UHGV virus genome: UHGV-1547525
Direction: 5' to 3' (one strand)
Source of the DNA: a virus
Length of the DNA stretch: 22,008 bases
The notes below the pieces were generated by a model that had not been told where the DNA came from, searched no databases, and worked only from the letters and a program-made list of their open reading frames with translations. Shown here one piece after another: positions 1 to 22,008 of this stretch. A program made the position numbers and the translations under genes. How positions within the stretch are numbered: position 1 is the first letter of the stretch; the number at the start of each line of letters is the position of its first letter.

Positions 1-317
1 CGCCGGACCACCGTTCCGCCGACCAGACTCTGCAGATCTTCCGCCATCCCGGTGATCATGCCGTGCAGGTTAGAGACCGTCAGTGTCGGACGGGCAGCAC
101 TGCCCTTGCCGTTCATCTCAAATCCACTCCCCTGAATGGGATAGGCCTGATACTGCCGACTCTGCCAGGTGACAGACTCACCTTTTTCGTTCTGCTCATT
201 ACAGAAAAAGTAGCGATCCCCGCCTACCTCGGTCAGGTCGATTTCCCAGAGCACCACGCTGGCCGACTGCTCCGCACGAATGCATTCATTCAGCGTTTCC
301 TGTTGTATGTCCTGCAT
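1..317 (-). CDS. L: Minor tail protein L (lambda gpL family), N-terminal part; gene runs off the window start
   Basis: Minus-strand translation from ATG at 317 reads MQDIQQETLNECIRAEQSASVVLWEIDLTEVGGDRYFFCNEQNEKGESVTWQSRQYQAYPIQGSGFEMNGKG..., which closely matches the lambda gpL N-terminus as I recall it. The start overlaps the upstream stop (TGATG). The ORF is open to position 1. Confidence 0.85.
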   Translation of the reverse strand, partial: MQDIQQETLNECIRAEQSASVVLWEIDLTEVGGDRYFFCNEQNEKGESVTWQSRQYQAYPIQGSGFEMNGKGSAARPTLTVSNLHGMITGMAEDLQSLVGGTVVR

Positions 318-613
318 CAGATCACCACTTCGTCAAACTGACACGAAAAATCGGTATAGGTGATATGTTCTGTCGCTGACCACGTTCGACACACCACTCT
401 GATTTTTCTGTTAATACCCGGCGGGCGCCAAAAAAAAGATTTATAGCCTTCATGCCGGGCTAAAAATTTTTCAAATGAATCACGTTCATTCGCCTCAACT
501 TTGAAATCACAGGTGAAAACGCGCAGAGAATGATTAAGTCCATTTGGACTTCGTTGCTCATAACCATCGCCAAATCTTACAGTTTTTATCGATGGTTTAT
601 TTTCTGTTTTCAT
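317..613 (-). CDS. M: Minor tail protein M (lambda gpM family)
   Basis: ORF starting MKTENKPSIKTVRFGDGYEQRSPNGL... and ending FDEVVI, similar in length and motifs to lambda gpM (MKT..., VRFGDGY). ATG at 613 is preceded by GAGGA; a longer GTG-initiated form from 655 (ORF track 317..655) is possible. Lies between tape measure and L as in lambda. Confidence 0.8.
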   Translation of the reverse strand: MKTENKPSIKTVRFGDGYEQRSPNGLNHSLRVFTCDFKVEANERDSFEKFLARHEGYKSFFWRPPGINRKIRVVCRTWSATEHITYTDFSCQFDEVVI

Positions 614-647
614 TCCATCCTCTGGTAACCAGTGAAATTCTTCCGTA

Positions 648-3600
648 TTAGCCACTTAATATTCCCCCATCACGTCGCATATTTAACAGATTGCCCTGCA
701 CCCGCTGATCAACCATCCCCATAAGTGCTTTTATTGCCTGAGGGCCAATCTCTCCATTCTGGCCGTCATTTTGAATAGTGATTTGGTATACAGGGGCATA
801 GGTAATATCTCCGCCTCCATTACCACTTTTACTATTAATAGCTCTGACACCAAGAGAACCATCGGAAGTTCGTGTTAATGGCATAATGGCTTCCGGTCCA
901 GCCTCACCAAAAACACCAGCCCCTTTTGCAAAAGCAAAAAATTGCGGGGAATCATAAATACCGTTCGAATACGTGCTCAATGACGGAGACTCATAAACAC
1001 CGCCCTTTGCATTCGGAATAAATTTACTAATAGCACTCCCGATAGTTCCTAAAATCCCCCCAGAAGAACTGTTACTAATGCTGTCGAAAATCCCAGTAAT
1101 TGAAGCCTTTAATGCCATTCGACTAAGATCCGAAATCACGGAAGTAGCGAAAGAACGAAAATTTACCTTGCCTGTCGTGACAAAATCACCCAGCGCATCG
1201 GTCATCCCATCAAACATCTGAGTCGTGGTTGATTTTATCTGCTCACTGATATCCTTAGTGTCATCCAGCCAGTTATTGAATCCCTGGGAGGCACCACTAA
1301 CCCAGTCTCCTGCCTGAATATCGAGCTGCTCGTTTTTCTGTCTGACAATTTCTTTTTCCCGTTCCAGAGCATCATTCAGAGCCTGCATTTTCTCTTGAAA
1401 AACATGATCTGACATTCCACGGGATTTATCTGCATAGTCACGTTCAAGTTGCAGACGCTGATTGTTATATCCATGTTCAATCCGCAGTAATTCCTGCTGG
1501 CGTTGCTGATTTTTATCGCCAACCCCATAACCAGCAATCTGAATATCATACCCCTGCTGACGATTATCAATCGAAGCCTGCAATGAATCACGCCATGCTG
1601 TTATTTCGGCGGATTCCTTGATTAGCCTGTTATTCTTTTCAATCGCAACATTTTTCTCCATCAACGCGGTTATTTCTTCCCGGTGTAAGAGAAGCGATTT
1701 CTGATCCTGGGTTAATTTCGATGATGGTCGTGACTCTAGGTCGGCAATCCGCTGACGCCACTTAACCAGTTCCTGTTCAGAGGAACTTAATTTAACGGTC
1801 AACTCAGCTTGTGAACTTAGTAACGCATTCTGTTGATTCAGATGATCAATCATTCGTTGGGCTGCATCATCAGAATAACCTTTCGCCTTTGGTTGCTTTG
1901 GATCTTTATAACGCTCATTTATTTGAGCGATAAGATTATTATATTCTTCCTTTGAATACTGATTCTTTAGCTTTTCCAGTTTTGCAAGTTCACTAGCTCT
2001 CTGCTGCTCCCGGGTCTGATATTGTTTTGAAAAGGCATCTGCTCTCTGTCTGAGTTCAATTCCTTCCTGTTGTCGCTTGTTGTAATCGTTTATTGATGAA
2101 TTTAGTACGTCCTGAGCAATTTTTTCTGCTTGAAGTACGCCCAATTGCTGCTTTAATCGTGCCAGCCTTTTATTTTGAGCTCCGCCATCTCCAATGCCAC
2201 CTAACCCGAAAACTCCGGGTCGGGTATTTTTTTCTATTTCATCAATTTGACGGAGAACATCTGAGATTTTTTGATCAAGGGAGGCCTCACGGCCAATATC
2301 CAGCATGGAATCCCATGCCCATTTTGCGGAGTCTGCGACAGCTTTCCATGCAGTCTCAAGATAACCAAGATTTTCTTTAATCTGGTTGGTGCGCTGGATC
2401 ATTGAGGATGAGTATTCTTCTGTCGCAATGCGGGCGGCCTCCTGCTGGTTCCCTTCATCCTGTAGTGCCTTAATCTGGTTATAAGTCGCAAGTGTCAGAA
2501 AATGGTACTGATCATTAAGTTTTGATATGGCACTGACAGGATCCTTTGCAATTTCATTGAAGTCATTAACCAGTTGTTCGGTTGATATTCCTGTTACTTC
2601 GCTCGTTTTTACTATCGCTGTCGTCACTTGCTCCAGCGAACTGCTCGCTACCTTTCCCGAACGCACAAGCTGATTTAATACTGCCGCCGCAGCACCAGTT
2701 GTCGAATCAGCCGCATTCCCGGCACGTTGAGCTATATCGCCCAATTGCCCGCTGGTTGTCCCCAACTGATTTCCGGTAAGAATAAGAGATTTATTAAATT
2801 CGTCCTGCTCCTGAGAGCCTTTATAGTAAGCCAGTCCTAAGACCCCAACGGCTGCTGCGGCCAGGGTAAAAGGATTAATTAATCCCAGCACATAAGAACC
2901 TACACCTTTGATCGCCGGGCCAATCCCACCGAACATATCTTTTAGCTGGCCGCCCTGCTGCATTAACACCATAAATGGCGACTGACCAGTGGACAACCCA
3001 ACAACAATATCCGTCATTTGTGCAGGCAACATGCGCATAGCAAAAGCCGTTTGTTTTGCCGACATTCCGGTTTTGCTTAATTGTGATTGAGTAACCTCAA
3101 GCTCACTCCGCATAGCACGAAGTTTTCCAGAAAGCTCCTCATACATTTCAGGAGAAAGCATCCCCTTAGCTTTTGCTTCATTGAGCTGTTTCTGTTGTTC
3201 TACCAGACGATTAAAAGCAGTTCCGACAGGATCAAGTTGAGCAATCAGACGTTGCAAAGCAACAACCTGTTCATCATGCGCTTTTGCTGCTTCTCGCTCT
3301 GCCTGAGCCTCTCCGGTAAGCTCTCGCCGTGTTTCCTGTATTTTTCGGCTATAATTCTCAAACTGAGAACCATTTATTTTCCCGGATGCAAACGCAGCAT
3401 TAAGTTCATCATGCTGTTGTTCAAGATTTCTTAGCGCCGCAGCCAGAGGGTCGATCTTGTCCAGCATTCTTTGAAAGGCCTGAGCCTGCGCTTCCTGCTG
3501 GGCGGCAGCAAGTTTTCCGGCCTTCTCGGCTTCTCTCTGCGCTTGCGCAACCCCGCTCAATTCCTCTGTGGTTTCATTAAGTTTACGGACAAGAAATTCA

Positions 3601-3881
3601 TATTCTTCTTTATCAATAAGCCCTTTATCGAAAAATTTCTTTAATTCAGAATAGCGTCGACCGACAGTATCAATTGCGGCACCAACTGGATCAATAGCTG
3701 CTTTTAATTTTGCGAGCGCGTTCTTCTCATCTTCTGTTGCCTTAGTCACTTTCCCTGCGCTATTTGCAGCAGTTTCCCCAGCCTGCGTCATTTTGACTAA
3801 TGAGGAGGTCAGATTGTCAGCATTATTTTTCGCTCCAGTGCTATCAATAATTATTGCGAGACGCGAGGTTTGCTCTGCCAT
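648..3881 (-). CDS. H: Tail tape measure protein (lambda gpH family)
   Basis: 1077-aa ORF. Internal [41 protein letters not shown] and C-terminal [13 protein letters not shown]...RRDGGILSG follow the lambda gpH pattern as I recall it. Long coiled-coil-rich body; lies directly upstream of M and L. Confidence 0.9.
3072..3695 (-). repeat. Three tandem ~55-80-residue protein repeats in the tape-measure N-terminal region
   Basis: Tape-measure residues ~63-270 contain three units sharing [IL]DP[VL]..A...L......L...F..G.I....Y......K...T..EL.G.AQA.REA.KA ([11 protein letters not shown]..., [11 protein letters not shown]..., [11 protein letters not shown]...). Confidence 0.5.
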
Positions 3882-3892
3882 TTATTAAAACT

Positions 3893-3923
3893 CCAGACAA
3901 CAAAAAGCCCACCGAAGTGGGTT
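3893..3923 (-). terminator. Intrinsic-terminator-like hairpin in the G-T/H intergenic spacer
   Basis: Minus strand AACCCAC-UUCG-GUGGGCU followed by UUUUUGUUGUCUGG; stem about 5 bp with one mismatch, so moderate. Confidence 0.35.
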
Positions 3924-4044
3924 TCAGGCGACATAATAGTAGATATAGCGATTACGAGGCCACGCAATGCTTTTCTCCAGGAGCATCATCGATTTAATTA
4001 AAGACACCATCACATCTCTGTAACAGAGTGTACGTAATTAACAA

Positions 4045-4365
4045 CTACACACACTGCTCCTGAAAATACTGGTCATCCAGTGCAAAGATCACTGCTTCAA
4101 ATTCATCGCGCTCAATCAATACCGGATGAGTGGCTAAATATTCATTTATCTCTGTCAGAGATAAAGGCAAAGGCACCCCAGCCATTCCAGCATAACGTCG
4201 GGCACGGGATATTACCGAATAGGCGTACAACAACTCCTTAAGCACCGGGTCTATTTCTGGTTCCGGTATCGGTGGCAACCTGAGTTTTTCTCGCTTCCAT
4301 CTTGCCTTTTCCCCCCTTTCTCCCCCGAACTCCGATAACCACCGCTGGGCAGCTATGGCTTTTTT
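4045..4365 (-). CDS. T-like extension of the tail assembly chaperone, expressed as a G-T fusion by -1 frameshift
   Basis: The -1 frame is open without stops from the slippery site at 4359-4365 to a TAG at 4045-4047 (...KKAIAAQRWLSEFGGERGEKARWKREKLRLPPIPEPEIDPVLKELL...). The ORF track shows only the TTG-initiated 77-aa part (4045..4278). Position immediately before the tape measure matches the conserved G/G-T arrangement. Confidence 0.7.
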   Translation of the reverse strand, partial: KKAIAAQRWLSEFGGERGEKARWKREKLRLPPIPEPEIDPVLKELLYAYSVISRARRYAGMAGVPLPLSLTEINEYLATHPVLIERDEFEAVIFALDDQYFQEQCV

Positions 4366-4814
4366 ATCGTATCCTGCTTCTGCTGCTCTTTACCCTGGGC
4401 GATGCTGGCTGCTTCTGCAAGGATCTGCCAGTACAACTCTGGATTCTGCTTAAGCAGCGCGATCCCTCGTTCTGCCGTATATTCCAGTGCAACCTCAACA
4501 CCATTAACCAGTTCACCAACCCCTTTCCAGTCTTTCAGCAGATAACGAGCGGCATTATCAATGAGTAAATCATCAACAGAATCCACCTCGGAAACCTTTG
4601 AAATATCAAACTCCTTCGTTCCGACGTGCAAACTGGCATCCATTTTCTCAATGTGGCGACGGATTAATGCATTACGGGAGCGATACTGATCGTTATCGCT
4701 GCTTGCCACCAACAGTTTTAACCCGTCTACAGGTTTTAAGTCCTTCATTGGCGTAAACCAGCGTTCTCCACCAATGATAATTTTCTGATTAAGAATAAAC
4801 ATCCATAACCTCAT
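4353..4814 (-). CDS. Tail assembly chaperone (gpG-like)
   Basis: 153-aa acidic ORF ending ...DTIKKP* with the slippery heptamer in its last codons. ATG at 4814, or ATG at 4802 which has a better GAGG Shine-Dalgarno. Sits between the major tail protein and the tape measure. Confidence 0.75.
   Translation of the reverse strand: MRLWMFILNQKIIIGGERWFTPMKDLKPVDGLKLLVASSDNDQYRSRNALIRRHIEKMDASLHVGTKEFDISKVSEVDSVDDLLIDNAARYLLKDWKGVGELVNGVEVALEYTAERGIALLKQNPELYWQILAEAASIAQGKEQQKQDTIKKP
4359..4365 (-). promoter_or_regulatory. -1 programmed ribosomal frameshift slippery heptamer A-AAA-AAG
   Basis: Minus-strand sequence GAT ACG ATA AAA AAG CCA TAG: an X-XXY-YYZ heptamer two codons before the G stop, with the -1 frame continuing open into the T region. 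Confidence 0.7.
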
Positions 4815-4894
4815 TCAATGCGTCCCCCTGTAGGGCAGTACCACAGGAGGAATAACGGAAAATCAACTAATCGCCTCAGCACTGGCTTTTGCGA

Positions 4895-5824
4895 TCACGG
4901 CAGCCGGGGAATTTTTTTTCTGGTTATCGTAGGTGCTTCATCTGCTGCGGTAATGCTCAATTGAACCTGGATAATGTCGCTATTACCCCCATCAGGCCAT
5001 TCACCTGACACCTGAACCTTCGGGAAACTGAAAGTGTATGCCCCCTCTCCATTCGAAAGCGTGAAGCTGAACGGAACTGTTTCTCCAGTCAGTGTTTTAC
5101 TCCAGATTTCCCACGCGGCTTTAGACCATGAAAGCGTCACCGTACCGGACGGTGTAAAAGTAGTCGGAATATTTGCTCCTGCATAAGGCGAGCCAGTCCC
5201 GATACAACGCTGTGTCTGGAGTTTGTTATCGAACTGAATATCAAAACTGTCGATACAAAAACCGTTACCTCCGGCAACACCATTCAGGCTTACTGCTGAA
5301 ACCTCCTTAAACGAATAACGTAGCTTTCCTGCACTATCCACAGGTTCGCCTTTGATAAAATTCGTATCATCGGCCTTTGATTCCCAGTCCAGTCCGGCAA
5401 AGGTTACGGTCGCTGTAATATCGCCGTCGTTAGGGATCTGCATTTTCCATGAGCCAACCTGCGCTCCTCTGACGACAGAGGCAATTCCGACATCGGACGC
5501 ATAGGTCGCCAGAGAAAATGTTATTCGCTCATTCCCCATTGTCAGAGAATCGCCTGACCATTCCGCGCCGAAACAGGATGCAAGAAAATCATCATGTTGA
5601 CCCCAGCGAAATTTGGTACCAACATCACCGCCGACATCCACAGTGCCAGGCGTCGCCCCCTGAGCCATCCGGGAGCCACCAATCTCATTATTTTCGCCTT
5701 TATTCTGGGTGGGTTTTACTCCCCAGCTTGTGCGTTTTAATAAACTCCAGTCACCACTTGCTGGCGTAGTGCCTGCAACCGTCTCCCGGATAAATGCCGA
5801 GATAACCTTTGCACCTGAACTCAC
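4895..5824 (-). CDS. Major tail (tube) protein, putative
   Basis: 309-aa ORF, GTG start at 5824 preceded by AGGAGG at 5-6 nt spacing. Gly/Thr/Ser-rich composition. Assigned by synteny (immediately upstream of the G/G-T chaperone genes); not lambda gpV-like in sequence. Confidence 0.6.
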   Translation of the reverse strand: MSSGAKVISAFIRETVAGTTPASGDWSLLKRTSWGVKPTQNKGENNEIGGSRMAQGATPGTVDVGGDVGTKFRWGQHDDFLASCFGAEWSGDSLTMGNERITFSLATYASDVGIASVVRGAQVGSWKMQIPNDGDITATVTFAGLDWESKADDTNFIKGEPVDSAGKLRYSFKEVSAVSLNGVAGGNGFCIDSFDIQFDNKLQTQRCIGTGSPYAGANIPTTFTPSGTVTLSWSKAAWEIWSKTLTGETVPFSFTLSNGEGAYTFSFPKVQVSGEWPDGGNSDIIQVQLSITAADEAPTITRKKIPRLP

Positions 5825-5850
5825 AGGAGCCTCCTATGTCATTAATTGCG

Positions 5851-6243
5851 CTAGAGCGCGCGATATGGAATTTGAAGATTAAGCTGGAACCAGCCATTCT
5901 TTTCGCCAACGGCTATTGAGGAAACAGCCTGGTAACTGAGACGATCGTCATCCTGAAACTCAAACAGTTCCCGCAATTTATCGGCTGTCTCAGTAATGAG
6001 TTTTGAACCAGAACCTGCGGGGACAAATAACTGAATAATGATTATCCCCGTGCGATAAACAACCGGCCCCGCGCCAATTTCATTAACTCCAGCCTGCCCG
6101 GGAATATTACTTAACCGCGCCCAGATTAACTTACCGGAAGGATCGAACGTTGGCGCGTTCGGATACAATACGTCTTTTCCATCAATAATCGTCTGTGCCG
6201 TCATTCTGGAAATAACCGTATTTCTGATTTCAGTAAACGTCAT
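5851..6243 (-). CDS. Tail terminator/completion protein, putative (by position)
   Basis: 130-aa ORF. Its ATG overlaps the stop of the upstream gene (ATGA coupling). Lies between the head-tail joining genes and the major tail protein. Confidence 0.4.
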   Translation of the reverse strand: MTFTEIRNTVISRMTAQTIIDGKDVLYPNAPTFDPSGKLIWARLSNIPGQAGVNEIGAGPVVYRTGIIIIQLFVPAGSGSKLITETADKLRELFEFQDDDRLSYQAVSSIAVGEKNGWFQLNLQIPYRAL

Positions 6244-6620
6244 TTGTAAGCCTGTAAAACACCATGAAAAGCGTTGGCATACACGCCAGTTGGCGCTTGT
6301 TGTGAATGACCGTTTTCAAGAGCCTCTGCATAAGGAAGGTTATTCTGGATATAAATAACTCCGTAATTTGCAGCTTTCGAAATAACCCCGATCCCACGCT
6401 GAACAGCAATCGTACCGTTCGGATCCACGTTATCAGATATACCAAAATCGGGATGCTGTAACGACACCAGGTTGTTATTTCTGAAACGTCCGGTATCAAC
6501 CGGAGCAGCAATATCAATAGCAGTAAGAATCTGAATAGCGATGTAGCGAATCTTCAGCCCTACATCTTCCTCAATCATCCCGGCAAATATTGACGGTTCT
6601 ATATCCCATGCCTTTGCCAT
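6240..6620 (-). CDS. Head-tail joining / tail component protein (HK97 gp10-like, tentative)
   Basis: 126-aa ORF in the head-tail connector block, directly abutting the neighbouring genes. The family call rests on size and position only. Confidence 0.4.
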   Translation of the reverse strand: MAKAWDIEPSIFAGMIEEDVGLKIRYIAIQILTAIDIAAPVDTGRFRNNNLVSLQHPDFGISDNVDPNGTIAVQRGIGVISKAANYGVIYIQNNLPYAEALENGHSQQAPTGVYANAFHGVLQAYK

Positions 6621-7004
6621 TTACGCTCTCCTTAACTGGATAGAGTAAACTGATGCGGAAGGATCTACACTTGCTGTAATTACCTCGTATCGTTGTAACT
6701 GCCTTGATACAGGATCATAAATCTCAATAATATGGTCGACAGCTGGTTTATCCGTAACCTCGCATACCAGAGCGGTTAATTTAAGGTCACCATGCAAAAT
6801 ATTAATCCCATCAATTCTGCCCAGCTTATAACGTGTCAACACGCCTCGCCCGGTATAGATTGCGGTGGATTCGCCGCCAGTTTCCGTCACAGGATCCCAG
6901 TGCCGGTGCGTAACGTAAGAACCAGAAAAATCACTCACGGCGTCCGCTAAATCCTCATCAAAAGCAGCGGCAACCTCTGACTGAATCTCTTCACGAAGCC
7001 CCAT
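6621..7004 (-). CDS. Head-tail adaptor / head closure protein, putative
   Basis: 127-aa ORF; its ATG at 7004 overlaps the upstream stop (ATGA). Position between capsid and tail genes. Confidence 0.4.
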   Translation of the reverse strand: MGLREEIQSEVAAAFDEDLADAVSDFSGSYVTHRHWDPVTETGGESTAIYTGRGVLTRYKLGRIDGINILHGDLKLTALVCEVTDKPAVDHIIEIYDPVSRQLQRYEVITASVDPSASVYSIQLRRA

Positions 7005-7399
7005 TATCCCCCCCTCACAACCCTGACTTGTGAGCGACTAAGTCCGTACGGTTTCAGCAGTGCTATCGCAAGCTGTAAATCGGGTTCAAGCAATGCAGTG
7101 CTGTTTGCTGGCAACTCAGAAAATGATTTCGATACACTGACCCCGTCAGCCGACACGGCTTTACTGATAACAACGCCAGAATCATTTTTCTGCTGAAACA
7201 ACTTACCGAATGAGGCAATTCTGGCTGCATATGCTCCCGCAAGTTTTACCTCTTCCGGAATACGGGATGGGTTAATTTTCAGGTTGAAGCCATTAAGCCA
7301 GGCATTAGCCATTAAAACAGCTTTATTTTTAGCGTTCTCACTCGTCCAGGCGTTCCCAAACGCATTATCAACGTCATCACAGGTCACGTAAGTGATCAT
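7004..7399 (-). CDS. Head-tail connector / DNA-packaging (gp6-like) protein, putative
   Basis: 131-aa ORF with ATG at 7399 preceded by AGGAG. Position just downstream of the major capsid gene. Confidence 0.4.
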   Translation of the reverse strand: MITYVTCDDVDNAFGNAWTSENAKNKAVLMANAWLNGFNLKINPSRIPEEVKLAGAYAARIASFGKLFQQKNDSGVVISKAVSADGVSVSKSFSELPANSTALLEPDLQLAIALLKPYGLSRSQVRVVRGG

Positions 7400-7402
7400 G
7401 TG

Positions 7403-7579
7403 TTACTCCTGAGTTTTCCAGCCCATAGCCTTCCAGTTGTCAACTTCATCAGGATGAACATTAGCGATAGTTGGTGCGCCGGGAAACATCTGATAATCGG
7501 TCACCATAACCACTAACTCAATTTGCGTTTTTTGTGCGGCTTCACGCTGTGCTCTTTGCTCTTTAGTTAATCCGGCCAT
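7403..7579 (-). CDS. Small hypothetical protein (58 aa), translationally coupled to the downstream connector gene
   Basis: Not in the ORF track. ATG at 7579 preceded by GGGGGG; translation MAGLTKEQRAQREAAQKTQIELVVMVTDYQMFPGAPTIANVHPDEVDNWKAMGWKTQE. Its TAA at 7403-7405 is followed by CAC and the ATG of the next gene, with AGGAG embedded in its last codons. Confidence 0.35.
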   Translation of the reverse strand: MAGLTKEQRAQREAAQKTQIELVVMVTDYQMFPGAPTIANVHPDEVDNWKAMGWKTQE

Positions 7580-7589
7580 ATGCCCCCCA

Positions 7590-7612
7590 TTAAAAATGGG
7601 GCCGAAGCCCCG
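7590..7612 (-). terminator. C(UUCG)G tetraloop hairpin with weak U-tract after the major capsid gene
   Basis: Minus strand GGGGC-UUCG-GCCCC followed by AUUUUUAAU, 10 nt after the capsid stop. Confidence 0.4.
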
Positions 7613-7621
7613 TTTGAATGT

Positions 7622-8761
7622 TTAACCAAGAATCAGACAACCATGTGCCGGCTTCACTGATGAAACACCCCATGCCAGTCCAACTTCATAGCGCACCTGG
7701 CGATACTGACGATACAGTGCAATCTGGAACGTAATCCCTGAAATCGGGTCCGTAACATTCATTACATCATCAGCATTATCGCCACCTTCCGGCATTGCCG
7801 GAGTACGGGATGCCAGCAGAAACGCGTTGCGATCAAACGCCATATTTGCCGTAAAGGCCCCAACAACTGTGATGGCAGTATCATCGGCCAGATCCTGACG
7901 CAGTCCGGGCGCTGCAAGAGTAATCAGATTGCTGGTCGCTGCTGCCACAACATACTGATTCGGATCACCAGCGAACGTAACAATCTGACCTGCAGAAATA
8001 CTCCCCGAACCAGTATCAATGGAAATAAGAACATCGCCTTCTTTTTTCTCTCCATTCACGAGATAACCAGTTGCAGCAACCTTTGGCGCTCGTTTCACAC
8101 CTGCCGAACTGTGAATATTGAATCCCTCCAGACGCCCCAACACGCCCTCACGCAGTAGCTGTTCAGTGCCGGATTCATTCACTTTAAACAATACAGACTG
8201 TTTTCCGCGCAAATTAGCAATGGCAGTGGAGCCAAGCACCATCTGCAGATCGGTTGTCGGTGCGCCGTTATCCTCCAGAACCTGACGAGCCAGAGCAGCA
8301 TCAGAAAGATCATCTTTAACACCAAACGGCGTTGTCCCTGCGGTTCCCACGGCGCGGGAAGCACCGAAATACAACGCACCAAGATCAGCCTCAACCTCGT
8401 TTGCAAGGGCGCGAAAAGCCTGCTTGAACTGATCAGCCAGAATGGTGTTGTAAGTCCCTGAAGGGCCAAGAGCCAGTTGTTCTTCACCATTCCATTTAAC
8501 CGGTGCCATTTTGGATTTAGTAATTTTTACATCAACAGTGCCAATATTTTGATCACCGGTATTCGGAGCTGACGGCCCCGGTACGATATCTTCGGTTTTC
8601 GCCTCAGGCGCAACTGGCGCGGTTACCGTCTGATCTTTTGCTGCGGCGTCAGCTTTTGCGTTTTTTGCTACCGCAGGGATAAAACCTACCTGCTCACGGG
8701 ATACAACATCCAGGGCGGTATAAATAGTCGGGATCAACCCGGTCAGGGTATTTCCAGCCAT
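7622..8761 (-). CDS. Major capsid protein
   Basis: 379-aa ORF from ATG at 8761 (AAGGA about 10 nt upstream; the ORF-track start at 8854 is an upstream extension). Ala/Gly/Thr-rich with an acidic/Pro-rich N-proximal segment. Lies after the scaffold gene and before the connector genes. Confidence 0.7.
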   Translation of the reverse strand: MAGNTLTGLIPTIYTALDVVSREQVGFIPAVAKNAKADAAAKDQTVTAPVAPEAKTEDIVPGPSAPNTGDQNIGTVDVKITKSKMAPVKWNGEEQLALGPSGTYNTILADQFKQAFRALANEVEADLGALYFGASRAVGTAGTTPFGVKDDLSDAALARQVLEDNGAPTTDLQMVLGSTAIANLRGKQSVLFKVNESGTEQLLREGVLGRLEGFNIHSSAGVKRAPKVAATGYLVNGEKKEGDVLISIDTGSGSISAGQIVTFAGDPNQYVVAAATSNLITLAAPGLRQDLADDTAITVVGAFTANMAFDRNAFLLASRTPAMPEGGDNADDVMNVTDPISGITFQIALYRQYRQVRYEVGLAWGVSSVKPAHGCLILG

Positions 8762-8859
8762 AATTAAATATTCCTTAAAAATTTGCGTAATTGTGAATAG
8801 ATGGAGTAATGAGCTATCCAGCCCTGACACCAGCTCCCATCCGGAAGCTGACAAATGTG

Positions 8860-9624
8860 TTAATCAACGATTGTGATACCGTCTTTCAATGCGTTTTGCT
8901 TACCTGCAACATCCAGTGCATCAAAAGCAGAGCGTTTCATCGTTTTCTGACCAATATCATGCTGTGTCGGACGGGAGCCGCCGCCATTGTTGCCACTGGC
9001 TTTCAGGATGTAGTCTTTCTGAGGGTAATTTTCGACAAGGAACTCCAGCGCCTCATCAAACTGCGCCAGTTCGCCAGGCTTCGCGCGGGAATAAATTTTG
9101 TTGCCGGAAGCGTCATAAGCAACGATCCTCCCTTCTTCCACTTTGAATGCCTGCCCGAAGCGGGCTTGTAATAAATCTGCCGGGATCGCAATTTTATCGG
9201 CAATATATTTTGAACCCGCAAAACTACCGCCAATCATAGAATCGTAAAGCTGCTTCTCCAGCATCTGAGAGCGTTGCTTTTCTTCATCTAATTGCTGCTG
9301 AAAATTTTTCGTAATTTCTGCCTTAACCTGGTCAACCTGTCCCGCATCGAGCAGCTTTTTCTGGTCGATTTTTGACAGCATTTCCAGTGCCTCGATCGCC
9401 TTCTTCGGGTCTTCGATAGCGGCAAACTTAGCCAGTTTTTCCTCTGCAGCTTCTTTAGCCAGGCGATGATTTTTTGCCTCGCCATTAAGCTCTGTAATTT
9501 TTTTTGTCGCCAGCGGTGCATCGAAGCCAATTTCTTTACCATCGTCGTGCACATAAACTGGCAGGCCAGCAGTATCAATTTCTGCGTATTGTTTTCCGTT
9601 AATCTCGACCGTTTTCAGTTTCAT
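8860..9624 (-). CDS. Capsid scaffolding protein, putative
   Basis: ATG at 9624 (MKLKTVEINGKQY...) with AGGT Shine-Dalgarno; the ORF-track start at 9696 is an upstream extension. Charged, coiled-coil-like middle (KKAIEALEMLSKIDQKKLLDAGQVDQVKAEITKNFQQQLDEEKQRSQMLEKQL). Position between the Mu-F-like gene and the capsid gene. Confidence 0.55.
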   Translation of the reverse strand: MKLKTVEINGKQYAEIDTAGLPVYVHDDGKEIGFDAPLATKKITELNGEAKNHRLAKEAAEEKLAKFAAIEDPKKAIEALEMLSKIDQKKLLDAGQVDQVKAEITKNFQQQLDEEKQRSQMLEKQLYDSMIGGSFAGSKYIADKIAIPADLLQARFGQAFKVEEGRIVAYDASGNKIYSRAKPGELAQFDEALEFLVENYPQKDYILKASGNNGGGSRPTQHDIGQKTMKRSAFDALDVAGKQNALKDGITIVD

Positions 9625-9669
9625 ATTAGTACCTGGTTTAAGTCTTCCGACAGTTACGCTGCTCACCAT

Positions 9670-9700
9670 CCGGATCGCAGCAATAAAAAAGGCCACCCGA
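9670..9700 (-). terminator. Intrinsic terminator / attenuator hairpin with UUCG tetraloop
   Basis: Minus strand GGCUACC-UUCG-GGUGGCC (7-bp stem with one G-U pair) followed by UUUUUUAUU, between the Mu-F-like gene stop (9729) and the scaffold start (9624). Confidence 0.55.
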
Positions 9701-9728
9701 AGGTAGCCTGTTGTAATAAATGATTTAT

Positions 9729-10844
9729 TTAAATCCCTGCTTTTCTGAATACCTGTGCATCACGCTCACGGAGCTGCTTCAGCGTCAGCCATTCGCCTTT
9801 ATCGGTGTAAAATTCATCTGGCGACATACCACCATCCCGAATCAGCTTTGCTCGGGTTTCCCCCACAATCTGTTTTTGTCTGGTGTAAGGCTGACGCAAA
9901 AACCATTCCCTGTAGGTTGTATCTCCGGCCACCACGCCATCCATGCTGGCCCGCTCAGCCGGGGAAATATCGCGAACATCAATACCCAGTTCCTTCGCTG
10001 ATTTCAGAATGAACGTTTCCGTTGAGCGGCAGCAGAAATGAATTTTTCCCGGCCCCTGCAAATAAGGCACGCTGTGACCTACAGGTTTATTATTCAGCGT
10101 ATATTTGAGGCGATCCCTGATTCGACATTGTGGCGTAGTACGATTATCAAGCGTTGATAACCATTGCTTACCCTTAATCAAATCATTATTCGCGCTGGCA
10201 AAACTCTCACGGGCAGTAGCAGCAAGATGTCCAACCGCTGTTTTTGCAATGCTGGCCGCATTAGCCCGGCTCATCTGCAATGCACCATCCTGAAATCCCT
10301 TACTGACATGTCCCCGAATTTTTCTTGCGATCTGCTCATTGGTATCCCCCAACAAAAAACCCTGACGCACCGTATTTGTTATGCGTCTGAGCCGATCCGC
10401 CTCAAGATCTGAGGCCCACTCACTGAGCAGTCGTCCCTGGAATGGTCGCGCCATTGCAGCGGCATAAAGTGCATCAGGAGAGATACCAACCAGAGGGTGA
10501 ACATCAGCAACAAAATCAGGTAGCATAGAATCAAACAGACTTAACTGATAACCAGCCTCATAAACTGCCAGCTCGTTCAGCTCTCCGGAGAGACTGGTAA
10601 ACATGCTGTTAATAGCAGTGCGGTTAACCTTTCTGACGCTCGCCAGAAGTGACTCCAGGCGCTTAACGGTAAAATTACCTGGATCGAGGCTGTCCAGTGC
10701 TATCAGCAGGCGAGCAGTAAGTTCCGCATCGCTGTCATTCAGTATTTTCACCATTCTGGCAGCCACGCCAGTGCTATAGCGGGATATCCAGACTGCATGA
10801 GCAATTGATTCATCACGCAGCCGTTCATTCACGGTTTGCATCAT
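9729..10844 (-). CDS. Head morphogenesis protein, Mu F-like / SPP1 gp7-like minor head protein
   Basis: 371-aa ORF immediately after the portal gene (20-nt overlap). Size and position match the portal-associated Mu-F-like family; the family call is from recollection of that family's architecture. Confidence 0.7.
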   Translation of the reverse strand: MMQTVNERLRDESIAHAVWISRYSTGVAARMVKILNDSDAELTARLLIALDSLDPGNFTVKRLESLLASVRKVNRTAINSMFTSLSGELNELAVYEAGYQLSLFDSMLPDFVADVHPLVGISPDALYAAAMARPFQGRLLSEWASDLEADRLRRITNTVRQGFLLGDTNEQIARKIRGHVSKGFQDGALQMSRANAASIAKTAVGHLAATARESFASANNDLIKGKQWLSTLDNRTTPQCRIRDRLKYTLNNKPVGHSVPYLQGPGKIHFCCRSTETFILKSAKELGIDVRDISPAERASMDGVVAGDTTYREWFLRQPYTRQKQIVGETRAKLIRDGGMSPDEFYTDKGEWLTLKQLRERDAQVFRKAGI

Positions 10845-12231
10845 TGATTTCCATCAGCATTACACTCTGATTTTTTAATTCATCGATCACTTCCTCTGGA
10901 CGGGAATCCTGATCGATAAATTTCAACGCCTGCAACACCCGAACCGCATCAATCTGACGTATATCACCGCCCTGACGCAATGACTGAACAGCCAGCGCGG
11001 AGGATGAGTCAAACACCTGGGCAGATACATCCAGTTCAGTGCGCACATCCACATTGCCACCGCAACTCTCTCCGATCCATTCCGCCATTATCTGGAGAAT
11101 ATTATCGAGGGCATCTTCGAGGGAGTTCGCCATTGTATAAAGCGGCGAGTTTTCCTGCATTCGCTCTTCATTAGTCTGATCAACAGATTTGGTGGATGTA
11201 TTTTCAGCACGCAGAAGTTTAGCGCCGGCATGACGCATCTGATTTTCCAGCTTCTCAAGTGATGTTTCGCCAGATTCTATCGCTGCGCCACTATGTTCAA
11301 CATATTCGAGGCCATTTTTTGTTCTGTCCTCAAAAATCGTAGCGGTGGATGCACCAACCGTCAGTTCTTCATTCCTGTCCAGCCCGTAGGCCACCAGCAA
11401 TGGAACGCGGGTAACATGAAGAATATTGTCCTGCTCGCTCTGGCTTTGCCAGTGCTTGATATTCAGCAAGCCAAGATTAAGCAATGGCGGTGTACCACGC
11501 ATAAATCCTGTTTTCTTCGTGTACAGTGTTACCAGAGGAATATCATCACGGCTGGTATTCCATGACTCATGAAGCGTCCAGACAGATTCGCCATTAGTGC
11601 CTTCGCTACGTCGATAAATTTCAACTCGACGGGGCATAATATGGCGGATCTGCTCCACCTTCTTCTGCCCGAAATCATCACCATCAATAATGATGACCTC
11701 TTTTATACGCAAATCAGTGAGAACAACTTTCCCTTTTTCAACTTTCGATTTCCATCCAATAACCTGGCGTGGATTCAGCATCGTAACGTACGGACGACCA
11801 CCGGTCGCGTTTTCATCGGCTTTTGTACGAATCTCTTTCATATCCGTTCGTGGATAGTCCACCAGCGCATGTGCCACACCATACTGAAATGCGAGGCTGA
11901 AAAATTGCTGCGCCCACACATCCAGTCGGCTCCCCTCCATGTCGATATTTTCTGCATATTCCCTGATTTTTGCCGGCGTTTCCTCACTCAATACTGTCGG
12001 CTCTGCAAATATGCGCCCAATATTTTGCTTGATGCTTTCTTCATACACAGGAAGTAGCGTAGCCACAGACAGGCGTTTTTTATAAGCGTCTTCATCTTCG
12101 TTAGGCCATTTTGGGAGATAATTTTCCCCCTGCCTGCGCATTTCAAGCGTACCGCCCATCAGTGCGTCGTTAATATCCCACGCCTCCAGCATATCGTTAT
12201 AGTCGAGGTTGGGTGTTGATATATCAGCCAT
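10825..12231 (-). CDS. Portal protein
   Basis: 468-aa ORF starting 2 nt after the large terminase stop. Acidic protein of typical portal size, located between terminase and the Mu-F-like gene. Confidence 0.75.
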   Translation of the reverse strand: MADISTPNLDYNDMLEAWDINDALMGGTLEMRRQGENYLPKWPNEDEDAYKKRLSVATLLPVYEESIKQNIGRIFAEPTVLSEETPAKIREYAENIDMEGSRLDVWAQQFFSLAFQYGVAHALVDYPRTDMKEIRTKADENATGGRPYVTMLNPRQVIGWKSKVEKGKVVLTDLRIKEVIIIDGDDFGQKKVEQIRHIMPRRVEIYRRSEGTNGESVWTLHESWNTSRDDIPLVTLYTKKTGFMRGTPPLLNLGLLNIKHWQSQSEQDNILHVTRVPLLVAYGLDRNEELTVGASTATIFEDRTKNGLEYVEHSGAAIESGETSLEKLENQMRHAGAKLLRAENTSTKSVDQTNEERMQENSPLYTMANSLEDALDNILQIMAEWIGESCGGNVDVRTELDVSAQVFDSSSALAVQSLRQGGDIRQIDAVRVLQALKFIDQDSRPEEVIDELKNQSVMLMEINDANRE

Positions 12232-12233
12232 AA

Positions 12234-13535
12234 TTAAATCCGAAGTGATGTGACTCTTCCGGTCGGTTTGACAATAGGGAATTGCTTAACGATGAAATAA
12301 CCTCCGGCATCATTCGGGTGATCATTGCCAGATTTTTTATCAGGCTCCCCCTTCTCATCCCAGACCTGTTGCTCCAGAGATTCGGCATATAACGGGCAAC
12401 GCTTCACATTAACTTTATAGCGACGCTCACCATTGGCATTGCAGAACATTGCATTCATTGAGTTAACGCGATCTTTTACTGGCGGGTTCGAGCTGTTCAC
12501 CACAACGTTAAAACCAGCCTGCTTAAGCTGGGCTATATCCGTCGTACTTGCGTTACTTGATTTTCTGGAATCCCCGGAAGCATCTGGATAAATATAAATT
12601 TCCCTCACTTTCCGGTAATCATTCCCATCATACAGCCAGAAGCGTTCTTTAATGATGCGGATCATATCCGGCGTATCGTAGGCATTGATGATTTCAGTTA
12701 CCGCACATGGAAGCCCCAAACGCAGCACATGGACGATTCCCGCCATCTTTCCAACGTTAAAATCCATCCCAATATAAATCGGCTCCCCTGGCTGCTCCAC
12801 TTCTTCGCAATTATTCAGTTTCCGGTCAAACTGATGGTAAACAGTACCACTTGTCAGGTTAGTAAACTGTCCTCGAAGATAGGCTTTAATCAGCTCTGGA
12901 GGGTATGATTCAAGAAGCGAAGGAATGTAATCTGCTGGCAGGTTCTTTTCATTATCGAAAGTAGATGCCTGCACCAGACCATACAGTGAGGCCAGCTCTG
13001 TTTTTTCACGCACGGCTTTAACAAACTGCTCGTAGACAAATTTGAATCCTTCCGGCGTGGTTGTAACGTCAATACCGTTGCGAAGTCCATCAATCTTATA
13101 ACGCATACGTGCAATTATCTTGCGCCACGCCGTTCTGGCTTTTTCCTTCGGCAAAATGTCCAGTTCATCCACCAACGCATTACCAATTTTGAAACCGACG
13201 ATCGTTTGTGGCTTCTCCATCGATCTGCAGATAGTGGTTCCCCGATACTGGCGTCCGTAATAAAAGTGAACCTCTTTATTTCCCTCATTAATTTTTACGT
13301 TCAATCCCCAGTCAGCAGCAACTTCTTCCACTGTAGGGTAAAAAATATCGCGAATTTGGGGATACGTTGGCGCAAAATATCCCTGATTTATACCTGGATG
13401 CTCCCAAATCCCCTTGCATATGCCGCCACACCCAACCCATGTTTTGCCCGAGCCAAAACCAGCAATATAGGCTTTAAATTTATGGGGCATTGAAAGAAAT
13501 CGCGCCTGAGGCACATTAAGCGTCGGAGAGATCAT
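12234..13535 (-). CDS. Terminase large subunit
   Basis: Walker A-like GFGSGKT near the N-terminus, size about 433 aa, follows the small terminase with a short overlap. ATG at 13535 has the best AAGGAG spacing; the ORF track extends to a GTG at 13544. Confidence 0.85.
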   Translation of the reverse strand: MISPTLNVPQARFLSMPHKFKAYIAGFGSGKTWVGCGGICKGIWEHPGINQGYFAPTYPQIRDIFYPTVEEVAADWGLNVKINEGNKEVHFYYGRQYRGTTICRSMEKPQTIVGFKIGNALVDELDILPKEKARTAWRKIIARMRYKIDGLRNGIDVTTTPEGFKFVYEQFVKAVREKTELASLYGLVQASTFDNEKNLPADYIPSLLESYPPELIKAYLRGQFTNLTSGTVYHQFDRKLNNCEEVEQPGEPIYIGMDFNVGKMAGIVHVLRLGLPCAVTEIINAYDTPDMIRIIKERFWLYDGNDYRKVREIYIYPDASGDSRKSSNASTTDIAQLKQAGFNVVVNSSNPPVKDRVNSMNAMFCNANGERRYKVNVKRCPLYAESLEQQVWDEKGEPDKKSGNDHPNDAGGYFIVKQFPIVKPTGRVTSLRI

Positions 13536-14610
13536 CTTCATCACTCCTTACTCTGGCATCAACCACATTAATATTGATCGCCACAGGCTGGGGATGTTCA
13601 TTATCTTCCACCGTTTCGATCTCTTTGCGCAGCTTCTGGTTTTCCATTCTGCGCCGTTCAATTTCCAGTTCCTGTAGCCGTTTATCTGCACATAAAGCCC
13701 CGCCAGCAGAAAACAAACGCAACAATTCACGCCGGGCGGCAGCCTTATCCTCCAGCAGGATCTCAACGCCGAATTTTCCGAATTTTGCCCCTGCATATAA
13801 TTGCCGCGCATCCCCATCAAGCAGAGTGGTATCAGCCATATAAAGCTGTCCCGTTCCCTCACCGCAGCACTTCGGGCAGTCCGGATTGGGTATGGCGTTA
13901 TCAACAAAGCCGAGGCCTCCATATTCCGGTTCGGGTTTGCCATCTCTGGAAGCCTGCGCCGCTGCCTTGTCGAATTCTGCTATATCGCGCCACTGGTAGA
14001 GATGATTCTCGCCCCAGCAATAACGGCAGTTAACACGGCGAAATTGTGCAAGCTGATTGGGGTCGGCCAGGACAATAGCCATCAACTGACTCACTAGTAA
14101 ATCCAGGTCTGCGGTATAGCGTTTCTGGTACTGATTGCGGAAGTAGCTGATAGCGCGAAAAACCCTGGCATTTCTAAGCATACGACTGGCGTTGCTGTTA
14201 GCTGTCGCACCTTGCCCCTCATAACCGGCTAGTCGGTACGCCTCTGTCGGCTTTTTACCCTGAGCAACAAGCATCGCAAACTTAGCCTGCTGGTCAGAAA
14301 TGCCGAATTCATCGGGACAGAACGAAAATTCCTCCGCGTCGCCCTCATTCAGGCCCGCATCGAATACTGGCTTTTTTTCCTGAGATTTTTCGTTCCGCTT
14401 TTGTGCAGTCTGCGCAGATTTTTTCTGCGCACTTTTTTGCGCAGTTTTGCACATTTCTGTCTGCGCATTTTTCGGAGTTTTTTTGATGTAACGACGGGCT
14501 GTTGCGTAATTCAGTCCCCTTGCTTCACACCATGCCACCGGAGATATACCGGAGCGGGTGTATTCAGCAATATACTCCTGCTGCAACGCCCCCCAGTCCG
14601 GTCTGCTCAT
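13516..14610 (-). CDS. Terminase small subunit (composite: N-terminal HTH, Terminase_2-like segment, Cys-rich C-terminal region)
   Basis: QQAKFAMLVAQGKKPTEAYRLAGYEGQGATANSNASRMLRNARVFRAISYF resembles the small-terminase (Terminase_2-type) motif. N-terminal HTH-like ISPVAWCEARGLNYATARRYI. C-terminal CRYC...CPKCC cysteine cluster. Directly upstream of the large terminase. Confidence 0.7.
   Translation of the reverse strand: MSRPDWGALQQEYIAEYTRSGISPVAWCEARGLNYATARRYIKKTPKNAQTEMCKTAQKSAQKKSAQTAQKRNEKSQEKKPVFDAGLNEGDAEEFSFCPDEFGISDQQAKFAMLVAQGKKPTEAYRLAGYEGQGATANSNASRMLRNARVFRAISYFRNQYQKRYTADLDLLVSQLMAIVLADPNQLAQFRRVNCRYCWGENHLYQWRDIAEFDKAAAQASRDGKPEPEYGGLGFVDNAIPNPDCPKCCGEGTGQLYMADTTLLDGDARQLYAGAKFGKFGVEILLEDKAAARRELLRLFSAGGALCADKRLQELEIERRRMENQKLRKEIETVEDNEHPQPVAININVVDARVRSDEDDLSDA
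14381..14485. repeat. Array of TGCGCA(G) hexamers alternating with phased T/A tracts inside terS
   Basis: Plus strand cTGCGCAGatttttt cTGCGCActttttt GCGCAGtttt gCACAtttctgt cTGCGCAttttt cggagttttttt: motif starts at about 14411, 14426, 14438, 14448 (variant) and 14462, separated by T-runs at 10-15 bp intervals. Encodes a K/A/Q-rich low-complexity linker. Confidence 0.5.
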
Positions 14611-14613
14611 CAG

Positions 14614-14865
14614 TTAGTCCTGATTTTTATCCACCCTGAGTAGTTCGCGCAGAGCAAAGGCATCCCCTTTTCTGGCAAGCTTAAACAATGCCGCTCGTAA
14701 CTCGGCTTCACCTTTCGCTCTGCCCTTACGGATGGCCGCATAAAAATCTGTCATTGCTTCCCGATTTTCTTTCAGTCGGTTCAGATCAACATCCAGAACG
14801 TCAGCGATTTGTTGTGCAGTCATCCGGCACGCTGCCAGAGACTCGACTTTCGAATACGGAATCAT
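14614..14865 (-). CDS. Small hypothetical protein, possibly helix-turn-helix DNA-binding
   Basis: 83-aa ORF, ATG at 14865 with GGGGGTG Shine-Dalgarno. Ends 3 nt before the terS start. Overlaps the 3' end of the upstream glycosyltransferase-like gene by 65 nt. No motif recognised with confidence. Confidence 0.35.
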   Translation of the reverse strand: MIPYSKVESLAACRMTAQQIADVLDVDLNRLKENREAMTDFYAAIRKGRAKGEAELRAALFKLARKGDAFALRELLRVDKNQD

Positions 14866-15733
14866 TTGTCACCCCCATTGATATGCAGGGTGTCTTCTTC
14901 CTGTATTTTTCGTGAAGGATTTTTACTGCAGCGTTGTTCCAGGTGACCTGATGGTGAATGCGTTTATGGCTGGCACCCATCAGTGAGATTTTTACGCACG
15001 ACGGCGCATACATGACGGAGTAAAAACTTTTAACGTAGGTTCCGGAATCCAGATACAGCTCGGTCATTCCGCCGCTGTTTTTCTGCGTCTGTTTCTGCCC
15101 TAACTGGACAGCACCGATCGTCATAAACAATTCACCACAGCGACCGAGATTCGTGTACGTATTCACATCCTCGTTAATGCGCCCCATGAATGAGAACGGT
15201 CGATCAACCGAACAGATAAAGCTGTTCATTGCCTTGCGTTTCACCCACGAAGCATGGCCGCCATTGTCACCAAGAAAATCCCCGCCCTGCGACATAGCGA
15301 TGGAAAGAGCAGGTATTGATTCGTAGTACGCCAGCATTTCAGAAAGGATCGCATCCAGTTTCCTTATCGGAAAATAGGCCTGGTCATAGTTGCGATCCAC
15401 CCGAAACTGGAACTCGTGATAATCATCATCGAGCTGAATGAAGTATTTACACCCGACCAGTTTTGCCAGGTCGAAACAGGCATTACGGGCGTAAAAAATT
15501 GAGCGGCGGTCACAGAAATTATCGGCTTCGTCAAAACGACTGGCGATATCGGCTTTGGAAAACACCAGCACCTGTTCACCAAATTCAGCCATGTACTGAT
15601 TCCGTGTCTTATCTTCATCATCAACAACGATAAAAATTTTCCCGGTATAGCCAGCACGACGCAACGTCCGGTAAGTCAGAACTTTGTCCGGTCGCCCGTG
15701 AGTCAGAATAAAGGCGCAAAAATCATCACGCAT
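14801..15733 (-). CDS. Soluble GT-A fold (GT2-like) glycosyltransferase-like protein
   Basis: Ordered GT2 signature: FCAFILTHGRPDKV (N-terminal strand), KIFIVVDDED, ARN...LAKLVGCKYFIQLDDDY (DxD). No obvious transmembrane segment. ATG at 15733 preceded by GAGGAGGAGGAA and overlapping the upstream ParB-like gene by 8 nt. Confidence 0.55.
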   Translation of the reverse strand: MRDDFCAFILTHGRPDKVLTYRTLRRAGYTGKIFIVVDDEDKTRNQYMAEFGEQVLVFSKADIASRFDEADNFCDRRSIFYARNACFDLAKLVGCKYFIQLDDDYHEFQFRVDRNYDQAYFPIRKLDAILSEMLAYYESIPALSIAMSQGGDFLGDNGGHASWVKRKAMNSFICSVDRPFSFMGRINEDVNTYTNLGRCGELFMTIGAVQLGQKQTQKNSGGMTELYLDSGTYVKSFYSVMYAPSCVKISLMGASHKRIHHQVTWNNAAVKILHEKYRKKTPCISMGVTNDSVFESRVSGSVPDDCTTNR

Positions 15734-16517
15734 ATTCCTCCTCCTCACCACCATGCATGATCTCCACCATGCGCTGCGTCATCCGGACAAATCCATTTTC
15801 AATAGCCTGCTGATAATCAATGATCACCAGCGCCGACTCCTCGAAAAAACACTGAATTTCAGAGGGGGCGTGAGCGTAATAGTCCGCAATTCTGCTGAAA
15901 TTAAACACCGTGTGACGTTCTGCCGCACACAGGAGGAATTTCTCAATATCAGGCTCAAGGGACGCCGAACGTATCCGGCTGATCAGCTCCTGAGTTTTCG
16001 TATCGTCGTACAGTTCACTGATATCCGGTTTACCGCCCGACGGCTCATAAACAGGCGTATCAATTTTCGTCGTATACGGCTCCTCCTCATTTCCTGTACC
16101 GGGCAAAACATCCGTCAACAGTTCATCAATTTCTGTCGGGCCGAAGCCTGTCAGGGAGACATCAAAATCAGCATTGATTAGGTCCGACAGCTCCATCCGC
16201 AACAGATCTTCATCCCAGCCAGCATTCATCGGTAGGCGATTATCTGCCAGGCGGTACGCCTTTTTCTGCTCATCCGTCAGGCCAGACAGAACAATGACCG
16301 GAACAGAATCCATTTTGAGCATTTCAGCCGCCATAACACGACCGTGACCCGCAATAATTTCGCCCTTTTCGTCAATCAGCACCGGATTAGTCCAGCCGAA
16401 TTGCTTAATACTTTCTACCAGTTGTGCCACCTGCTCAGTACTGTGCGTCCTGGCGTTGTGCGCATACGGTGACAATTCTTGTAATGGGCGATAGACTATC
16501 TTTAATTTCTCGCTCAT
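15726..16517 (-). CDS. ParB-like nuclease domain protein with unassigned acidic C-terminal half
   Basis: N-terminal ~100 aa YRPLQELSPYAHNARTHSTEQVAQLVESIKQFGWTNPVLIDEKGEIIAGHGRVMAA matches the ParB/Srx-fold N-domain pattern as I recall it. Remaining ~150 aa unassigned. Confidence 0.7.
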   Translation of the reverse strand: MSEKLKIVYRPLQELSPYAHNARTHSTEQVAQLVESIKQFGWTNPVLIDEKGEIIAGHGRVMAAEMLKMDSVPVIVLSGLTDEQKKAYRLADNRLPMNAGWDEDLLRMELSDLINADFDVSLTGFGPTEIDELLTDVLPGTGNEEEPYTTKIDTPVYEPSGGKPDISELYDDTKTQELISRIRSASLEPDIEKFLLCAAERHTVFNFSRIADYYAHAPSEIQCFFEESALVIIDYQQAIENGFVRMTQRMVEIMHGGEEEEYA

Positions 16518-16540
16518 ACAGCCTTGCTTTATGAATAAAA

Positions 16541-16570
16541 CGCACCCCAGCAGCCAGTGCTACTGGGGGC
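16541..16570 (-). terminator. Intrinsic terminator downstream of trkG
   Basis: Minus strand CCCCAG-(12-nt loop)-CUGGGG followed by UGCGUUUUAUUC, between the trkG stop (16655) and the ParB-like start (16517). Confidence 0.5.
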
Positions 16571-16654
16571 GGAGGTGTTGCTGGTAAAGTTAGGTATTGG
16601 ATCAATGAGTGAGTCAACATAATATTAAACTCACAATTATAAATCAGCCATATA

Positions 16655-18112
16655 TTAGGAGCGCCAAAAAAAACCTGAAAACAATATAATAACAGGATAA
16701 ATTTCAAGGCGACCAAGAATCATAGCTATGCACATTAAATATTTTGCAATGTCATTAAGCACTCCGAATGACGATGCAGTAGCCCCAAAACCTAATCCCA
16801 TATTATTAATACATGCAGCCACTGTTGCAAATGATGTAAGAAAATCATATCCCATACCATTTAACACCAGTATAAAAAACACCGTGAAGAGAGTATAAAG
16901 AAAAAAGAAACTCCATACAGACCTCATTACACGATCTGTAACTATCTTCCCTCCTACATTTACACTCAACAACGCTCTGGGATGAGAAAGCTGATTTATC
17001 TCGTGTTTGCTTTGTTTGAAAAGTATAAGAAATCGAAGTGACTTAATTCCACCACAAGTTGAACCTATACATCCCCCAAAGAAACTTGACGACAGCAAAA
17101 ACACTATCGTGTGCGTGGGCCAGTTTGCATAATCCTGCGTAGCTAAACCATTATCAGTGAGCATGGAGCTGGCAAGAAAAAACGAATGAATAAAACTTCC
17201 ATGCAAGTCATACATACCTATATGCCAGACCTGGAAAGAGGTAACAATGATCACCCCTAAGGCTATTAACAGAAAGAAACGAAGTTCAATATCTCTGATT
17301 AAAGGTTTTATCGTTTTCCTGCTAATAACAATATACCAAAGAGTGAAGTTGAAAGCCGATAGCAGGGAAAAAGAACCAGCCACCAGCTCAACCAAATAGT
17401 TATTAAAATATCCGATACTCTCGCTATGAGTTGAGAAACCACCAAGCGAAACTGTGGAAATCCCGTGACAAATAGCATCAAACAAAGGCATTCCTGCAAG
17501 TCTATAACAGACAATACAAGCAATACCTAATAAAGAATAAGTTATCCACAGTGTCCGTGACGTATCGGCCAGGCGGGGAGTGAGTTTGTCATCCTTAAAT
17601 GGCCCCGGCATTTCTGACTGATAAAGCTTTGCACCACCAATACCCAATAATGGCAATACAGCAACCGCCAGAACAATAACTCCTAAACCACCTATAAAAT
17701 TTAACTGTGACCGATAGTACAAATATGCCCGAGGTAATGAACTAACATCATCAATTACAGTTGCTCCTGTTGTTGTTATTCCAGAAACCCCTTCAAACAG
17801 AGCATCAATGAACGTTAAATTAAGTTCTGAGTCAATCCATAAAGGGAATGCACTAATAACAGAAAACAAAATCCAAAACATTACAATTATAATAAACCCA
17901 TCACGGGTACGTAATTGAATGCCAGATTTCTTAGTTGTATACCACGCTCCGCCACCAATGCAAAAAAATATAACGAAAGTTATAAAGAAAACGAACAGGC
18001 TTTTTTCTTTATAAAACAATGCTACAACCATTGGTGGCAACATTGAAAGACTATAGAGCCAAACCAGGAACCCACACATATGAGTAACAACTCTTACATG
18101 AGATGTATTCAT
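16655..18112 (-). CDS. trkG: Trk-family potassium uptake membrane protein (TrkG of Rac-type prophages)
   Basis: 485-aa polytopic membrane protein from ATG at 18112 (MNTSHVRVVTHMCGFLVWLY...); the ORF-track start at 18130 is a TTG extension. TrkH/TrkG-like repeated pore-loop architecture. Visibly AT-rich relative to the flanking phage genes. Adjacent to Rz/Rz1 remnants, as I recall for E. coli K-12 Rac. Confidence 0.8.
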   Translation of the reverse strand: MNTSHVRVVTHMCGFLVWLYSLSMLPPMVVALFYKEKSLFVFFITFVIFFCIGGGAWYTTKKSGIQLRTRDGFIIIVMFWILFSVISAFPLWIDSELNLTFIDALFEGVSGITTTGATVIDDVSSLPRAYLYYRSQLNFIGGLGVIVLAVAVLPLLGIGGAKLYQSEMPGPFKDDKLTPRLADTSRTLWITYSLLGIACIVCYRLAGMPLFDAICHGISTVSLGGFSTHSESIGYFNNYLVELVAGSFSLLSAFNFTLWYIVISRKTIKPLIRDIELRFFLLIALGVIIVTSFQVWHIGMYDLHGSFIHSFFLASSMLTDNGLATQDYANWPTHTIVFLLSSSFFGGCIGSTCGGIKSLRFLILFKQSKHEINQLSHPRALLSVNVGGKIVTDRVMRSVWSFFFLYTLFTVFFILVLNGMGYDFLTSFATVAACINNMGLGFGATASSFGVLNDIAKYLMCIAMILGRLEIYPVIILFSGFFWRS

Positions 18113-18249
18113 ATCTAAATATTCTTTCAATTATAACCACCTTGCTGCAATATTATGATTATACTGTATAAAATTTAACTCCTCTTAGATCTTACTTCAC
18201 TGTTCCTTATGAAACAATCATCAAAATGAATCATATTGTAGTTAAGATT

Positions 18250-18699
18250 TTACTTTAAACACTGCTCGGTTATGTATTGCTGAGCACCTTCAAGTTGGGC
18301 CTGCATCATTACCAGTCGTTCCCGGAGGGTGAAATAATCCCGTTCAGCGGTGTCTGCCAGTCGGGGGGAGGCTGCATTATCCACGCCGGAGGCGGTGGTG
18401 GCTTCACGCACTGACTGACAGACTGCTTTGATGTGCAACCGACGACGACCAGCGGCAACATCATCACGCAGAGCATCATTTTCAGCTTTCGCATCAGCTA
18501 ACTCCTTCGTGTATTTTGCATCGAGCGCAGCAACATCACGCTGACGCATCTGCATGTCAGTAATTGCCGCGTTCGCCAGCTTCAGTTCTCTGGCATTTTT
18601 GTCGCGCTGTTCTTTGTAGGCGATGGCGTTATCACGGTAATGATTAACACCCCATGACAGGCAGACGACGATGCAGATAACCAGAGCGGAGATACCAGA
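18250..18699 (-). pseudogene. rzpR: Rz (i-spanin) remnant lacking its 5' end and start codon (rzpR-like)
   Basis: From ...[33 protein letters not shown]... through [47 protein letters not shown]...EQCLK the translation tracks lambda Rz as I recall it. The similarity breaks about 7 codons in, and there is no in-frame ATG/GTG/TTG upstream before a TGA. Confidence 0.8.
18309..18494 (-). CDS. rzoR: Rz1 (o-spanin) lipoprotein, embedded in the Rz reading frame
   Basis: 61-aa [59 protein letters not shown]... with lipobox-like VVGC and a proline run, matching lambda Rz1 as I recall it. Embedded in the +1 frame of Rz. Confidence 0.8.
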
Positions 18700-18766
18700 A
18701 TGTCTCGATTCTAGGTATTCCGCCAGGAATCTCGTTCCAGAAATGAAACATCAGGTTCGCCAGTAC

Positions 18767-18798
18767 CAGAAACAACAAAACCCGCTCAATGGCGGGTT
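18767..18798 (-). terminator. tR'-like intrinsic terminator downstream of the Q-like gene
   Basis: Minus strand AACCCGC-CAUUGA-GCGGGUU followed by UUGUUGUUUCUGG, about 85-115 nt after the Q-like stop. Confidence 0.45.
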
Positions 18799-18881
18799 CT
18801 GGTAAAGTTCATGCGCTTGGTTCGCCTCGCGATACAGCTTTGCGAAGCATACCGGAATTGAAGCAGTTTATGCGTAAAAAA

Positions 18882-19424
18882 TCAAGCTATTTTTTGAGCA
18901 AATGATTCTCGCATGGGAATATATAGGGCATACTCAGCAACAGCCAACCAATTAGCAATTCGCTTTTCGCATGTGCTAAAACACCACTCAGGATGTGCAT
19001 CATTTAGCAATTCAGCCATTTTGCGCTTAGTCATCCCCCGTCCTTCATACCGTTGCCGGAGGACACTAATCAATCCAGGATGCTCTGCCAGCACCTCACT
19101 TATGACTCTATCAATACATAACGCCTCTGCATCAGTACAATGCGCCAGCCAGGTCTTTTGCTTGCCATTGATCATCTCTCGCAAAAACGCTTCCAGCTCA
19201 GGTTTCTCTATTCCCGCTTTTTTCATCCTGCGCAGGGCTTCATTGACGGCTGTTTTCGTCAATTTTTTGGATGCCAGCAACTGGTTAAACATATTTCCCG
19301 TCTTACCGCCGCCAATATACGACCAGCGCCCCCACATGCGCAGTTTTCCCTGAATCCAGACACTTTCCAGCGTGGTGAGACGAAGGTGTTCCCCGCTTTT
19401 GCCTGTATTTGTTGGGTAAATCAT
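18882..19424 (-). CDS. Late-gene antitermination protein Q-like (tentative)
   Basis: 180-aa ORF from ATG at 19424, overlapping the upstream stop (ATGA); the ORF-track start at 19544 is an upstream extension. Assigned mainly by position: last gene before the promoter/terminator-like leader and lysis remnants, after nin-region-like genes. Confidence 0.4.
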   Translation of the reverse strand: MIYPTNTGKSGEHLRLTTLESVWIQGKLRMWGRWSYIGGGKTGNMFNQLLASKKLTKTAVNEALRRMKKAGIEKPELEAFLREMINGKQKTWLAHCTDAEALCIDRVISEVLAEHPGLISVLRQRYEGRGMTKRKMAELLNDAHPEWCFSTCEKRIANWLAVAEYALYIPMRESFAQKIA

Positions 19425-19711
19425 AAATAACCTTCCTTTCTCCAGATTTCTTGTGTGCGAAAAACACCTTCTGCATGCATCAGGCGTAATTCTTCTTTGG
19501 TGTAATCGCTGGTTTTTACCCGCCCGTCGATTAGATCGTGGCATGAGCTACAGGCTATCGCCGCCTGCATATCGTGTGGTTTTGTCGCTGTTCCGCACGT
19601 CCCCGCCAGCCTGTAATGCGCCAGCACAGAGGTTTCGGGATTGTGATTGCAGTAGCCAGGGATTCTGATCTGGCACATCTGGCCTTTAGCCGCTTTACGT
19701 AAATTCACCAT
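19421..19711 (-). CDS. YbcO-like (DUF1364) putative zinc-binding nuclease of the nin region
   Basis: 96 aa with CQIRIPGYC ... CSSCH cysteine pairs. Length and motifs resemble the prophage-encoded YbcO family as I recall it. Start overlaps the upstream stop (TAATG). Confidence 0.55.
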   Translation of the reverse strand: MVNLRKAAKGQMCQIRIPGYCNHNPETSVLAHYRLAGTCGTATKPHDMQAAIACSSCHDLIDGRVKTSDYTKEELRLMHAEGVFRTQEIWRKEGYL

Positions 19712-20310
19712 TACGCAAACTCCAGTAGTTGTGCGGCCACATTTTCAACTTCCTCCTGAGAGGAGAATTTACGGAACAGGATCCAGTTCCACAGCACATT
19801 CAGTACAGATTTATAAACCTGCTGAAACTCGACTTCGTCCATATTCGCAAAAGCGATGGATTTTGCCCGACGCCCACGGCTACCGTCCGGATAAATATGC
19901 TCGGTGTAAAATCCGGCCTGAATGGTTACCCACTCGCGGAAAGCCTCAAACGACTTTAGCAACGCCGTATCCCGGGTTCTACGAGTCGCAACGGTGTTAA
20001 GGTATTGCTCTGCGGCATCACTCAGGGCTGGAGTGTGTTCCCGACCTACTGATTCGCACAGGTAATCAACGAAGCCCGATACCAGTTTTCGTTCGCGAGG
20101 CGTGATCGCCCCACCGACCGGAGTCCAGTAATCGAATCCCAGTTGCAGGAGTTTGAAAAAACGCTTGTGGAATGCGTAGTTACGCACACGCTTAAAGTCT
20201 GCGTGTATCCACTCACCTATTTTGATTTGATGCAAAAAATCGCAACTCTCCGGCGTCGCCGGGAGAAGTAAACCAGAAGAGGTTTGTTTGACCAGTTGTA
20301 TATGCGCCAT
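19711..20310 (-). CDS. nin-region hypothetical protein (DUF1367-like, tentative)
   Basis: 199-aa ORF, ATG at 20310, translationally coupled to the YbcO-like gene. Family assignment is from memory only. Confidence 0.35.
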   Translation of the reverse strand: MAHIQLVKQTSSGLLLPATPESCDFLHQIKIGEWIHADFKRVRNYAFHKRFFKLLQLGFDYWTPVGGAITPRERKLVSGFVDYLCESVGREHTPALSDAAEQYLNTVATRRTRDTALLKSFEAFREWVTIQAGFYTEHIYPDGSRGRRAKSIAFANMDEVEFQQVYKSVLNVLWNWILFRKFSSQEEVENVAAQLLEFA

Positions 20311-20590
20311 TTCTCAATCTCTCGATGGCGCAGCGCAGCAGATGCCAGTTGTTCAGGCTGACGAATAAAGTATAAATAAACTGGCTATGGTGTAAAGCCC
20401 CACATAGCATGAACAAACACTACATATCAAATAGCTGGTACAAGGATAGAAATACGACATTTATTATTAAAAACGATTAGATAAATTACATTTTAATGTT
20501 ATGCAAAAGTTCTTTTTTATCATAACATTTCAATAAAAGCATTACAGATGCAATCATCCCGTCATCATCAATTATTTAAGGTGGTTAAAC

Positions 20591-20683
20591 ATGGAAAATA
20601 ACAAGTTCGCACATCTCGCTCCTTTTTTATCCGTAATCCTTTTCGCTTGTTTTTTTTATATGGGCATTATTTTTATAAAGTAG
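20591..20683 (+). CDS. 30-codon small hydrophobic peptide ORF (hypothetical)
   Basis: ATG preceded by AAGGTGG at about 8 nt. Translation MENNKFAHLAPFLSVILFACFFYMGIIFIK contains one ~21-residue hydrophobic stretch. Lies in an AT-rich intergenic island; not in the ORF track. Confidence 0.3.
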   Translation: MENNKFAHLAPFLSVILFACFFYMGIIFIK

Positions 20684-21080
20684 CCACATGATAAGTTGCT
20701 GGAATCATATTTCCCACTCAAGTCATTAACATTTGATAAGATATATCTAAAAGGACGCCTTTACATTATTTATGTGTATATAATTTATTTATATACACAG
20801 TAAAGGCATCCTGGGAAAATATTTATCGTTAAAAAATACATCATAAATAATTAAGCTGAAATTTCAGAACACAACTAATACACACAATAAGGTTCAGTAA
20901 CAATAATCTATGTGGACTACATCGAGATTTTTTGATTAAACTTTAATAACTTATTCCTAACACACAGAATGCATAAACTAAAAGTAAAACAAATAGTTAT
21001 ACGAAAAACAACCATATTTATTATATCTTCTCCTCTAATCAACATATCAATTATGTGTTTCATAACAGCTTGACATAACC

Positions 21081-21115
21081 CTCAAAAACACGCATTTATA
21101 ATGCATGTTTTTGAG
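21081..21115. promoter_or_regulatory. 15-bp inverted repeat (14/15 match, 5-bp spacer) overlapping the TATAAT element and abutting the Shine-Dalgarno of the cupin-like gene
   Basis: CTCAAAAACACGCAT-ttata-ATGCATGTTTTTGAG; an upstream TTGACA at 21070-21075 and TATAAT at 21097-21102 are 21 bp apart. Confidence 0.5.
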
Positions 21116-21124
21116 GAGGTGGTT

Positions 21125-21463
21125 ATGACACACAAGAGAATTCCTAAAGATTGGGTAATCAAACGCTCAACTCCGTTCTTCACAAAAGAGAACGTACCTT
21201 CAGCGTTATTAACACATCATAATACAGCAGCAGGTGTTTTTGGGCAGTTGTGCGTAATGGAAGGCACTGTAACATATTATGGTTTTACTGATGAGAATGC
21301 TACTGAACCGGAGATAAAAGTAGTCATTAATGCTGGCGCTTTTGCAACAAGCCCACCACAATACTGGCACCGTGTTGAACTAAGCGATGATGCTCAGTTT
21401 AATATTAACTTTTGGGTCGCTCCAGACTTCTCGGGCGAAAAAGTCTATAGCACCAAAAAATAG
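21125..21463 (+). CDS. Small cupin-like protein, DUF1971-like (YeaR/TehB-C-terminal-like; tentative)
   Basis: 112-aa ORF from ATG at 21125 preceded by GAGGAGGTGG; the ORF-track start at 21101 lies inside the palindrome. Size and the ...RSTPFF...H...G...Y...W... pattern recall the DUF1971 family. Flanked by its own control region and terminator; plus strand, opposite to the phage genes. Confidence 0.45.
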   Translation: MTHKRIPKDWVIKRSTPFFTKENVPSALLTHHNTAAGVFGQLCVMEGTVTYYGFTDENATEPEIKVVINAGAFATSPPQYWHRVELSDDAQFNINFWVAPDFSGEKVYSTKK

Positions 21464-21492
21464 ATGATCATATTAAAAATGCTTTAACAGTC

Positions 21493-21529
21493 AGACCCGG
21501 CAGGGCTATCCCCGACGGGTCTCATTTTT
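21493..21529 (+). terminator. Intrinsic terminator after the cupin-like gene
   Basis: GACCCGGCAGGG-CUAU-CCCCGACGGGUC hairpin (two mismatches) followed by UCAUUUUUGU, about 30 nt after the stop. Confidence 0.5.
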
Positions 21530-22008
21530 GTAAATATATTGGTTCTACATTGACAGGAGACTTCAACCATAAGAAGTAATCTGAATACTTGAGCAATAAA
21601 TTTACTTAAGATTAATGAGCGCACCTTGCCGGACAAAGATAAACCAAGGTAACACCTTTTTTCTAGCCAGTATGTAATCAATCAGAAAGCCGCTCCATAA
21701 GAACAACAGCAAGACAATAAATTGCCATTACAGCCGCAATAGCCAGCGCACATTTGAGAACCAGCACGACAACCCCCTGTATTAGACGCACACCAGTCCT
21801 GATAAATATGAGGCTGTCTCGTCAGTGATTCAATACAACTATTGGGTATAGTTTCTGTGATTTTGTTCTGTAGAAATGGAACACAACAACCAGTCACCAC
21901 CAGCACTTCTTTTAATACGCAAAGTCCGACACAAGCTAACCTTTTAGTCCGCTTTGAGCGAGGAACGGAAGTTGGGACTACAGTAGAAATTTTAGCTGAA
22001 TAAGGAAT

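Follow-up and report, generated by a model that had tools for sequence, protein, structure and literature searches.

The genes G and T, which are flanked by the tail tube and tape measure genes of the window (the whole stretch of viral DNA that was analyzed, 22,008 nt in length), are very probably expressed by a programmed -1 ribosomal frameshift. Judged by its sequence and its setting, the locus is the G/GT frameshift of a Rac-like E. coli siphovirus prophage. The initial annotation had assigned it to the tail-assembly-chaperone G/GT type, and this assignment is supported by the position of the locus, the slip site, its conservation, the switch of the codon phase from one frame to the other and a match of the G protein to PHROG 313. 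The mechanism itself is textbook knowledge; the new part is an unannotated case in the Rac-like prophage family.

Gene Order and Reading Frames at the G/T Overlap

In this part of the window, all genes are located on the minus strand. They follow each other in the order major head, head-tail adaptor, head closure, tail completion, tail terminator, tail tube, G, T, tape measure and minor tail. The coordinates of the features at the locus are given in Table 1.

Direct reading of the minus strand gives ...CAG GAT ACG ATA AAA AAG CCA TAG as the 3′ end of the G frame. The heptamer A AAA AAG at 4365..4359 lies in the X XXY YYZ phase of this frame, and the stop of G is the second codon after AAG. The initial annotation, which had placed an in-frame A-AAA-AAG two codons before the G stop, is thereby borne out. 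The T frame is closed upstream by a TAA codon (4392..4390) and opens at 4389, and the overlap of G and T comprises 11 codons. A slip yielding GT could only take place in the stretch 4389..4356, in which A AAA AAG is the sole heptamer of the X XXY YYZ type.

After the slip, the T frame runs from GCC (4359) to GTG (4050..4048) and is followed by a TAG codon at 4047..4045. Its translation reads AIAAQRWLSEFGGERGEKARWKREKLRLPPIPEPEID...DDQYFQEQCV, and the 104 codons agree with the open -1 frame of about this length, reaching to 4045, which had been claimed before. The junction of the two parts had been given as DTIKK/KAIAAQ. This contains one lysine too many: since a ribosome that has slipped on AAA-AAG reads GCC as its next codon, the junction is DTIKK-AIAAQ, and the fusion would read ...QDTIKK-AIAAQRWL... 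in this region.

Table 1. Features of the G/T locus and of the two neighboring tail genes in the window.
Feature	Position	Strand	Description
G ORF	4353..4802	-	Tail assembly chaperone, 'YdaY' of PGAP; ATG at 4802, TAG at 4355..4353, 149 aa
SD-like GAGG	4809..4812	-	Putative, from the sequence; 6 nt 5′ of ATG 4802
Slippery heptamer A AAA AAG	4359..4365	-	In the G frame (ATA AAA AAG); proposed site of a -1 tandem tRNA-Lys slip
T extension, -1 frame	4045..4359	-	104 codons (AIAAQRWLSEFGGERGEK...QEQCV) and TAG at 4047..4045
GT fusion coding region	4045..4802	-	Proposed; 148 codons in frame 0 through AAG 4361..4359 and 104 codons in frame -1, 252 aa
Tail tube (major tail) gene	4895..5824	-	Directly upstream of G; 'phage tail tube protein' of PGAP; PHROG 290, E 6e-109
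Tape measure protein gene	648..3881	-	Directly downstream of T; PHROG 24 'tail length tape measure protein', E 0; also PGAP

Start Codon of G

For G, three different start codons come into consideration. The ORF track begins at ATG 4814 (MRLW..., 153 aa), PGAP starts 'YdaY' at an internal ATG, which results in 119-120 aa, and the start that is conserved is ATG 4802 (MFILNQ...). The homologues of G begin with MFIL or MLII. In seven related loci, an in-frame stop codon TAG (ATGAGGTTATAGATG) follows the ATG which corresponds to 4814, and this codon is probably not the start of G. Since ATG 4802 is the conserved start and ATG 4814 is followed by an in-frame stop in the seven loci, G is probably 149 aa long and GT 252 aa. 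The G ORF of the initial annotation is real, but its length of 153 aa should probably be reduced to 149 aa.

Comparable Heptamers in the Window

The heptamer AAAAAAG occurs nine times on the minus strand of the 22-kb window. Furthermore, the 21 long ORFs of this strand contain 32 in-frame heptamers of the X XXY YYZ type, behind which the -1 frame is open over a median of 7 codons. Only two of the 32 are followed by more than 100 open -1 codons, namely A AAA AAG at 4365..4359 and GGGGGGA at 7013.

The latter (G-GGG-GGA, 7007..7013, minus strand) is in frame with the head-tail adaptor gene (7399..7004) and precedes the stop of this gene by two codons; behind it, 130 codons of the -1 frame are open. 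It was rejected as a second frameshift site. The stop codon of the head-tail adaptor gene overlaps the ATG of the next gene at 7004 (TAATG), and G-GGG-GGA represents the purine-rich RBS of this gene, which has its own start. As GGGGGGA at 7013 gives the same picture as the site in G, a heptamer followed by a long -1 ORF was not accepted as sufficient proof. In a tightly packed phage operon this combination proves nothing, and therefore the comparative evidence carries the case.

Conservation of the Slip Site in Related Loci

Relatives of the locus were gathered from 80 viral contigs, 14 bacterial genome loci and several annotated records, with identities of G ranging from 51 to 100%. The slip site was compared in 53 distinct sequences derived from about 96 loci. 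In all 53 sequences either AAAAAAG or GGGAAAG is present at the same codon, with zero intermediates. Among the loci with an intact end of G, AAAAAAG is found in relatives down to 57% G identity, and GGGAAAG takes its place in three distant lineages, one from Raoultella (L091) and two from Pantoea (L093 and L096). The three X positions change jointly, including the silent third position of the preceding valine or isoleucine codon, and the A-AAG core is invariant. The synonymous positions within the heptamer are invariant as well, at a diversity of 0.3-0.5 in the neighboring third positions. The distance from the first nucleotide of the heptamer to the stop codon of G is 10, 28, 82 or 112 nt, and T is open for 102-119 codons throughout.

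The same protein would also result if RNA polymerase slipped on the A6 tract, so that an A is deleted or duplicated in some of the transcripts. This way of changing the frame is used in some bacterial genes (PMC5009743), and a homopolymeric run of A's is indeed present. However, the run consists of six A's only. For the E. coli RNA polymerase to slip efficiently, about 8-9 A's or more in a row are required. In addition, the GGGAAAG site of the three lineages and of Acinetobacter phage TRS1 comprises a run of three G's and one of three A's, on which a transcript cannot realign; for tandem slippage, it is a classic site. The conserved X XXY YYZ phase and the A-AAG core matter to the ribosome and not to the polymerase. 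Slippage of the polymerase is considered very unlikely here, and a slip of the ribosome is the preferred reading.

The pattern of substitutions changes at the heptamer. Upstream of it, the most variable phase is position 3 of the G frame, with values of 0.28-0.45 versus 0.03-0.21 in the remaining phases. Downstream, already within the first 30 nt, the most variable phase is position 3 of the T frame (0.35-0.54). This switch is also seen in those relatives in which the G frame stays open for another 27-37 codons. From the codon pattern it appears that the T frame is under purifying selection at the protein level from the slip site onward.

When the GT fusion was used as a query for tblastn, 47 phage records gave separate matches for G and for T in two different frames, the records including phages of Klebsiella, Erwinia, Pseudomonas and Acinetobacter. 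Some of the more distant homologues have an imperfect heptamer, like C GCA AAG TAA in Erwinia phage Gungnir39 (L100, about 1985-1995) and G GAA AAG in Pseudomonas phage Aurca01 (L098, about 1870-1880). The strict X XXY YYZ rule is, due to these two sites, not universal in the wider family. Their sequences suggest a slippage of a single tRNA on A-AAG or a near-cognate re-pairing in the P-site. Taken together, A AAA AAG, G GGA AAG, C GCA AAG and G GAA AAG point to a turnover of the slip site at one homologous codon around an invariant A-AAG. The family would be a clean natural example of the exchange of a slippery heptamer at a fixed codon.

A few protein database entries consist of G and T parts in one frame. 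In P0001 (E. coli NB16F79_39920, 240 aa) the G frame is joined to T via a short deletion just upstream of the heptamer, and in P0123 (101 aa) the first 27 residues of G are joined straight to the T residue 'LPEPEID'. These two are natural or assembly-derived in-frame fusions, and such alleles would yield a GT-like protein only. The fused proteins P0001 and P0002 (220-240 aa) were not taken as evidence for frameshifting, as they are products of deletions or indels and have no annotated slippage.

Absence of an Independent Start for T

In the relatives, no ATG, GTG or TTG of the T frame is shared before codon 61, and no SD sequence was found at any candidate start. The first shared start is an ATG or GTG at codon 61. 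The TTG codon at 4278, with which the ORF track begins an ORF extending to 4045, is codon 30 of T. It occurs only in the closest relatives, is absent from all relatives below about 90% identity and has no SD sequence in front of it. The 28 residues of T between the slip site and TTG 4278 are 61-93% identical across the relatives, and the AIAAQRWLSEFGGER region of the T frame is located upstream of every candidate start. Because no start is shared, the residues upstream are conserved and the codon phase switches at the heptamer, T would be read from the slip site onward rather than from its own start codon. From the sequences we infer that T is made exclusively as the C-terminal portion of GT.

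Alternatively, T could be an independent gene which is translated from TTG 4278 or from a later GTG or ATG, with the heptamer being incidental. Gene callers do call ORFs in the T frame, which measure 41 aa in PGAP and 61 aa in the record of phage SPF_0923 and range from 60 to 138 aa in the protein database, and AAAAAAG is common in the window. However, the called starts vary from record to record, which reflects an arbitrary choice of the start. The TTG is lost in relatives at or below 80% identity, the first common start at codon 61 likewise has no SD sequence, and the conserved residues before the TTG show the codon periodicity of the T frame. Moreover, the heptamer has either been retained or been exchanged in its entirety for a different slippery one. 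A gene T with its own start is accordingly given a very low probability, and the view of the initial annotation that the TTG ORF 4045..4278 is not an independent gene is supported. The frameshift remains the preferred origin of the T product.

A mini-ORF in the +1 frame, starting with ATG 4300 behind a G-rich stretch, was also looked at and rejected, as the ATG is not conserved (AAGTGG in relatives versus AGATGG in the window). In the T frame, the G-rich stretch codes for the conserved EFGGE.GEK.

Protein Families and Predicted Structure of G and T

G matches PHROG 313 'tail assembly chaperone' (258 positions) at positions 13-149 with an E-value of 4e-46. T shows a weak match to the same family at positions 174-246 (E 0.01) and a match to PHROG 1189 with an E-value of 1.4e-36. 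With the Pfam family PF23812 (Phage_TAC_18), the T of the window reaches 20.7 bits, which is under the gathering cut-off of 27 bits; 8 of 19 T homologues match this family, the best of them with an E-value of 9.4e-6. The NCBIfam profiles gave zero matches.

No sequence similarity to G or T of phage lambda was detectable, with a hhalign probability of 0.1% for both. Missing similarity of this kind is usual for this functionally defined class of chaperones. On the level of the structure, the predicted model of G has its best match in the whole PDB40 set with the tail assembly chaperone of HK97 (PDB 2ob9). The AF2 model of T has a pLDDT of 58.6 and is too poor to be used.

Proposed Mechanism and Search for Stimulatory Elements

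According to the proposed mechanism, most of the ribosomes would read G to its stop codon and produce the chaperone of 149 aa. A minority would slip back by one nucleotide with two tRNA-Lys on A-AAA-AAG, which would re-pair with AAA-AAA. These ribosomes would then read GCC and continue over 104 codons to 4045, resulting in the GT protein of 252 aa. The peptide spanning the junction of GT would be DTIKKAIAAQRWLSE.

By analogy to lambda, G and the G part of GT would coat the tape measure protein, and the T part would recruit the tail tube protein. The presumed partners are, in lambda terms, gpV (tail tube) for the T domain and gpH (tape measure) for the G domain. A fixed low ratio of GT to G, set by the frequency of the slip, would be needed for the assembly of the tail, and neither of the two proteins would be part of the virion. 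We infer the slip itself, an efficiency of probably a few per cent and the binding partners from the sequence and from this analogy.

Stimulatory elements were searched for on both sides of the heptamer. A downstream stimulatory structure, which the initial annotation had named as something to look for, was found neither by folding and the alignment consensus nor by covariation and Rfam. The single-sequence fold of the downstream region 4365..4260 is unremarkable (z = -0.40), and a conserved structure is missing in 16 diverse relatives, for which the RNAalifold consensus amounts to -2.9 kcal/mol. For a local hairpin (AGCCAU.../...GUGGUU) no compensatory changes were seen, and in 9-14 of 15 sequences the inner stem of this hairpin is disrupted. 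A scan against Rfam gave zero matches at E <= 1. Upstream, the only SD-like motif is AGGA at a distance of 6 nt; a role as a stimulator is not supported, since it is explained by the codons for Gln/Lys and Asp/Glu and is lost in L092 and L096. As no stimulatory element was found, a low efficiency of the slip is to be expected.

In the literature that was searched, no proteomics, ribosome profiling or reporter data were found for this family, and no paper was found which ties ydaY, ynaA or ynaM to frameshifting.

Public Annotation and the Locus in E. coli K-12

Copies of the locus were found in 1075 of 5426 complete E. coli genomes and, in addition, in 10 phage records of GenBank. In the records that were inspected, G is annotated as 'protein YdaY', and T is either unannotated or present as a hypothetical protein of 41 aa or 61 aa. 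In the protein database, the T-frame ORFs of 60-138 aa are all named 'hypothetical'. A joined CDS is absent from the inspected RefSeq record (WI2) and from the 10 matched GenBank phage records. Likewise, no feature named 'tail assembly chaperone' was seen among the 30 E. coli matches listed or among the close phage matches of the tblastn search with the fusion.

In E. coli K-12 MG1655 (L102, NZ_OZ465113.1 3340687-3342793), the region 940-1260 of the locus contains the identical AAAAAAG in ydaY. The T frame of K-12 is identical to that of the window and intact, with 106 codons. It is located in an unannotated gap of about 470 nt between ydaY, which ends at 952 of L102, and ynaA, which starts at 1426. 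In K-12, ynaA is the remnant of the tape measure gene, and the Rac prophage is defective; ydaY is truncated at its N-terminus at the Rac deletion junction beside ynaK.

It is likely that a working recoding signal has stayed unannotated in roughly a fifth of the complete E. coli genomes, including that of K-12 MG1655. If the ydaY message is translated in K-12, the YdaY-T fusion would be a further protein made by frameshifting in this model organism. Once the site is recognized, the correct GT product of 252 aa can be annotated, the spurious small ORFs disappear, and the gap which K-12 shows between ydaY and ynaA is accounted for. The value lies mainly in the annotation. The understanding of frameshifting or of tail assembly is unchanged, and the case will be unsurprising to the specialist.

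The A8 Tract of the Tail Tube Gene and the State of the Prophage

The tail tube gene directly upstream of G contains a tract of eight A's at 4912..4919 (minus strand) near its 3′ end. In 32 close relatives this tract is A9, and in slightly more distant ones it is A7GC, which keeps the same frame. The A9 and A7GC alleles encode the conserved C-terminus ...ITRKK(N/A)SPAAVIAKASAEAIS, which in the window would end at TGA 4865..4863. With A8, which is found in the window and in six other loci, the protein ends with ...ITRKKIPRLP*. PGAP labels the same allele as 'frameshifted' in NZ_LT838200. In the A8 allele, A-AAA-AAA is in frame, and a -1 slip of the ribosome or one A added by the RNA polymerase would restore the consensus C-terminus exactly. 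The A8 may be a sequencing error, a real mutation or an indel which is tolerated due to slippage.

The altered C-terminus of this neighboring gene raises the question whether the G/T site of this prophage could be an inert relic, i.e., an ancestral signal in a silent or defective tail operon from which no GT is made. Rac-type prophages are often defective, and the deletion in the G of K-12 would be in line with such a decay. However, the window has intact copies of G, T, the heptamer and the tape measure gene, which are identical or nearly identical to those of phages that are inducible or have been isolated (Salmonella phage SPF_0923 and the vB_EcoS series), and the entire head-to-tail module is present with open ORFs. 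Besides, decay would bear on the activity in this host and not on what the element is. An inert relic is regarded as improbable to a high degree.

Comparison With Known Frameshift Systems

The heptamer A AAA AAG is also used in the -1 direction by dnaX of E. coli (gamma/tau), where it is read by the single tRNA-Lys of this species (PMC5009743). The present locus differs from dnaX in that it has neither a conserved downstream structure nor a match in Rfam, and its AGGA at 6 nt upstream is not conserved. In dnaX, an upstream SD-like stimulator at a distance of about 10 nt and a strong downstream hairpin are present, and the shift takes place at about 50%.

An annotated precedent is a distant homologue in Acinetobacter phage vB_AbaS_TRS1 (NC_031098), in which TRS1_18/TRS1_19 is annotated as a joined CDS with ribosomal slippage. 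The order of the genes is the same, the T parts are homologous with 38.8% identity over residues 170-249 of the fusion, and the slip position is homologous, with a gtGGGAAAGtc context as in Pantoea L096. In contrast to the locus of the window, the heptamer of TRS1 is G GGA AAG, and the G stop is located 85 nt past the site instead of 10 nt. Furthermore, a similarity of the G parts was not detected by tblastn, and TRS1 belongs to another host and another phage lineage.

The tail assembly chaperone of HK97 belongs to the same functional class and uses the same strategy of expression. Its fold is reportedly the 'spiral' TAC fold of Pell et al. 2013 (PDB 2ob9). A conserved tail assembly chaperone G/GT frameshift of long-tailed phages is said to have been described by Xu, Hendrix & Duda 2004, and the -1 frameshift between G and G-T of lambda reportedly by Levin, Hendrix & Casjens 1993 and by Xu, Hendrix & Duda 2004, 2013 and 2014. 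Frameshifts of the G/GT type have been confirmed experimentally in lambda, P2, L5, TM4, phiC31, HK022 and HK97 (PMC5313236). The sequence features of this class are found at the present locus as well: two overlapping ORFs between the tube and tape measure genes, a slippery heptamer in frame, a -1 ORF without its own start, a conserved site and selection on the T frame.

In lambda, the binding partner of the G domain is the tape measure protein and that of the T domain is the tail tube protein, and the ratio of G to GT, which is 30:1, is required for the assembly of the tail (PMC5009743). The low frequency of shifting that is expected for the present locus fits this ratio of about 30:1. The locus resembles that of lambda in its slot between the tail tube and tape measure genes and in its short chaperone ORF with a slip site near the end, which is followed by a -1 extension of about 100 codons without a start. 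No stimulatory RNA structure was detected at the present locus, which is a further likeness to lambda. The lambda heptamer G GGA AAG also occurs in the relatives L091, L093 and L096. Unlike in lambda, the heptamer of the window is A AAA AAG, the stop of G follows one codon past the shifted pair instead of five, and T has 104 codons compared to 144 codons of the annotated T ORF of lambda. Based on the sequence comparison, the locus seems to work like G/GT of lambda while standing outside the gpG and gpT sequence families of this phage.

Follow-up and report, generated by a model that had tools for sequence, protein, structure and literature searches.

The late operon of UHGV-1547525 is punctuated by three C(UUCG)G hairpins with U-tracts (H2, H1 and H3), which are probably intrinsic terminators within a single late operon: Q-modified polymerase would read through them, unmodified polymerase would stop, and stable 3′ hairpins would be left on the RNA. 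The stretch of DNA analysed here (the window, 22,008 nucleotides) is a Rac-type lambdoid prophage of E. coli with a Q-like antiterminator gene, and the hairpins are of the ordinary terminator type already annotated in HK97, P22, lambda and HK639. Termination, read-through and stabilisation are all functions that we infer from the sequence.

Gene context of the late operon

The structural genes concerned all lie on the minus strand. A MuF-like head morphogenesis gene (9729–10844; PF04233, phrog_241) stands upstream of H2 and is followed by a scaffolding protein gene (DUF6651; 8860–9624; PF20356, phrog_784/phrog_206), whose start at 9624 is the same as in the SE11 annotation, and by the major capsid protein gene of the P22 coat family (P22_CoatProtein; 7622–8761; PF11651, phrog_283). 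Further along lie a 58-aa ORF (7403–7579; phrog_1514), which starts just past H1 in the same position as P22 orf69, the chaperone G/GT gene (4045–4814) and the tape measure gene (648–3881). Pfam and PHROG matches bear out the MuF-like, scaffold, major capsid and tape measure assignments made in an earlier note on this DNA.

Upstream of the late operon hairpins is a Q-like gene (18882–19424/19544), assigned to DUF1133 and to phrog_753 ('anti-termination protein Q-like'); its product matches the known Q family PF06530 weakly. The region of this gene includes a promoter-like site (18947–18918), and a tR′-like terminator (18769–18801, minus strand) lies about 80 nt downstream of the gene. Together, the terminator and the Q-like gene would provide a context for Q-dependent read-through, if Q antitermination activity is assumed, and they make the Q-modified transcription proposed in the earlier note reasonable. 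Holin and endolysin genes have been lost from this copy, so the hairpins may not be in current use here.

Anatomy of the three hairpins

Exactly three C(UUCG)G hairpins with U-tracts occur on the coding (minus) strand, and a search of both strands for UUCG hairpins of at least 5 bp followed by a T-tract returned H1, H2 and H3 alone. The earlier note had placed all three within a few bases on the correct strand, except that the span it gave for H2 (9670–9700) was off by about 10 nt. H2 (9682–9709, minus strand) consists of the stem-loop AGGCUACC-UUCG-GGUGGCCU at 9709–9690 and the tail UUUUUUAUU running to 9682, with the U-tract UUUUUUAU(U). It begins 20 nt past the MuF-like stop, directly before the scaffold leader, and has an energy of −13.2 kcal/mol; with its invariant U6 tract it is the most canonical terminator of the three. 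H1 (7589–7611, minus strand; −9.6 kcal/mol) reads GGGGC-UUCG-GCCCC at 7611–7598 with the tail AUUUUUAAU to 7589, 10 nt past the major capsid stop and 9 nt ahead of the start of the 58-aa ORF. H3 (3898–3921, minus strand) reads CCCAC-UUCG-GUGGG at 3921–3908 with the tail CUUUUUGUUG to 3898, and lies 124 nt past the GT chaperone stop and 17 nt ahead of the tape measure ATG. At −7.2 kcal/mol it is the weakest, as had been anticipated in the earlier note.

Rho-independent terminators have a GC-rich stem of about 5–14 bp and a loop of 3–8 nt on the transcribed strand, and all three hairpins show this architecture: the stems measure 8 bp (5 GC) in H2, 5 bp (5 GC) in H1 and 5 bp (4 GC) in H3, each on the minus strand with a 4-nt loop. 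The loops all read C-UUCG-G, that is, the cUUCGg (UNCG) tetraloop closed by a C-G pair. The accompanying U-tract is expected to be a U-rich run of about 7–9 nt starting at most 2 nt from the stem, which we scored as 5-of-8. By this measure the tract of H2 is canonical, and those of H1 and H3 are imperfect yet pass.

Such hairpins are rare by chance. First-order Markov simulation puts the mean at 0.04 per strand, with none of the 1000 simulated sequences containing as many as two, and H1, H2 and H3 all fall inside the 521 nt of non-coding sequence that make up 3.2% of the structural operon. We also folded segments of 70–80 nt enclosing each hairpin, but their z-scores (−0.1 to −1.6) did not reach significance; hairpins of this length are too short for the test, and the motif-level simulation took its place. 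Significance is thus carried by the motif-level test and by conservation, not by folding energy. An Rfam release 15 search of positions 3500–11000 on either strand gave nothing better than E=0.5, and none of its hits fell at the hairpins or the leaders described below.

Related hairpins in known phages

The three hairpins sit where stem-loops of lambdoid late operons are found: H1 after the capsid gene, H2 before the scaffold leader and H3 before the tape measure gene. In HK97 (NC_002167), putative terminators flank the major tail gene on both sides, and others precede the protease-capsid genes, follow the capsid gene and precede the tape measure gene. As in the window, these are tetraloop GC hairpins on the coding strand of a lambdoid late operon with a single promoter, and their positions include the three kinds taken by H2, H1 and H3. 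The HK97 head genes (HK97 protease, HK97-type capsid) are, however, non-homologous to those of the window, and the loops differ, with GAAA, AGAU and others. The major tail gene of HK97 is bracketed too, whereas the tube gene of the window has only a downstream hairpin, lacking a U-tract.

Further counterparts are found in P22, HK639 and lambda. The P22 record (BK000583) annotates a stem_loop after coat gene 5 and likens its location to the HK97 and lambda stem-loops. This hairpin, GGGGC-UGCG-GCCCC followed by UUUCUUUAU, differs from H1 by one loop base and, as in the window, precedes a small ORF; the P22 capsid protein belongs to the same Pfam family as that of the window but is distantly related (Pfam E=1e-12). 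Unlike in the window, the P22 scaffold gene has no upstream terminator or structured leader, the gap being 13 nt. HK639 (NC_016158) provides a direct homologue of H2, an annotated terminator between its head morphogenesis and scaffold genes. Its capsid protein is 75% identical to that of the window, a leader with GGA hairpins follows the terminator, and a homologue of H1 is present but unannotated; it differs in a small membrane-protein ORF inserted upstream of the terminator and in its tail module, where the major tail gene is flanked by terminators. In the Q-dependent late operon of lambda, the E-to-FI hairpin GGCCC-UUCG-GGGCC directly follows the capsid gene and has the C(UUCG)G loop of the window hairpins, but the capsid gene is unrelated to that upstream of H1 and the U-tract is weak (AUUGUUUCU).

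The UUCG loop itself is a common one. Tuerk et al. in 1988 and d'Aubenton Carafa et al. in 1990 are reported to have described C(UUCG)G tetraloop hairpins as prevalent among the intrinsic terminators of E. coli and in the intercistronic regions of phages, and H1–H3 share their loop, closing pair and intercistronic or terminator contexts with no specific difference. UUCG is the usual loop of enterobacterial terminators, and it would give maximal stability to short stems. Away from the H1 and H2 sites, the related loci contain 52 terminator-like hairpins with tetraloops, of which 16 have U(N)CG loops, the commonest tetraloops there. The shared loop is therefore a general terminator habit and not a shared element.

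Conservation of the hairpins

H1 and H2 are retained in some 40–50 distinct relatives whose capsid proteins are 71–100% identical to that of the window. H2 covaries: among 29 distinct relatives, 94.8% of pairings are kept and five pairs have changed on both sides, against 0 of 500 shuffles, and the U-tract columns (U6) are invariant. The loop varies freely (UUCG in 15, UCCG in 13 and others in 13 in our loop census), which, together with the frequency of U(N)CG loops elsewhere in related loci, speaks against reuse of one tetraloop as a specific signal, as the earlier note had it. The MuF-scaffold junction is an insertion hot spot among relatives, and H2 remains adjacent to the scaffold leader despite 150–500 nt of extra DNA inserted upstream.

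H1 is near-invariant in sequence in 28 aligned distinct relatives, with well-kept U-tracts. It thus shows conservation rather than covariation, and a sequence-specific role is possible. Of 51 distinct post-capsid sequences, the loop census scored 42 as carrying a terminator-like hairpin, with a UUCG loop in 35 of these; among the nine left unscored, at least four are artefacts of greedy stem extension, judged by eye. Acinetobacter phage qsb1, with 53% identity in the capsid protein, has a hairpin identical to H1, and analogous post-capsid hairpins occur in phages with capsid proteins only 31–53% identical. A translational switch was also considered, in which the 3′ arm GCCCC pairs with the G-rich Shine-Dalgarno region of the 58-aa ORF (CCCCAUU-UUU-AAUGGGG). 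RNAfold favours this alternative in a 71-nt context; the alternative hairpin has an energy of −8.1 kcal/mol against −9.6 for H1. The GGGGGG run, however, is limited to the variant in the window; in the remaining E. coli variants and in every other relative the sequence is GGAGG(G), a far poorer pairing partner. We consider such a switch very improbable indeed and rejected the pairing as not conserved in relatives.

Is H1 tied to capsid genes beyond its relatives? The exact 14-mer of H1 is present in more than 120 viral contigs. Of the 57 ORFs that end immediately before it, we estimate that about 20 encode major capsid proteins, with at least eight PHROG families represented. Seven of these were confirmed member by member, and the remainder rests on family counts and similarity to confirmed members. 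The share is stated as an estimate because the alignment used for the PHROG scan omitted 21 of these 57 ORFs, which were duplicates or obviously non-structural. Subject to that estimate, the exact H1 hairpin appears to follow major capsid genes preferentially in unrelated phages. Scanning viral contigs with the scaffold protein alone brought up mainly near-identical E. coli prophages and contributed little further diversity.

In relatives with the same gene order, where the earlier note expected the hairpins to recur, H1 and H2 are present, but H3 is confined to those with 97% identity or more. In SE11 and Shigella, the H3 variant has a longer stem. In other relatives, the same junction holds inserted lipoprotein-type genes (morons) or terminator-like hairpins of unrelated sequence, and the HK97 terminator at the equivalent junction is annotated after, and belongs to, the gp15 moron. 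In the window, a 28-aa ORF (4010–3924) terminates 2 nt before H3, and a search for a moron promoter found no promoter-like site on the minus strand.

These features of H3 invite a reading in which the hairpins, and H3 especially, are relics of modular evolution: terminators of formerly independent transcription units or lost morons, left behind where modules meet or recombine and without any function in late gene expression today. The hot spot at the MuF-scaffold junction would fit such a history, as would Paraglaciecola virus JLT2, in which the capsid gene ends a transcription unit and the hairpin lies between convergent genes. H1 and H2, however, are maintained at 71–75% capsid protein identity, and H2 with compensatory substitutions, which indicates ongoing purifying selection and not neutral persistence. 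For the set as a whole we regard an origin as mere relics as quite improbable.

Possible roles in late transcription

What could be the role of these hairpins in a late operon? H2 and H1 bracket the scaffold-capsid pair, and H3 occupies what would be a slot for morons, past the tail chaperone genes and ahead of the tape measure gene; the expectation that the hairpins mark boundaries of abundantly needed structural genes was borne out. The essential head-completion and tail genes downstream appear to have no promoter of their own, so the polymerase expressing them would have to read through H2, H1 and H3. Such read-through would be expected of Q-modified RNA polymerase, which suppresses hairpin-dependent termination. 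Polymerase lacking Q, arising from spurious initiation, in the prophage state or from morons inserted upstream (relatives have such insertions), would stop at the hairpins, and stopping it would insulate the scaffold-capsid genes. In the read-through late transcript the hairpins would still fold, and endonucleolytic cutting in an A/U-rich tail would turn each into a barrier to 3′ exonucleases. H1 would then give the scaffold-capsid mRNA segment a protected 3′ end, perhaps with a modest drop in downstream transcription. Neither part of this scheme covers everything: stabilisation does not really account for the retention of a strong terminator, H2, ahead of the genes whose products are needed in greatest amount, and insulation does not explain hairpins that bracket abundant-protein genes in unrelated modules.

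A design in which a terminator is followed by a new promoter is unsupported in the lambdoid members, since a promoter scan and inspection of the alignment revealed no convincing sigma-70-like promoter between H2 and the scaffold ATG. This design is visible in Vibrio phage SSP002, where terminator and promoter-like sequences precede the capsid gene. A terminator inside the late operon has been described at the end of the procapsid module of the P22-like phage L (PMC8022706, 2020); its authors call the roles of such terminators unknown and propose either partial termination or blocking of non-antiterminated transcription.

The first of these two proposals corresponds to that of the earlier note, in which even Q-modified polymerase would terminate in part at the hairpins: a constant share of transcription would stop at each and thereby set the molar ratios of scaffold, capsid and downstream proteins. 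H1 lies where attenuation would raise capsid mRNA above head-completion and tail mRNA, its exact hairpin is strongly associated with capsid genes, and terminator-like post-capsid hairpins also occur in lytic relatives with no known Q systems, SSP002 among them. Classical analogues point the same way: T7 Tφ, past capsid gene 10, and the f1/M13 terminator, past coat gene VIII, each lie right behind the gene for the most abundant virion protein and raise its mRNA above all others. Those systems use other polymerases or promoters, and experiments have shown termination in them, whereas at the window hairpins it is predicted. H2 speaks against this account. It lies upstream of both scaffold and capsid genes, where partial termination would lower, not raise, the very mRNAs that are most needed, so it cannot set their abundance in the way proposed. 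The U-tracts of H1 and H3 are, moreover, imperfect, HK97 and lambda have hairpins without U-tracts at homologous positions, and Q-type antitermination is generally known to suppress intrinsic terminators efficiently. We therefore find attenuation of the modified polymerase a rather doubtful explanation.

Alternatively, the hairpins could be purely elements of RNA stability or processing, with termination irrelevant. RNase E would cut in the A/U-rich tails and segment the late RNA, and the scaffold-capsid segment would gain a protected 3′ end from H1 and a structured 5′ end from the GGAU hairpins past the H2 tail. The conserved structured leader immediately past H2 is consistent with this, as are the hairpins that bracket the capsid and major tail genes in HK97 and HK639. 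Hairpins without a good U-tract also occupy homologous positions after abundant-protein genes (after the major tail gene of HK97, between E and FI of lambda, and at 4850–4824 after the tube gene of the window), which suggests, on the terminator account as well, that selection acts on the hairpin as such. If the hairpins were exonuclease barriers and nothing else, neither the invariant U-tract of H2 nor the well-kept U-tracts of H1 would be needed, and we judge it unlikely that stability is the whole function. Terminators that Q-modified polymerase reads through, and that leave stable 3′ hairpins, remain our preferred explanation.

Structured leaders of the scaffold and capsid genes

The leaders of the scaffold and capsid genes share a paralogous module of two hairpins with invariant GGA(U/A) loops and no match in Rfam. 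In the scaffold leader (9642–9681, minus strand), the module reads GCUGC-GAU-CC-GGAU-GG-UGA-GCAGC (9681–9658) followed by GUC-GGAA-GAC (9651–9642). In the capsid leader (8811–8852, minus strand), it reads GUCAGCUUCC-GGAU-GGGAGCUGGU (8852–8829) followed by GGGCU-GGAU-AGCUC (8824–8811). A model built from capsid leaders only (R1) matches the scaffold leader at 9634–9692 with E=1e-4. The capsid leader shows covariation, with 95.7% of pairings kept and 11 of 15 pairs changed on both sides (0 of 500 shuffles), and the GGA loop bases are invariant. Across the whole window, hairpins with GGAW loops are not enriched (5 against 6.4 expected); enrichment appears only when the count is restricted to the two leaders across loci.

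Several short hairpins with GGA in the loop within a 5′ leader are reminiscent of CsrA/RsmA sites. Clusters of such sites comprise at least two GGA motifs in loops or single strands, 10–63 nt apart, usually as A(N)GGA and with one overlapping the Shine-Dalgarno sequence. The leader GGA sites are 24–26 nt apart, and the capsid gene has the Shine-Dalgarno sequence AAGGAA, which fits the pattern; that of the scaffold gene in the E. coli group is AGGU. The leader core CGGAUG is the same as in hcnA/RsmE. Unlike CsrA/RsmA sites, the hairpin sites read C/U-GGA and lack an A two bases before GGA, and the GGA occupies positions 1–3 of a strict tetraloop. A literature search for links between CsrA and phage capsid or scaffold genes returned nothing usable.

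We tentatively propose, with somewhat less than even confidence, that the scaffold-capsid pair is a post-transcriptionally autonomous cassette bounded by two terminator hairpins, and that its leader modules may form an undescribed translational operator for a dimeric RNA-binding protein, coupling synthesis to assembly or to host physiology. Host CsrA and the free scaffolding protein of the phage are candidate binders of this putative operator. The latter would act much as P22 scaffold synthesis is autoregulated, a control that is long known and molecularly unexplained; our searches of the literature on that autoregulation and on the 3′ ends of lambda late transcripts yielded nothing usable. 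The GGA-loop leader module is more novel than the terminator hairpins, and it more plausibly handles the balance of scaffold to capsid than they do.

Implications

For the hairpins, our analysis is mainly a tidy confirmation: intrinsic-terminator hairpins in lambdoid late operons, especially after the capsid gene, are recurrent and conserved. Comparison adds (i) the near-invariance of H1 across Enterobacterales; (ii) the covariation of H2; and (iii) the estimate that about one-third of ORFs preceding the exact 14-mer in unrelated viral contigs appear to encode major capsid proteins. Together, these make a good case for selection and for a tie to genes of abundant virion proteins. HK639 and inducible Rac-type prophages are tractable systems in which to address the role of the hairpins. 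The GGA-loop module, if it is a true protein-binding operator, would provide a concrete RNA target for the control of scaffold and capsid balance in phages.

Three UUCG hairpins in a prophage late operon

The earlier note had described three C(UUCG)G hairpins with U-tracts in the late operon, and we found all of them on the minus (coding) strand, in agreement within a few bases. H2 (AGGCUACC-UUCG-GGUGGCCU followed by UUUUUUAUU; hairpin 9709-9690, tail end 9682; -13.2 kcal/mol) lies between the MuF-like and scaffold genes, H1 (GGGGC-UUCG-GCCCC followed by AUUUUUAAU; 7611-7598, tail end 7589; -9.6 kcal/mol) follows the major capsid gene, and H3 (CCCAC-UUCG-GUGGG followed by CUUUUUGUUG; 3921-3908, tail end 3898; -7.2 kcal/mol) precedes the tape measure gene. 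All three fall in non-coding DNA, which makes up 3.2% of the structural operon. A scan of both strands found no other UUCG hairpin in the window that combines a stem of 5 bp or more with a T-tract; Markov simulation predicted 0.04 such hairpins per strand, and none of 1000 simulations produced two or more.

Based on Pfam and PHROG scans and on the RefSeq annotation of a 99.9% identical E. coli SE11 region, we identify the window as a Rac-type lambdoid prophage. Of 5426 complete E. coli genomes, 1212 contain related DNA. All relevant genes lie on the minus strand, in this order: a Q-like antiterminator gene (DUF1133 / phrog_753, 18882-19424), a truncated Rz (18250-18555), the trkG moron, an inserted extra gene (16655-18130), a MuF-like gene (9729-10844) separated from trkG by ParB-like, terminase and portal genes, a scaffold gene (DUF6651, 8860-9624), a P22-family major capsid protein gene (7622-8761), a 58-aa ORF (7403-7579), then head-tail and tail genes, the tail chaperone genes G/GT (4045-4814), and the tape measure gene (648-3881).

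Two further hairpins on the coding strand are strong and terminator-like, and their roles are obvious. The first, at 16568-16535, is the strongest hairpin of the window (-18.9 kcal/mol; segment z = -3.96); it sits in the 137-nt gap between trkG and the ParB-like gene and is presumably the moron's own terminator. The second is tR'-like (18801-18769) and lies 80 nt after the Q-like gene. A promoter-like site at 18918-18947 (minus strand) overlaps the end of that gene, about 110-140 nt upstream of the hairpin. Together the two resemble a late control region of the PR'-tR' (6S-RNA) type serving a Q protein of the DUF1133 type.

Several local features of this copy were also recorded. The lysis cassette is absent at 18130-18882 (minus strand), where the C-terminal two thirds of the Rz spanin (18250-18555) are the sole remnant between the Q-like gene and trkG; the corresponding stretch of SE11 holds tolA-like genes, essD, rrrD and a gene for a lysis protein. 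Because the cassette is missing, this prophage copy is probably lysis-defective. Near the 3' end of the tail tube gene (4908-4923, minus strand), the window has a homopolymer of A8 versus A9 in SE11, which shifts the frame: the window ORF stops at 4895 (309 aa), the other frame about 33 nt further on (320 aa). This difference may reflect a true polymorphism, a slippery site or an error in sequencing. Immediately past the tube gene, 9 nt upstream of the chaperone G start, lies an 11-bp hairpin without a U-tract (CCUCCUGUGGU-ACUGCCC-ACAGGGGG, 4824-4850, minus strand), which E. ruysiae retains with a change on one side. The Shine-Dalgarno sequence of the 58-aa ORF (7583-7588, minus strand) is GGGGGG in the window, whereas the other E. 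coli variants, like all remaining relatives, have GGAGG(G). The window sequence allows the 3' arm of H1 to pair with it as an alternative. Finally, most of the gap between the GT chaperone gene and H3 is occupied by a 28-aa ORF (MVSLIKSMMLLEKSIAWPRNRYIYYYVA, 3924-4010, minus strand) that stops 2 nt before H3. It may be a mini-moron or a remnant, and a search for its promoter found none.

Conservation and known counterparts

Scanning one genome per species gave 37 loci (Escherichia, Citrobacter, Serratia, Providencia, Photorhabdus, Erwinia, Enterobacter, Kluyvera, Gilliamella, Tolumonas and others) with capsid proteins 71-100% identical to that of the window, and further loci were added from viral contigs and phage records. 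After the capsid stop, H1 is nearly sequence-invariant and is followed by the U-tract, Shine-Dalgarno sequence and ATG; rare but informative variants include a compensatory GGGGA-UUCG-UCCCC, the loops UACG, UGCG and CUCG, and two 5-nt loops. Acinetobacter phage qsb1, whose capsid protein is 53% identical, has a hairpin identical to H1, and Pasteurella Pm86, Paraglaciecola JLT2 and Vibrio SSP002 (31-48% identical) carry other terminator-like hairpins at this position. H2 stays in place in 41 of 42 distinct sequences. Its stem shows compensatory substitutions, with 94.8% of cells paired and five pairs changed on both sides; none of 500 shuffles was as good, and slid controls scored far lower. 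Its U-tract is invariant and its loop variable. Among relatives with the same gene order H1 and H2 are kept, whereas H3 is limited to those at least 97% identical, with a longer-stem version in SE11 and Shigella; elsewhere the GT-tape measure junction holds inserted genes or unrelated hairpins. The hairpins are a real and conserved feature.

The junctions of H2 and H3 are insertion hot spots in the relatives. Between MuF and scaffold, loci L010, L014, L021, L023, L026, L027, L029, L031-L035, L038 and L039 carry 150 to 600 nt of extra DNA upstream of H2 (in HK639, a small hydrophobic ORF), and H2 still lies directly upstream of the scaffold leader. Between GT and tape measure, insertions occur in L003, L005, L012, L017, L019 and L021, with lipoprotein-like ORFs. 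In Vibrio phage SSP002 (L043, 2151-2362), apparently lytic, the scaffold-capsid gap contains a UUCG terminator (AAAGCCACC-UUCG-GGUGGCUUU) and then a near-consensus promoter-like TTGACG ... TATAAT; with another terminator after it, the capsid gene may form a separate transcription unit in this distant relative.

H1-H3 belong to a known and already annotated kind of element. The HK97 RefSeq record places putative terminators upstream of the protease-capsid pair, downstream of the capsid gene, on either side of the major tail gene, and between the gp15 moron and the tape measure gene, just ahead of the latter. In the curated P22 record, a stem_loop right after coat gene 5 carries the description 'similar in location to stem-loops in phage HK97 and phage lambda'; this stem-loop (GGGGC-UGCG-GCCCC followed by UUUCUUUAU) differs from H1 in a single loop base. 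In lambda, GGCCC-UUCG-GGGCC follows gene E, and in the HK639 record the homologue of H2 is listed as a terminator. In the phage L genome, a terminator inside the late operon, at the end of the procapsid module, was proposed to act by partial termination or to block transcription without antitermination (PMC8022706).

Does reuse of the same tetraloop mark one element? Of the 52 tetraloop terminator-like hairpins counted on the coding strand of the related loci outside the H1 and H2 sites, 16 have a U(N)CG loop. The shared UUCG therefore reflects a general terminator habit of these genomes, in agreement with the E. coli terminator literature, and gives no evidence for a single element used at all three sites.

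The exact 14-mer of H1 (GGGGCTTCGGCCCC) occurs in at least 120 IMG/VR contigs. Among the matches listed, a T-tract follows in 66 of 127, and in 57 of these 66 an ORF of 80 aa or more ends no more than 90 nt upstream. A PHROG scan of 36 of these 57 listed ORFs, which left out duplicates and obvious non-structural proteins, was dominated by major head proteins from at least eight different families, plus a major tail family; 11 of the 36, checked member by member, included seven capsid proteins, one major tail protein and one virion structural protein. Counting the omitted duplicates, we estimate, rather than measure, that about 20 of the 57 listed are capsid proteins. A capsid gene is roughly one phage gene in 50-100, so this estimate implies a large enrichment, which supports the earlier suggestion that such hairpins accompany highly expressed structural genes. 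The H1 sequence is a generic solution, probably a convergent one.

Mechanism

How would the hairpins act? Their anatomy, position and conservation, and the presence of the Q-like gene, were obtained directly. Because no promoter was found in the window for the essential genes downstream of the hairpins, productive late transcription would have to read through all three sites. Q-modified polymerase passes terminators; unmodified polymerase would halt at H1-H3, and in the read-through RNA the hairpins would remain as barriers to 3' exonucleases. On balance, we favour this combined account, a read-through terminator acting as insulator and 3' stabiliser. Some hairpins at equivalent positions lack the U-tract (after the HK97 major tail gene, between lambda E and FI, and at 4850-4824 after the tube gene of the window), suggesting that the hairpin itself matters. 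The proposal that partial terminators set scaffold/capsid stoichiometry fits the position of H1 but not that of H2, which lies upstream of the genes needed most; the original interpretation is thus partly supported.

A GGA-loop module in the scaffold and capsid leaders

Both leaders, from the H2 U-tract to the scaffold ATG and from the scaffold stop to the capsid ATG, contain a two-hairpin module: a longer hairpin is separated by 3-6 nt from a short one that follows it, and each has a GGAU or GGAA tetraloop (scaffold leader, 9681-9658 and 9651-9642; capsid leader, 8852-8829 and 8824-8811; minus strand). In the relatives, including L003-L039, the GGA loop bases are invariant and the stems covary: 95.7% of cells are paired in the capsid leader, where both sides changed in 11 of 15 pairs, and 90.4% in the scaffold leader, where nine pairs did so (0/500 shuffles matching in each case). 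In relatives whose scaffold-capsid gap is only 13-17 nt, the capsid copy is missing and the scaffold leader contains a third hairpin, with a GGAA loop. A covariance model trained on capsid leaders alone matched the scaffold leaders of nearly all loci (E 1e-10 to 1e-4), with no other significant match in 469 kb and none in lambda, P22 or HK97. The two modules are paralogous. GGAW-loop hairpins occur at 14.4 per kb in these leaders versus 0.26 per kb elsewhere.

Two side observations concern the relatives. A site about 25 nt inside the portal ORF (L006, L018, L020, L022-L025, L027, L029, L031-L033, L035, L036, L038, L039) may reflect a coding constraint or be one more GGA-loop site. The contig L037 (NZ_JBFAKK010000033.1, Phytomonospora sp. 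by its label), 9 kb long and part of an actinomycete assembly, carries an enterobacterial-type capsid gene (82% identical) and a GGAU capsid leader; it is probably a contaminant.

An Rfam search gave no match for the module. The leader core CGGAUG resembles CsrA/RsmE sites but lacks their usual A at -2. The module could be a candidate protein-binding operator, either of CsrA-like sites or for scaffold autoregulation; Shine-Dalgarno-like standby sites and 5' stabilisers are other possible roles. This leader module is the part of the result that deserves follow-up.

Follow-up and report, generated by a model that had tools for sequence, protein, structure and literature searches.

The question raised by this locus is why a short palindromic hexamer, TGCGCA, is repeated inside the gene for a phage small terminase subunit, and whether the repeats are part of the site at which packaging begins. 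The window analysed is the whole 22,008 nt stretch of virus genome UHGV-1547525. The array had been predicted to lie within terS, and this was confirmed: it is inside a minus-strand gene with Terminase_2 and phrog_51 matches. The genes and protein segments concerned are as follows.

13516..14610, - strand: terS, small terminase subunit, 364 aa (Pfam Terminase_2, phrog_51; RefSeq relatives carry the same annotation)
14479..14610, - strand: PacA-like N-terminal helix-turn-helix domain, codons 1-44 of terS (AF2, phrog_1711 match)
14494-14496, - strand: residue R39 of TerS, in the predicted third helix; tracks hexamer type
14326..14478, - strand: low-complexity K/A/Q-rich linker, codons 45-95, predicted disordered (translation, AF2)
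13648..14247, - strand: Terminase_2 core of TerS, aa 122-321 (Pfam PF03592, E = 3.7e-08)
12234..13544, - strand: terL, large terminase subunit (Pfam Terminase_6N, 3.7e-33; Terminase_6C, 3.4e-10)

The PF03592 match of TerS scores 34.5 bits, above the curated cut-off of 26.1, and the phrog_51 profile 'terminase small subunit' matches at 1.7e-75. Genes for a Terminase_6-type TerL, a portal, a Mu F-like protein and a P22-type coat protein are found nearby, and this gene content is consistent with a headful phage. Immediately upstream of terS are a ParB/Srx gene and a predicted TAGT DNA-glycosyltransferase gene. In Klebsiella-type and other relatives this position is occupied by lysis genes, without the ParB/TAGT genes. 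The Rac-like prophage type is present in approximately 900 of 5426 complete E. coli genomes. In the deposited sequences of related phage genomes terS is located away from the record ends, which are therefore uninformative on the termini.

The repeats occupy six slots near the 5' end of the gene, numbered here in the direction of terS transcription.

14402..14467, 66 bp within terS: array with six slots for the palindromic hexamer TGCGCA, the part of pac to which TerS is proposed to bind
14462..14467: slot 1, exact TGCGCA, codons N-A-Q, reading frame 2; intact in 27/27 distinct Rac-like sequences
14448..14453: slot 2, degenerate in the window (TGCACA on the + strand, coding ATG TGC AAA); intact in 21/27 Rac-like relatives
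14438..14443: slot 3, exact TGCGCA; intact in 27/27 Rac-like sequences
14426..14431: slot 4, exact TGCGCA; intact in 21/27 Rac-like sequences
14411..14416: slot 5, exact TGCGCA; intact in 26/27 Rac-like sequences
14402..14407: slot 6, degenerate in the window (TGTGCA on the + strand); exact TGCGCA in 17/27 Rac-like relatives
14372..14484, + strand: nine T-runs of 3-7 nt (coding-strand A-runs, mostly Lys codons) interleaving and flanking the hexamers

Direct reading and a pattern search both give four exact copies (14411, 14426, 14438 and 14462) and two with one mismatch (14402 and 14448), with start-to-start distances of 9, 15, 12, 10 and 14. The original prediction of about five copies over approximately 100 bp was correct as to the repeat, but the array is of four exact and two degenerate copies and is shorter, at 66 bp. 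There are 12 exact copies of TGCGCA in the window, and the eight outside the array are scattered. By a Poisson estimate, at least four copies in 57 nt are expected with a probability of 7.6e-9 per position, or about 1.7e-4 for the window; among 2000 first-order Markov random windows none reached four copies, the maximum being three, seen twice. In the Rac-like clade consensus all six hexamers are exact (coding nt 144, 158, 168, 180, 195 and 204), and two of them have been lost from the window's array. In the relatives slot 2 is an exact TGCGCA read in a different frame (ATG CGC AAA, Met-Arg-Lys). From its start at codon 48 (coding nt 144), four codons past the end of the N-terminal domain, the array encodes the first part of the K/A/Q linker. 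No second hexamer cluster is present in the terS of the window, where the next exact TGCGCA is some 780 nt away at 13626, although one is found in some Klebsiella-type relatives. The only match to the IHF consensus within the window is at 10176, with none near the array, and GATC is absent from all of 14381-14485.

The domain encoded just before the array is predicted by AF2 to have helices at aa 6-20, 24-30 and 35-38 (pLDDT 72-80), followed by linker residues 44-93 with pLDDT below 50. The model of TerS is moderately confident only in these three helices and in the helix-turn-helix region of Terminase_2; overall it is poor (mean pLDDT 50), and a Foldseek search of it against the PDB gave no significant match. 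The best E given for the structural searches is 0.57, and a sequence search of solved structures gave only a weak match, to the Pam5 small terminase (E = 0.23). Pfam has no meaningful match to the N-terminal 50 aa of TerS, and for the PacA N-terminus there are generic helix-turn-helix matches below threshold, such as HTH_23 and HTH_28. The PacA family profile, phrog_1711, matches aa 6-80 of the window's TerS at 3.8e-05 and PacA itself at 4e-202. PacA matches phrog_370, the family of the 933W TerS, at 1.9e-04, and BLASTP between the two N-termini gives E = 0.002. With E-values of 1e-3 to 1e-5, these matches lend modest support to homology between the N-terminal domain of TerS and that of PacA.

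It had been suggested that conservation of the array be checked in related terS genes. The array is kept in 52 homologues carrying the motif A-R-R-[YH]-[IV]-K, from Escherichia, Serratia, Xenorhabdus, Pantoea, Klebsiella, Enterobacter, Citrobacter and other Enterobacterales genera, and all 64 of 64 near-identical Rac-like loci have four to six hexamers. The 126 nt after the domain in the 52 homologues contain 237 copies of TGCGCA, a density of 36 per kb, compared with 0.6 per kb over the remainder of the loci. No homologue has fewer than two copies (mode 5), and 50 of the 52 have distinct linker DNAs. Pairs of hexamers 7 nt apart are frequent. By reading frame the 237 copies divide into 179, 47 and 11, and are translated as Ala-Gln, x-Arg-x or Cys-Ala. 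Whichever of the three frames they are in, hexamers throughout the family have A-rich flanks. Because copies are found in all three frames, it is the DNA that is selected and not the peptide. Exact hexamers are kept across genera while spacers and peptide vary. The array is also about half as variable as the remainder of the linker (12 of 66 against 27 of 76 variable sites, Fisher p = 0.024). When triple-TGCGCA arrays were sampled from viral contigs, 71 of 121 were within 450 nt of the N-terminal domain, as were 45 of 50 arrays with at least five hexamers. The TGCGCA cluster is non-random, is under selection at the DNA level and is linked to the N-terminal domain.

The type of hexamer also varies with the domain. 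In 11 homologues residue 39 is Lys rather than Arg, and these have arrays of TGCGAA or TGCGAATTCGCA in place of TGCGCA. These TGCGAA-type arrays have a density of 40 per kb against 0.57 per kb, with TGCGCA essentially absent. Among positions 1-43, residue 39 is the only column that separates the R-type from the K-type domains, and K-type domains are as near to R-type domains as to one another, in one example with 37 of 38 residues identical. In Pasteurella Pmp11 there are eight copies of TGCGAA, every one on the coding strand, and in the terS of Stx phage 933W the domain is followed immediately by four [CT]GATCAT repeats. Across the loci compared, a different amino acid at residue 39 goes with a different hexamer, although the loci are phylogenetically non-independent and the co-variation may therefore reflect only a few evolutionary events.

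The array is probably, at a likelihood of roughly 0.7, the portion recognised by TerS within a headful pac site that is P1-like in its logic. The N-terminal helix-turn-helix (aa 1-44), an extra domain that a disordered linker, about 50 residues long, tethers to the oligomeric Terminase_2 core, would bind the hexamers. Several such tethered domains of one TerS oligomer could bind several hexamers simultaneously, and the avidity of multiple domains would tolerate the irregular hexamer spacing of 7-16 bp. The complex of TerS and hexamers would mark concatemeric phage DNA, with TerL making the first cut nearby and then translocating the DNA. Headful packaging would proceed towards terL, by analogy with other phages. 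The binding is read as starting packaging, rather than serving only regulation, because the homologous arrangement in phage P1 has been experimentally proven to do so. The comparative evidence strongly supports the prediction of a terminase recognition or packaging site within terS, and it is from this evidence that we infer one. The searchable literature on TGCGCA and terminase, on Klebsiella prophage and 933W pac sites and on the phage record names contained no description of the array that could be found, and papers on lateral transduction and capsid-packaged DNA yielded no mapped pac site for this phage group.

An array to which TerS binds could have a role in autoregulation, whether in place of packaging or besides it. 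As an operator, the array would for example allow TerS to regulate terS-terL from within its own coding region. The evidence that the array is linked to the domain and would bind protein does not in itself reveal the effect of such binding, and the site is within a transcribed gene. There are also TGCGCA triplets in viral contigs, such as that of L161, that resemble intergenic operators and are without the domain. Against this, the homologous arrangement in P1 is a proven pac site, and it would be unusual for a simple operator to have as many as five or six sites. The domain itself is found at the N-terminus of small terminases of several core types and not on regulators; single-linkage clustering of the TerS C-terminal parts merges most proteins into one mosaic group and is therefore too coarse for counting these types. 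A purely regulatory array is unlikely.

Less probable still is a structural element: bent DNA, an intrinsic terminator in antisense orientation, or a hairpin in the mRNA made of paired palindromic hexamers. The runs of 3-7 T that had been noted after the hexamers are there on the + strand, but their centres are 8.5-21 bp apart with a mean of about 13 bp, and not near the helical repeat as had been supposed; phased tracts would recur every 10-11 bp or so. Under a Bolshoy-type wedge model the array has a net bend of 21 degrees, a value exceeded by 71% of windows, and an end-to-end ratio of 0.93 (9th-percentile shortening) against 0.42 for a phased control. The suggested intrinsic curvature was rejected on this unphased spacing and the ordinary modelled bend, neither of which indicates a notable planar bend. 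On the + strand, 14411-14431 forms an 8-bp hairpin followed by a T-run and matches the rho-independent terminator pattern; it is antisense and inside a coding gene, and there is no + strand gene upstream of it to terminate. For either strand, RNA of the array is better folded than shuffled controls (z of -4.4 and -3.1), which is inevitable in the presence of several GC-rich palindromes. Relatives with non-palindromic direct repeats, such as Pasteurella Pmp11, keep the array yet cannot form these hairpins, and hexamer pairs spaced by 7 nt would give a 1-nt loop. RNA structure and an antisense terminator are both considered improbable, since the palindromic hexamers account for each of them and neither is conserved in the direct-repeat relatives.

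Even less likely is that a low-complexity (S/T)AQK peptide, generated by slippage or duplication, gave rise to the array incidentally through codon bias. Tandem Repeats Finder does identify weak 12- and 15-nt periods, the linker is K/A/Q-rich and predicted to be disordered, and most copies are read in the frame for Ala-Gln. However, about a quarter are in the other two frames, where they encode different residues. The wobble position is also fixed: the spelling T-GCG-CA for Ala-Gln, including the wobble T of the preceding codon, accounts for 88% of cases in the linker and 32% elsewhere in terS. In addition, exact hexamers outlast the changing spacers and peptide, and the type of hexamer follows the amino acid at residue 39. 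Reading frames and wobble usage largely refute this explanation, and they bear out the earlier view that the nucleotide pattern is selected rather than the peptide.

The least probable explanation is that the hexamers are targets of DNA modification or restriction, for example by the adjoining ParB/Srx and TAGT gene products: GCGC is present within TGCGCA and methylation of the P1 pac hexamers controls cleavage (PMC10028697), but the Klebsiella-type and other relatives that have lysis genes in place of these neighbours share the arrays, which follow the N-terminal domain and not the adjacent genes.

With packaging as the preferred function, the array is a candidate pac site that can be recognised from sequence, for Rac-like E. 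coli prophages and for many Enterobacterales relatives. No pac site is known for most headful phages. If the packaging function is true, the start and direction of lateral and generalized transduction would be predictable, and packageable phagemids and synonymous 'pac-dead' helper prophages could be designed. The pairing of Arg39 with TGCGCA and Lys39 with TGCGAA is a natural candidate specificity switch, usable for testing the sequence specificity of terminases. The chances are even that the helix-turn-helix and the hexamer array behind it form a portable packaging-specificity cassette, moving by recombination between TerS cores, with a code of Arg39-TGCGCA, Lys39-TGCGAA and GATC-containing hexamers in 933W and P1. 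In such a cassette, a domain and its own binding sites would be encoded back to back, the sites being within the codons of a sequence-tolerant linker. Were this to be the case, the P1 pac principle would hold in a large group of Enterobacterales prophages, Stx phages among them. It would then be possible to predict pac sites and the direction of transduction from sequence, and to re-engineer packaging specificity.

Four known systems can be compared with the array. In lambda cosB, sites R1-R3 are bound by gpNu1 and there is also an IHF site, IHF-assisted bending being part of the mechanism. The likeness is in repeated sites for a small-terminase helix-turn-helix beside a cutting site, and in both, as proposed here, repetition of the sites would provide specificity through multivalency. 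Lambda differs in being a cos system with defined cohesive ends, and its sites are upstream of the Nu1 gene rather than within it.

The G1P protein of SPP1/SF6 and the window's TerS share the Terminase_2 core (PF03592), but the latter has the additional N-terminal domain and the array of exact hexamers. The SPP1 pac boxes are not known to consist of TGCGCA. In this headful system the pac site (pacL/pacR boxes) has multiple TerS contact points around the first cut, and specific DNA binding by the TerS is weak and disputed (PMC9611059). The pac site of P22, also a headful phage, is inside the small-terminase gene (PMC9611059, PMC11260489), and the TerS family of P22 is unrelated to that of the window. 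The original prediction had cited P22 and P1 together as examples of packaging sites built from repeated hexamers. The citation of P1 is apt (PMC10028697), but that of P22 was wrong in detail, since its pac is a single 22-bp asymmetric sequence with no repeat array (PMC9611059).

The closest system is that of P1, in which pac consists of the HEX4 and HEX3 arrays of TGATCA within pacA, is recognised by the PacA-PacB pacase and has been experimentally proven; its cleavage is governed by methylation of the hexamers, which are Dam sites, and synonymous 'pac-dead' recoding of pacA has already been done for a helper prophage (PMC10028697). The TGATCA copies are at codons 65-77 and 112-118 of pacA, flanking the mapped pac cuts (PMC10028697 for the cuts). 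There are several differences. The hexamer here is TGCGCA and not TGATCA, and therefore lacks GATC and Dam control. There is a single six-slot cluster rather than four and three hexamers flanking a cut, and no IHF consensus at the array, where P1 has an IHF site between its clusters. The array begins four codons after the domain, compared to about 20 in P1, and the remainder of the protein is a Terminase_2 TerS rather than PacA. In both, however, the site or candidate site is inside the gene of the recognition subunit, 3' of the codons for an N-terminal helix-turn-helix that has the common motif '...LN..TARRY...', and is made of several palindromic TGNNCA hexamers with irregular short spacings in more than one reading frame. 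The N-terminal domains are themselves connected through profile searches. This suggests that the hexamer array of terS is very probably a relative of the P1 pac site, recurring in many enterobacterial phages.

The small terminase gene terS carries a non-random array of TGCGCA hexamers that is selected at the DNA level. The window is a Rac-type lambdoid prophage, in which terS is placed as follows.

Features of the window around terS
13516-14610, minus strand: terS, small terminase subunit, 364 aa
12234-13544, minus strand: large terminase subunit, Terminase_6-type, downstream of terS
Further downstream, minus strand: portal, Mu F-like protein, scaffold-like protein, P22-type coat, tail tube and tape-measure
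14614-14865, minus strand: small ORF, 83 aa, upstream of terS
14801-15754, minus strand: TAGT glycosyltransferase homologue, upstream of terS
15726-16517, minus strand: ParB/Srx protein, upstream of terS
16655-18130, minus strand: trkG-like gene, upstream of terS
18250-18555, minus strand: truncated Rz gene, upstream of terS
Also upstream of terS: Q-like antiterminator

Exact copies of the palindrome TGCGCA are present at 14411, 14426, 14438 and 14462, with one-mismatch copies at 14402 and 14448, while eight further exact copies are scattered elsewhere in the 22-kb window. Four copies in 57 nt were seen in 0 of 2000 first-order random windows. The hexamer array is therefore confirmed, its span being 66 bp, with four exact and two degenerate copies, rather than the five or so copies over 100 bp of the original prediction. 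Runs of 3–7 T alternate with the hexamers. The array begins four codons past residue 44, reads AAT GCG CAG ACA GAA ATG TGC AAA ACT GCG CAA AAA AGT GCG CAG AAA AAA TCT GCG CAG ACT GCA CAA on the coding strand and encodes NAQTEMCKTAQKSAQKKSAQTAQ. Its second slot is the degenerate ATG TGC AAA; most close relatives have ATG CGC AAA, which is an exact hexamer in a different reading frame. On the plus strand, 14411-14431 forms a perfect 8-bp hairpin (TGCGCAGA / TCTGCGCA) with a 5-nt loop, followed by CTTTTTT, which fits the intrinsic-terminator pattern, antisense to terS.

TerS matches phrog_51 (1.7e-75) and, over aa 122-321, Pfam Terminase_2 (3.7e-08). Among complete E. coli genomes, 552 have the gene at 99% identity or more and another 313 at 90–95%. 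The 83-aa ORF between the glycosyltransferase gene and terS is hypothetical in the RefSeq annotation and matches positions 145-218 of 319 of phrog_309 (8e-23), a small-terminase family other than that of TerS; it may represent a remnant, or else a small subunit-like protein in its own right. The TET-associated glycosyltransferase homologue (PF20691 at 8e-35; phrog_842 'beta-glucosyl-HMC-alpha-glucosyltransferase' at 1e-103) adjoins the gene for the ParB/Srx N-terminal-domain protein, whose N-terminus gives a further match, to a phage family named 'DNA methyltransferase'. Together, these two genes may serve Rac-like prophages as a module for DNA modification; no TET/JBP gene is found in the 22-kb window. 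The trkG-like gene encodes a TrkH-family potassium transporter (PF02386 at 6e-144) and the adjacent Rz gene covers profile positions 26-125 only, the pair being a Rac-type cargo arrangement.

Within the Rac-like clade, the near-identical terS genes that include this copy, the array is missing from none of the 64 loci examined, all of which have 4–6 hexamers; the loss of the array from close terS relatives, which would have refuted the original prediction, is thus not seen. The consensus is six, and slots 2 and 6 have each been lost in the window's copy by a single transition. Variable sites number 12/66 in the array, 18/132 in the domain (residues 1–44) and 27/76 in the rest of the linker, so that array variability is similar to that of the domain and about half that of the remaining linker (Fisher p = 0.024). 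In the E. coli variants L115 and L126, divergence from the Rac type begins immediately past the array. In Escherichia phage Rac-SA53 (L006, locus 1268-2296), terS is annotated as a two-gene fusion by deletion, in which the N-terminal domain is gone together with the first half of the array; immediately upstream are heat-labile enterotoxin IIa genes.

For a wider comparison, a set of 66 loci encoding a relative of residues 1–44, one per species genome, was extended with further loci taken from annotated records of phages and E. coli and from viral contigs. The R-type homologues, with Arg at residue 39 and a domain ending A-R-R-[Y/H]-[I/V]-K, comprise 52 loci from Escherichia, Shigella, Serratia, Xenorhabdus, Pantoea, Klebsiella, Raoultella, Enterobacter, Citrobacter, Kluyvera, Pectobacterium and other genera, with 50 distinct linker DNAs. 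In the 126 nt past the domain there are 237 exact TGCGCA (36 per kb; the other 269 kb of these loci have 0.6 per kb); every one of the 52 has at least two copies, most commonly five, although these are counts over phylogenetically non-independent loci. All three reading frames are used (179, 47 and 11 hexamers), encoding Ala-Gln, x-Arg-x or Cys-Ala. Pairs 7 nt apart are frequent, and spacing peaks family-wide at 7, 9, 12 and 14 nt. Ala-Gln is spelled T-GCG-CA, counting the wobble base of the codon before Ala, in 88% of cases in the linker versus 32% elsewhere in terS. Peptide-level selection does not account for the frames, the wobble spelling or the exact other-frame hexamer that most close relatives have in slot 2, which bears out the proposal that the nucleotide pattern rather than the protein is selected.

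The hexamer sequence follows one residue of the domain. K-type homologues, with Lys at residue 39 (n=11), are essentially without TGCGCA past the domain and instead have 3–7 copies of TGCGAA, often inside a 12-bp palindrome, TGCGAATTCGCA, at 40 per kb past the domain versus 0.57 per kb outside. Residue 39 is the sole position in 1–43 with no residue common to the two types. Over positions 1–38 the K-type are as close to the R-type as to other K-type, and loci L014 and L017 are identical at 37/38. Pasteurella phage Pmp11, with Lys39 but still with Lys44, has eight TGCGAA in several frames, which points to residue 39, not 44, as the determinant of hexamer type. Such co-variation is the pattern predicted by protein-DNA recognition, its naive Fisher support being overstated because the loci are phylogenetically non-independent.

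The array is always coupled in cis to this small N-terminal helical domain. With a shallow alignment as input, AlphaFold2 places helices at 6-20, 24-30 and 35-38 (pLDDT 72–80), a pattern that a small helix-turn-helix would fit. For residues 44-93 pLDDT is under 50, and the other helical stretch of moderate confidence, 99-170, is part of Terminase_2. Structure searches with TerS gave no significant match, so the fold assignment rests on predicted helices and sequence relationships. Domain relatives form 188 clusters (E up to 0.001) among 1.84 billion representative proteins, almost always at residues 1–44. In proteins P0142, P0199, P0228, P0229, P0267 and P0268 the domain is matched in 4–7 separate stretches, as tandem similar helix-turn-helix copies that are not N-terminal.

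In the reverse direction, 121 viral-contig arrays with three or more TGCGCA in close succession were sampled among the matches listed, and 71 of them are no more than 450 nt from the domain; for arrays of five or more hexamers, again among the matches listed, the figure is 45/50. Most of the exceptions are either exact tandem repeats in coding sequence or arrays truncated where a contig stops. An unrelated viral contig without the TerS domain, L161, has two similar intergenic triplets (4593-4626 and 5463-5496; TGCGCA-N9-TGCGCA-N7-TGCGCA) just upstream of genes, which look like operators of another TGCGCA-binding protein. The domain and array are joined to different TerS bodies.

TerS bodies joined to the domain and array
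phrog_51/Terminase_2: the window, Klebsiella phages and one Yersinia phage
phrog_370: 933W and Pmp11
232-243-aa type: adjoins a PBSX-type large terminase

The array is very probably under selection as a set of sites bound by the N-terminal domain of TerS, and we give a probability of about 0.7 to its being the recognition part of a headful pac site. Several tethered domains would bind several irregularly spaced hexamers at once, the uneven spacing being accommodated by a disordered tether, about 50 residues long, to the oligomeric core. This multivalent complex would bring in TerL for the first cut, with which headful packaging would begin. The linker peptide probably tolerates sequence change, so that its codons can double as binding sites.

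A purely regulatory operator is an improbable alternative. A structural role, as bent DNA, antisense terminator or mRNA hairpin, is a weak candidate and quite unlikely. The phased T-tracts originally proposed as a bending element have a mean spacing of 13 bp and the curvature given by a wedge model is ordinary; the hairpin and terminator patterns would be an automatic outcome of GC-rich palindromes and are missing in direct-repeat relatives. That the array is a by-product of the peptide or of slippage is very unlikely, since the reading frames and the wobble spelling go most of the way to refuting it. A tie to the neighbouring ParB/TAGT genes is also very unlikely, since relatives carry the same array without them.

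The pac recognition reading has a counterpart in phage P1, where the pac site is a homologous arrangement. PacA starts with a similar domain (...NLNPNTARRYLRAF); in pacA, TGATCA hexamers at codons 65-77 and at codons 112-118 surround the annotated IHF site as well as the cleavage positions mapped for pac. Experiments have established these hexamers as the pac site of P1, whose genome is packaged less well when they are changed synonymously (PMC10028697). Profile searches tie the domains of the window TerS, 933W TerS and PacA together, by sequence similarity with modest E-values: the PacA family phrog_1711 matches the window TerS at aa 6-80 (3.8e-05) and also four relatives, PacA matches the 933W TerS family phrog_370 (1.9e-04), and BLASTP of the window TerS and PacA N-termini gives E = 0.002.

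Small terminases of Stx phages hold distant homologues of the domain (~40% identity). In 933W terS (L155, locus 1501-2307), [C/T]GATCAT recurs four times directly past the domain, once every 12 nt; each repeat has a Dam site, and the run encodes IDHEIDHKTDHEIDH. This hints at a P1-like pac array in Stx phages, possibly one sensitive to methylation. For the Stx-type Escherichia phage vB_EcoP_phi296 (L154), the linear genome as deposited stops inside terS, 787 nt in; a note in the record mentions a circularly permuted genome and joined ends.

No description of the TGCGCA array was found in the searchable literature, older subscription-journal papers being outside its scope. Many Klebsiella/Enterobacter-type terS (L013, L017, L019, L034, L035) have a second cluster of 2–4 TGCGCA about 165–190 nt past the first, in codons for 'NVAQAIAQQQKAS', a two-cluster layout that can be likened to HEX4/HEX3 of P1; no such second cluster is present in terS of the window, L021 or L028. 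By analogy, the window array would work like the P1 pac site. However, P1 has GATC in its hexamers, whereas those of the window do not and are thus not under Dam control. The P1 site is also bipartite with an IHF site, the window array being neither, and the terminase bodies differ. The window array is therefore a variant rather than a member of the P1 type.

What the first reader, a model, noticed from the sequence alone, without database searches (positions are those of the whole stretch)
14801..16517. Translationally coupled ParB-like nuclease-domain protein plus soluble GT2-type glycosyltransferase-like protein next to the packaging genes
Between trkG and terS lie a 263-aa protein with a ParB/Srx-type N-domain (…IAGHGRVMAA…) and an unassigned acidic C-terminal half, and a 310-aa protein with the ordered GT-A/GT2 signature (FCAFILTHGRP, KIFIVVDDED, ARN, QLDDDY) but no membrane anchor or GtrA-like partner. 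The second gene starts 8 nt inside the first behind a GAGGAGGAGGAA ribosome-binding site. Phage glycosyltransferases known from lysogenic conversion are membrane-bound, and I cannot assign this pairing to a described system. Candidate roles are glycosylation of phage DNA or virion proteins, counter-defence, or a packaging-associated nuclease function analogous to terminase-adjacent HNH endonucleases.
Basis: partly seen in the sequence, partly recalled or inferred. Interest (0 to 1): 0.65.

Follow-up and report, generated by a model that had tools for sequence, protein, structure and literature searches.

The report
ParB-like partner plus DNA-type glycosyltransferase cassette
Two overlapping genes just ahead of the DNA-packaging genes of an E. 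coli Rac-type prophage encode a ParB-like helper protein and a sugar-transferring enzyme of the family phages use to put sugars on their DNA; the pair is conserved across bacterial and archaeal viruses, yet nothing nearby makes the hydroxymethyl bases that such enzymes normally need, so what it glycosylates is unknown.

Summary
On the minus strand, 15726-16517 encodes a 263-aa ParB/Srx-fold protein, the full-length form of the E. coli K-12 Rac remnant YnaK. 14801-15733 encodes a 310-aa soluble GT-A glycosyltransferase. The genes overlap by 8 nt behind GAGGAGGAGGAA.

The glycosyltransferase is assignable. It is a strong member of Pfam TAGT (TET-associated glycosyltransferase, PF20691), the family of the T2/T6 enzyme that adds a second glucose to glucosyl-hydroxymethylcytosine DNA.

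New here:
- This TAGT clade sat directly behind a ParB-like gene in 138 of 140 loci, from Proteobacteria, Bacteroidota, Firmicutes, Acidobacteriota, CPR and a haloarchaeal virus, usually with an 8- or 11-nt overlap.
- The pair precedes terminases of at least five types.
- The constant partner is the acidic C-terminal ~115-aa domain, not the ParB N-domain. In some lytic phages that domain stands alone in replication modules.
- No recurrent TET/JBP or thymidylate-synthase-like gene lies nearby; none was found among the ten uncharacterised non-structural proteins scanned from the Rac-type prophage, and phi jlb1 has no candidate ORF.

Best reading: a ParB-assisted DNA glycosylation cassette acting around packaging, by analogy with ParB-dependent phage thymine dioxygenases. 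The acceptor is unknown. It is a new variant of a known kind and directly testable.

The parts
15726..16517 (-). ParB-like protein, 263 aa; the full-length form of the E. coli K-12 Rac remnant ynaK
   Evidence: ORF. Pfam ParB_N 29.3 bits against a cut-off of 26.3. PHROG 620 E 1e-90. RefSeq gene name ynaK; K-12 keeps only about the first 85 codons, joined to ydaY.
16113..16517 (-). N-terminal ParB/Srx (ParB-CTPase fold) nucleotide-binding domain, residues 1-135; box II reads GHGR
   Evidence: Profile hits to Noc/ParB structures, E 2e-5. Foldseek of the model hits Noc, ParB, PadC, KorB and sulfiredoxin. PADLOC MTase_II N-terminus, E 7e-39. tblastn finds the domain in 529 phage records, mostly at the N-termini of DNA methyltransferases.
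15729..16082 (-). TAGT-partner domain, residues about 146-263: invariant YTxKIxxPxYEP motif, then a helical domain and an acidic tail; no Pfam or PDB match
   Evidence: Conserved from E. coli to a haloarchaeal virus, and present as a standalone 131-139-aa protein in some phages. Found in 28 cultured-phage records, all of them TAGT carriers. At least 1189 clusters at 50% identity, and in the 150 listed the domain always lies at the C-terminus.
14801..15733 (-). Soluble GT-A glycosyltransferase of the TAGT family (PF20691), 310 aa; DxD motif D102-D104. The last ~22 residues are a lineage-specific, low-confidence extension.
   Evidence: Pfam TAGT E 7.6e-35; PHROG 842 E 1e-103. AF2 model with pLDDT above 90 over most of residues 1-150. 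All top Foldseek hits in the PDB are GT-A enzymes. Invariant residues. Homologues end near residue 288.
15726..15746 (-). Translational-coupling junction: SD-like GAGGAGGAGGAA (15746..15735), the TAGT ATG (15733..15731), and the ParB-like stop TGA (15728..15726); 8-nt overlap ATGCGTGA
   Evidence: Read directly from the sequence. An 8-nt overlap occurs in 25 loci and an 11-nt overlap in 23 of the 57 loci evaluated.
16545..16568 (-). Terminator-like hairpin (10-bp stem, 7 G-C pairs, tail TGCGTTTTAT) between trkG and the ParB-like start. It probably ends the trkG moron; late transcripts would have to read through it.
   Evidence: Consensus scan; function inferred.
12234..14865 (-). Packaging genes immediately downstream (context): small HTH ORF 14614..14865 overlapping the TAGT 3' end, TerS 13516..14610, TerL 12234..13544
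   Evidence: Pfam Terminase_2, Terminase_6N and Terminase_6C; PHROG 309, 51 and 2.

Best explanation
This is a two-gene phage cassette for glycosylating DNA.

The 310-aa protein is a metal-dependent, DxD-type GT-A glycosyltransferase of the TAGT family that uses a nucleotide sugar.

The 263-aa protein is its dedicated accessory subunit. Its C-terminal ~115-aa domain, which begins at the invariant YTxKIxxPxYEP motif, is proposed to bind the enzyme. Its N-terminal ParB/Srx NTP-binding domain is proposed to act as a nucleotide-gated clamp or loader that gives the enzyme access to, or residence on, double-stranded DNA. This is what has been shown for the ParB-like activators of phage thymine dioxygenases.

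The two proteins are made in fixed proportion by translational coupling, as the first genes of the late packaging operon. Replicated phage DNA would therefore be modified just before or during packaging, most plausibly to blunt restriction or other DNA-targeting defences in the next host.

Shown here: family and fold of both proteins, the near-obligate pairing, the conserved overlap, the position ahead of unrelated terminases or inside replication modules, and the absence of a recurrent hydroxymethyl-pyrimidine-generating partner.

Inferred: a physical complex, DNA as the acceptor, the timing, and the biological benefit.

Unknown: the acceptor atom. No 5hmC or 5hmU source is evident, so it would have to be either a canonical DNA group or a precursor made by an unrecognised route.
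For: - Family and fold: Pfam TAGT 121 bits against a cut-off of 27.5, and PHROG 842 E 1e-103. GT-A fold with an invariant DDD motif. The family's characterised phage member acts on DNA (PMC13216743, PMC13390438).
- Pairing: 138 of 140 loci carrying this TAGT clade have a ParB-like gene directly upstream on the same strand. This holds across phyla and in the archaeal virus HHTV-2.
- Reciprocity: the partner domain occurs in 28 cultured-phage records, all of them TAGT carriers.
- Coupling: 8- or 11-nt overlap in 48 of 57 loci.
- DNA-centred contexts: the pair lies directly before terminases of at least five Pfam types. Alternatively, with only the partner domain present, it lies between PolA and a beta-clamp homologue or inside a replication module.
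- N-domain: it is the same subfamily that is fused to DNA methyltransferases in phages. ParB-like proteins are experimentally required by a class of phage DNA dioxygenases on dsDNA (PMC13229309).
- Some loci add a second TAGT, a TAGT-SAM-methyltransferase fusion or sugar-nucleotide genes, as expected for building glycans on a polymer.
- The enzyme is 42-57% identical across phyla, which fits a universal substrate such as DNA better than a host-specific protein.
Against: - No enzyme that would create the hydroxyl acceptor used by every characterised DNA glycosyltransferase was found. TET_JBP and Thymidylat_synt are absent from the recurrent families among 580 neighbouring proteins of 42 loci. 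They are also absent from the ten uncharacterised non-structural proteins scanned from the complete Rac-type prophage. The complete 38-kb phage phi jlb1 has no ORF that could plausibly be one.
- The Pfam survey lists only the 25 commonest families per set, so single occurrences could have been missed.
- The ParB-like protein is strongly acidic (pI 4.5) and has no recognisable DNA-binding domain.
- No fusion of the partner domain to TAGT was seen, and no complex prediction could be run.
- A eukaryotic TAGT-domain protein, GREB1, glycosylates a protein rather than DNA (PMC7968844).
- No paper reporting modified DNA in any carrier phage was found in the literature searched; only HHTV-2 was searched for by name.
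Confidence: 0.5

Rival explanations
1. The enzyme glycosylates a protein rather than DNA. The most likely target is its own partner, on the invariant Tyr/Thr residues of the disordered YTxKIxxPxYEP motif (as glycogenin glucosylates itself). Another possible target is a packaging or replication protein, with the ParB-like protein serving as substrate or scaffold.
For: - GREB1, a eukaryotic TAGT-domain protein, O-GlcNAcylates a protein (PMC7968844).
- The only universally co-occurring protein is the partner.
- Its invariant Y148, T/S149 and Y157 lie in a segment modelled with pLDDT below 50.
- No DNA hydroxyl acceptor source is present.
- Glycogenins appear among the weaker Foldseek hits.
Against: - The characterised phage member of the family acts on DNA (PMC13216743).
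- The fused N-domain is the module otherwise attached to DNA methyltransferases.
- Contexts next to polymerase, clamp and terminase genes point to DNA.
- A conserved short motif in a disordered linker is at least as well explained as a docking peptide.
Confidence: 0.2
2. The enzyme keeps the classical TAGT specificity for hydroxymethyl or already glucosylated pyrimidines. In that case either it acts on the DNA of other, superinfecting phages such as T-even phages, as a prophage-encoded exclusion or interference function, or it is an orphan left over from a former TET-containing cassette.
For: - The Pfam family is defined by its association with TET, and its T2/T6 member extends glucosyl-hmC (PMC13216743).
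- bioRxiv 2023.12.21.572611 speculates that prophage GTs could hypermodify invading genomes.
- The site between the lysis and packaging genes is a moron hot spot: trkG sits there in this window, and enterotoxin genes in Yersinia locus L002.
Against: - The pair is translationally linked to the late packaging operon rather than being an autonomous moron.
- It also occurs in lytic phages, inside replication modules.
- A relic would not stay 42-57% identical across phyla with all motifs intact, always with its partner.
- Most hosts, for example Bacteroidota, Lactobacillus and haloarchaea, are not known prey of hmC phages (my own knowledge).
Confidence: 0.1
3. The ParB-like protein is a nuclease or site-specific DNA-binding factor that assists terminase, and the glycosyltransferase is functionally unrelated cargo.
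For: - Historical annotation as a 'ParB-like nuclease domain'.
- Position immediately upstream of terS/terL in many phages.
Against: - Near-obligate co-occurrence and coupling with TAGT, whatever the terminase type.
- The N-domain is absent in lineages where the pair sits in replication modules.
- No DNA-binding or nuclease domain was detected beyond the NTP-binding fold.
- The protein is strongly acidic.
Confidence: 0.05
4. The pair is a lysogenic-conversion enzyme that modifies the cell envelope (O-antigen or teichoic acid).
For: Foldseek neighbours include cell-wall GT-A enzymes such as RmlT, SpsA and GtrB.
Against: - Neither protein has a membrane segment.
- No GtrA or GtrC-like gene turned up in any annotated or Pfam-scanned neighbourhood, and none lies in the window between the pair and its flanking genes.
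- The pair is conserved in hosts with entirely different envelopes, including an archaeon.
- It is linked to late genes and to ParB.
Confidence: 0.03

Closest known systems
T2/T6 beta-glucosyl-HMC-alpha-glucosyltransferase, the biochemically characterised TAGT (PF20691) member (PMC13216743, PMC13390438)
   Same: Same Pfam family, GT-A fold with a DxD motif, soluble, phage-encoded. PHROG 842 carries this name.
   Different: - Only a distant relative: tblastn found no T2 or T6 record at E <= 1e-3, and T4-like Aeromonas phages match at 23% identity, E 2e-4.
- The T-even enzyme needs hmC made before replication and a first glucose from alpha-GT. Neither is encoded here.
- The T-even enzyme has no ParB-like partner, as far as I know.
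Phage MT/5mYOX(TET)-glycosyltransferase hypermodification gene clusters (PMC8256090; bioRxiv 2023.12.21.572611; the original prediction by Iyer et al. 2013 is known to me only through citation)
   Same: GT-A DNA glycosyltransferases acting after replication. ParB-like and terminase genes are frequent neighbours. ParB was proposed to direct the modification machinery during packaging.
   Different: No methyltransferase/dioxygenase pair or thymidylate-synthase homologue accompanies this clade, so the 5hmC/5hmU acceptor of those pathways is not provided.
ParB-dependent phage thymine dioxygenases (5mYOX176/ParB176; PMC13229309)
   Same: A ParB-like protein with a nucleotide-binding domain and a C-terminal domain but no DNA-binding domain, encoded next to a DNA-modifying enzyme and needed for its action on dsDNA. 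Cognate-pair specificity there parallels the dedicated partner domain here.
   Different: The client enzyme is a glycosyltransferase, not a dioxygenase. Homology of the C-terminal domains could not be tested because no sequences were available. Dependence is inferred here, not shown.
ParB-N-domain-DNA methyltransferase fusions of phages and prophages (PHROG 498; PADLOC MTase_II; PMC12704722)
   Same: The same N-domain subfamily: E 3e-51 and 7e-39, and 529 phage records. They are often found near packaging genes.
   Different: Here the effector is a separate, translationally coupled glycosyltransferase, joined through a specific adaptor domain rather than by fusion.
E. coli K-12 YnaK (Rac prophage remnant)
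   Same: The first ~85 codons are identical.
   Different: K-12 lost the rest of the gene, the glycosyltransferase and the packaging and head genes. The window holds the intact ancestral form.
GREB1 / base-J glucosyltransferase (eukaryotic relatives of TAGT; PMC7968844)
   Same: Related GT-A catalytic domain. RefSeq names the window protein 'GREB1-related protein'.
   Different: GREB1 modifies a protein and JGT modifies hmU in DNA. Neither has a ParB-like partner.

Membership tests
TAGT, TET-associated glycosyltransferase (Pfam PF20691) | Match to the family profile above the curated cut-off | tested here: met
   121.1 bits against a cut-off of 27.5, E 7.6e-35, covering residues 8-222 and profile positions 4-205 of 205. 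All homologues carry PF20691.
TAGT, TET-associated glycosyltransferase (Pfam PF20691) | GT-A fold with a DxD metal/nucleotide-sugar motif | tested here: met
   All top Foldseek hits are GT-A enzymes. D102, D103 and D104 are invariant in 37 sequences.
TAGT, TET-associated glycosyltransferase (Pfam PF20691) | Genomic association with a TET/JBP dioxygenase or another source of 5-hydroxymethyl pyrimidine (or a first glucosyltransferase) | tested here: not met
   No recurrent TET_JBP or Thymidylat_synt among 580 neighbours of 42 loci. None among the ten uncharacterised non-structural proteins scanned from the Rac-type prophage, and no candidate ORF in phi jlb1. Caveat: only the 25 commonest families per set are listed.
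TAGT, TET-associated glycosyltransferase (Pfam PF20691) | Transfers sugar to DNA | not testable with these tools
   Needs biochemistry or nucleoside mass spectrometry.
ParB/Srx (ParB-CTPase) fold, PF02195 | [quoted passage not shown] | tested here: met
   ParB_N 29.3 bits against a cut-off of 26.3. Profile hits to Noc/ParB structures. Foldseek hits to Noc, ParB, PadC, KorB and Srx. GHGR aligns with GERR, and the final Arg is invariant.
Canonical partition ParB (TIGR00180; ParABS) | HTH DNA-binding domain, C-terminal dimerisation domain of the ParB type, ParA partner and parS | tested here: not met
   TIGR00180 38 bits against a cut-off of 58, N-domain only. No HTH or ParB C-domain hit in Pfam. 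No parA among the neighbours.
ParB-dependent DNA-modifying enzyme systems (as defined for 5mYOX; PMC13229309) | ParB-like gene with NBD and CTD but no DNA-binding domain, adjacent to and specific for a DNA-modifying enzyme | tested here: met
   Architecture. Adjacency in 138 of 140 loci. The partner domain is exclusive to TAGT carriers.
ParB-dependent DNA-modifying enzyme systems (as defined for 5mYOX; PMC13229309) | The client enzyme is a 5-methylpyrimidine dioxygenase and its activity on dsDNA requires the ParB | tested here: not met
   The client is a glycosyltransferase and no dioxygenase is present. The requirement itself cannot be tested here.
Gtr-type lysogenic-conversion glycosylation (GtrA/GtrB/GtrC) | Membrane-associated bactoprenol glucosyltransferase with a flippase and a serotype-specific membrane GT | tested here: not met
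   No membrane segments. No Gtr-like neighbours.

The most novel reading that the evidence does not exclude
The pair installs a sugar on DNA that carries no hydroxymethyl pyrimidine. The target could be a canonical base, the backbone or a DNA end, with a ParB-type NTP-gated clamp delivering the enzyme. That would be a new chemistry of DNA glycosylation, present in about one in six sequenced E. coli strains and in viruses of many bacterial phyla and of haloarchaea.
Probability: 0.22. Interest if true: 0.9.

Novelty: new variant of a known kind. Interest (0 to 1): 0.6.

Why it matters
Solitary TAGT homologues were recently flagged as having a yet-to-be-defined function; PMC13216743 counts them in 288 of 753 phage genomes. 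This work shows that one large clade of them is not solitary. It always comes with a dedicated partner domain, usually fused to a ParB NTP-binding module, at the head of the packaging operon or inside the replication module, and without any known way to make the usual acceptor.

If the pair modifies DNA, three things follow:
- The idea of ParB-assisted DNA-modifying enzymes would extend from dioxygenases to glycosyltransferases.
- Common E. coli, Salmonella, Klebsiella, Lactobacillus and gut Bacteroidota prophages would package sugar-modified DNA, which would affect restriction and defence outcomes, transduction and sequencing.
- A new acceptor chemistry might be revealed.

The system is easy to test, because the genes come from E. 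coli itself and from cultured phages.

Tried and rejected
- Hidden hydroxymethylase or dioxygenase. I scanned ten uncharacterised proteins of the complete Rac-type prophage and 580 neighbouring proteins from 42 diverse loci, and read the complete annotation and ORF map of phi jlb1. Nothing was found. The alignment-based Pfam summary shows only the 25 commonest families, so singletons stay unchecked.
- Sequences of published 5mYOX/ParB pairs, needed to compare C-terminal domains and build a local TET profile. No sequence files are held.
- The 2013 paper by Iyer et al. is not in the library. Its proposal is cited only through PMC8256090.
- Sequence search of the PDB with the TAGT profile found no relative. 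The partner domain has no Pfam, NCBIfam or PDB match, and its model confidence is too low for fold assignment.
- Rosetta-stone fusions of partner and TAGT: none in the loci or among the 150 representatives.
- Defence-system libraries: only the methyltransferase-type N-domain hit.
- Literature on modified DNA in carrier phages: only HHTV-2 was searched for by name, and nothing relevant turned up.
- Membrane-bound conversion GT and packaging-nuclease readings were rejected for the reasons given under the rival explanations.
Full report
**What is there.**
The window is a Rac-type lambdoid prophage of E. coli. It is 99.4-99.7% identical to prophage-derived records such as ON470595, inserted next to ttcA. 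The late genes run on the minus strand.

- 15726..16517 encodes a 263-aa protein.
- 14801..15733 encodes a 310-aa protein. Its ATG (15733-15731) lies 8 nt inside the first gene (shared ATGCGTGA), one base after GAGGAGGAGGAA (15746..15735).
- Neither protein has a membrane-spanning segment.
- Upstream lies trkG (16655..18130), followed by a strong terminator-like hairpin at 16568..16545.
- Downstream lie a small HTH ORF, TerS and TerL.

**Identity of the two proteins.**
The 310-aa protein is a clear member of Pfam PF20691, the TET-associated glycosyltransferase (TAGT) family: 121 bits against a cut-off of 27.5. It also matches PHROG 842 at E 1e-103.
- An AlphaFold2 model (mean pLDDT 74.5, above 90 over most of the N-terminal 150 residues) matches only GT-A, DxD-type glycosyltransferases in the PDB.
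- D102, D103 and D104 and some 60 other positions are invariant in 37 homologues.
- The family's biochemically known phage member is the T2/T6 enzyme that adds a second glucose to glucosyl-hydroxymethylcytosine in DNA (PMC13216743, PMC13390438).

The 263-aa protein has an N-terminal ParB/Srx (ParB-CTPase) fold, with box II reading GHGR.
- RefSeq calls it ynaK. E. coli K-12 retains only the first ~85 codons, joined to ydaY.
- Its N-domain belongs to the subfamily found at the N-terminus of phage DNA methyltransferases: PHROG 498 at E 3e-51, PADLOC MTase_II at E 7e-39, and 529 phage records by tblastn.
- The C-terminal half has no Pfam, NCBIfam or PDB match.

**The pair is a conserved module.**
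Three look-ups of homologues at 60-75% identity showed a ParB-like gene overlapping the TAGT gene directly upstream of three unrelated terminase systems: Terminase_6N, lambda GpA, and Terminase_4/TerL_ATPase.

I then scanned the viral and the species-representative genome collections. They returned 135 loci; with the five loci that makes 140. In 138 of the 140 a homologue of the 263-aa protein lies immediately upstream on the same strand.
- The genome loci come from Enterobacterales, Bacteroidota, Firmicutes, Desulfobacterota, Acidobacteriota, Actinomycetota and CPR bacteria.
- TAGT identity to the E. coli protein is still 42-57% in these distant hosts.
- The stop/start overlap is 8 nt in 25 loci and 11 nt in 23 of the 57 evaluated.
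- Cultured carriers include Lactobacillus gasseri phage phi jlb1, L. delbrueckii phages c5 and LL-Ku, Nocardia phage NTR1, 190-kb Vibrio phages, and the haloarchaeal virus HHTV-2.
- In E. coli, 889 of 5426 complete genomes carry the whole pair.

**The constant partner is the C-terminal domain.**
- In several lineages only the last ~115-135 residues are encoded, as a standalone protein in front of TAGT. These proteins start at the invariant motif YTxKIxxPxYEP.
- In those lineages the pair lies between a family-A DNA polymerase and a beta-clamp homologue, or inside the replication module of a 191-kb Vibrio phage.
- In cultured phages this domain occurs in 28 records, all of them TAGT carriers.
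- In a 1.8-billion-protein representative library it defines at least 1189 clusters at 50% identity. In the 150 listed it always lies at the C-terminus, preceded by this or another ParB-like N-domain or by nothing.
- The protein is very acidic (pI 4.5) and TAGT is mildly basic (pI 8.0-8.5).

**What is missing.**
Every characterised DNA glycosyltransferase uses a hydroxyl supplied by 5hmC, 5hmU or a first sugar. I found no source of one.
- The ten uncharacterised proteins scanned from the complete Rac-type prophage gave no TET/JBP or thymidylate-synthase-like hit.
- The complete 38-kb genome of phi jlb1 has no unassigned ORF large enough to be one.
- Among 580 proteins within 8 kb of the pair in 42 diverse loci, the recurrent Pfam families are terminases of several types, portals, SSB, helicases, a few N6/N4 and C5 methyltransferases, and beta-clamps. 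TET_JBP and Thymidylat_synt are not among them.
- Caveat: that summary lists only the 25 commonest families per set of 130-150 proteins, so isolated cases cannot be excluded.

**Mechanism proposed.**
The closest functional precedent is the 2026 demonstration that a subclass of phage thymine dioxygenases needs an adjacent ParB-like protein to act on dsDNA. That protein has a nucleotide-binding domain and a C-terminal domain but no DNA-binding domain, and the pairs are cognate-specific (PMC13229309). ParB had earlier been proposed to direct modification enzymes during packaging (as cited in PMC8256090).

By analogy I propose three steps:
1. The partner domain docks TAGT.
2. The ParB N-domain provides NTP-gated loading or residence on dsDNA.
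3. The pair, made stoichiometrically by translational coupling at the head of the late operon, glycosylates replicated phage DNA before or during packaging.

The replication-module variants lack the ParB N-domain. Three of them (L111, L114, L134) sit next to a sliding-clamp homologue and the Vibrio phage pv27 copy lies a few kb from a polymerase processivity factor, which fits a requirement for some DNA-tracking device. Family, fold, pairing, coupling and context are shown. The complex, the DNA acceptor, the timing and the benefit are inferred. The acceptor atom is unknown.

**Rivals.**
- Protein glycosylation, possibly of the partner's own invariant Tyr/Thr motif, is the main alternative. Its precedent is GREB1 (PMC7968844).
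- Action on foreign hmC DNA, or a relic function, is unlikely given late-operon linkage, presence in lytic phages and strong conservation.
- A packaging-nuclease role for the ParB-like protein is unlikely because it is tied to TAGT rather than to any terminase type, and its N-domain is dispensable in some lineages.
- A cell-envelope conversion role is unlikely because there are no membrane segments or Gtr partners, and the hosts have very different envelopes.

**Comparison with what is known, and novelty.**
The enzyme is a member of a described family. The general link between ParB-like genes and phage DNA-modification genes has been noted before (PMC8256090; bioRxiv 2023.12.21.572611), so this is not categorically new.

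As far as the literature I could search shows, four things are new:
- this large TAGT clade is obligately paired with a dedicated, previously unnamed partner domain;
- the ParB N-domain is the exchangeable part of that partner;
- the cassette is TET-less;
- it is the intact form of the K-12 pseudogene-like remnant ynaK, and it is common in E. coli.

PMC13216743 explicitly lists solitary TAGTs as being of undefined function. I rate the finding a new variant of a known kind, with moderate to high interest because it is widespread, its chemistry is unexplained, and it can be tested directly in E. coli.

Noticed in passing
window 18555-18900 (junction near 18694-18767): Compared with the otherwise 99.4%-identical prophage record ON470595, the window lacks about 1.9 kb holding two tRNA genes, two small hypothetical ORFs, holin S, endolysin R and the start of the spanin gene. 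Rz is truncated (18250..18555), with an embedded Rz1-like ORF (18309..18494). This copy is probably lysis-defective.
   Followed up: partly
window 16545-18130: trkG sits as a moron between the lysis remnant and the late packaging operon. It is followed by a strong terminator-like hairpin (16568..16545, minus strand) just before the ParB-like start, so late transcripts must read through it.
   Followed up: partly
window 14801-14865: The E. coli TAGT is ~22 residues longer than nearly all homologues (about 288 aa). The low-confidence tail is encoded in another frame of the first 65 nt of the next ORF (14614..14865). This looks like a mosaic recombination junction rather than a functional extension.
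   Followed up: partly
window 18767-20679: The Q/YbcO/DUF1367 side of the window is only 88.9% identical to ON470595, while the structural side is 99.4% identical. This is a mosaic boundary at the lysis region.
   Followed up: no
L001 (ON470595) 26064-29457: An AAA ATPase (384 aa) followed by an S8 subtilase (738 aa) lies between the replication genes and Q of the related prophage. This may be an accessory or defence pair. It was not checked whether the window holds it.
   Followed up: no
L002 2180-3332 (Yersinia enterocolitica prophage): Heat-labile enterotoxin type II-like A and B subunit genes lie directly upstream of the ParB-like/TAGT pair. The same insertion hot spot holds trkG in E. coli.
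   Followed up: no
L132 2614-6161; L111 2970-5117: Elaborated versions of the cassette. In L132 a TAGT is fused to a class-I SAM methyltransferase and followed by a second TAGT. In L111 two TAGT paralogues flank the standalone partner domain. MobA-like NTP transferase and epimerase genes occur in some neighbourhoods, which suggests longer or decorated glycans.
   Followed up: partly
L111 691-6196; L114 7306-11962; L134 2182-3243: In phages that lack the ParB N-domain, the partner-TAGT pair sits immediately before a DnaN-like beta-clamp gene. In L111 and L114 it also follows a family-A DNA polymerase gene.
   Followed up: partly

Follow-up and report, generated by a model that had tools for sequence, protein, structure and literature searches.

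A 1,789-bp deletion of the lysis cassette in a Rac-family prophage and a recurrent deletion end in Rz

In phage lambda, the lysis region is arranged as Q - pR'/tR' - S - R - Rz/Rz1, with a terminated leader after the Q-type gene and Rz1 in the +1 frame of Rz. The Rac prophage of Escherichia coli K-12 reads ydaW - rzpR pseudogene - rzoR - trkG, and intact prophages of the Rac family are present in APEC E12049 (CP126952) and strain L9 (CP142044); the record 'Escherichia phage vB_EcoS-666R9' (ON470614) is closely similar to them in gene order.

We analysed 22,008 nt of the UHGV virus genome UHGV-1547525, hereafter the window. Judged from its sequence, it represents the late region of a lambdoid E. 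coli prophage belonging to the Rac family. It shares the architecture of lambda but lacks S and R and has a headless Rz; moreover, its Q-like protein belongs to the DUF1133 / Phage_antitermQ family and not to the lambda Q family, and trkG and ParB-like/TAGT genes are found between Rz and the terminase genes. The prophage family and the order Rz'-Rz1-trkG are those of K-12 Rac, in which Rz1 (rzoR) is likewise intact; unlike the window, K-12 Rac has lost Q, the leader, the nin-region genes, the head genes and most tail genes. The prophages of APEC E12049 and strain L9 have the same gene order as the window with 99.4-99.7% identity, as does vB_EcoS-666R9 with 98.8% identity over the window. The intact prophages differ from it by the presence of a 1,789-bp block and by a longer tail tube protein.

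The phage genes of the window are all on the minus strand. In the order of transcription, a DUF1367 gene and a YbcO-family gene are followed by the Q-like gene, the leader, the headless Rz with Rz1, and trkG, then by ynaK (ParB-like, full length), a TAGT-family gene, the small and large terminase genes and the portal gene, and further on by the P22-like capsid gene, head-completion genes, the tail tube gene, ydaY, the tape measure gene and the first tail-tip genes. The succession DUF1367 - YbcO - Q-like - lysis - trkG - ynaK - terminase - P22-like capsid - ydaY - lambda-like tail is the synteny of the Rac family, and in the relatives that share the window's junction the Rac element sits at ttcA with intR/xisR. 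Rfam and tRNA scans of the window gave no matches.

The deletion and the genes around it

The features of the region discussed below are the following.

19711 to 20310, minus strand: DUF1367 gene
19421 to 19711, minus strand: YbcO-family gene
18882 to 19424, minus strand: Q-like late antiterminator gene, DUF1133 family, 180 aa, intact (Pfam/PHROG profiles)
18918 to 18947, minus strand: sigma-70 promoter-like site, TTGGCT, 18-nt spacer, TATATT (a 9/12 consensus match only)
18694 to 18881, minus strand: late-leader remnant, 188 nt, from the Q stop codon to the junction (alignment with an intact relative)
18766 to 18801, minus strand: tR'-like intrinsic terminator (hairpin 18801-18776, T run to about 18766)
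18693 to 18694, no strand: deletion junction, also candidate hot-spot site 1 (alignment of both parental sites)
18250 to 18693, minus strand: 5'-truncated Rz (i-spanin) pseudogene, codons 8-154 (profile and alignment)
18309 to 18494, minus strand: Rz1 (o-spanin lipoprotein), complete 61-aa ORF in the +1 frame of Rz (Pfam Rz1, 2e-19)
16655 to 18112, minus strand: trkG (TrkH-family K+ transporter), intact (Pfam TrkH, 5.7e-144)

The closest complete E. coli genomes aligned with the whole window as two pieces, between which the intact relatives carry 1,789 extra bases. In the prophages of strain L9 (L001) and APEC E12049 (L004), this block contains a gene for a 189-aa protein (phrog_11870, no Pfam match), a small ORF in reverse orientation, a lambda-family holin of 113 aa (Pfam Phage_holin_3_1, 1.9e-27), a GH24 endolysin of 158 aa (PHROG 90 at 3e-64) and codons 1-7 of an Rz that is full length (154 aa) in these relatives. 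Searching all 22 kb with the proteins of the intact relative (tblastn), we recovered homologues of neither the 189-aa protein nor the holin and endolysin, so that the window lacks both the holin and the endolysin of a lambdoid lysis cassette. The original prediction of a decayed lysis cassette, with a Q-like gene and a tR'-like leader kept and holin and endolysin missing, was thus confirmed.

The junction lies at 18693/18692, the TA at 18694-18693 being common to both parents (2-bp microhomology). With a slash marking the break, the parental leader reads ...GAGACATTCTGGTA/AAATTG..., the parental Rz ...ACCGCGATTA/TCTCCGCTCTGG..., and the window passes from the leader into Rz as ...CATTCTGGTA/TCTCCGCTCTGG... 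The deletion junction had been expected near 18700-18720; the alignment with intact relatives bore out the deletion and moved its position. The idea that the breakpoint adjoins a trkG insert had to be abandoned: trkG occupies the identical place in the intact relatives, outside the deletion, with its start codon about 580 bp from the breakpoint, and is unrelated to it. Of 5,426 complete E. coli genomes, 367 keep both flanks, and three of these (GPEC206-621, BKQ37E and LR881940) contain the full length of a 140-nt probe spanning the junction; the junction was also present in one further assembly (L061), and its recurrence in three complete genomes and this assembly argues against an assembly artefact. 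The 9-mer CTGGCGGAA occurs 25 nt and 41 nt upstream of the two window breakpoints and may or may not have helped the deletion.

The Q-like protein is 100% identical to that of the APEC E12049 prophage. Its ORF matches Pfam DUF1133 (2.8e-109), PHROG 753 'anti-termination protein Q-like' (1e-79) and, barely above the cut-off of 26 bits, Phage_antitermQ (28 bits), which places it among Q-family proteins; against solved Q structures the protein gave no significant sequence match (best Q21, E = 0.15). The promoter-like site sits within the 3' end of the Q-like gene and is a candidate late promoter, in a region where the scan returned 3 such sites versus 1.8 expected by chance. No Q-loading element for the DUF1133-type Q family was recognisable by sequence. 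Functions of Q and of the late promoter are thus attributed here from family membership and consensus matches. The leader remnant equals that of the intact relative except for 2 substitutions and carries, shortly 3' of the Q-like gene, an intrinsic terminator with a 10-bp stem (6 G-C pairs) whose hairpin as RNA has a computed energy of -18.4 kcal/mol (z = -3.0). The predicted short distance between the Q stop codon and Rz was recovered, at 188 nt instead of about 170.

Similarity to lambda Rz begins at 18693, corresponding to residue I8, and continues with 92% identity over residues 8-153. The remnant matches the PHROG 13 Rz profile from 8 to 154 of 154 and the PF03245 family (Phage_lysis, 4.8e-53), the periplasmic coiled-coil domain being retained. 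The ribosome-binding site, the start codon and a complete N-terminal membrane anchor are missing with codons 1-7, which held the only N-terminal positive charge (R3) and the start of the anchor. The upstream frame meets a stop, and the first canonical start codon in frame (ATG, GTG or TTG) is at 18555 and would give a 101-aa product without membrane anchor; Rz is therefore truncated and startless, as had been proposed. So is the complete state of Rz1 confirmed: this o-spanin ORF (PF06085) has a Shine-Dalgarno sequence AAGGAG 7 nt upstream, a lipobox VVGC and a proline-rich part with PPPPP. It survives only because it is embedded in DNA that was retained.

When all annotated proteins of the APEC E12049 prophage were searched against the window (tblastn), the late, head and tail proteins were full length with 98.9-100% identity; among the 20 compared, the sole case not full length was the C-terminus of the tail tube protein. 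A run of A8 in its gene, versus A9 in APEC E12049 and ON470614, causes a frameshift near the 3' end that alters the last 16 or so residues (309 aa versus 320 aa). The full virion module that had been announced is thus present as regards the head and tail genes inside the 22-kb window, from tape measure to terminase, apart from this frameshift; beyond the 22 kb would lie the early region, the genes of the tail tip and fibres, and any further prophages.

The Rac remnants of the three complete genomes sharing the junction are far more decayed than the window. That of BKQ37E, at ttcA, has an IS1 in recE, has lost the replication genes and shows capsid and fibre genes as fragments only. Because the window and the BKQ37E lineage have private trkG SNPs in common and this lineage has lost much more, the window is, as far as these SNPs can be read, an earlier state than the BKQ37E-type remnant, in which the lysis cassette is lost and all else in view is open.

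Recurrent deletion ends in Rz

Nine different deletion alleles, those of the window and K-12 Rac included, end in Rz at two TTA/TCT sites 15 nt apart. Site 1 (ATTA/TCTCC) was used by 4 alleles, the window and K-12 Rac among them, and site 2 (GGTTA/TCTGC) by 5, so that at least seven other independent deletions end at the window's Rz nucleotide or 15 bases further on. These deletions extend from 0.7 to more than 16 kb and occur in Rac, in DLP12 and in at least one other lambdoid prophage. Their left ends differ, being located in the tR' leader, the DUF1627 gene (twice), recT, recE (twice), the ydaF/ydaG region, DLP12 essD and one further gene. Besides the junctions of the window and K-12 Rac, the sequences are as follows.

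18677 to 18678 in the window, no strand: candidate hot-spot site 2, GGTTA/TCTGC, intact here, right end of five alleles elsewhere
Allele with left end in recT: ...GAGTTA/TCTCC
Allele with left end in recE: ...GGCAATA/TCTCC
Allele with second left end in recE: ...GGGCCAG TA/TCTGC
Allele with left end in the DUF1627 gene, 35 nt beyond the K-12 point: ...CCTCAGC/TATCTGC
Allele with left end in the ydaF/ydaG region: ...CCGGGTG/TCTGC
Allele outside Rac, DLP12 essD holin: ...GCCGGGTA/TCTGC (IMG/VR pattern scan)
Allele outside Rac, further gene: ...CCAGGGTA/TCTGC (IMG/VR pattern scan)

In K-12 Rac, Rz is cut at the same nucleotide as in the window (...GGTA/TCTCCGCTCTGG), and the left end of the deletion, in the DUF1627 gene (ydaW), is some 9.4 kb to the left of the window's; the intact DUF1627 gene reads ...GCATCGGTA/GCGGAA... 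and K-12 ...GCATCGGTA/TCTCCGCTCTGG... The Rz'-trkG segment of K-12 equals that of the intact prophages L001, L021 and L050 at all variable sites, and differs from the window type at 8 sites, 5 of which are private to the latter. With the K-12 type on the haplotype of intact prophages and trkG SNPs private to the window type, neither allele is nested in the other, and they appear to be independent events. A derivation of the K-12 allele from that of the window through the shared GGTA is disfavoured, this GGTA being native to the DUF1627 gene and the right flank of K-12 being of the intact haplotype.

Seven of the nine alleles were obtained from contigs in which a 101-aa residual Rz ORF had been called, a search sensitive to truncations anywhere in Rz codons 1-53; a further 227 or so loci that we inspected proved intact. 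The stretch of codons 1-53 contains 8 TA dinucleotides, of which only 2 served as deletion ends. By our own arithmetic, the chance that these seven positionally unbiased alleles would fall on two positions only is about 6e-10 if ends are uniform over 160 nt and about 2e-3 if they are limited to the 8 TA dinucleotides, for a sample of alleles that is small and not systematically drawn. Alleles a8 and a9 were found by patterns detecting site 2 only, and we thus left them out of this statistic, to which they add nothing. A scan of species-representative genomes returned only two K-12-type loci, a metagenome scan only K-12-type loci and one intact SNP variant, and we found nothing in the literature on rzpR truncation or a shared breakpoint.

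These observations make it likely that the end of the deletion in Rz is not random and reflects a nucleotide-precise hot spot at the 5' end of lambdoid Rz, an explanation that complements that of a single deletion in the window. Breaks or template switches would recur in Rz and excise lysis cassettes, often with much more DNA to the left. In favour of such a hot spot are the right ends confined to two sites despite the diversity of the left ends, most of them from the unbiased search, the different SNP haplotypes of the K-12-type and window alleles, and the allele pairs a2/a3 and a5/a6, in neither of which one member can be derived from the other by further deletion. The microhomologies measure 0-4 nt and are mostly TA, with GGTA at 4 of the 7 left ends that have TA. 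Against it, the sample is small and unsystematic, none of the candidate mechanisms examined accounts for the sites, and at least one other loss of lysis genes stops elsewhere: in L273, 1,221 bp are missing between the 189-aa gene and the 3' end of R, and Rz is intact. Because this deletion ends in the 3' end of R, the hot spot is not the sole route of cassette loss. On balance, we favour the view that the first 40 nt of lambdoid Rz are a nucleotide-precise hot spot for large deletions, and that loss is channelled by a specific break or template switch instead of random decay.

Both sites are part of an imperfect inverted repeat, GCAGAGTAACCGCG-ATTA/TCTC-CGCTCTGGTTA/TCTGC. The fold predicted for the single strand has an 8-nt loop with site 1 at its centre, and a helix junction at site 2; this geometry is suggestive of a hairpin mechanism, but the stability of the fold did not exceed that of shuffled sequence (z = -0.75 and -1.2). 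The Chi-like GCTGGCGG and the shared 9-mer CTGGCGGAA upstream of the window breakpoints are absent at the other alleles. Action of the Rac integrase at a secondary site was discarded, the att core TTGTTCAGGTTGTATTGTTCTTTCTT being unlike TTATCT, as was a Pin/Hin-type invertase pseudo-site, the breakpoints not being central in any 12-2-12 site when compared with half-site consensus sequences. Adjacent deletion mediated by insertion sequences was set aside too, with no IS at or next to any junction and the IS3 copies of the relatives located elsewhere. Terminase (pac) cleavage at Rz is unsupported, and the small terminase gene is 4 kb away. GenBank 'phage' records starting near Rz look like contig or prediction boundaries: four such records begin 15 nt upstream of the Rz ATG with Rz intact, and ON032529 continues into the chromosomal genes sitAB-uspF-ompN-nifJ.

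As a side observation, a G is found at position -4 in 7 of 11 break sites, a faint hint of a type II topoisomerase. Such an enzyme, a hairpin-directed nuclease and a template switch during replication are candidates for the break or switch.

Probable consequences for lysis and possible origins of the deletion

We assign a probability of about 0.88 to the reading that the window underwent a single illegitimate deletion of 1,789 bp joining the leader to Rz codon 8, an early step of prophage decay that would leave the prophage lysis-defective. One event using the TA microhomology would have fused Rz codon 8 to the late leader, at a point some 70 nt past the tR'-like terminator, and would have taken with it the 189-aa gene, the lambda-type holin, the GH24 endolysin and the ribosome-binding site, start and first seven codons of Rz. 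Since the Q-like gene, the candidate late promoter and the terminator are retained, late transcription should still reach Rz', Rz1, trkG and the virion genes; on induction, RNA polymerase modified by Q would read into them. Rz1 would be made without its partner and has no known role alone. In the absence of holin, endolysin and i-spanin, the cell could not lyse and particles would stay trapped, a phenotype resembling that of lambda S-defective or S- R- Rz- mutants. The prophage is thus very probably lysis-defective, and the core of the predicted inability to lyse agrees with the loss of holin, endolysin and Rz codons 1-7 relative to the intact relatives.

Two alternatives bear on the lysis functions. 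The prophage could be productive if a second lambdoid prophage of the same cell, or genes beyond the window, provided lysis in trans, and potential helpers are common: the R-Rz junction of this family occurs in 4,607 of 5,426 genomes, at up to 7 places per genome. Such a helper would, however, have to be co-induced; the three complete genomes sharing the junction have lost the DLP12 endolysin and keep a truncated DLP12 holin, and no second lysis cassette is annotated in the complete intact prophage of APEC E12049. We thus consider lysis in trans unlikely. The other alternative, translation of Rz' from the non-canonical ATC at 18693 into a working i-spanin, draws on PGAP, which in other genomes gives the identical sequence an ATC start and the label 'lysis protein' (WP_373457564.1, 147 aa). 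In our view this start is a convenience of annotation, given the missing ribosome-binding site and a product that would be deprived of part of its anchor: no Shine-Dalgarno sequence lies upstream, ATG, GTG and TTG are all lacking, and residues 1-7, with R3 and the beginning of the membrane anchor, would be missing. A spanin would in any case cause no lysis without holin and endolysin, and we give this alternative hardly any credence.

A further possibility is that the loss of lysis was selected, the host keeping trkG and other useful prophage genes while disarming the killing functions. In all nine deletions that truncate Rz, the endolysin is gone and the holin gene is lost wholly or for the most part, while the DNA to the right of the breakpoint is kept, including Rz1 and trkG in the seven Rac alleles; the window-type junction also persists in lineages whose Rac otherwise went on to decay, and in those genomes the DLP12 cassette is deleted as well. 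On the other hand, near-identity to intact prophages and open late ORFs are just as compatible with a recent neutral event, few complete genomes carry the allele, and a mutational hot spot could yield recurrence without selection. Domestication, which had been suggested from the sequence of the window, is therefore not demonstrated, and we hold it to be possible but rather doubtful. Under the reading of a single recent deletion, a strain carrying the window allele would be a natural S- R- Rz- lysogen, useful for testing the assembly of Rac-type particles, and the window a clean, datable example of the first step of prophage decay.

Comparison with known decayed lysis cassettes

The DLP12 cassette (essD-rrrD-rzpD) offers a parallel at another locus. 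In 8 complete genomes it carries a deletion ending at Rz site 2, and all three genomes with the window-type Rac junction have this deletion, which spans from about essD codon 22 to Rz. DLP12 differs from Rac by its argU site and its holin of the S21-like family, and the left end of its deletion falls within the holin gene. If the hot spot is real, the route by which bacteria neutralise prophages would be set in part by a local property of the DNA, and illegitimate recombination in E. coli could be studied at Rz, a site amenable to experiment.

Decay of the lysis cassette is itself a known class, the rzpR of K-12 Rac being annotated as a pseudogene, and the finding of one more case is ordinary when taken alone. 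The allele of the window is a new, small and early addition to this class, and the part deserving follow-up is the recurrent, nucleotide-precise breakpoint that it shares with K-12 Rac.

Deletion ends within Rz

The right ends of nine distinct deletion alleles were confined to two TTA|TCT sites (window 18693/18692, site 1, and 18678/18677, site 2), which are spaced 15 nt apart and both lie within Rz codons 1-13. These alleles (in the window and at loci L003, L054, L056, L059, L060, L062, L189, L190, and L192) are carried by Rac, DLP12, and another lambdoid prophage. No two of their left ends were alike, with GGTA present in four of them.

In three IMG/VR contigs (L221, L222, and L237), the Rz N-terminus was intact yet divergent, reading GTGAGTCGTATTAAGGCAATTATTGCGTCTGTCATTA|TCTGC. 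Identity of these Rz genes to the common Rz sequence started precisely at site 2, so that this part of the proposed hot spot is also the position of a natural mosaic boundary.

Copies of the 9-mer CTGGCGGAA were observed upstream of both breakpoints of the window deletion, at a distance of 25 nt from the left one and 41 nt from the right one, each followed by loosely similar sequence (window 18624-18763 versus 3700-3760 of L001, the intact locus of strain L9). The two copies are out of register with respect to the deletion junction.

DLP12 lysis cassette in genomes sharing the Rac junction

All three complete genomes with the window-type Rac junction also carried a deletion in DLP12 that joins essD at about codon 22 to Rz site 2, with rrrD gone:

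NZ_CP170328.1 (BKQ37E) 2229096-2229147 (L281 9001-9052): DLP12 essD-Rz fusion, also in GPEC206-621 and LR881940

Since this allele was present in 8 of 5,426 genomes, including all three with the Rac junction, the Rac deletion arose in a lineage already without a second lysis cassette.

Database records and the tail tube gene

The 5'-truncated Rz corresponds to RefSeq WP_373457564.1 (window 18250-18693; L002 3251-3694; L052 20071-20514), called by PGAP as an intact 147-aa "lysis protein" with ATC as the start codon, an annotation that masks its pseudogene status. GenBank record ON032529.1 ("Salmonella phage SPF_0923, complete genome"; L278 and L279) begins within Rz and extends across trkG and the virion genes into chromosomal genes of E. 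coli, namely sitAB, uspF, ompN, and nifJ. Rather than a phage genome, it resembles a segment of chromosome or a predicted region.

A frameshift was observed in one virion gene of the window:

4895-5824, minus strand: tail tube gene, with a homopolymer near its 3' end at about 4912-4919

The homopolymer is A8 in the window versus A9 in APEC E12049 and GenBank record ON470614, which changes the frame past residue 304, so that the protein has 309 rather than 320 aa. A sequencing error could explain the difference, as could a real mutation in the Ig-like part at the C-terminus.

Other genes compared with K-12 and Stx phages

Two further regions are considered here:

14801-16517: ynaK and a TAGT-family/glucosyltransferase-like gene, between trkG and the terminase genes
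L001 4881-5450: 189-aa protein gene (phrog_11870), absent from the window, expected between 18694 and 18693

The ParB-like ynaK is full length in the window (263 aa) and the TAGT-family gene is present (310-317 aa, PF20691, phrog_842), whereas in K-12 ynaK is shortened to 87 aa and the TAGT-family gene is missing. The two genes possibly form a DNA-modification pair. The 189-aa protein, which contains hydrophobic stretches and had no match in Pfam, was removed in the same deletion as the lysis genes. Stx phages carry their toxin genes between the tR'-type terminator and the holin; the 189-aa gene of L001, located after the tR'-like terminator and before the holin, occupies the same position.

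What the first reader, a model, noticed from the sequence alone, without database searches (positions are those of the whole stretch)
20400..21060. AT-rich non-coding island containing a strongly initiated 30-codon hydrophobic peptide ORF
About 650 bp of AT-rich DNA with no long ORF separates the minus-strand phage genes from the plus-strand cupin-like gene. Inside it a 30-codon ORF (20591-20683) has a near-consensus AAGGTGG ribosome-binding site and encodes a single-helix peptide (MENNKFAHLAPFLSVILFACFFYMGIIFIK). Its size, hydrophobicity and location in a prophage moron island fit a small membrane peptide or type I toxin-like element, and it is invisible to standard ORF calling.
Basis: partly seen in the sequence, partly recalled or inferred. 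Interest (0 to 1): 0.5.

Follow-up and report, generated by a model that had tools for sequence, protein, structure and literature searches.

The report
Conserved unannotated prophage micropeptide gene
The short reading frame is a slightly damaged (frameshifted) copy of a 28-codon gene for a greasy membrane-type peptide that about a fifth of complete E. coli genomes carry in their lambda-like prophages, that no annotation pipeline calls, and whose function (possibly a small toxin) is still unknown.

Summary
Window 20311-21105 is 30% G+C against about 50% in the flanks. It has no ORF longer than 48 codons. A 30-codon ATG ORF (20591-20683) sits 6 nt after AAGGTGG.

On its own this is weak: 5.7% of shuffles give an equivalent ORF with a ribosome-binding site. 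Comparison makes it real. A homologous ORF of exactly 28 codons occurs in 1175 of 5426 complete E. coli genomes, is never annotated, and is intact in 179 of 179 other loci sampled (17 nucleotide alleles). Two clades differ at 17 of 84 nt but only 6 of 28 residues. dN/dS is 0.16 in this frame and about 1 in four of the other five. Homology between clades ends at the stop codon.

The window copy is the only frameshifted one sampled (a T7 run became T8), which replaces the last 7 residues.

No Pfam, NCBIfam, PHROG or Rfam family matches, and none of eight alleles looked up (the window's and seven 28-residue ones) is in a 15-billion-protein collection.

Best reading: a self-contained moron gene for a small membrane peptide at the replication/nin junction of Rac/Qin-type prophages. 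It often lies next to hokD. A type I toxin role with an antisense RNA is possible but rests on weak motif evidence only.

The parts
20311..21105 (.). AT-rich island (30% G+C) between the nin-region genes (minus strand) and the DUF1971 cargo gene (plus strand).
20591..20683 (+). Small ORF as present in the window: 30 codons plus TAG. Codons 1-21 (through F21) match the T7 allele of strain 3359; codons 22-30 (YMGIIFIK) are out of the ancestral frame.
20591..20678 (+). Span of the ancestral 28-codon gene in the window. The ancestral TAA is at 20676-20678 and is reached only if one T of the T8 run is removed. Family consensus: MENNK[FS]AH[LY]APFLSVILF....WALFL.
20650..20657 (+). T8 homopolymer that carries the +1 frameshift. 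Closest relative (strain 3359) has T7 in frame; most clade-A copies have TTGTTTT.
20578..20584 (+). Shine-Dalgarno AAGGTGG, 6 nt before the ATG. It is AAGGTGA or AAAGTGA in clade B.
20462..20507 (.). 46-nt non-coding block that is nearly invariant between clades (2 differences), although synonymous sites of the ORF differ by about 50%. It begins with TATTAT (20462-20467), the best candidate -10 for the small gene. In clade B the site reads TTGCCG-16-TATTAT.
20495..20529 (.). Conserved inverted repeat AATGTTATG-N17-CATAACATT. The spacing is fixed. The apical stem differs in sequence between clades but stays complementary. No strand preference in folding energy.
20369..20396 (-). Promoter-like site TTTACA-16-TATACT reading toward the DUF1367 gene. 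It is the only sigma-70-like site found at the same place in all three upstream sequence types.
20571..20598 (-). Candidate antisense promoter overlapping the start codon: TTTCCA-15-AATAAT in the window, TTTCCA-16-TATGAT or CATAAT in clade B. Weak evidence.
20458..20475 (-). Weak 5-bp hairpin followed by a T-rich tail on the minus strand. In clade A the pairing survives only as G.U wobbles on the minus strand, plus one double change. Possible 3' end of an antisense RNA. Weak evidence.
20753..20811 (-). Long hairpin (GGACGCCTTTAC...GTAAAGGCATCC) with an inner AT stem. It is fully paired on the minus strand and followed there by TTTT (20752-20749). Candidate minus-strand terminator shielding the small gene.

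Best explanation
The ORF is a frameshifted copy of a genuine, so far unannotated 28-codon gene. The gene is carried as a small self-contained cassette at the junction between the replication and nin/Q modules of Rac/Qin-type lambdoid prophages of E. coli and Shigella.

The cassette is about 370 bp of AT-rich DNA. It starts at the first nin-region gene and ends at the small gene's stop codon. It is oriented against the phage early-right operon.

Inferred mechanism: the gene is transcribed from its own promoter (best candidate -10 is TATTAT at 20462-67, giving a leader of about 115 nt that contains a conserved hairpin). It is translated from the AAGGTG-type ribosome-binding site. The product has a polar 10-residue N-terminus followed by an 18-19-residue hydrophobic stretch that runs to the C-terminus. 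Such a peptide would insert into the inner membrane as a single helix.

What it does there is not known. I consider a membrane-active role most likely, either toxin-like or a modulator of a host membrane protein.

The window copy has a +1 T slip that replaces the last 7 residues (IWALFL becomes YMGIIFIK). It is therefore either a damaged allele or a homopolymer sequencing error.

Shown: conservation, reading-frame integrity, codon-position pattern, module boundary, absence from annotation and from known families.
Inferred: promoter, transcription in the lysogen, membrane insertion, function.
For: 1. Distribution. A 181-nt query around the ORF matches 1175 of 5426 complete E. coli genomes, with 'none' under annotated features in every row listed. 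Distant matches (77-81% identity) cover only the SD plus the ORF.
2. Frame integrity. All 179 other loci sampled from IMG/VR and annotated genomes keep exactly 28 codons, across 17 nucleotide alleles and 13 peptide alleles.
3. Codon pattern. Clade A versus clade B shows 17 nt differences but only 6 amino-acid changes. NG86 dN/dS is 0.16 in the ORF frame and 0.95-1.75 in four other frames. The wobble-aligned antisense frame also scores 0.15, but it is not kept open.
4. Permutation. P(at most 6 amino-acid changes) = 0.003, and P(ORF stays intact) = 0.215.
5. Within-clade polymorphisms are 13 non-synonymous to 9 synonymous, against roughly 4:1 sites. All replacements are among A/V/I/L/F/C/S/T/G, plus K/N and F/Y.
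6. Module boundary. Homology between clades stops within a few bases of the stop codon, although the downstream context differs: the hokD terminator, a bidirectional terminator shared with a convergent gene, or AT-rich DNA.
7. The left-hand gene can differ too (DUF1367, or a 92-aa protein plus DUF968), while the intergenic block and the ORF are retained.
8. Two downstream contexts place a G+C-rich hairpin about 20 nt after the stop.
Against: - There is no expression, ribosome-occupancy or peptide evidence. The ORF was not found in the held (partly truncated) supplementary lists of translated small ORFs of O157:H7 Sakai, and I do not know whether Sakai carries it.
- The coding signal rests on one deep split plus shallow polymorphisms, all within E. 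coli/Shigella.
- No homologue was detected elsewhere. That test was narrow: one exact-pattern scan of species representatives, and a 30-residue HMMER search that can only find called proteins.
- No convincing sigma-70 promoter is shared by both clades. In clade A only the -10 is recognisable.
- The SD is weaker (AAAGTGA) in the commonest allele.
- A 46-nt block upstream is more conserved than the ORF itself, so part of the constraint on the cassette is non-coding.
- Hydrophobicity is expected of any ORF on a T-rich strand.
Confidence: 0.65

Rival explanations
1. Type I toxin-antitoxin module. The 28-residue peptide is a membrane-damaging toxin. An antisense RNA of about 110-115 nt, transcribed on the minus strand from a promoter overlapping the start codon, covers the toxin's 5' leader and ends at the weak hairpin at 20475-20458. 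This is the Ldr/Rdl-type arrangement. This is a more specific version of the best explanation, not an alternative to the gene being real.
For: - Size, polar N-terminus and hydrophobic C-terminal helix resemble ShoB, Ibs, TisB and DinQ (my knowledge of those families).
- The cassette occupies the same hot spot as hokD. In clade B it abuts the hokD terminator.
- In E. coli 042 the consensus scan finds three matching elements: a plus-strand promoter TTGCCG-16-TATTAT, a minus-strand promoter TTTCCA-16-TATGAT over the ATG, and a minus-strand terminator-like hairpin overlapping the plus-strand -10.
- A -10-like hexamer is kept at that minus-strand position in all clades.
- The hairpin is maintained in clade A by G.U pairs that work only on the minus strand, plus one double change.
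- The long leader is partly predicted to pair with the SD: mean unpaired probability 0.19-0.39.
- The 46-nt invariant block could be the 3' module of such an RNA.
Against: - No hit to Hok/Gef, Ldr, Ibs, TisB or any other Pfam, NCBIfam or PHROG model even at E up to 10.
- No hit to Sok, Rdl, Sib, IstR, OhsC, Orz or any other Rfam model.
- The terminator-like stem is only 5 bp with an 8-nt loop, and such sites occur 0.7 times per shuffle.
- Promoter-like hexamers are common in 30% G+C DNA. In the window, 4 were found against 6.2 expected.
- The central hairpin shows no strand preference.
- Toxicity is untested.
- The cassette is single-copy (median 1 per genome), unlike many chromosomal type I families.
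Confidence: 0.2
2. The conserved unit is a non-coding regulatory element, and the ORF is incidental. The candidates are a transcript antisense to the early-right (pR) read-through toward nin/Q, acting like lambda paQ or OOP RNA, or a terminator and promoter region for the nin genes.
For: - The cassette is oriented against the early-right operon, directly upstream of the nin/Q genes.
- The most conserved parts are non-coding: the 46-nt block, the inverted repeat with fixed spacing, and the minus-strand promoter-like site at 20396-20369.
- The last 19 nt of the ORF are invariant in 59 of the 60 unique sequences aligned, even at synonymous sites; two further alleles seen (one TTA>GTA, one both GCA>GCG and TTA>GTA) change 1-2 bases there.
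- The SD plus ORF alone is near chance in one sequence.
Against: - A purely non-coding element does not explain 7 purely synonymous third-position differences between clades (one more third-position change shares a codon with a replacement), dN/dS of 0.16 specific to this frame (among open frames), or 179 of 179 intact 28-codon copies.
- It also does not explain why homology ends exactly at the stop codon.
- The two readings are not exclusive: the transcript could do both.
Confidence: 0.12
3. The ORF is a chance reading frame, or the remnant of a longer gene such as a lipoprotein signal peptide, sitting in junk AT-rich spacer.
For: - 5.7% of shuffles give an equivalent ORF.
- Weak hits of the hydrophobic stretch to signal-peptide regions of an Rz-like spanin and of Lp6.6.
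- Some alleles have a lipobox-like LFAGC or LFAC.
Against: - The length is a constant 28 codons in two clades about 20% apart.
- A HMMER scan of 1.84 billion representative proteins finds no longer relative, only two other frameshifted copies.
- Clade B lacks a lipobox (FVLC).
- The purifying-selection signal argues against junk.
Confidence: 0.03

Closest known systems
Type I toxins of enterobacteria (Ldr/Rdl, Ibs/Sib, ShoB/OhsC, TisB/IstR, DinQ/AgrB, ZorO/OrzO, Hok/Sok)
   Same: - A peptide under 60 residues dominated by one hydrophobic helix.
- A stand-alone AT-rich cassette with a long leader.
- Same prophage hot spot as hokD, and often adjacent to it.
- Candidate antisense promoter and hairpin over the leader, as in Ldr/Rdl.
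   Different: - No sequence similarity to any of these toxins or to their antitoxin RNAs.
- The antisense RNA is only a weak prediction.
- Toxicity is untested.
- Single copy per genome.
- No charged C-terminal tail, unlike TisB, ZorO and Hok.
Small inner-membrane proteins of E. coli found by ribosome profiling or tagging (for example YohP, YshB, YncL, MgtS-class proteins)
   Same: - 20-40 residues with a single predicted helix.
- Missed by gene callers.
- Conserved length, with conservative substitutions inside the helix.
   Different: - Encoded by prophages and absent from K-12. Qin carries rem at this position.
- So it was never covered by the K-12 small-protein surveys.
- No expression evidence yet.
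Lambdoid prophage morons (bor, lom, the hokD/relBE cassette, and the DUF1971/YeaR-like gene next door)
   Same: - Low G+C compared with the phage backbone.
- Inserted between functional modules, with an orientation independent of the phage operon.
- Own promoter-like and terminator-like signals.
- Mosaic boundaries at the gene ends.
   Different: - Much smaller than described morons.
- It travels with the nin-proximal intergenic region rather than as a freely exchangeable insert.
Lambda paQ and OOP antisense transcripts
   Same: Transcription directed against the early-right operon, upstream of or within the path to Q.
   Different: - Those RNAs are non-coding and, for paQ, CII-activated.
- Here a reading frame is under selection.
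- No TTGC-N6-TTGC CII box was seen by eye in the aligned upstream sequence; no pattern search was run.

Membership tests
Type I toxin-antitoxin system (generic definition) | Small (under 60 residues) hydrophobic, membrane-directed peptide ORF | tested here: met
   28 residues. The last 18-19 are uncharged and mostly hydrophobic in all 13 alleles.
Type I toxin-antitoxin system (generic definition) | Antisense or divergent small RNA gene with its own promoter and terminator, base-pairing with the toxin mRNA | tested here: inconclusive
   Consensus matches for a minus-strand promoter over the ATG and a 5-bp hairpin with a T-tail. All are weak in AT-rich DNA, and no transcript data are available.
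Type I toxin-antitoxin system (generic definition) | Growth arrest or membrane damage on overexpression, neutralised by the RNA | not testable with these tools
   Requires an experiment.
Hok/Gef, Ldr, Ibs, TisB, Fst and other curated toxin families (Pfam, NCBIfam) | Significant match to the family profile | tested here: not met
   No relevant hit for four alleles at E up to 10 in Pfam and NCBIfam. The only NCBIfam hit was Lp6.6 lipoprotein at E = 0.027.
Known antitoxin or prophage sRNAs in Rfam (Sok, RdlD, Sib, IstR, OhsC, OrzO, DicF and others) | Covariance-model match on either strand | tested here: not met
   No hit at gathering score in the whole window. In 20200-21300 at E up to 10, only noise (miRNA and snoRNA models).
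Protein-coding gene (operational criteria) | Reading frame kept open, with an excess of synonymous change, across diverged copies | tested here: met
   179 of 179 copies intact. dN/dS 0.16 versus about 1 in control frames. Permutation P = 0.003.
Protein-coding gene (operational criteria) | Evidence of translation (ribosome profiling, tagging, mass spectrometry) | not testable with these tools
   Not in the text-held supplements of the Sakai RIBO-seq study. It is unknown whether Sakai carries the cassette.
Bacterial lipoprotein or Rz1-like spanin | Lipobox [LVI][ASTVI][GAS]C followed by a mature domain | tested here: not met
   Lipobox-like LFAGC or LFAC occurs only in clade A; clade B has FVLC. 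Only 7-8 residues would remain after cleavage. The PHROG Rz-like hit is E = 0.009-0.24 over 14 residues.
Prophage moron | Compositionally distinct insert between phage modules with its own expression signals, variably present among related phages | tested here: met
   30% versus about 50% G+C. Present in 22% of genomes, with alternative cargo (rem) at the same site in K-12 Qin. Terminator hairpins lie downstream in two contexts. The promoter is only predicted.

The most novel reading that the evidence does not exclude
The cassette is a previously unrecognised type I toxin-antitoxin family of E. coli prophages. It would consist of a 28-residue membrane toxin plus an antisense RNA of about 110 nt covering its leader. 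It would sit beside (and in many strains converge on) hokD at the replication/nin junction, and act in prophage maintenance or in abortive infection and superinfection exclusion.
Probability: 0.17. Interest if true: 0.6.

Novelty: new member of a known kind. Interest (0 to 1): 0.42.

Why it matters
- About one in five complete E. coli genomes, including pathogens such as EAEC 042 and APEC O1, carries a conserved gene that no pipeline annotates. At 28 codons it is short enough that gene callers would be expected to skip it (their length cut-offs are from my own knowledge, not checked here). It is also absent from K-12, where small proteins have been mapped.
- It adds a concrete, testable candidate to the short list of prophage-encoded micropeptides.
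- If it is toxic, it would be a new type I toxin family in a hot spot already known for hokD.
- Practically, a single-genome ORF call here would have recorded a frameshifted, probably non-native peptide.

Tried and rejected
1. Profile searches of four alleles against Pfam, NCBIfam and PHROGs gave nothing meaningful.
2. Rfam at gathering score and at E up to 10 gave only noise.
4. Exact look-up of 8 alleles in the 15-billion-protein collection, and of the window allele among gene positions, found them absent.
5. HMMER of the 30-residue window peptide against 1.84 billion representatives found only two other frameshifted copies and no longer or distant relative.
6. tblastn against INPHARED phages found only four induced E. 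coli prophages.
7. An exact-pattern scan of GTDB species representatives found only Shigella flexneri plus one chance hit.
8. Full-text searches for the peptide, for DNA strings of the conserved block and for the ORF 5' end found no relevant paper. The Sakai small-ORF supplements had no match.
9. K-12 Qin was checked as a possible annotated homologue. It has rem instead and lacks the ORF.
10. Alternative reading frames were rejected. The 53-codon GTG frame and the 58-codon antisense ORF seen in clade B lie in frames with dN/dS of 0.95-2.4 and are not kept in clade A.
11. I looked for strand preference of the conserved inverted repeat, to decide between an mRNA leader and an antisense RNA. There was none: mean -6.46 versus -6.43 kcal/mol.
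12. A long-range pairing between the 5' conserved block and the 3' end of the ORF, proposed by RNAalifold, has no covariation and was not pursued.

Full report
**1. Observation**

The window is part of a Rac/Qin-type lambdoid prophage of E. coli.
- On the minus strand lie a TrkH/TrkG-type transporter gene, an Rz gene, a DUF1133/Q-like antiterminator, YbcO (DUF1364) and DUF1367 (19711-20310). The gene order matches annotated relatives.
- From 20311 to about 21105 the G+C content falls to 30%, from 47-52% in the flanks.
- No ORF in that stretch exceeds 48 codons.
- At 21125 a plus-strand DUF1971 (YeaR/TehB-like) gene begins.

Taken alone this is weak evidence. 5.7% of dinucleotide-preserving shuffles of the island contain an ATG ORF of at least 28 codons with an SD match of at least 5 nt. 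I would also expect an ORF on a T-rich strand to be hydrophobic by default; that point is inference and was not tested.

**2. Relatives**

The island is present at over 99% identity in 291 complete E. coli genomes. It is present in some form in 852, with no annotated feature under it.

A 181-nt query centred on the ORF finds 1175 of 5426 genomes. The distant matches (77-81% identity) cover only query positions 17-37 to 140. That corresponds to the ribosome-binding site plus the ORF.

In those genomes (E. coli 042, APEC O1, EA13) the segment lies about 100 nt beyond the stop of hokD, in convergent orientation. It encodes MENNKSAHYAPFLSVILFVLCC[AV]WALFL, 28 residues. The closest relatives of the window encode MENNKFAHLAPFLSVILFACCFIWALFL, also 28 residues.

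Two pattern scans of IMG/VR, together with the annotated loci, gave 179 further copies. They comprise 17 nucleotide alleles and 13 peptide alleles, and every copy has exactly 28 codons.

**3. The window copy is frameshifted**

- Most clade-A copies read GCT TGT TGT TTT ATA TGG.
- Strain 3359 reads GCT TGT TTT TTT ATA TGG (a T7 run, in frame, C21F).
- The window has T8 (20650-20657). This moves the reading into the +2 frame and yields ...FFYMGIIFIK, with a TAG at 20681-20683.
- No complete E. coli genome carries this allele; the best match is 99.4% with one gap.
- HMMER against 1.84 billion representative proteins finds only two other sporadic frameshifted copies (36 and 30 residues). They were called by gene finders only because the shift made them reach 30 codons.
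- The T8 run is therefore either a private mutation or a homopolymer sequencing error.

**4. Is it coding?**

- Clades A and B differ at 17 of 84 nt. Seven differences are purely synonymous third-position changes, an eighth third-position change shares a codon with a replacement, and only 6 residues differ.
- NG86 gives dN/dS of 0.16 in the ORF frame (0.28 for a second allele pair). In frames +2, +3, -1 and -3 it is 0.95-2.4.
- The antisense frame whose wobble positions coincide with those of the ORF also scores low (0.15). That is expected, and this frame is not kept open: it runs 27, 20 or fewer than 20 codons in different copies.
- Placing 17 substitutions at random on allele A gives at most 6 amino-acid changes in 0.3% of trials. 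It leaves the ORF intact in 21.5% of trials.
- Within clades I count 13 non-synonymous and 9 synonymous variants, against a site ratio of about 4:1. Replacements are conservative (A/V/I/L/F/C/S/T/G) and cluster at residues 19-23 of the helix.
- Homology between the clades ends within a few bases of the stop codon, whatever lies downstream.

I conclude that the frame is under purifying selection, with the relaxed, hydrophobicity-preserving pattern typical of a transmembrane segment. The caveat is that all of this comes from one deep split and shallow variation inside Escherichia/Shigella.

**5. Anatomy of the cassette**

The unit shared by all copies runs from the start of the first nin-region gene to the small ORF's stop, about 370 bp. 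The nin-region gene is DUF1367 in the window and in 042, and a 92-residue protein plus DUF968 in APEC O1.

It contains:
- (a) A minus-strand promoter-like site, TTTACA-16-TATACT (20396-20369), facing the nin gene. It is the only sigma-70-like site found at the same position in all sequence types.
- (b) A 46-nt block (20462-20507) with only 2 differences between clades, although ORF synonymous sites differ by about 50%. It begins with TATTAT, which in clade B is preceded by TTGCCG at 16 nt. This is the best candidate promoter for the small gene and implies a leader of about 115 nt.
- (c) An inverted repeat, AATGTTATG-N17-CATAACATT (20495-20529), with invariant spacing. Its apical stem has a different sequence in each clade but stays complementary. 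Folding energies show no strand preference.
- (d) A diverged stretch, then the SD and the ORF. The predicted unpaired probability of the SD is 0.19-0.39.

Downstream, three arrangements occur:
- Clade B has the hokD/relBEF terminator hairpin (AACCCGCCGAAGCGGGTT) about 20 nt after the stop.
- A third context has a 13-bp bidirectional terminator shared with a convergent gene.
- The window type has only a weak AT hairpin. After about 70 nt comes a long hairpin (20753-20811) that is perfect on the minus strand and followed there by TTTT.

**6. Type I toxin hypothesis**

The arrangement in E. coli 042 is suggestive. The consensus scan returns a plus-strand promoter, a minus-strand promoter (TTTCCA-16-TATGAT) overlapping the ATG, and a minus-strand terminator-like hairpin overlapping the plus-strand -10. 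Together these would give an RNA of about 110 nt antisense to the leader, as in Ldr/Rdl.

A -10-like hexamer persists at that place in all clades: TATGAT, CATAAT or AATAAT. The hairpin is kept in clade A through G.U pairs that work only on the minus strand, and through one double change.

Against this:
- The stem is 5 bp with an 8-nt loop, and such matches occur 0.7 times per shuffle.
- Promoter-like hexamers are not enriched in the island: 4 found against 6.2 expected.
- No known toxin or antitoxin family matches.

I rate this reading at about 0.2.

**7. Comparison with what is known**

No Pfam, NCBIfam, PHROG or Rfam family applies. None of the eight alleles looked up (the window's and seven 28-residue ones) is in the 15-billion-protein collection. 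K-12 lacks the cassette, and Qin has rem at that site. This would explain why K-12 small-protein surveys would not have seen it. Full-text searches for the peptide and for DNA strings found nothing relevant.

Large intergenic small-ORF catalogues for Enterobacteriaceae exist. Such work is cited in the library but is not held there, and it may list this cluster. I could not check that.

I therefore file it as a new member of a known kind: a prophage-borne micropeptide or moron, and a possible type I toxin.

**8. Side observation**

Just right of the island, 21087-21109 (AACACGCATTTATAATGCATGTT) is an 11-1-11 inverted repeat. It is identical at 19 of 23 positions to the ytfE NsrR site listed in PMC5320621, Table 4. 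It overlaps the TATAAT upstream of the YeaR-like DUF1971 gene. Chromosomal yeaR is an NsrR target according to the same paper. The neighbouring cargo gene is therefore probably nitric-oxide responsive.

**9. Verdict**

The finding is of moderate interest: a real, widespread, unannotated micro-gene of unknown function, seen here in a damaged copy.

Noticed in passing
window 21087-21109 (palindrome 21080-21117), upstream of the DUF1971 gene at 21125-21463: AACACGCATTTATAATGCATGTT is an 11-1-11 inverted repeat. It matches the ytfE NsrR operator (AAGATGCATTTAAAATGCATCTT, PMC5320621 Table 4) at 19 of 23 positions and overlaps a TATAAT at 21097-21102. The prophage YeaR-like cargo gene is therefore probably repressed by NsrR and induced by nitric oxide, like chromosomal yeaR. 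A TTGACA at 21070-21075 is 21 nt from the TATAAT, which is too far for a canonical promoter.
   Followed up: partly
window 20753-20811: Hairpin of about 59 nt with a 12-bp G+C-containing base and an inner AT stem. It is perfectly paired on the minus strand (one G.U) and followed there by TTTT. It looks like a minus-strand intrinsic terminator inside the AT-rich island. It caused several spurious miRNA-model hits in Rfam.
   Followed up: partly
window about 21493-21530: A G+C-rich hairpin (GACCCG...CGGGTC) followed by TTTTT lies directly after the DUF1971 gene. Homology to relative L006, which carries a truncated Hok/Gef gene there, breaks down just beyond it. The DUF1971 gene thus has the promoter-gene-terminator layout of a moron.
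   Followed up: partly
L003 3230-3385, L004 3215-3370, L005 3232-3387 (hokD) and L006 4063-4188: In clade-B prophages the micro-gene converges on hokD, and the hokD terminator T-tract ends about 12 nt from the micro-gene's stop codon. In L006 a 41-residue truncated Hok/Gef ORF sits beyond the DUF1971 gene. The replication/nin junction is a recurrent site for small membrane-toxin cassettes.
   Followed up: partly
window 20917-21063 (minus strand): A 48-codon ORF, annotated as a hypothetical protein in phage vB_EcoS-666R9 (43 codons there). It differs from the relative only by non-synonymous changes and a different end, so it is probably not a gene.
   Followed up: partly
L001 8814-9928 (E. coli ET734): In this close relative the DUF1971 gene is split by an IS1X2 insertion. 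Its cargo region also holds SIR2-family, non-canonical NTP pyrophosphatase and adenosine deaminase genes, which may be an anti-phage defence cluster.
   Followed up: no
window 20369-20396 (minus strand): TTTACA-16-TATACT, about 60 nt upstream of the DUF1367 start, is conserved in every sequence type examined. It may be a pR-independent promoter for the nin/Q genes.
   Followed up: partly

Follow-up and report, generated by a model that had tools for sequence, protein, structure and literature searches.

A palindrome over the promoter region of a prophage-borne DUF1971 gene as a probable operator of the host repressor NsrR

A near-perfect palindrome, which lies over the predicted promoter of a DUF1971 gene carried by a prophage, is most probably (at a probability of about 0.85) the operator of a host repressor, NsrR. 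It was found in a 22,008-nt stretch of the virus genome UHGV-1547525, referred to here as the window. The central part of the palindrome matches the published sites of this repressor and is placed before the start codon as these sites are. An equivalent site is conserved at the orthologous genes, and nsrR is present in every host.

The proposed switch would work as follows. NsrR, a nitric-oxide sensor of the Rrf2 family with a [4Fe-4S] cluster, would bind positions 21087-21109 as the dimeric holo-protein when no nitric oxide (NO) is present. The bound NsrR would block RNA polymerase at the -10 and the start region of a sigma-70 promoter, the -35 of which is TTGACA. On exposure to NO, the Fe-S cluster would be nitrosylated, NsrR would leave the DNA, and the gene would be transcribed. 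The transcript is expected to have a short, unstructured leader of about 15-20 nt with a strong ribosome-binding site (RBS).

The palindrome and its central 23 base pairs

The region under study, 21070-21127, reads cTTGACAtaaCCTCAAAAACACGCATTtatAATGCATGTTTTTGAGGaggtggttATG. In an earlier reading made from the sequence alone, a palindrome with 15-nt arms (14/15) was described here, wrapped around a TATAAT hexamer and ending at the Shine-Dalgarno of a cupin-like gene. The near-perfect palindrome is real, and its arms proved to be slightly longer than that (Table 1). The left arm (21080-21096) is CCTCAAAAACACGCATT and the right arm (21100-21116) is AATGCATGTTTTTGAGG, the sole mismatch being C21091 with A21105. 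The hexamer does lie within the palindrome, across its centre. The right arm does end at the Shine-Dalgarno, with which it shares GAGG (21113-21116), and it overlaps the GGAGG at 21115-21119. The window has just this one palindrome of such quality. Neither 300 Markov-1 resamples of the window nor 100 equally large AT-rich resamples contained any.

Table 1. Features in and around the palindrome, in window coordinates
Feature	Position	Strand	Basis and remarks
-35 hexamer TTGACA (putative)	21070-21075	+	11 nt upstream of the 23-bp core; consensus; homologous register
Outer arms TGACATAACC (21071-21080) / GGTTATGACA (21121-21130)	21071-21130		9/10 complementary; cover the -35 and the start codon
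Full palindrome	21080-21116		17-nt arms, 16/17 complementary, 3-nt centre (repeat search)
NsrR operator core (putative), 11-1-11 inverted repeat AACACGCATTT-A-TAATGCATGTT	21087-21109		Matrix match, 20.9 bits
-10 candidate CATTTA	21093-21098	+	Homology; 17-nt spacer from TTGACA; positions 7-12 of the 23-mer
TATAAT, alternative -10	21097-21102	+	Within the NsrR core; 21-nt spacer from TTGACA; no good -35 of its own
Shine-Dalgarno GAGGAGG	21113-21119	+	First four bases are the right-arm end; 5 nt before ATG 21125
DUF1971 gene, 112 aa	21125-21463	+	PF09313, E=2.3e-26 (residues 14-94); STM1808 orthologue, YeaR paralogue
Terminator-like hairpin and T-run, closing the moron	21493-21529	+	Stem AGACCCG/CGGGTCT (fold)

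As the paralogue YeaR is a known target of NsrR (PMC5320621), the window was scanned with a matrix for this repressor. The matrix was symmetrised and was built from 26 distinct published 11-1-11 NsrR sites (PMC5320621 Table 4). The top match in the 22-kb window is centred exactly on the palindrome, and the runner-up reaches 12.3 bits. The central 23 bp match the consensus of the published NsrR sites, AAGATGCATTT-N-AAATGCATCTT. By exact tail calculation, such a score has a per-position probability of 4e-8 against an E. coli background, with about 0.2 sites expected per genome, and of 3e-6 against the local AT-rich one. In a leave-one-out comparison with the 26 known sites, the core takes about the 7th-8th rank, above the hmp site (18.2). 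It is identical to the ytfE site at 19 of the 23 positions. Its centre lies 27 nt before the ATG; in K-12, the corresponding distance is 26 nt for hcp, 29 nt for ygbA and 38 nt for ytfE, hmp and tehA. As for the repressor, nsrR was detected in 5426 of the 5426 complete E. coli genomes, in 5298 of them at an identity of at least 99% to K-12.

The left half-site of the window allele is degraded (AACACG versus AAGATG, 8.5 versus 15.7 bits), so that repression may be weaker than at the orthologues. Other E. coli alleles are nearer to the consensus. Those that begin with AAGATGCATTT score 28-29 bits and those that begin with AAGGTGCATTT score 26.8 bits, and the alleles together span 17.8 to 28.9 bits.

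Several other kinds of element were tried and rejected. With up to three mismatches allowed, the half-site does not recur elsewhere in the window, and this uniqueness speaks against a repeated operator of a phage repressor. An intrinsic terminator was dismissed for the palindrome, as no T-run follows it on either strand and the terminator scan makes no call. The best match to a dif/Xer site is 13/28, and 97.8% of random sequences of the local composition match as well. A search for Rfam elements gave only sub-threshold matches to miRNA precursors, which reflect the hairpin shape.

The DUF1971 gene, its orthologues and its prophage setting

The protein encoded downstream (RefSeq WP_000149055.1) had been labelled cupin-like. 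This label is acceptable, the gene being a member of Pfam DUF1971 whose product is related to the structures 3DL3 (Vibrio fischeri ‘TehB’, E=3.5e-59), 3BB6 (E. coli YeaR) and 3M70 (TehB). The true start is the ATG at 21125 and not 21101, since the orthologues begin with MSH(L/H)RIP, and the RefSeq annotation and the RBS agree. A methyltransferase domain is absent from the protein, which scores 49 bits with the TehB model, where the cut-off is 303 bits. It shares 41% identity with K-12 YeaR and 75-82% with the products of single-copy genes in Kluyvera, Leclercia, Citrobacter, Klebsiella, Raoultella, Salmonella, Vibrio, Aliivibrio and others. In Salmonella, the gene directly after dsbB encodes a protein of 77-79% identity, and the value is 77% for S. 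arizonae, where the gene follows nhaB-dsbB. As dsbB is STM1807 (PMC4143323), the Salmonella orthologue that directly follows it is STM1808. By this comparison of sequences and gene order, the window gene is an orthologue of STM1808 and not of YeaR or TehB. In one paper (PMC7527575), STM1808 is called a factor of virulence and NO resistance and, with Karlinsey et al. 2012 cited for it, is counted among the genes of the NsrR regulon.

The coding sequence in the window is intact and is nearly invariant in more than 400 genomes. Its translation has histidine at positions 32 and 82, which may be the counterparts of the zinc-binding histidines of STM1808, reportedly H32 and H82 in the 2012 work of Karlinsey.

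In order to follow the operator across species, 80 orthologous loci were fetched, and the 300 nt upstream of each gene were scanned with the NsrR matrix. In 54 of them, namely all Enterobacterales but one, along with two Photobacterium, there is a site that scores 18.6-30.7 bits and has its centre 27-55 nt ahead of the ATG. The sole exception among the Enterobacterales is one Leclercia, which has a 1-nt deletion within the site. Near-consensus sites are found at the equivalent position in about 50 Enterobacterales species, and many of them differ from the ytfE operator by one or two bases, for example AAGATGTATTTTAAATGCATCTT. The site of S. enterica, AAGGTGTATATTAAATACACCTT, scores 25.9 bits. 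The runner-up in each 6-kb site-bearing locus does not exceed 14.8 bits. The 300-nt scan gave no NsrR site upstream of most Vibrio, Aliivibrio and Shewanella orthologues. Two Oceanospirillales have the gene in second place of an apparent operon, ahead of which sites of 22-24 bits are present, and in one of these two it adjoins a gene for an Rrf2-family regulator. The conservation seen here agrees with the work of Rodionov et al. from 2005 (PMC1274295), in which NsrR sites were predicted for a ‘tehB homolog’ of all enterobacteria and also of Photobacterium profundum.

The window belongs to a lambdoid E. coli prophage of the Rac type. Among its genes are trkG and remnants of Rz/Rz1, and its minus strand carries Q-like, DUF1364 and DUF1367 genes; a small ORF at 20591-20683 has no family match. 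The DUF1971 gene is opposite in orientation to the phage genes that flank it. A 701-nt segment around it was found in 466 of the 5426 complete E. coli genomes, and the gene itself is carried by about 8-9% of them and also by three isolated phages. Its slot is the same throughout, with the DUF1367 (ninB-like) gene on one side and the replication genes on the other. A 91-mer identical to that of the window occurs in 142 genomes, and ECCWS199 is one strain that carries the prophage. The neighbouring cargo varies between prophages and includes an MFS/LysR island as well as Hok/KilA-N, QueH and nuclease genes. The hairpin behind the gene is not called by the consensus terminator scan because its loop is longer than 8 nt. 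Judged by its layout, the cassette is a phage moron in the usual sense, that is, an autonomous unit of promoter, gene and terminator that is variably present. It can soundly be inferred that this moron is stress-responsive and that its expression is conditional, as had been proposed from the sequence alone.

Promoter assignment and competing readings

The promoter of the window gene was predicted largely with the help of its orthologues. In a consensus scan, exactly one sigma-70-like promoter was found upstream of the gene in a Klebsiella locus (L033, TTGACG-17-CATATT) and in a Kluyvera locus (L016, TTTACA-17-TATTTT). The two share one layout, with the -10 at positions 7-12 of the NsrR 23-mer and 11 nt separating the -35 from the site downstream of it. 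The hexamer at the same -35 position is TTTACA in Kluyvera and Leclercia, TTGACG in Klebsiella and TTGCCT in Citrobacter, and TTGACA is invariant in all the E. coli alleles examined. In Citrobacter, Klebsiella and Salmonella, the terminator of the upstream gene lies directly before the -35, which leaves no room for a further promoter. The scan called no promoter in the window allele or in another E. coli allele. The -10 candidate in the homologous register, CATTTA, is weak because the conserved final T (position 6) is missing. The TATAAT, on which the sequence-only reading had relied, is truly within the palindrome, but its role as a promoter element is uncertain, since it is too far from the only good -35 for a canonical promoter. 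Transcription is predicted to start near 21105-21110, within the right arm. Both candidate -10 hexamers are inside the operator, and therefore bound NsrR would occlude either. The earlier suggestion of an operator that occludes the promoter thus gains support from the NsrR site, from its conservation at the orthologues and from the -10 hexamer within it. Sites for FNR, CRP and NarL were looked for by eye around the -35, with no convincing match. Kluyvera-, Leclercia- and Photobacterium-type promoters have a Fur box upstream of the -35, matching at 13-17 of 19 positions; in the window such a box was rejected, the best match being only 12/19.

Three other readings of the palindrome need to be weighed against an NsrR operator. 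It was also proposed earlier that the palindrome acts in the mRNA leader, as a hairpin whose arm abuts the RBS. In such a case, the transcribed palindrome, together with the outer arms, would sequester the Shine-Dalgarno and the AUG, and would provide translational control or insulation from read-through. The RNA of 21066-21135 does fold at -23.3 kcal/mol (z=-5.0), burying GAGG and AUG, and none of 200 shuffles is as stable. However, the left arm is situated between the -35 and the -10 of a promoter that is conserved in the orthologues. As this places it upstream of the predicted start, the transcript would hold only the tip of the right arm, and the hairpin is unlikely to form; the leader from the predicted promoter is unstructured (z=+0.7). 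The seven E. coli alleles include two double-change pairs, A:T/C:G at 21084:21112 and C:G/G:C at 21089:21107, as would be expected of paired arms. Yet 229 of 500 shuffles give as many pairs, and such non-significant covariation cannot be used as evidence of selected pairing. Furthermore, the right arm lies away from the RBS in clades with long extensions (Citrobacter, Salmonella). The DNA just upstream has no plus-strand gene and no called strong promoter, and the phage genes nearby are encoded by the opposite strand. Control by a leader hairpin is accordingly considered very improbable. A regulator other than NsrR, encoded by the phage, an island or the host, might instead read the whole 37-bp palindrome, with the likeness to an NsrR site being secondary. 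The symmetry indeed continues for 7 bp past the NsrR core on each side, and the cargo region in related strains does encode regulators, for instance a LysR-type protein. Even so, it is only the core that is conserved, the sequence of the extension being wholly different between clades and missing in some. The half-site is unique in the window, and the neighbouring cargo differs among prophages that share the same gene and operator. This is the least probable of the three.

The remaining reading is that the palindrome has no present regulatory role and is either the decaying remnant of an operator or a hypermutable quasi-palindrome, the gene being constitutive or silent. The left half-site falls 7 bits below those of other E. 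coli alleles, the -10 at the homologous position is poor, and a Fur-box-like element, seen in the Kluyvera-type promoters, is no longer there. Similarly, the operator is a hot spot of variation among the E. coli alleles, as 16 of the 28 variable columns in 291 nt are concentrated in 21080-21117 (Fisher p=3e-9). Against a loss of function, the score of 20.9 bits is still above that of the validated hmp site and of many ChIP-positive sites. In the right half-site, the only changes are single substitutions in two alleles (L094 and L096), and the intactness of the coding sequence noted above points the same way. A palindrome without a role is thus held to be improbable, and the NsrR operator is the preferred reading.

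Symmetry beyond the core and relation to known systems

The outer 7 bp on each side of the palindrome, CCTCAAA/TTTGAGG, are outside the NsrR core. Such extensions differ by clade (cctcaaa in the window, and gtgattaa, ggcatctat or gacagatc elsewhere), and the bases of the NsrR core alone are conserved. In S. enterica, the extension is gtgattaa/ttaatcac. In Citrobacter, it is ggcatctat/atagatgcc, with the variants ggcatTtat/ataAatgcc and ggcaCctat/atagGtgcc. Extended symmetry is also seen in Yokenella and Raoultella planticola, and its length in these four groups is 8-11 bp per side. Klebsiella has no such extension, nor do most Kluyvera and Leclercia. An extension is absent at six NsrR sites of K-12 too, where 3-5 of 12 flank positions match, which is the chance level. 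In an alignment of 14 sequences from Citrobacter, Salmonella and Yokenella, both sides have changed in 7 of 11 flank pairs; the observed measures of covariation are reached by none of 500 shuffles, and slid controls are far lower. The complementary pair further out is only suggestive. Its chance probability is about 0.001-0.014, estimated post hoc, and no such arms are present in the orthologues. Since these outer arms are invariant among the E. coli alleles, they carry no information on covariation.

Among the E. coli alleles, C1 (L096) has a perfect palindrome with 18-bp arms and a consensus left half-site. In the window allele, a degraded left half-site is accompanied by near-perfect arms.

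Quasi-palindrome template switching is an established mutational process in E. coli genetics. The extra symmetry is most simply seen as a by-product of such switching between the arms, outside the recognition site. The process would act on two flanks under little constraint, of which one is the spacer of the promoter and the other is the beginning of the 5' UTR. Known hot spots of template switching resemble the present case in having an imperfect inverted repeat, arms that are corrected towards each other, concentrated variation and paired changes. The difference is that the pattern described here could equally reflect selection. That the symmetry beyond the 23-bp core, together with the outer arms over the -35 and the AUG, is a selected second layer of control is rather unlikely. 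Such a layer could possibly be a supercoiling-dependent cruciform that hides the -10. It could also be a hairpin that silences read-through transcripts, so that only those from the NsrR promoter are translated, or a scaffold for the cooperative binding of additional NsrR dimers. If a layer of this kind did exist, the hypervariability of the operator among the E. coli alleles would represent its tuning.

The significance of an NsrR operator at this position would be that a phage-borne accessory gene arrives already wired to a stress sensor of the host. As the cassette keeps the operator of the chromosomal locus, an E. coli strain that acquires the prophage would gain an NO-inducible gene without having to evolve its regulation. 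The Salmonella orthologue has been reported to take part in resistance to nitrosative stress and in virulence, and many of the E. coli that bear the gene are clinical and livestock isolates. Its prevalence and the role of the orthologue would make the gene a testable candidate for a fitness factor in the inflamed gut or the urinary tract. The natural operator alleles, with their range of scores, offer variants for relating the strength of an NsrR site to repression. In addition, the extended, covarying palindrome may be a natural case of evolution by template switching at a transcription-factor site.

The type of switch is very probably a well-known one, and the palindrome provides a new example of it rather than a new mechanism. 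No description of the prophage or phage copy of DUF1971 in E. coli was found in the literature. The closest known system is the STM1808 operator, which shares with it the orthologous gene, an 11-1-11 motif over the -10 region, a short leader and a site 27-39 nt before the ATG. Unlike the gene described here, which is cargo of lambdoid prophages and phages, that of Salmonella is chromosomal and has a fixed nhaB-dsbB context behind the dsbB terminator. The window also differs in its consensus -35, its weaker left half-site and the other flanks of its palindrome.

The operators of K-12 (ytfE, hcp, hmp, ygbA, tehA and yeaR-yoaG) are alike in their repressor and their 23-bp motif and lie about as far from the start codon. 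At these six sites, however, no symmetry extends past the core, whereas the palindrome of the window does extend. The yeaR site differs further in lying 78 nt from its own ATG. The yeaR gene is also said, after Lin et al. 2007, to require activation by NarL/NarP, and no pair of NarL heptamers was seen by eye in the window sequence. In a similar manner, the cassette can be set beside the phage morons bor, lom and sodC. Like them, it consists of one gene, equipped with a promoter and a terminator-like hairpin of its own, and it is present in only some related phages. It is distinguished from them by a recognisable operator for a host stress sensor, which would have been inherited from a chromosomal locus of the enterobacteria.

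Variation and covariation in the predicted operator

Among the E. coli alleles, the predicted NsrR operator upstream of the DUF1971 gene is a hot spot of variation. When the window was compared with L002, L082-L085 and L093-L098, which are nearly identical elsewhere, 16 of the 28 variable columns in 291 nt were located in the operator (Fisher p=3e-9). At least seven operator alleles are present, and their NsrR scores span 17.8 to 28.9 bits; the exact window allele is found in about a third of the carrier genomes.

In Citrobacter, Salmonella and Yokenella (A3; L025-L050, L059, L080 and L092), the flanks of the palindrome covary strongly beyond the 23-bp NsrR core. Double changes occur in 7 of 11 flank pairs, and the observed measures were reached by none of 500 shuffles. 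The left flank is promoter spacer in these sequences and should not be transcribed.

Predicted regulatory sites at orthologous loci

Directly 5' of the -35 element, a Fur-box-like sequence (e.g. GATAATGAGATTCATTATC) is seen in the promoters of L003-L024 (Kluyvera, Leclercia, Pantoea, Enterobacter and Pseudescherichia) and of L055 and L073 (Photobacterium). It matches the consensus at 13-17 of 19 positions and lies about 20-45 nt from the NsrR site, on the upstream side. Such promoter architecture suggests a dual control by Fur and NsrR. The sequence is absent from the promoters of the Citrobacter/Klebsiella/Salmonella group, and its counterpart in the window is degraded (12/19).

In Neptunomonas (L074), a ferredoxin-like gene and then the DUF1971 gene follow a 24-bit NsrR-like site; the DUF1971 gene adjoins sufB, which has another such site (23-bit), and a gene for an Rrf2-family regulator. 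In Parendozoicomonas (L067), a methyltransferase gene followed by the DUF1971 gene is placed behind two 22-bit NsrR-like sites, and this pair is a split TehB-like arrangement.

Neighbouring genes of the prophage

The slot directly 3' of the DUF1971 gene carries cargo that varies from prophage to prophage. One kind is QueH, another a PD-(D/E)XK nuclease cluster, and a third combines a KilA-N protein with a Hok/Gef toxin. The slot seems to be a hot spot for cargo in these phages.

The 700-bp AT-rich spacer of the window holds a small ORF, whose ATG is preceded by a strong RBS (aaggtgg) at 6 nt. The ORF is missing from the RefSeq annotation, and its product gave no match in Pfam or NCBIfam; it resembles small peptides of the membrane or toxin type.

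Features and compared segments
Feature	Locus	Coordinates	Strand	Remark
Operator	window	21080-21117
ORF	window	20591-20683	+	30 aa, hydrophobic, unannotated; MENNKFAHLAPFLSVILFACFFYMGIIFIK
Hairpins flanking ORF	window	20490-20534; 20752-20812		long AT-rich inverted repeats
Perfect 11-nt arms in these repeats	window	20773-20783/20789-20799
Slot cargo	L083; L084; L082; L085	3650-3775; 3643-3774; 4176-4844; 4180-6701
Neptunomonas features	L074	1966; 3469-3906; 4069
Parendozoicomonas features	L067	2315-2361; 2402-2977
Prophage segments compared	window; L001	18250-18555 and 18882-19544; 6540-10526		L001, ECCWS199

In strain ECCWS199, the interval from trkG to the Q-like gene contains genes for a holin, a lysozyme and a TolA-like protein. 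These seem to be missing from the window's prophage, which retains no more than an Rz/Rz1 remnant next to trkG. This prophage is, therefore, probably defective. The Rac prophage of K-12 likewise keeps only such a remnant at this position.

What the first reader, a model, noticed from the sequence alone, without database searches (positions are those of the whole stretch)
21125..21529. Plus-strand DUF1971-like cupin gene as an independent transcription unit inside the prophage
This 112-codon gene is the only strongly supported plus-strand gene in the window, with its own ribosome-binding site, control palindrome and terminator, set in AT-rich DNA. That is the signature of a moron expressed from the lysogen. 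The family (YeaR/TehB-C-terminal-like in my recollection) is linked to tellurite and nitrosative stress, which would make it a lysogenic-conversion candidate.
Basis: partly seen in the sequence, partly recalled or inferred. Interest (0 to 1): 0.45.

Follow-up and report, generated by a model that had tools for sequence, protein, structure and literature searches.

The report
Prophage gene wired to nitric-oxide sensor
A small stand-alone gene carried by an E. coli Rac-like prophage encodes a close relative of a Salmonella nitric-oxide-resistance metalloprotein. Its "control palindrome" is a binding site for the host's nitric-oxide sensor NsrR, so the phage probably gives its host an extra nitric-oxide stress gene that E. 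coli otherwise lacks.

Summary

New findings:
- **Operator.** The palindrome core (21087-21109, AACACGCATTTATAATGCATGTT) is an NsrR 11-1-11 operator. It scores 20.7 bits, the best site in the window by 8.7 bits. A 20-30 bit NsrR box lies at the same place in 51 of 52 enterobacterial homologue loci.
- **Marine relatives.** In 20 of 28 marine loci the gene follows norV-norW, the nitric-oxide (NO) reductase genes.
- **Closest relative.** The protein is 79% identical to the dsbB-linked Salmonella protein, which I take to be STM1808 (NsrR-regulated zinc protein needed under NO stress). His32 and His82 are conserved. It is only 41% identical to E. coli YeaR.
- **Distribution.** E. coli has no chromosomal copy. 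8.4% of complete genomes carry it, always at ≥95% identity, and every copy whose neighbourhood was examined sits next to the ninB-Q module of a lambdoid prophage or phage.

- DUF1971 is the N-terminal, not the C-terminal, part of Haemophilus-type TehB.
- Nothing supports a tellurite role.
- A second small plus-strand ORF exists at 20591-20683.

Verdict: an ordinary but neat moron, a new member of known kinds. Expression and benefit to the lysogen are untested.

The parts
20684..21069 (+). AT-rich, ORF-poor left part of the cargo cassette (GC 0.28).
   Evidence: Homology to phage vB_EcoS-683R6, which carries different cargo, ends at about 20680. The region is co-inherited with the gene in phage 666R9.
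20752..20812 (.). Long imperfect palindrome forming a very stable hairpin. It is followed by UUUU on the minus strand, so it may be a terminator or insulator for minus-strand (phage early) transcripts.
   Evidence: Inverted repeats I1 and I8. The minus-strand fold is -33.4 kcal/mol, z=-8.6, and 0 of 200 shuffles fold as well. The function is inferred only.
21070..21075 (+). TTGACA, the -35 hexamer of the gene's promoter.
   Evidence: Invariant in 12 distinct E. coli alleles. It aligns with the TTTACA -35 of the Kluyvera/Leclercia-type chromosomal promoters.
21093..21102 (+). -10 region. CATTTA (21093-21098) sits at the ancestral 17-bp spacing, and a perfect TATAAT (21097-21102) sits at a 21-bp spacing. 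Which one is used is unknown.
   Evidence: Read from the sequence. Homologues have TATTTT or TATATT at the 17-18 bp position, inside the left NsrR half-site. The consensus scan did not call a promoter here.
21087..21109 (.). NsrR operator, an 11-1-11 inverted repeat: AACACGCATTT-A-TAATGCATGTT.
   Evidence: It scores 20.7 bits with a weight matrix built from 26 published CFT073 NsrR sites. It is the best site in the window by 8.7 bits, and 4 of 1000 window shuffles reach that score. A 20-30 bit site lies at the same position in 51 of 52 enterobacterial homologue loci and in all E. coli prophage alleles.
21080..21116 (.). Full 37-bp palindrome with 17-nt arms. The 7 bp beyond the NsrR box on each side occur only in this allele group.
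   Evidence: Allele comparison and pair counts show 3 pairs with changes on both sides, and 22 of 500 shuffles reach the covariation score, so the result is inconclusive.
21113..21119 (+). Shine-Dalgarno sequence GAGGAGG, 5 nt upstream of the start codon.
   Evidence: Read from the sequence. A GGAG core is conserved in most homologue loci aligned (8 of 10; Pantoea has GGGGG, Phytobacter GAGG).
21125..21463 (+). Coding sequence of 112 aa: a DUF1971 cupin of the STM1808 / Vibrio 3DL3 type.
21493..21529 (+). Intrinsic-terminator-like hairpin plus U-run.
   Evidence: Folds. There is a compensatory change in the WP4-S18 allele, and a different hairpin plus U-run at the same place in the 7/2 / phage 666R9 allele.

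Best explanation
The region from about 20684 to 21529 is a one-gene cargo cassette (a moron). It sits in the variable spot between the replication module and the ninB-Q module of a Rac-like lambdoid prophage of E. coli.

The gene encodes a 112-aa cupin metalloprotein of the same orthologous group as the dsbB-linked Salmonella protein that I take to be STM1808. The cassette brought its chromosomal-type promoter with it: a TTGACA -35, a -10 embedded in an NsrR operator, and a strong ribosome-binding site about 27 bp downstream of the operator centre.

Proposed mechanism:
1. In an unstressed lysogen, the host [Fe-S] repressor NsrR sits on the operator and occludes the core promoter.
2. Nitric oxide nitrosylates NsrR, the repressor leaves, and the gene is transcribed as a monocistronic mRNA ending at the hairpin at 21493-21529.
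3. The protein, probably through a metal site involving His32 and His82, helps growth under nitrosative stress.

Shown here: gene identity and fold, the operator match and its conservation, the norVW linkage in relatives, the mosaic boundaries, purifying selection, and the absence of a chromosomal copy in E. coli.

Inferred: NsrR binding, the transcription start site, nitric-oxide inducibility, the metal site, and any fitness benefit.

For: Operator:
- The weight matrix built from Table 4 of PMC5320621 gives 20.7 bits at 21087-21109. The next best site in the window scores 12.0. Only 4 of 1000 window shuffles and 11 of 5000 shuffles of the intergenic region reach 20.7.
- In 51 of 52 enterobacterial loci, the top-scoring site of the whole ~8-kb locus lies 27-39 bp upstream of the homologue's start codon.
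- In a 10-species promoter alignment with 51% mean identity, the invariant columns cluster in this box, the -35 and the ribosome-binding site.
- Other E. coli prophage alleles carry even better boxes, at 26.6-28.6 bits.

Independent nitric-oxide link: the order norV-norW-(fpr-like)-gene in Aliivibrio fischeri and in 20 of 28 marine loci.

Literature:
- STM1808 is listed as an NsrR-regulon gene with a virulence role (PMC7527575).
- A 'tehB homolog' was predicted in NsrR regulons of enterobacteria and Photobacterium (PMC1274295).
- The Salmonella homologue is 79% identical and lies in the order nhaB-dsbB-gene.

Moron anatomy: composition; variable right flank; other cargo at the same spot in phages Evi and 683R6; presence in inducible phages and in 458 of 5426 genomes, with no divergent chromosomal copy.

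Selection: 7 synonymous to 1 non-synonymous change between alleles.
Against: - No binding, transcription-start or expression data were available.
- The window's allele has the weakest NsrR box of the E. coli alleles (20.7 against 26-28 bits).
- Its ancestral -10 is damaged (CATTTA), and the perfect TATAAT lies 21 bp from the -35, so the promoter of this particular allele may be weak or altered. The consensus scan did not call a promoter.
- The palindrome extends 7 bp beyond the NsrR box on each side, which NsrR binding does not explain.
- Conservation of the box among enterobacteria is partly shared ancestry.
- Most Vibrionaceae homologues have no NsrR box.
- Equating the Salmonella homologue with STM1808, and STM1808's zinc binding and His32/His82 data, rest on my memory of Karlinsey et al. 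2012. That paper is not held in the library.
- The biochemical activity of the family is unknown.
Confidence: 0.7

Rival explanations
1. The gene is passive or decaying cargo. The cassette was picked up from an enterobacterial chromosome and hitch-hikes with the ninB-Q module. In this allele the promoter and operator are degenerating, the AT-rich DNA is silenced (for example by H-NS), and the gene gives the lysogen no benefit.
For: The window allele has the lowest NsrR score and has lost the ancestral -10 T residues. No sigma-70 promoter was called by the scan. The upstream DNA is 28% GC. The prophage in the window is defective, with holin and endolysin missing. Only 8.4% of genomes carry the gene.
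Against: The ORF is intact in 453 genomes at ≥95% identity. Alleles differ by 7 synonymous to 1 non-synonymous change. The -35, ribosome-binding site and core of the box are invariant across 12 alleles. The terminator hairpin is kept through compensatory change. The gene also sits in inducible phages.
Confidence: 0.17
2. The palindrome works mainly as a nucleic-acid hairpin rather than as an NsrR site. It could sequester part of the ribosome-binding site in read-through plus-strand transcripts, or form an 18-bp stem in the minus-strand early-right transcript that must cross the cassette to reach ninB and Q, acting as a pause, processing or termination signal.
For: Stable folds on both strands: -21.9 kcal/mol (z=-5.2) on the plus strand and -25.4 kcal/mol (z=-6.6, with a G-U closing the single mismatch) on the minus strand. 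The arms extend 7 bp beyond the NsrR box, and two flank positions change on both sides between alleles (A:T to C:G, and C:G to A:T with an intermediate).
Against: The extension is allele-specific and absent from the 7/2 and WP4 alleles and from all chromosomal homologues. The covariation statistics are weak, with 22 of 500 shuffles reaching the score. The same pattern can arise without selection through templated correction of quasi-palindromes. With the predicted promoter, the gene's own mRNA would start inside the right arm and lack the left arm. No U-tract follows the stem on either strand.
Confidence: 0.08
3. The gene is a tellurite-resistance (TehB-like) determinant, or a nitrate/NarL-activated copy of yeaR.
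For: RefSeq names some copies 'TehB family protein'. PDB 3dl3 is titled 'tellurite resistance protein B'. The protein shares 41% identity with YeaR, whose promoter is NarL-activated.
Against: Only the N-terminal DUF1971 part of the Haemophilus-type TehB model is matched (49 bits against a cutoff of 303) and there is no methyltransferase domain. A yeaR deletion did not change tellurite survival (PMC4959519). No NarL 7-2-7 site (up to 3 mismatches) and no FNR box (up to 2 mismatches) lies near the promoter. No yoaG-like partner gene follows.
Confidence: 0.04

Closest known systems
Salmonella Typhimurium STM1808 (NsrR-regulated DUF1971 zinc metalloprotein; Karlinsey et al. 2012, Mol Microbiol 85:1179)
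   Same: 79% identity over the full length to the Salmonella dsbB-linked 113-aa protein. His32 and His82 are conserved. An NsrR 11-1-11 box lies just upstream of the start codon. It is a single-gene unit.
   Different: The Salmonella gene is a core chromosomal gene between dsbB and ycgN, with its box centred at -39. The E. coli gene is prophage cargo with its box at -27 and a Kluyvera/Leclercia-type promoter. Zinc binding and the nitric-oxide phenotype are known only for STM1808 and rest on my recollection, because the paper was not readable here.
E. coli YeaR (b1797), first gene of the yeaR-yoaG operon
   Same: Same Pfam family and fold. Both have an NsrR box in the promoter. Both are nitric-oxide or nitrate stress genes of unknown biochemistry.
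   Different: Only 41% identity. YeaR is activated by NarL at -43.5 (PMC10853779) and is co-transcribed with yoaG. The prophage gene has no NarL site and no yoaG. It is a paralogue, not a copy.
Vibrio/Aliivibrio 'TehB' (PDB 3DL3), the last gene of norV-norW operon-like clusters
   Different: It is chromosomal and lies downstream of the nitric-oxide reductase genes, without an NsrR box. It is presumably controlled with norVW, which I infer.
N-terminal domain of Haemophilus influenzae TehB (PDB 3M70)
   Different: There the domain is fused to a SAM-dependent methyltransferase. Here it stands alone.
Classical lambdoid morons (lambda bor/lom, prophage sodC, Rac trkG)
   Same: An extra gene between conserved phage modules, with its own promoter and terminator and deviant composition, expressible in the lysogen. 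trkG lies in this same window at 16655-18130.
   Different: This one carries an operator for a host stress sensor, so it should be conditionally expressed rather than constitutive. It is transcribed against the phage early operon.

Membership tests
Pfam PF09313 (DUF1971) | Profile score above the curated gathering threshold over the whole domain | tested here: met
   92 bits against a cutoff of 23.1, covering profile positions 1-80 of 80.
Cupin superfamily (fold) | Small beta-barrel (jelly-roll) fold that superposes on solved cupins | tested here: met
STM1808-type orthologous group | High full-length identity to the Salmonella dsbB-linked DUF1971 protein, clearly closer than to YeaR | tested here: met
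   79% identity against 41-42% to YeaR. The Salmonella gene lies in the order nhaB-dsbB-gene.
STM1808-type orthologous group | Conserved His32 and His82 (reported zinc and nitric-oxide-resistance residues; from my recollection of Karlinsey 2012) | tested here: met
   H31, H32 and H82 are invariant in 15-16 aligned sequences.
STM1808-type orthologous group | Zinc binding and contribution to growth under nitric-oxide stress | not testable with these tools
   This needs ICP-MS of purified protein and mutant phenotyping.
NsrR regulon | An 11-1-11 inverted repeat matching the NsrR weight matrix in the promoter region | tested here: met
   20.7 bits, within the range of ChIP-positive sites such as hmp (20.3) and yihF (20.8). 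It is the top site of the window and overlaps the -10 region. It is conserved in 51 of 52 enterobacterial loci.
NsrR regulon | NsrR binding and derepression by nitric oxide or in an nsrR mutant | not testable with these tools
   No ChIP or expression data for strains carrying the gene could be accessed. No paper was found.
Moron (phage cargo transcription unit) | Sits between conserved phage modules and is absent or replaced in related phages | tested here: met
   The same ninB-side module is followed by an S8 peptidase and FtsH-like gene in phage 683R6. Phage Evi has hok and an acetyltransferase at the equivalent spot. The right flank varies among E. coli strains.
Moron (phage cargo transcription unit) | Own promoter and terminator, with composition unlike the phage | tested here: met
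   The -35, the operator/-10 region, the ribosome-binding site and the terminator are as listed in the parts section. GC is 0.28-0.41 against 0.47 for the phage. The promoter is identified by homology only and was not called by the scan.
Moron (phage cargo transcription unit) | Expressed in the lysogen independently of phage lytic genes | not testable with these tools
   This needs RNA-seq or reporter data.
TehB (SAM-dependent tellurite methyltransferase) | Methyltransferase domain; score above the NCBIfam equivalog cutoff | tested here: not met
   49 bits against a cutoff of 303. Only profile positions 11-106 of 289 are matched.
YeaR orthologue (yeaR-yoaG operon) | Near-identity to YeaR, a yoaG partner gene and a NarL 7-2-7 site | tested here: not met
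   41% identity. No downstream ORF has a family match. No 7-2-7 site lies near the promoter.

The most novel reading that the evidence does not exclude
The NsrR operator and extended palindrome may not only regulate the cargo gene. They lie in the path of the phage early-right transcript, which must cross the cassette in antisense to reach ninB and the Q antiterminator. NsrR bound there, or the 18-bp minus-strand hairpin, could act as a roadblock or processing site. That would couple Q expression, and so the efficiency of lytic development, to nitric-oxide exposure of the host. On this reading the phage has recruited a host stress sensor as a developmental input.
Probability: 0.05. Interest if true: 0.75.

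Novelty: new member of a known kind. Interest (0 to 1): 0.4.

Why it matters
E. coli has YeaR but no chromosomal member of the STM1808-type group. That group is NsrR-controlled across enterobacteria and norVW-linked in marine gammaproteobacteria, and the Salmonella member is reported to be needed under nitric-oxide stress and in mice.

About one in twelve complete E. coli genomes acquires the gene through Rac-like lambdoid prophages, with the host-sensor operator still attached. If it is functional, this is a compact example of lysogenic conversion that plugs directly into an existing host regulon. It could affect survival in inflamed gut, in macrophages or under nitrate and nitrite respiration.

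It also offers natural operator alleles (20.7 to 28.6 bits) for studying NsrR site strength. In addition, it gives the poorly understood DUF1971 family two independent genomic links to nitric oxide.

Tried and rejected
- Rfam at gathering threshold over the whole window, and at E≤1 over 20300-22008, gave only meaningless miRNA-model hits on the palindromes.
- No tRNA or att-like feature was found.
- The sigma-70 and terminator consensus scan called neither the promoter nor the terminator of the gene. Both were then examined by homology and folding.
- No NarL 7-2-7 or FNR box lies in the promoter region, so a yeaR-like NarL activation model was dropped.
- The Fur-box-like element found upstream of the Kluyvera-group homologues is degenerate in the window (12 of 19 matches, and elsewhere in the upstream region).
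- The covariation test on the extended palindrome was inconclusive.
- Small ORFs at 21484-21906 on the minus strand and at 63-341 on the plus strand had no PHROG or Pfam match.
- Literature searches for DUF1971, for STM1808, and for NsrR with prophage and tehB found no description of this prophage gene. The first yeaR search was swamped by the word 'year'.
- The key paper, Karlinsey 2012 (PMC3438343), is not held.

Full report
**1. What is there**

The window is a Rac-like lambdoid prophage of E. coli. On the minus strand it carries tail, head and terminase genes, a ParB-like gene, trkG, an Rz remnant, a Q-like antiterminator (DUF1133), a DUF1364 protein and a NinB-like DUF1367 protein.

On the plus strand, ATG 21125 to TAG 21463 encodes 112 aa. 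GAGGAGG lies 5 nt upstream of the start. A palindrome with 17-nt arms spans 21080-21116. A hairpin at 21493-21522 is followed by a U-run ending at 21529. GC falls to 0.28 upstream and is 0.41 in the gene, against 0.46-0.47 elsewhere.

**2. Protein identity**

Pfam assigns DUF1971 at 92 bits, E=2.3e-26. NCBIfam matches only positions 11-106 of the 289-position Haemophilus-type TehB model and scores far below its cutoff. The domain is therefore the N-terminal, non-methyltransferase part of that protein, not the C-terminal part.

Sequence search of the PDB gives three matches:
- 3dl3, a 119-aa 'tellurite resistance protein B', at E=3.5e-59
- E. coli YeaR (3bb6) at E=1.6e-24
- H. influenzae TehB (3m70) at E=5e-11

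**3. The family and its link to nitric oxide**

A database search found 461 relatives at E≤1e-10. The best 120 share 72-99% identity and come from E. coli, Salmonella, Klebsiella, Raoultella, Citrobacter freundii, Shewanella, Agarivorans, Neptunomonas and, above all, Vibrionaceae. H31, H32 and H82 are invariant.

I fetched 80 loci from species-representative genomes and looked at two features.

*NsrR box in enterobacteria.* In 51 of 52 enterobacterial loci, the best match in the whole ~8-kb locus to an NsrR weight matrix lies 27-39 bp upstream of the homologue's start codon and scores 20-30 bits. A typical site is AAGATGTATTTTAAATGCATCTT. These loci come from Kluyvera, Leclercia, Pantoea, Enterobacter, Buttiauxella, Citrobacter, the Klebsiella oxytoca group, Raoultella, Salmonella, Yokenella and Phytobacter. 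The one exception has a 1-bp indel in the box.

*norVW linkage in marine species.* In 20 of 28 marine gammaproteobacterial loci there is no such box. Instead the gene follows norV and norW directly, on the same strand. norV encodes flavorubredoxin nitric-oxide reductase (979 bits) and norW its reductase (586 bits).

Two unrelated kinds of genomic evidence therefore tie this orthologous group to nitric oxide.

*The Salmonella member.* It lies in the order nhaB-dsbB-gene-...-ycgN and its cluster includes a partial S. Typhimurium sequence named 'cytoplasmic protein'. From my knowledge of the LT2 gene order, this is STM1808. Papers I could read list STM1808 as an NsrR-regulon gene with a virulence role (PMC7527575). 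From memory of Karlinsey et al. 2012, which is not held in the library, it is a zinc metalloprotein whose His32 and His82 are needed for zinc binding and nitric-oxide resistance. Rodionov et al. 2005 had already predicted a 'tehB homolog' in the NsrR regulons of enterobacteria and Photobacterium (PMC1274295).

**4. The palindrome is an NsrR operator**

I built a symmetrised weight matrix from the 26 distinct 11-1-11 sites in Table 4 of the CFT073 NsrR ChIP-seq paper (PMC5320621).

- The 23-mer at 21087-21109, AACACGCATTTATAATGCATGTT, scores 20.7 bits. This is in the range of ChIP-positive sites such as hmp and yihF.
- The next best site in the 22-kb window scores 12.0.
- Only 4 of 1000 shuffles of the window, and 11 of 5000 shuffles of the AT-rich intergenic region, reach 20.7.

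A 10-species alignment of upstream regions has 51% mean identity. It shows that the window's TTGACA (21070-21075) is homologous to the TTTACA -35 of the Kluyvera/Leclercia-type promoter. In those species a TATTTT -10 lies 17 bp downstream, inside the left NsrR half-site. The operator therefore overlaps the core promoter, which is the geometry of a simple occluding repressor.

No NarL 7-2-7 site or FNR box is present, unlike at yeaR (PMC10853779).

**5. Allele variation**

Among 41 E. coli, Shigella, phage and IMG/VR copies there are 13 promoter alleles. The -35, the ribosome-binding-site core and most of the box are invariant.

| Allele | 23-mer | Score |
|---|---|---|
| Window allele (commonest, 20 of 41) | AACACGCATTT... 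| 20.7 bits |
| 7/2 and phage 666R9 | AAGGTGCATTTATAATGCATGTT | 26.6 bits |
| 30COLEC | AAGATGCATTTTTAATGCATGTT | 27.8 bits |

The window allele has the weakest box. It also has CATTTA at the ancestral -10 position and a perfect TATAAT 4 bp further on, 21 bp from the -35. Promoter strength and the tightness of repression of this allele are therefore uncertain.

The 7-bp extension of the palindrome beyond the NsrR box is specific to this allele group. Two flank positions change on both sides between alleles, but the statistics are weak: 3 pairs with changes on both sides, and 22 of 500 shuffles reaching the covariation score. Templated correction of a quasi-palindrome is an adequate neutral explanation. 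A hairpin function on the minus-strand early transcript (-25.4 kcal/mol) is not excluded.

**6. Moron status**

- **Prevalence.** The gene is found in 458 of 5426 complete E. coli genomes, all at ≥95% identity. Even a blastn search sensitive to about 65-70% identity finds no other copy. E. coli therefore has no chromosomal orthologue.
- **Carriers.** It occurs in three induced temperate phages and in 37 IMG/VR contigs. It has its own PHROG family of unknown function.
- **Left boundary.** In every E. coli and phage locus whose neighbourhood I examined, the left neighbour is the DUF1367-DUF1364-Q block. Homology to phage 683R6, which carries an S8 peptidase and an FtsH-like gene instead, ends at about window 20680.
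- **Right boundary.** The right neighbour varies among strains: hok plus KilA-N, queH, or hypothetical genes. Homology between the two main alleles degrades at the stop codon.
- **Extent.** The cassette is therefore about 20684-21529.
- **Selection.** The two alleles differ by 7 synonymous and 1 non-synonymous change in codons 1-107.
- **Terminator.** The hairpin is maintained, with one compensatory pair in the WP4 allele and a different hairpin plus U-run in the 7/2 allele.

**7. Function**

The best-supported statement is that the gene is an NsrR-repressed, nitric-oxide-inducible accessory stress gene of the STM1808 type. Its biochemical activity is unknown.

For the paralogue YeaR, a deletion in uropathogenic E. 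coli lowered H2O2 resistance and type 1 piliation but did not change tellurite survival (PMC4959519). The tellurite label has no experimental support that I could find.

The metal site (His32, His82) and a role in coping with nitric-oxide damage are inferred from Salmonella.

**8. Verdict**

It is wrong about the TehB C-terminus and the tellurite link.

The added value of this analysis is threefold:
- identification of the palindrome as an NsrR operator
- the STM1808-type orthology
- the norVW linkage

The gene is a new member of known kinds, both as a moron and as an NsrR-regulon gene. I found no published description of it. It is moderately interesting as a candidate for lysogenic conversion.

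Noticed in passing
window 20591-20683 (+): A 30-codon ORF, MENNKFAHLAPFLSVILFACFFYMGIIFIK, with a strong AAGGTGG ribosome-binding site. The N-terminal 18-23 residues and the ribosome-binding site are kept in phages 666R9 and 683R6, despite 72-90% DNA identity and a frame change at the C-terminus. It is unannotated everywhere and may be a small membrane protein or a type I toxin-like gene. It belongs to the ninB-side module, not to the DUF1971 cassette.
   Followed up: partly
window 20752-20812: A roughly 61-bp imperfect palindrome forming a very stable hairpin (-33.4 kcal/mol, z=-8.6). It is followed by UUUU on the minus strand, so it may be a nin-region-type terminator or insulator for the early-right transcript. 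A 56-bp insertion follows it in the phage 666R9 allele.
   Followed up: partly
window 21663-21973: A roughly 300-bp element present at 90-95% identity in about 1750 of 5426 E. coli genomes and in phages Evi, Tritos and mEp460, with no annotation under it in any listed record. It contains a small hydrophobic ORF on the minus strand (21678-21791, ...VVVLVLKCALAIAAVMAIYCLAVVLMERLSD) with no Pfam match. In phage Evi it lies next to mokW/hok.
   Followed up: partly
window 18131-18884: The lysis cassette is truncated. Between the Q-like gene (18885-19544) and trkG, only the C-terminal 101 codons of an Rz-like spanin remain (18253-18555), with an embedded Rz1-like ORF. There is no holin or endolysin, so this prophage copy is probably defective.
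   Followed up: partly
window 16655-18130 (-): trkG (PHROG 1916, full-length match) sits in a 37-40% GC island. It is a second, classical Rac cargo gene in the same window.
   Followed up: no
L005 about 3916-3934, and the equivalent position (-83 to -85 from the start codon) in L006-L026: A Fur-box-like sequence (GATAATGAGATTCATTATC, 13-17 of 19 matches to the consensus) lies just upstream of the -35 of the DUF1971 gene in Kluyvera, Leclercia, Buttiauxella, Pantoea and Enterobacter. This suggests additional iron control there. It is degenerate in the prophage copy.
   Followed up: partly
window 21080-21116 compared with alleles in L087, L093, L098, L004: The flanks of the operator show paired changes that keep the extended palindrome: CCTCA...TGAGG, CCTCC...GGAGG and CCATCA...TGATGA, with a one-sided intermediate in the Shigella allele. 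The clustered substitutions (GGT to CAC on the left, ATG to TGA on the right) look like templated quasi-palindrome correction.
   Followed up: partly
window 21101-21124: Some database entries (120-121 aa) start the protein at an upstream in-frame ATG that lies inside the NsrR box and has no ribosome-binding site. This is probably a mis-annotated start.
   Followed up: yes
L068, L078 (Neptunomonas) and L071 (Parendozoicomonas): NsrR-like sites of 22-24 bits lie 0.7-1 kb from the DUF1971 gene rather than directly upstream of it: upstream in L071 and L078, downstream in L068. Those upstream may mark the start of a longer operon that includes the gene.
   Followed up: no
literature (PMC2884951 and PMC1274295): The 'tehB' predicted as an NsrR target by Rodionov et al. 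2005 was described there as a homolog of tehB. The 2007 Salmonella study tested tehA and tehB and found no NsrR effect. The prediction may have concerned the DUF1971 gene rather than true tehB.
   Followed up: no
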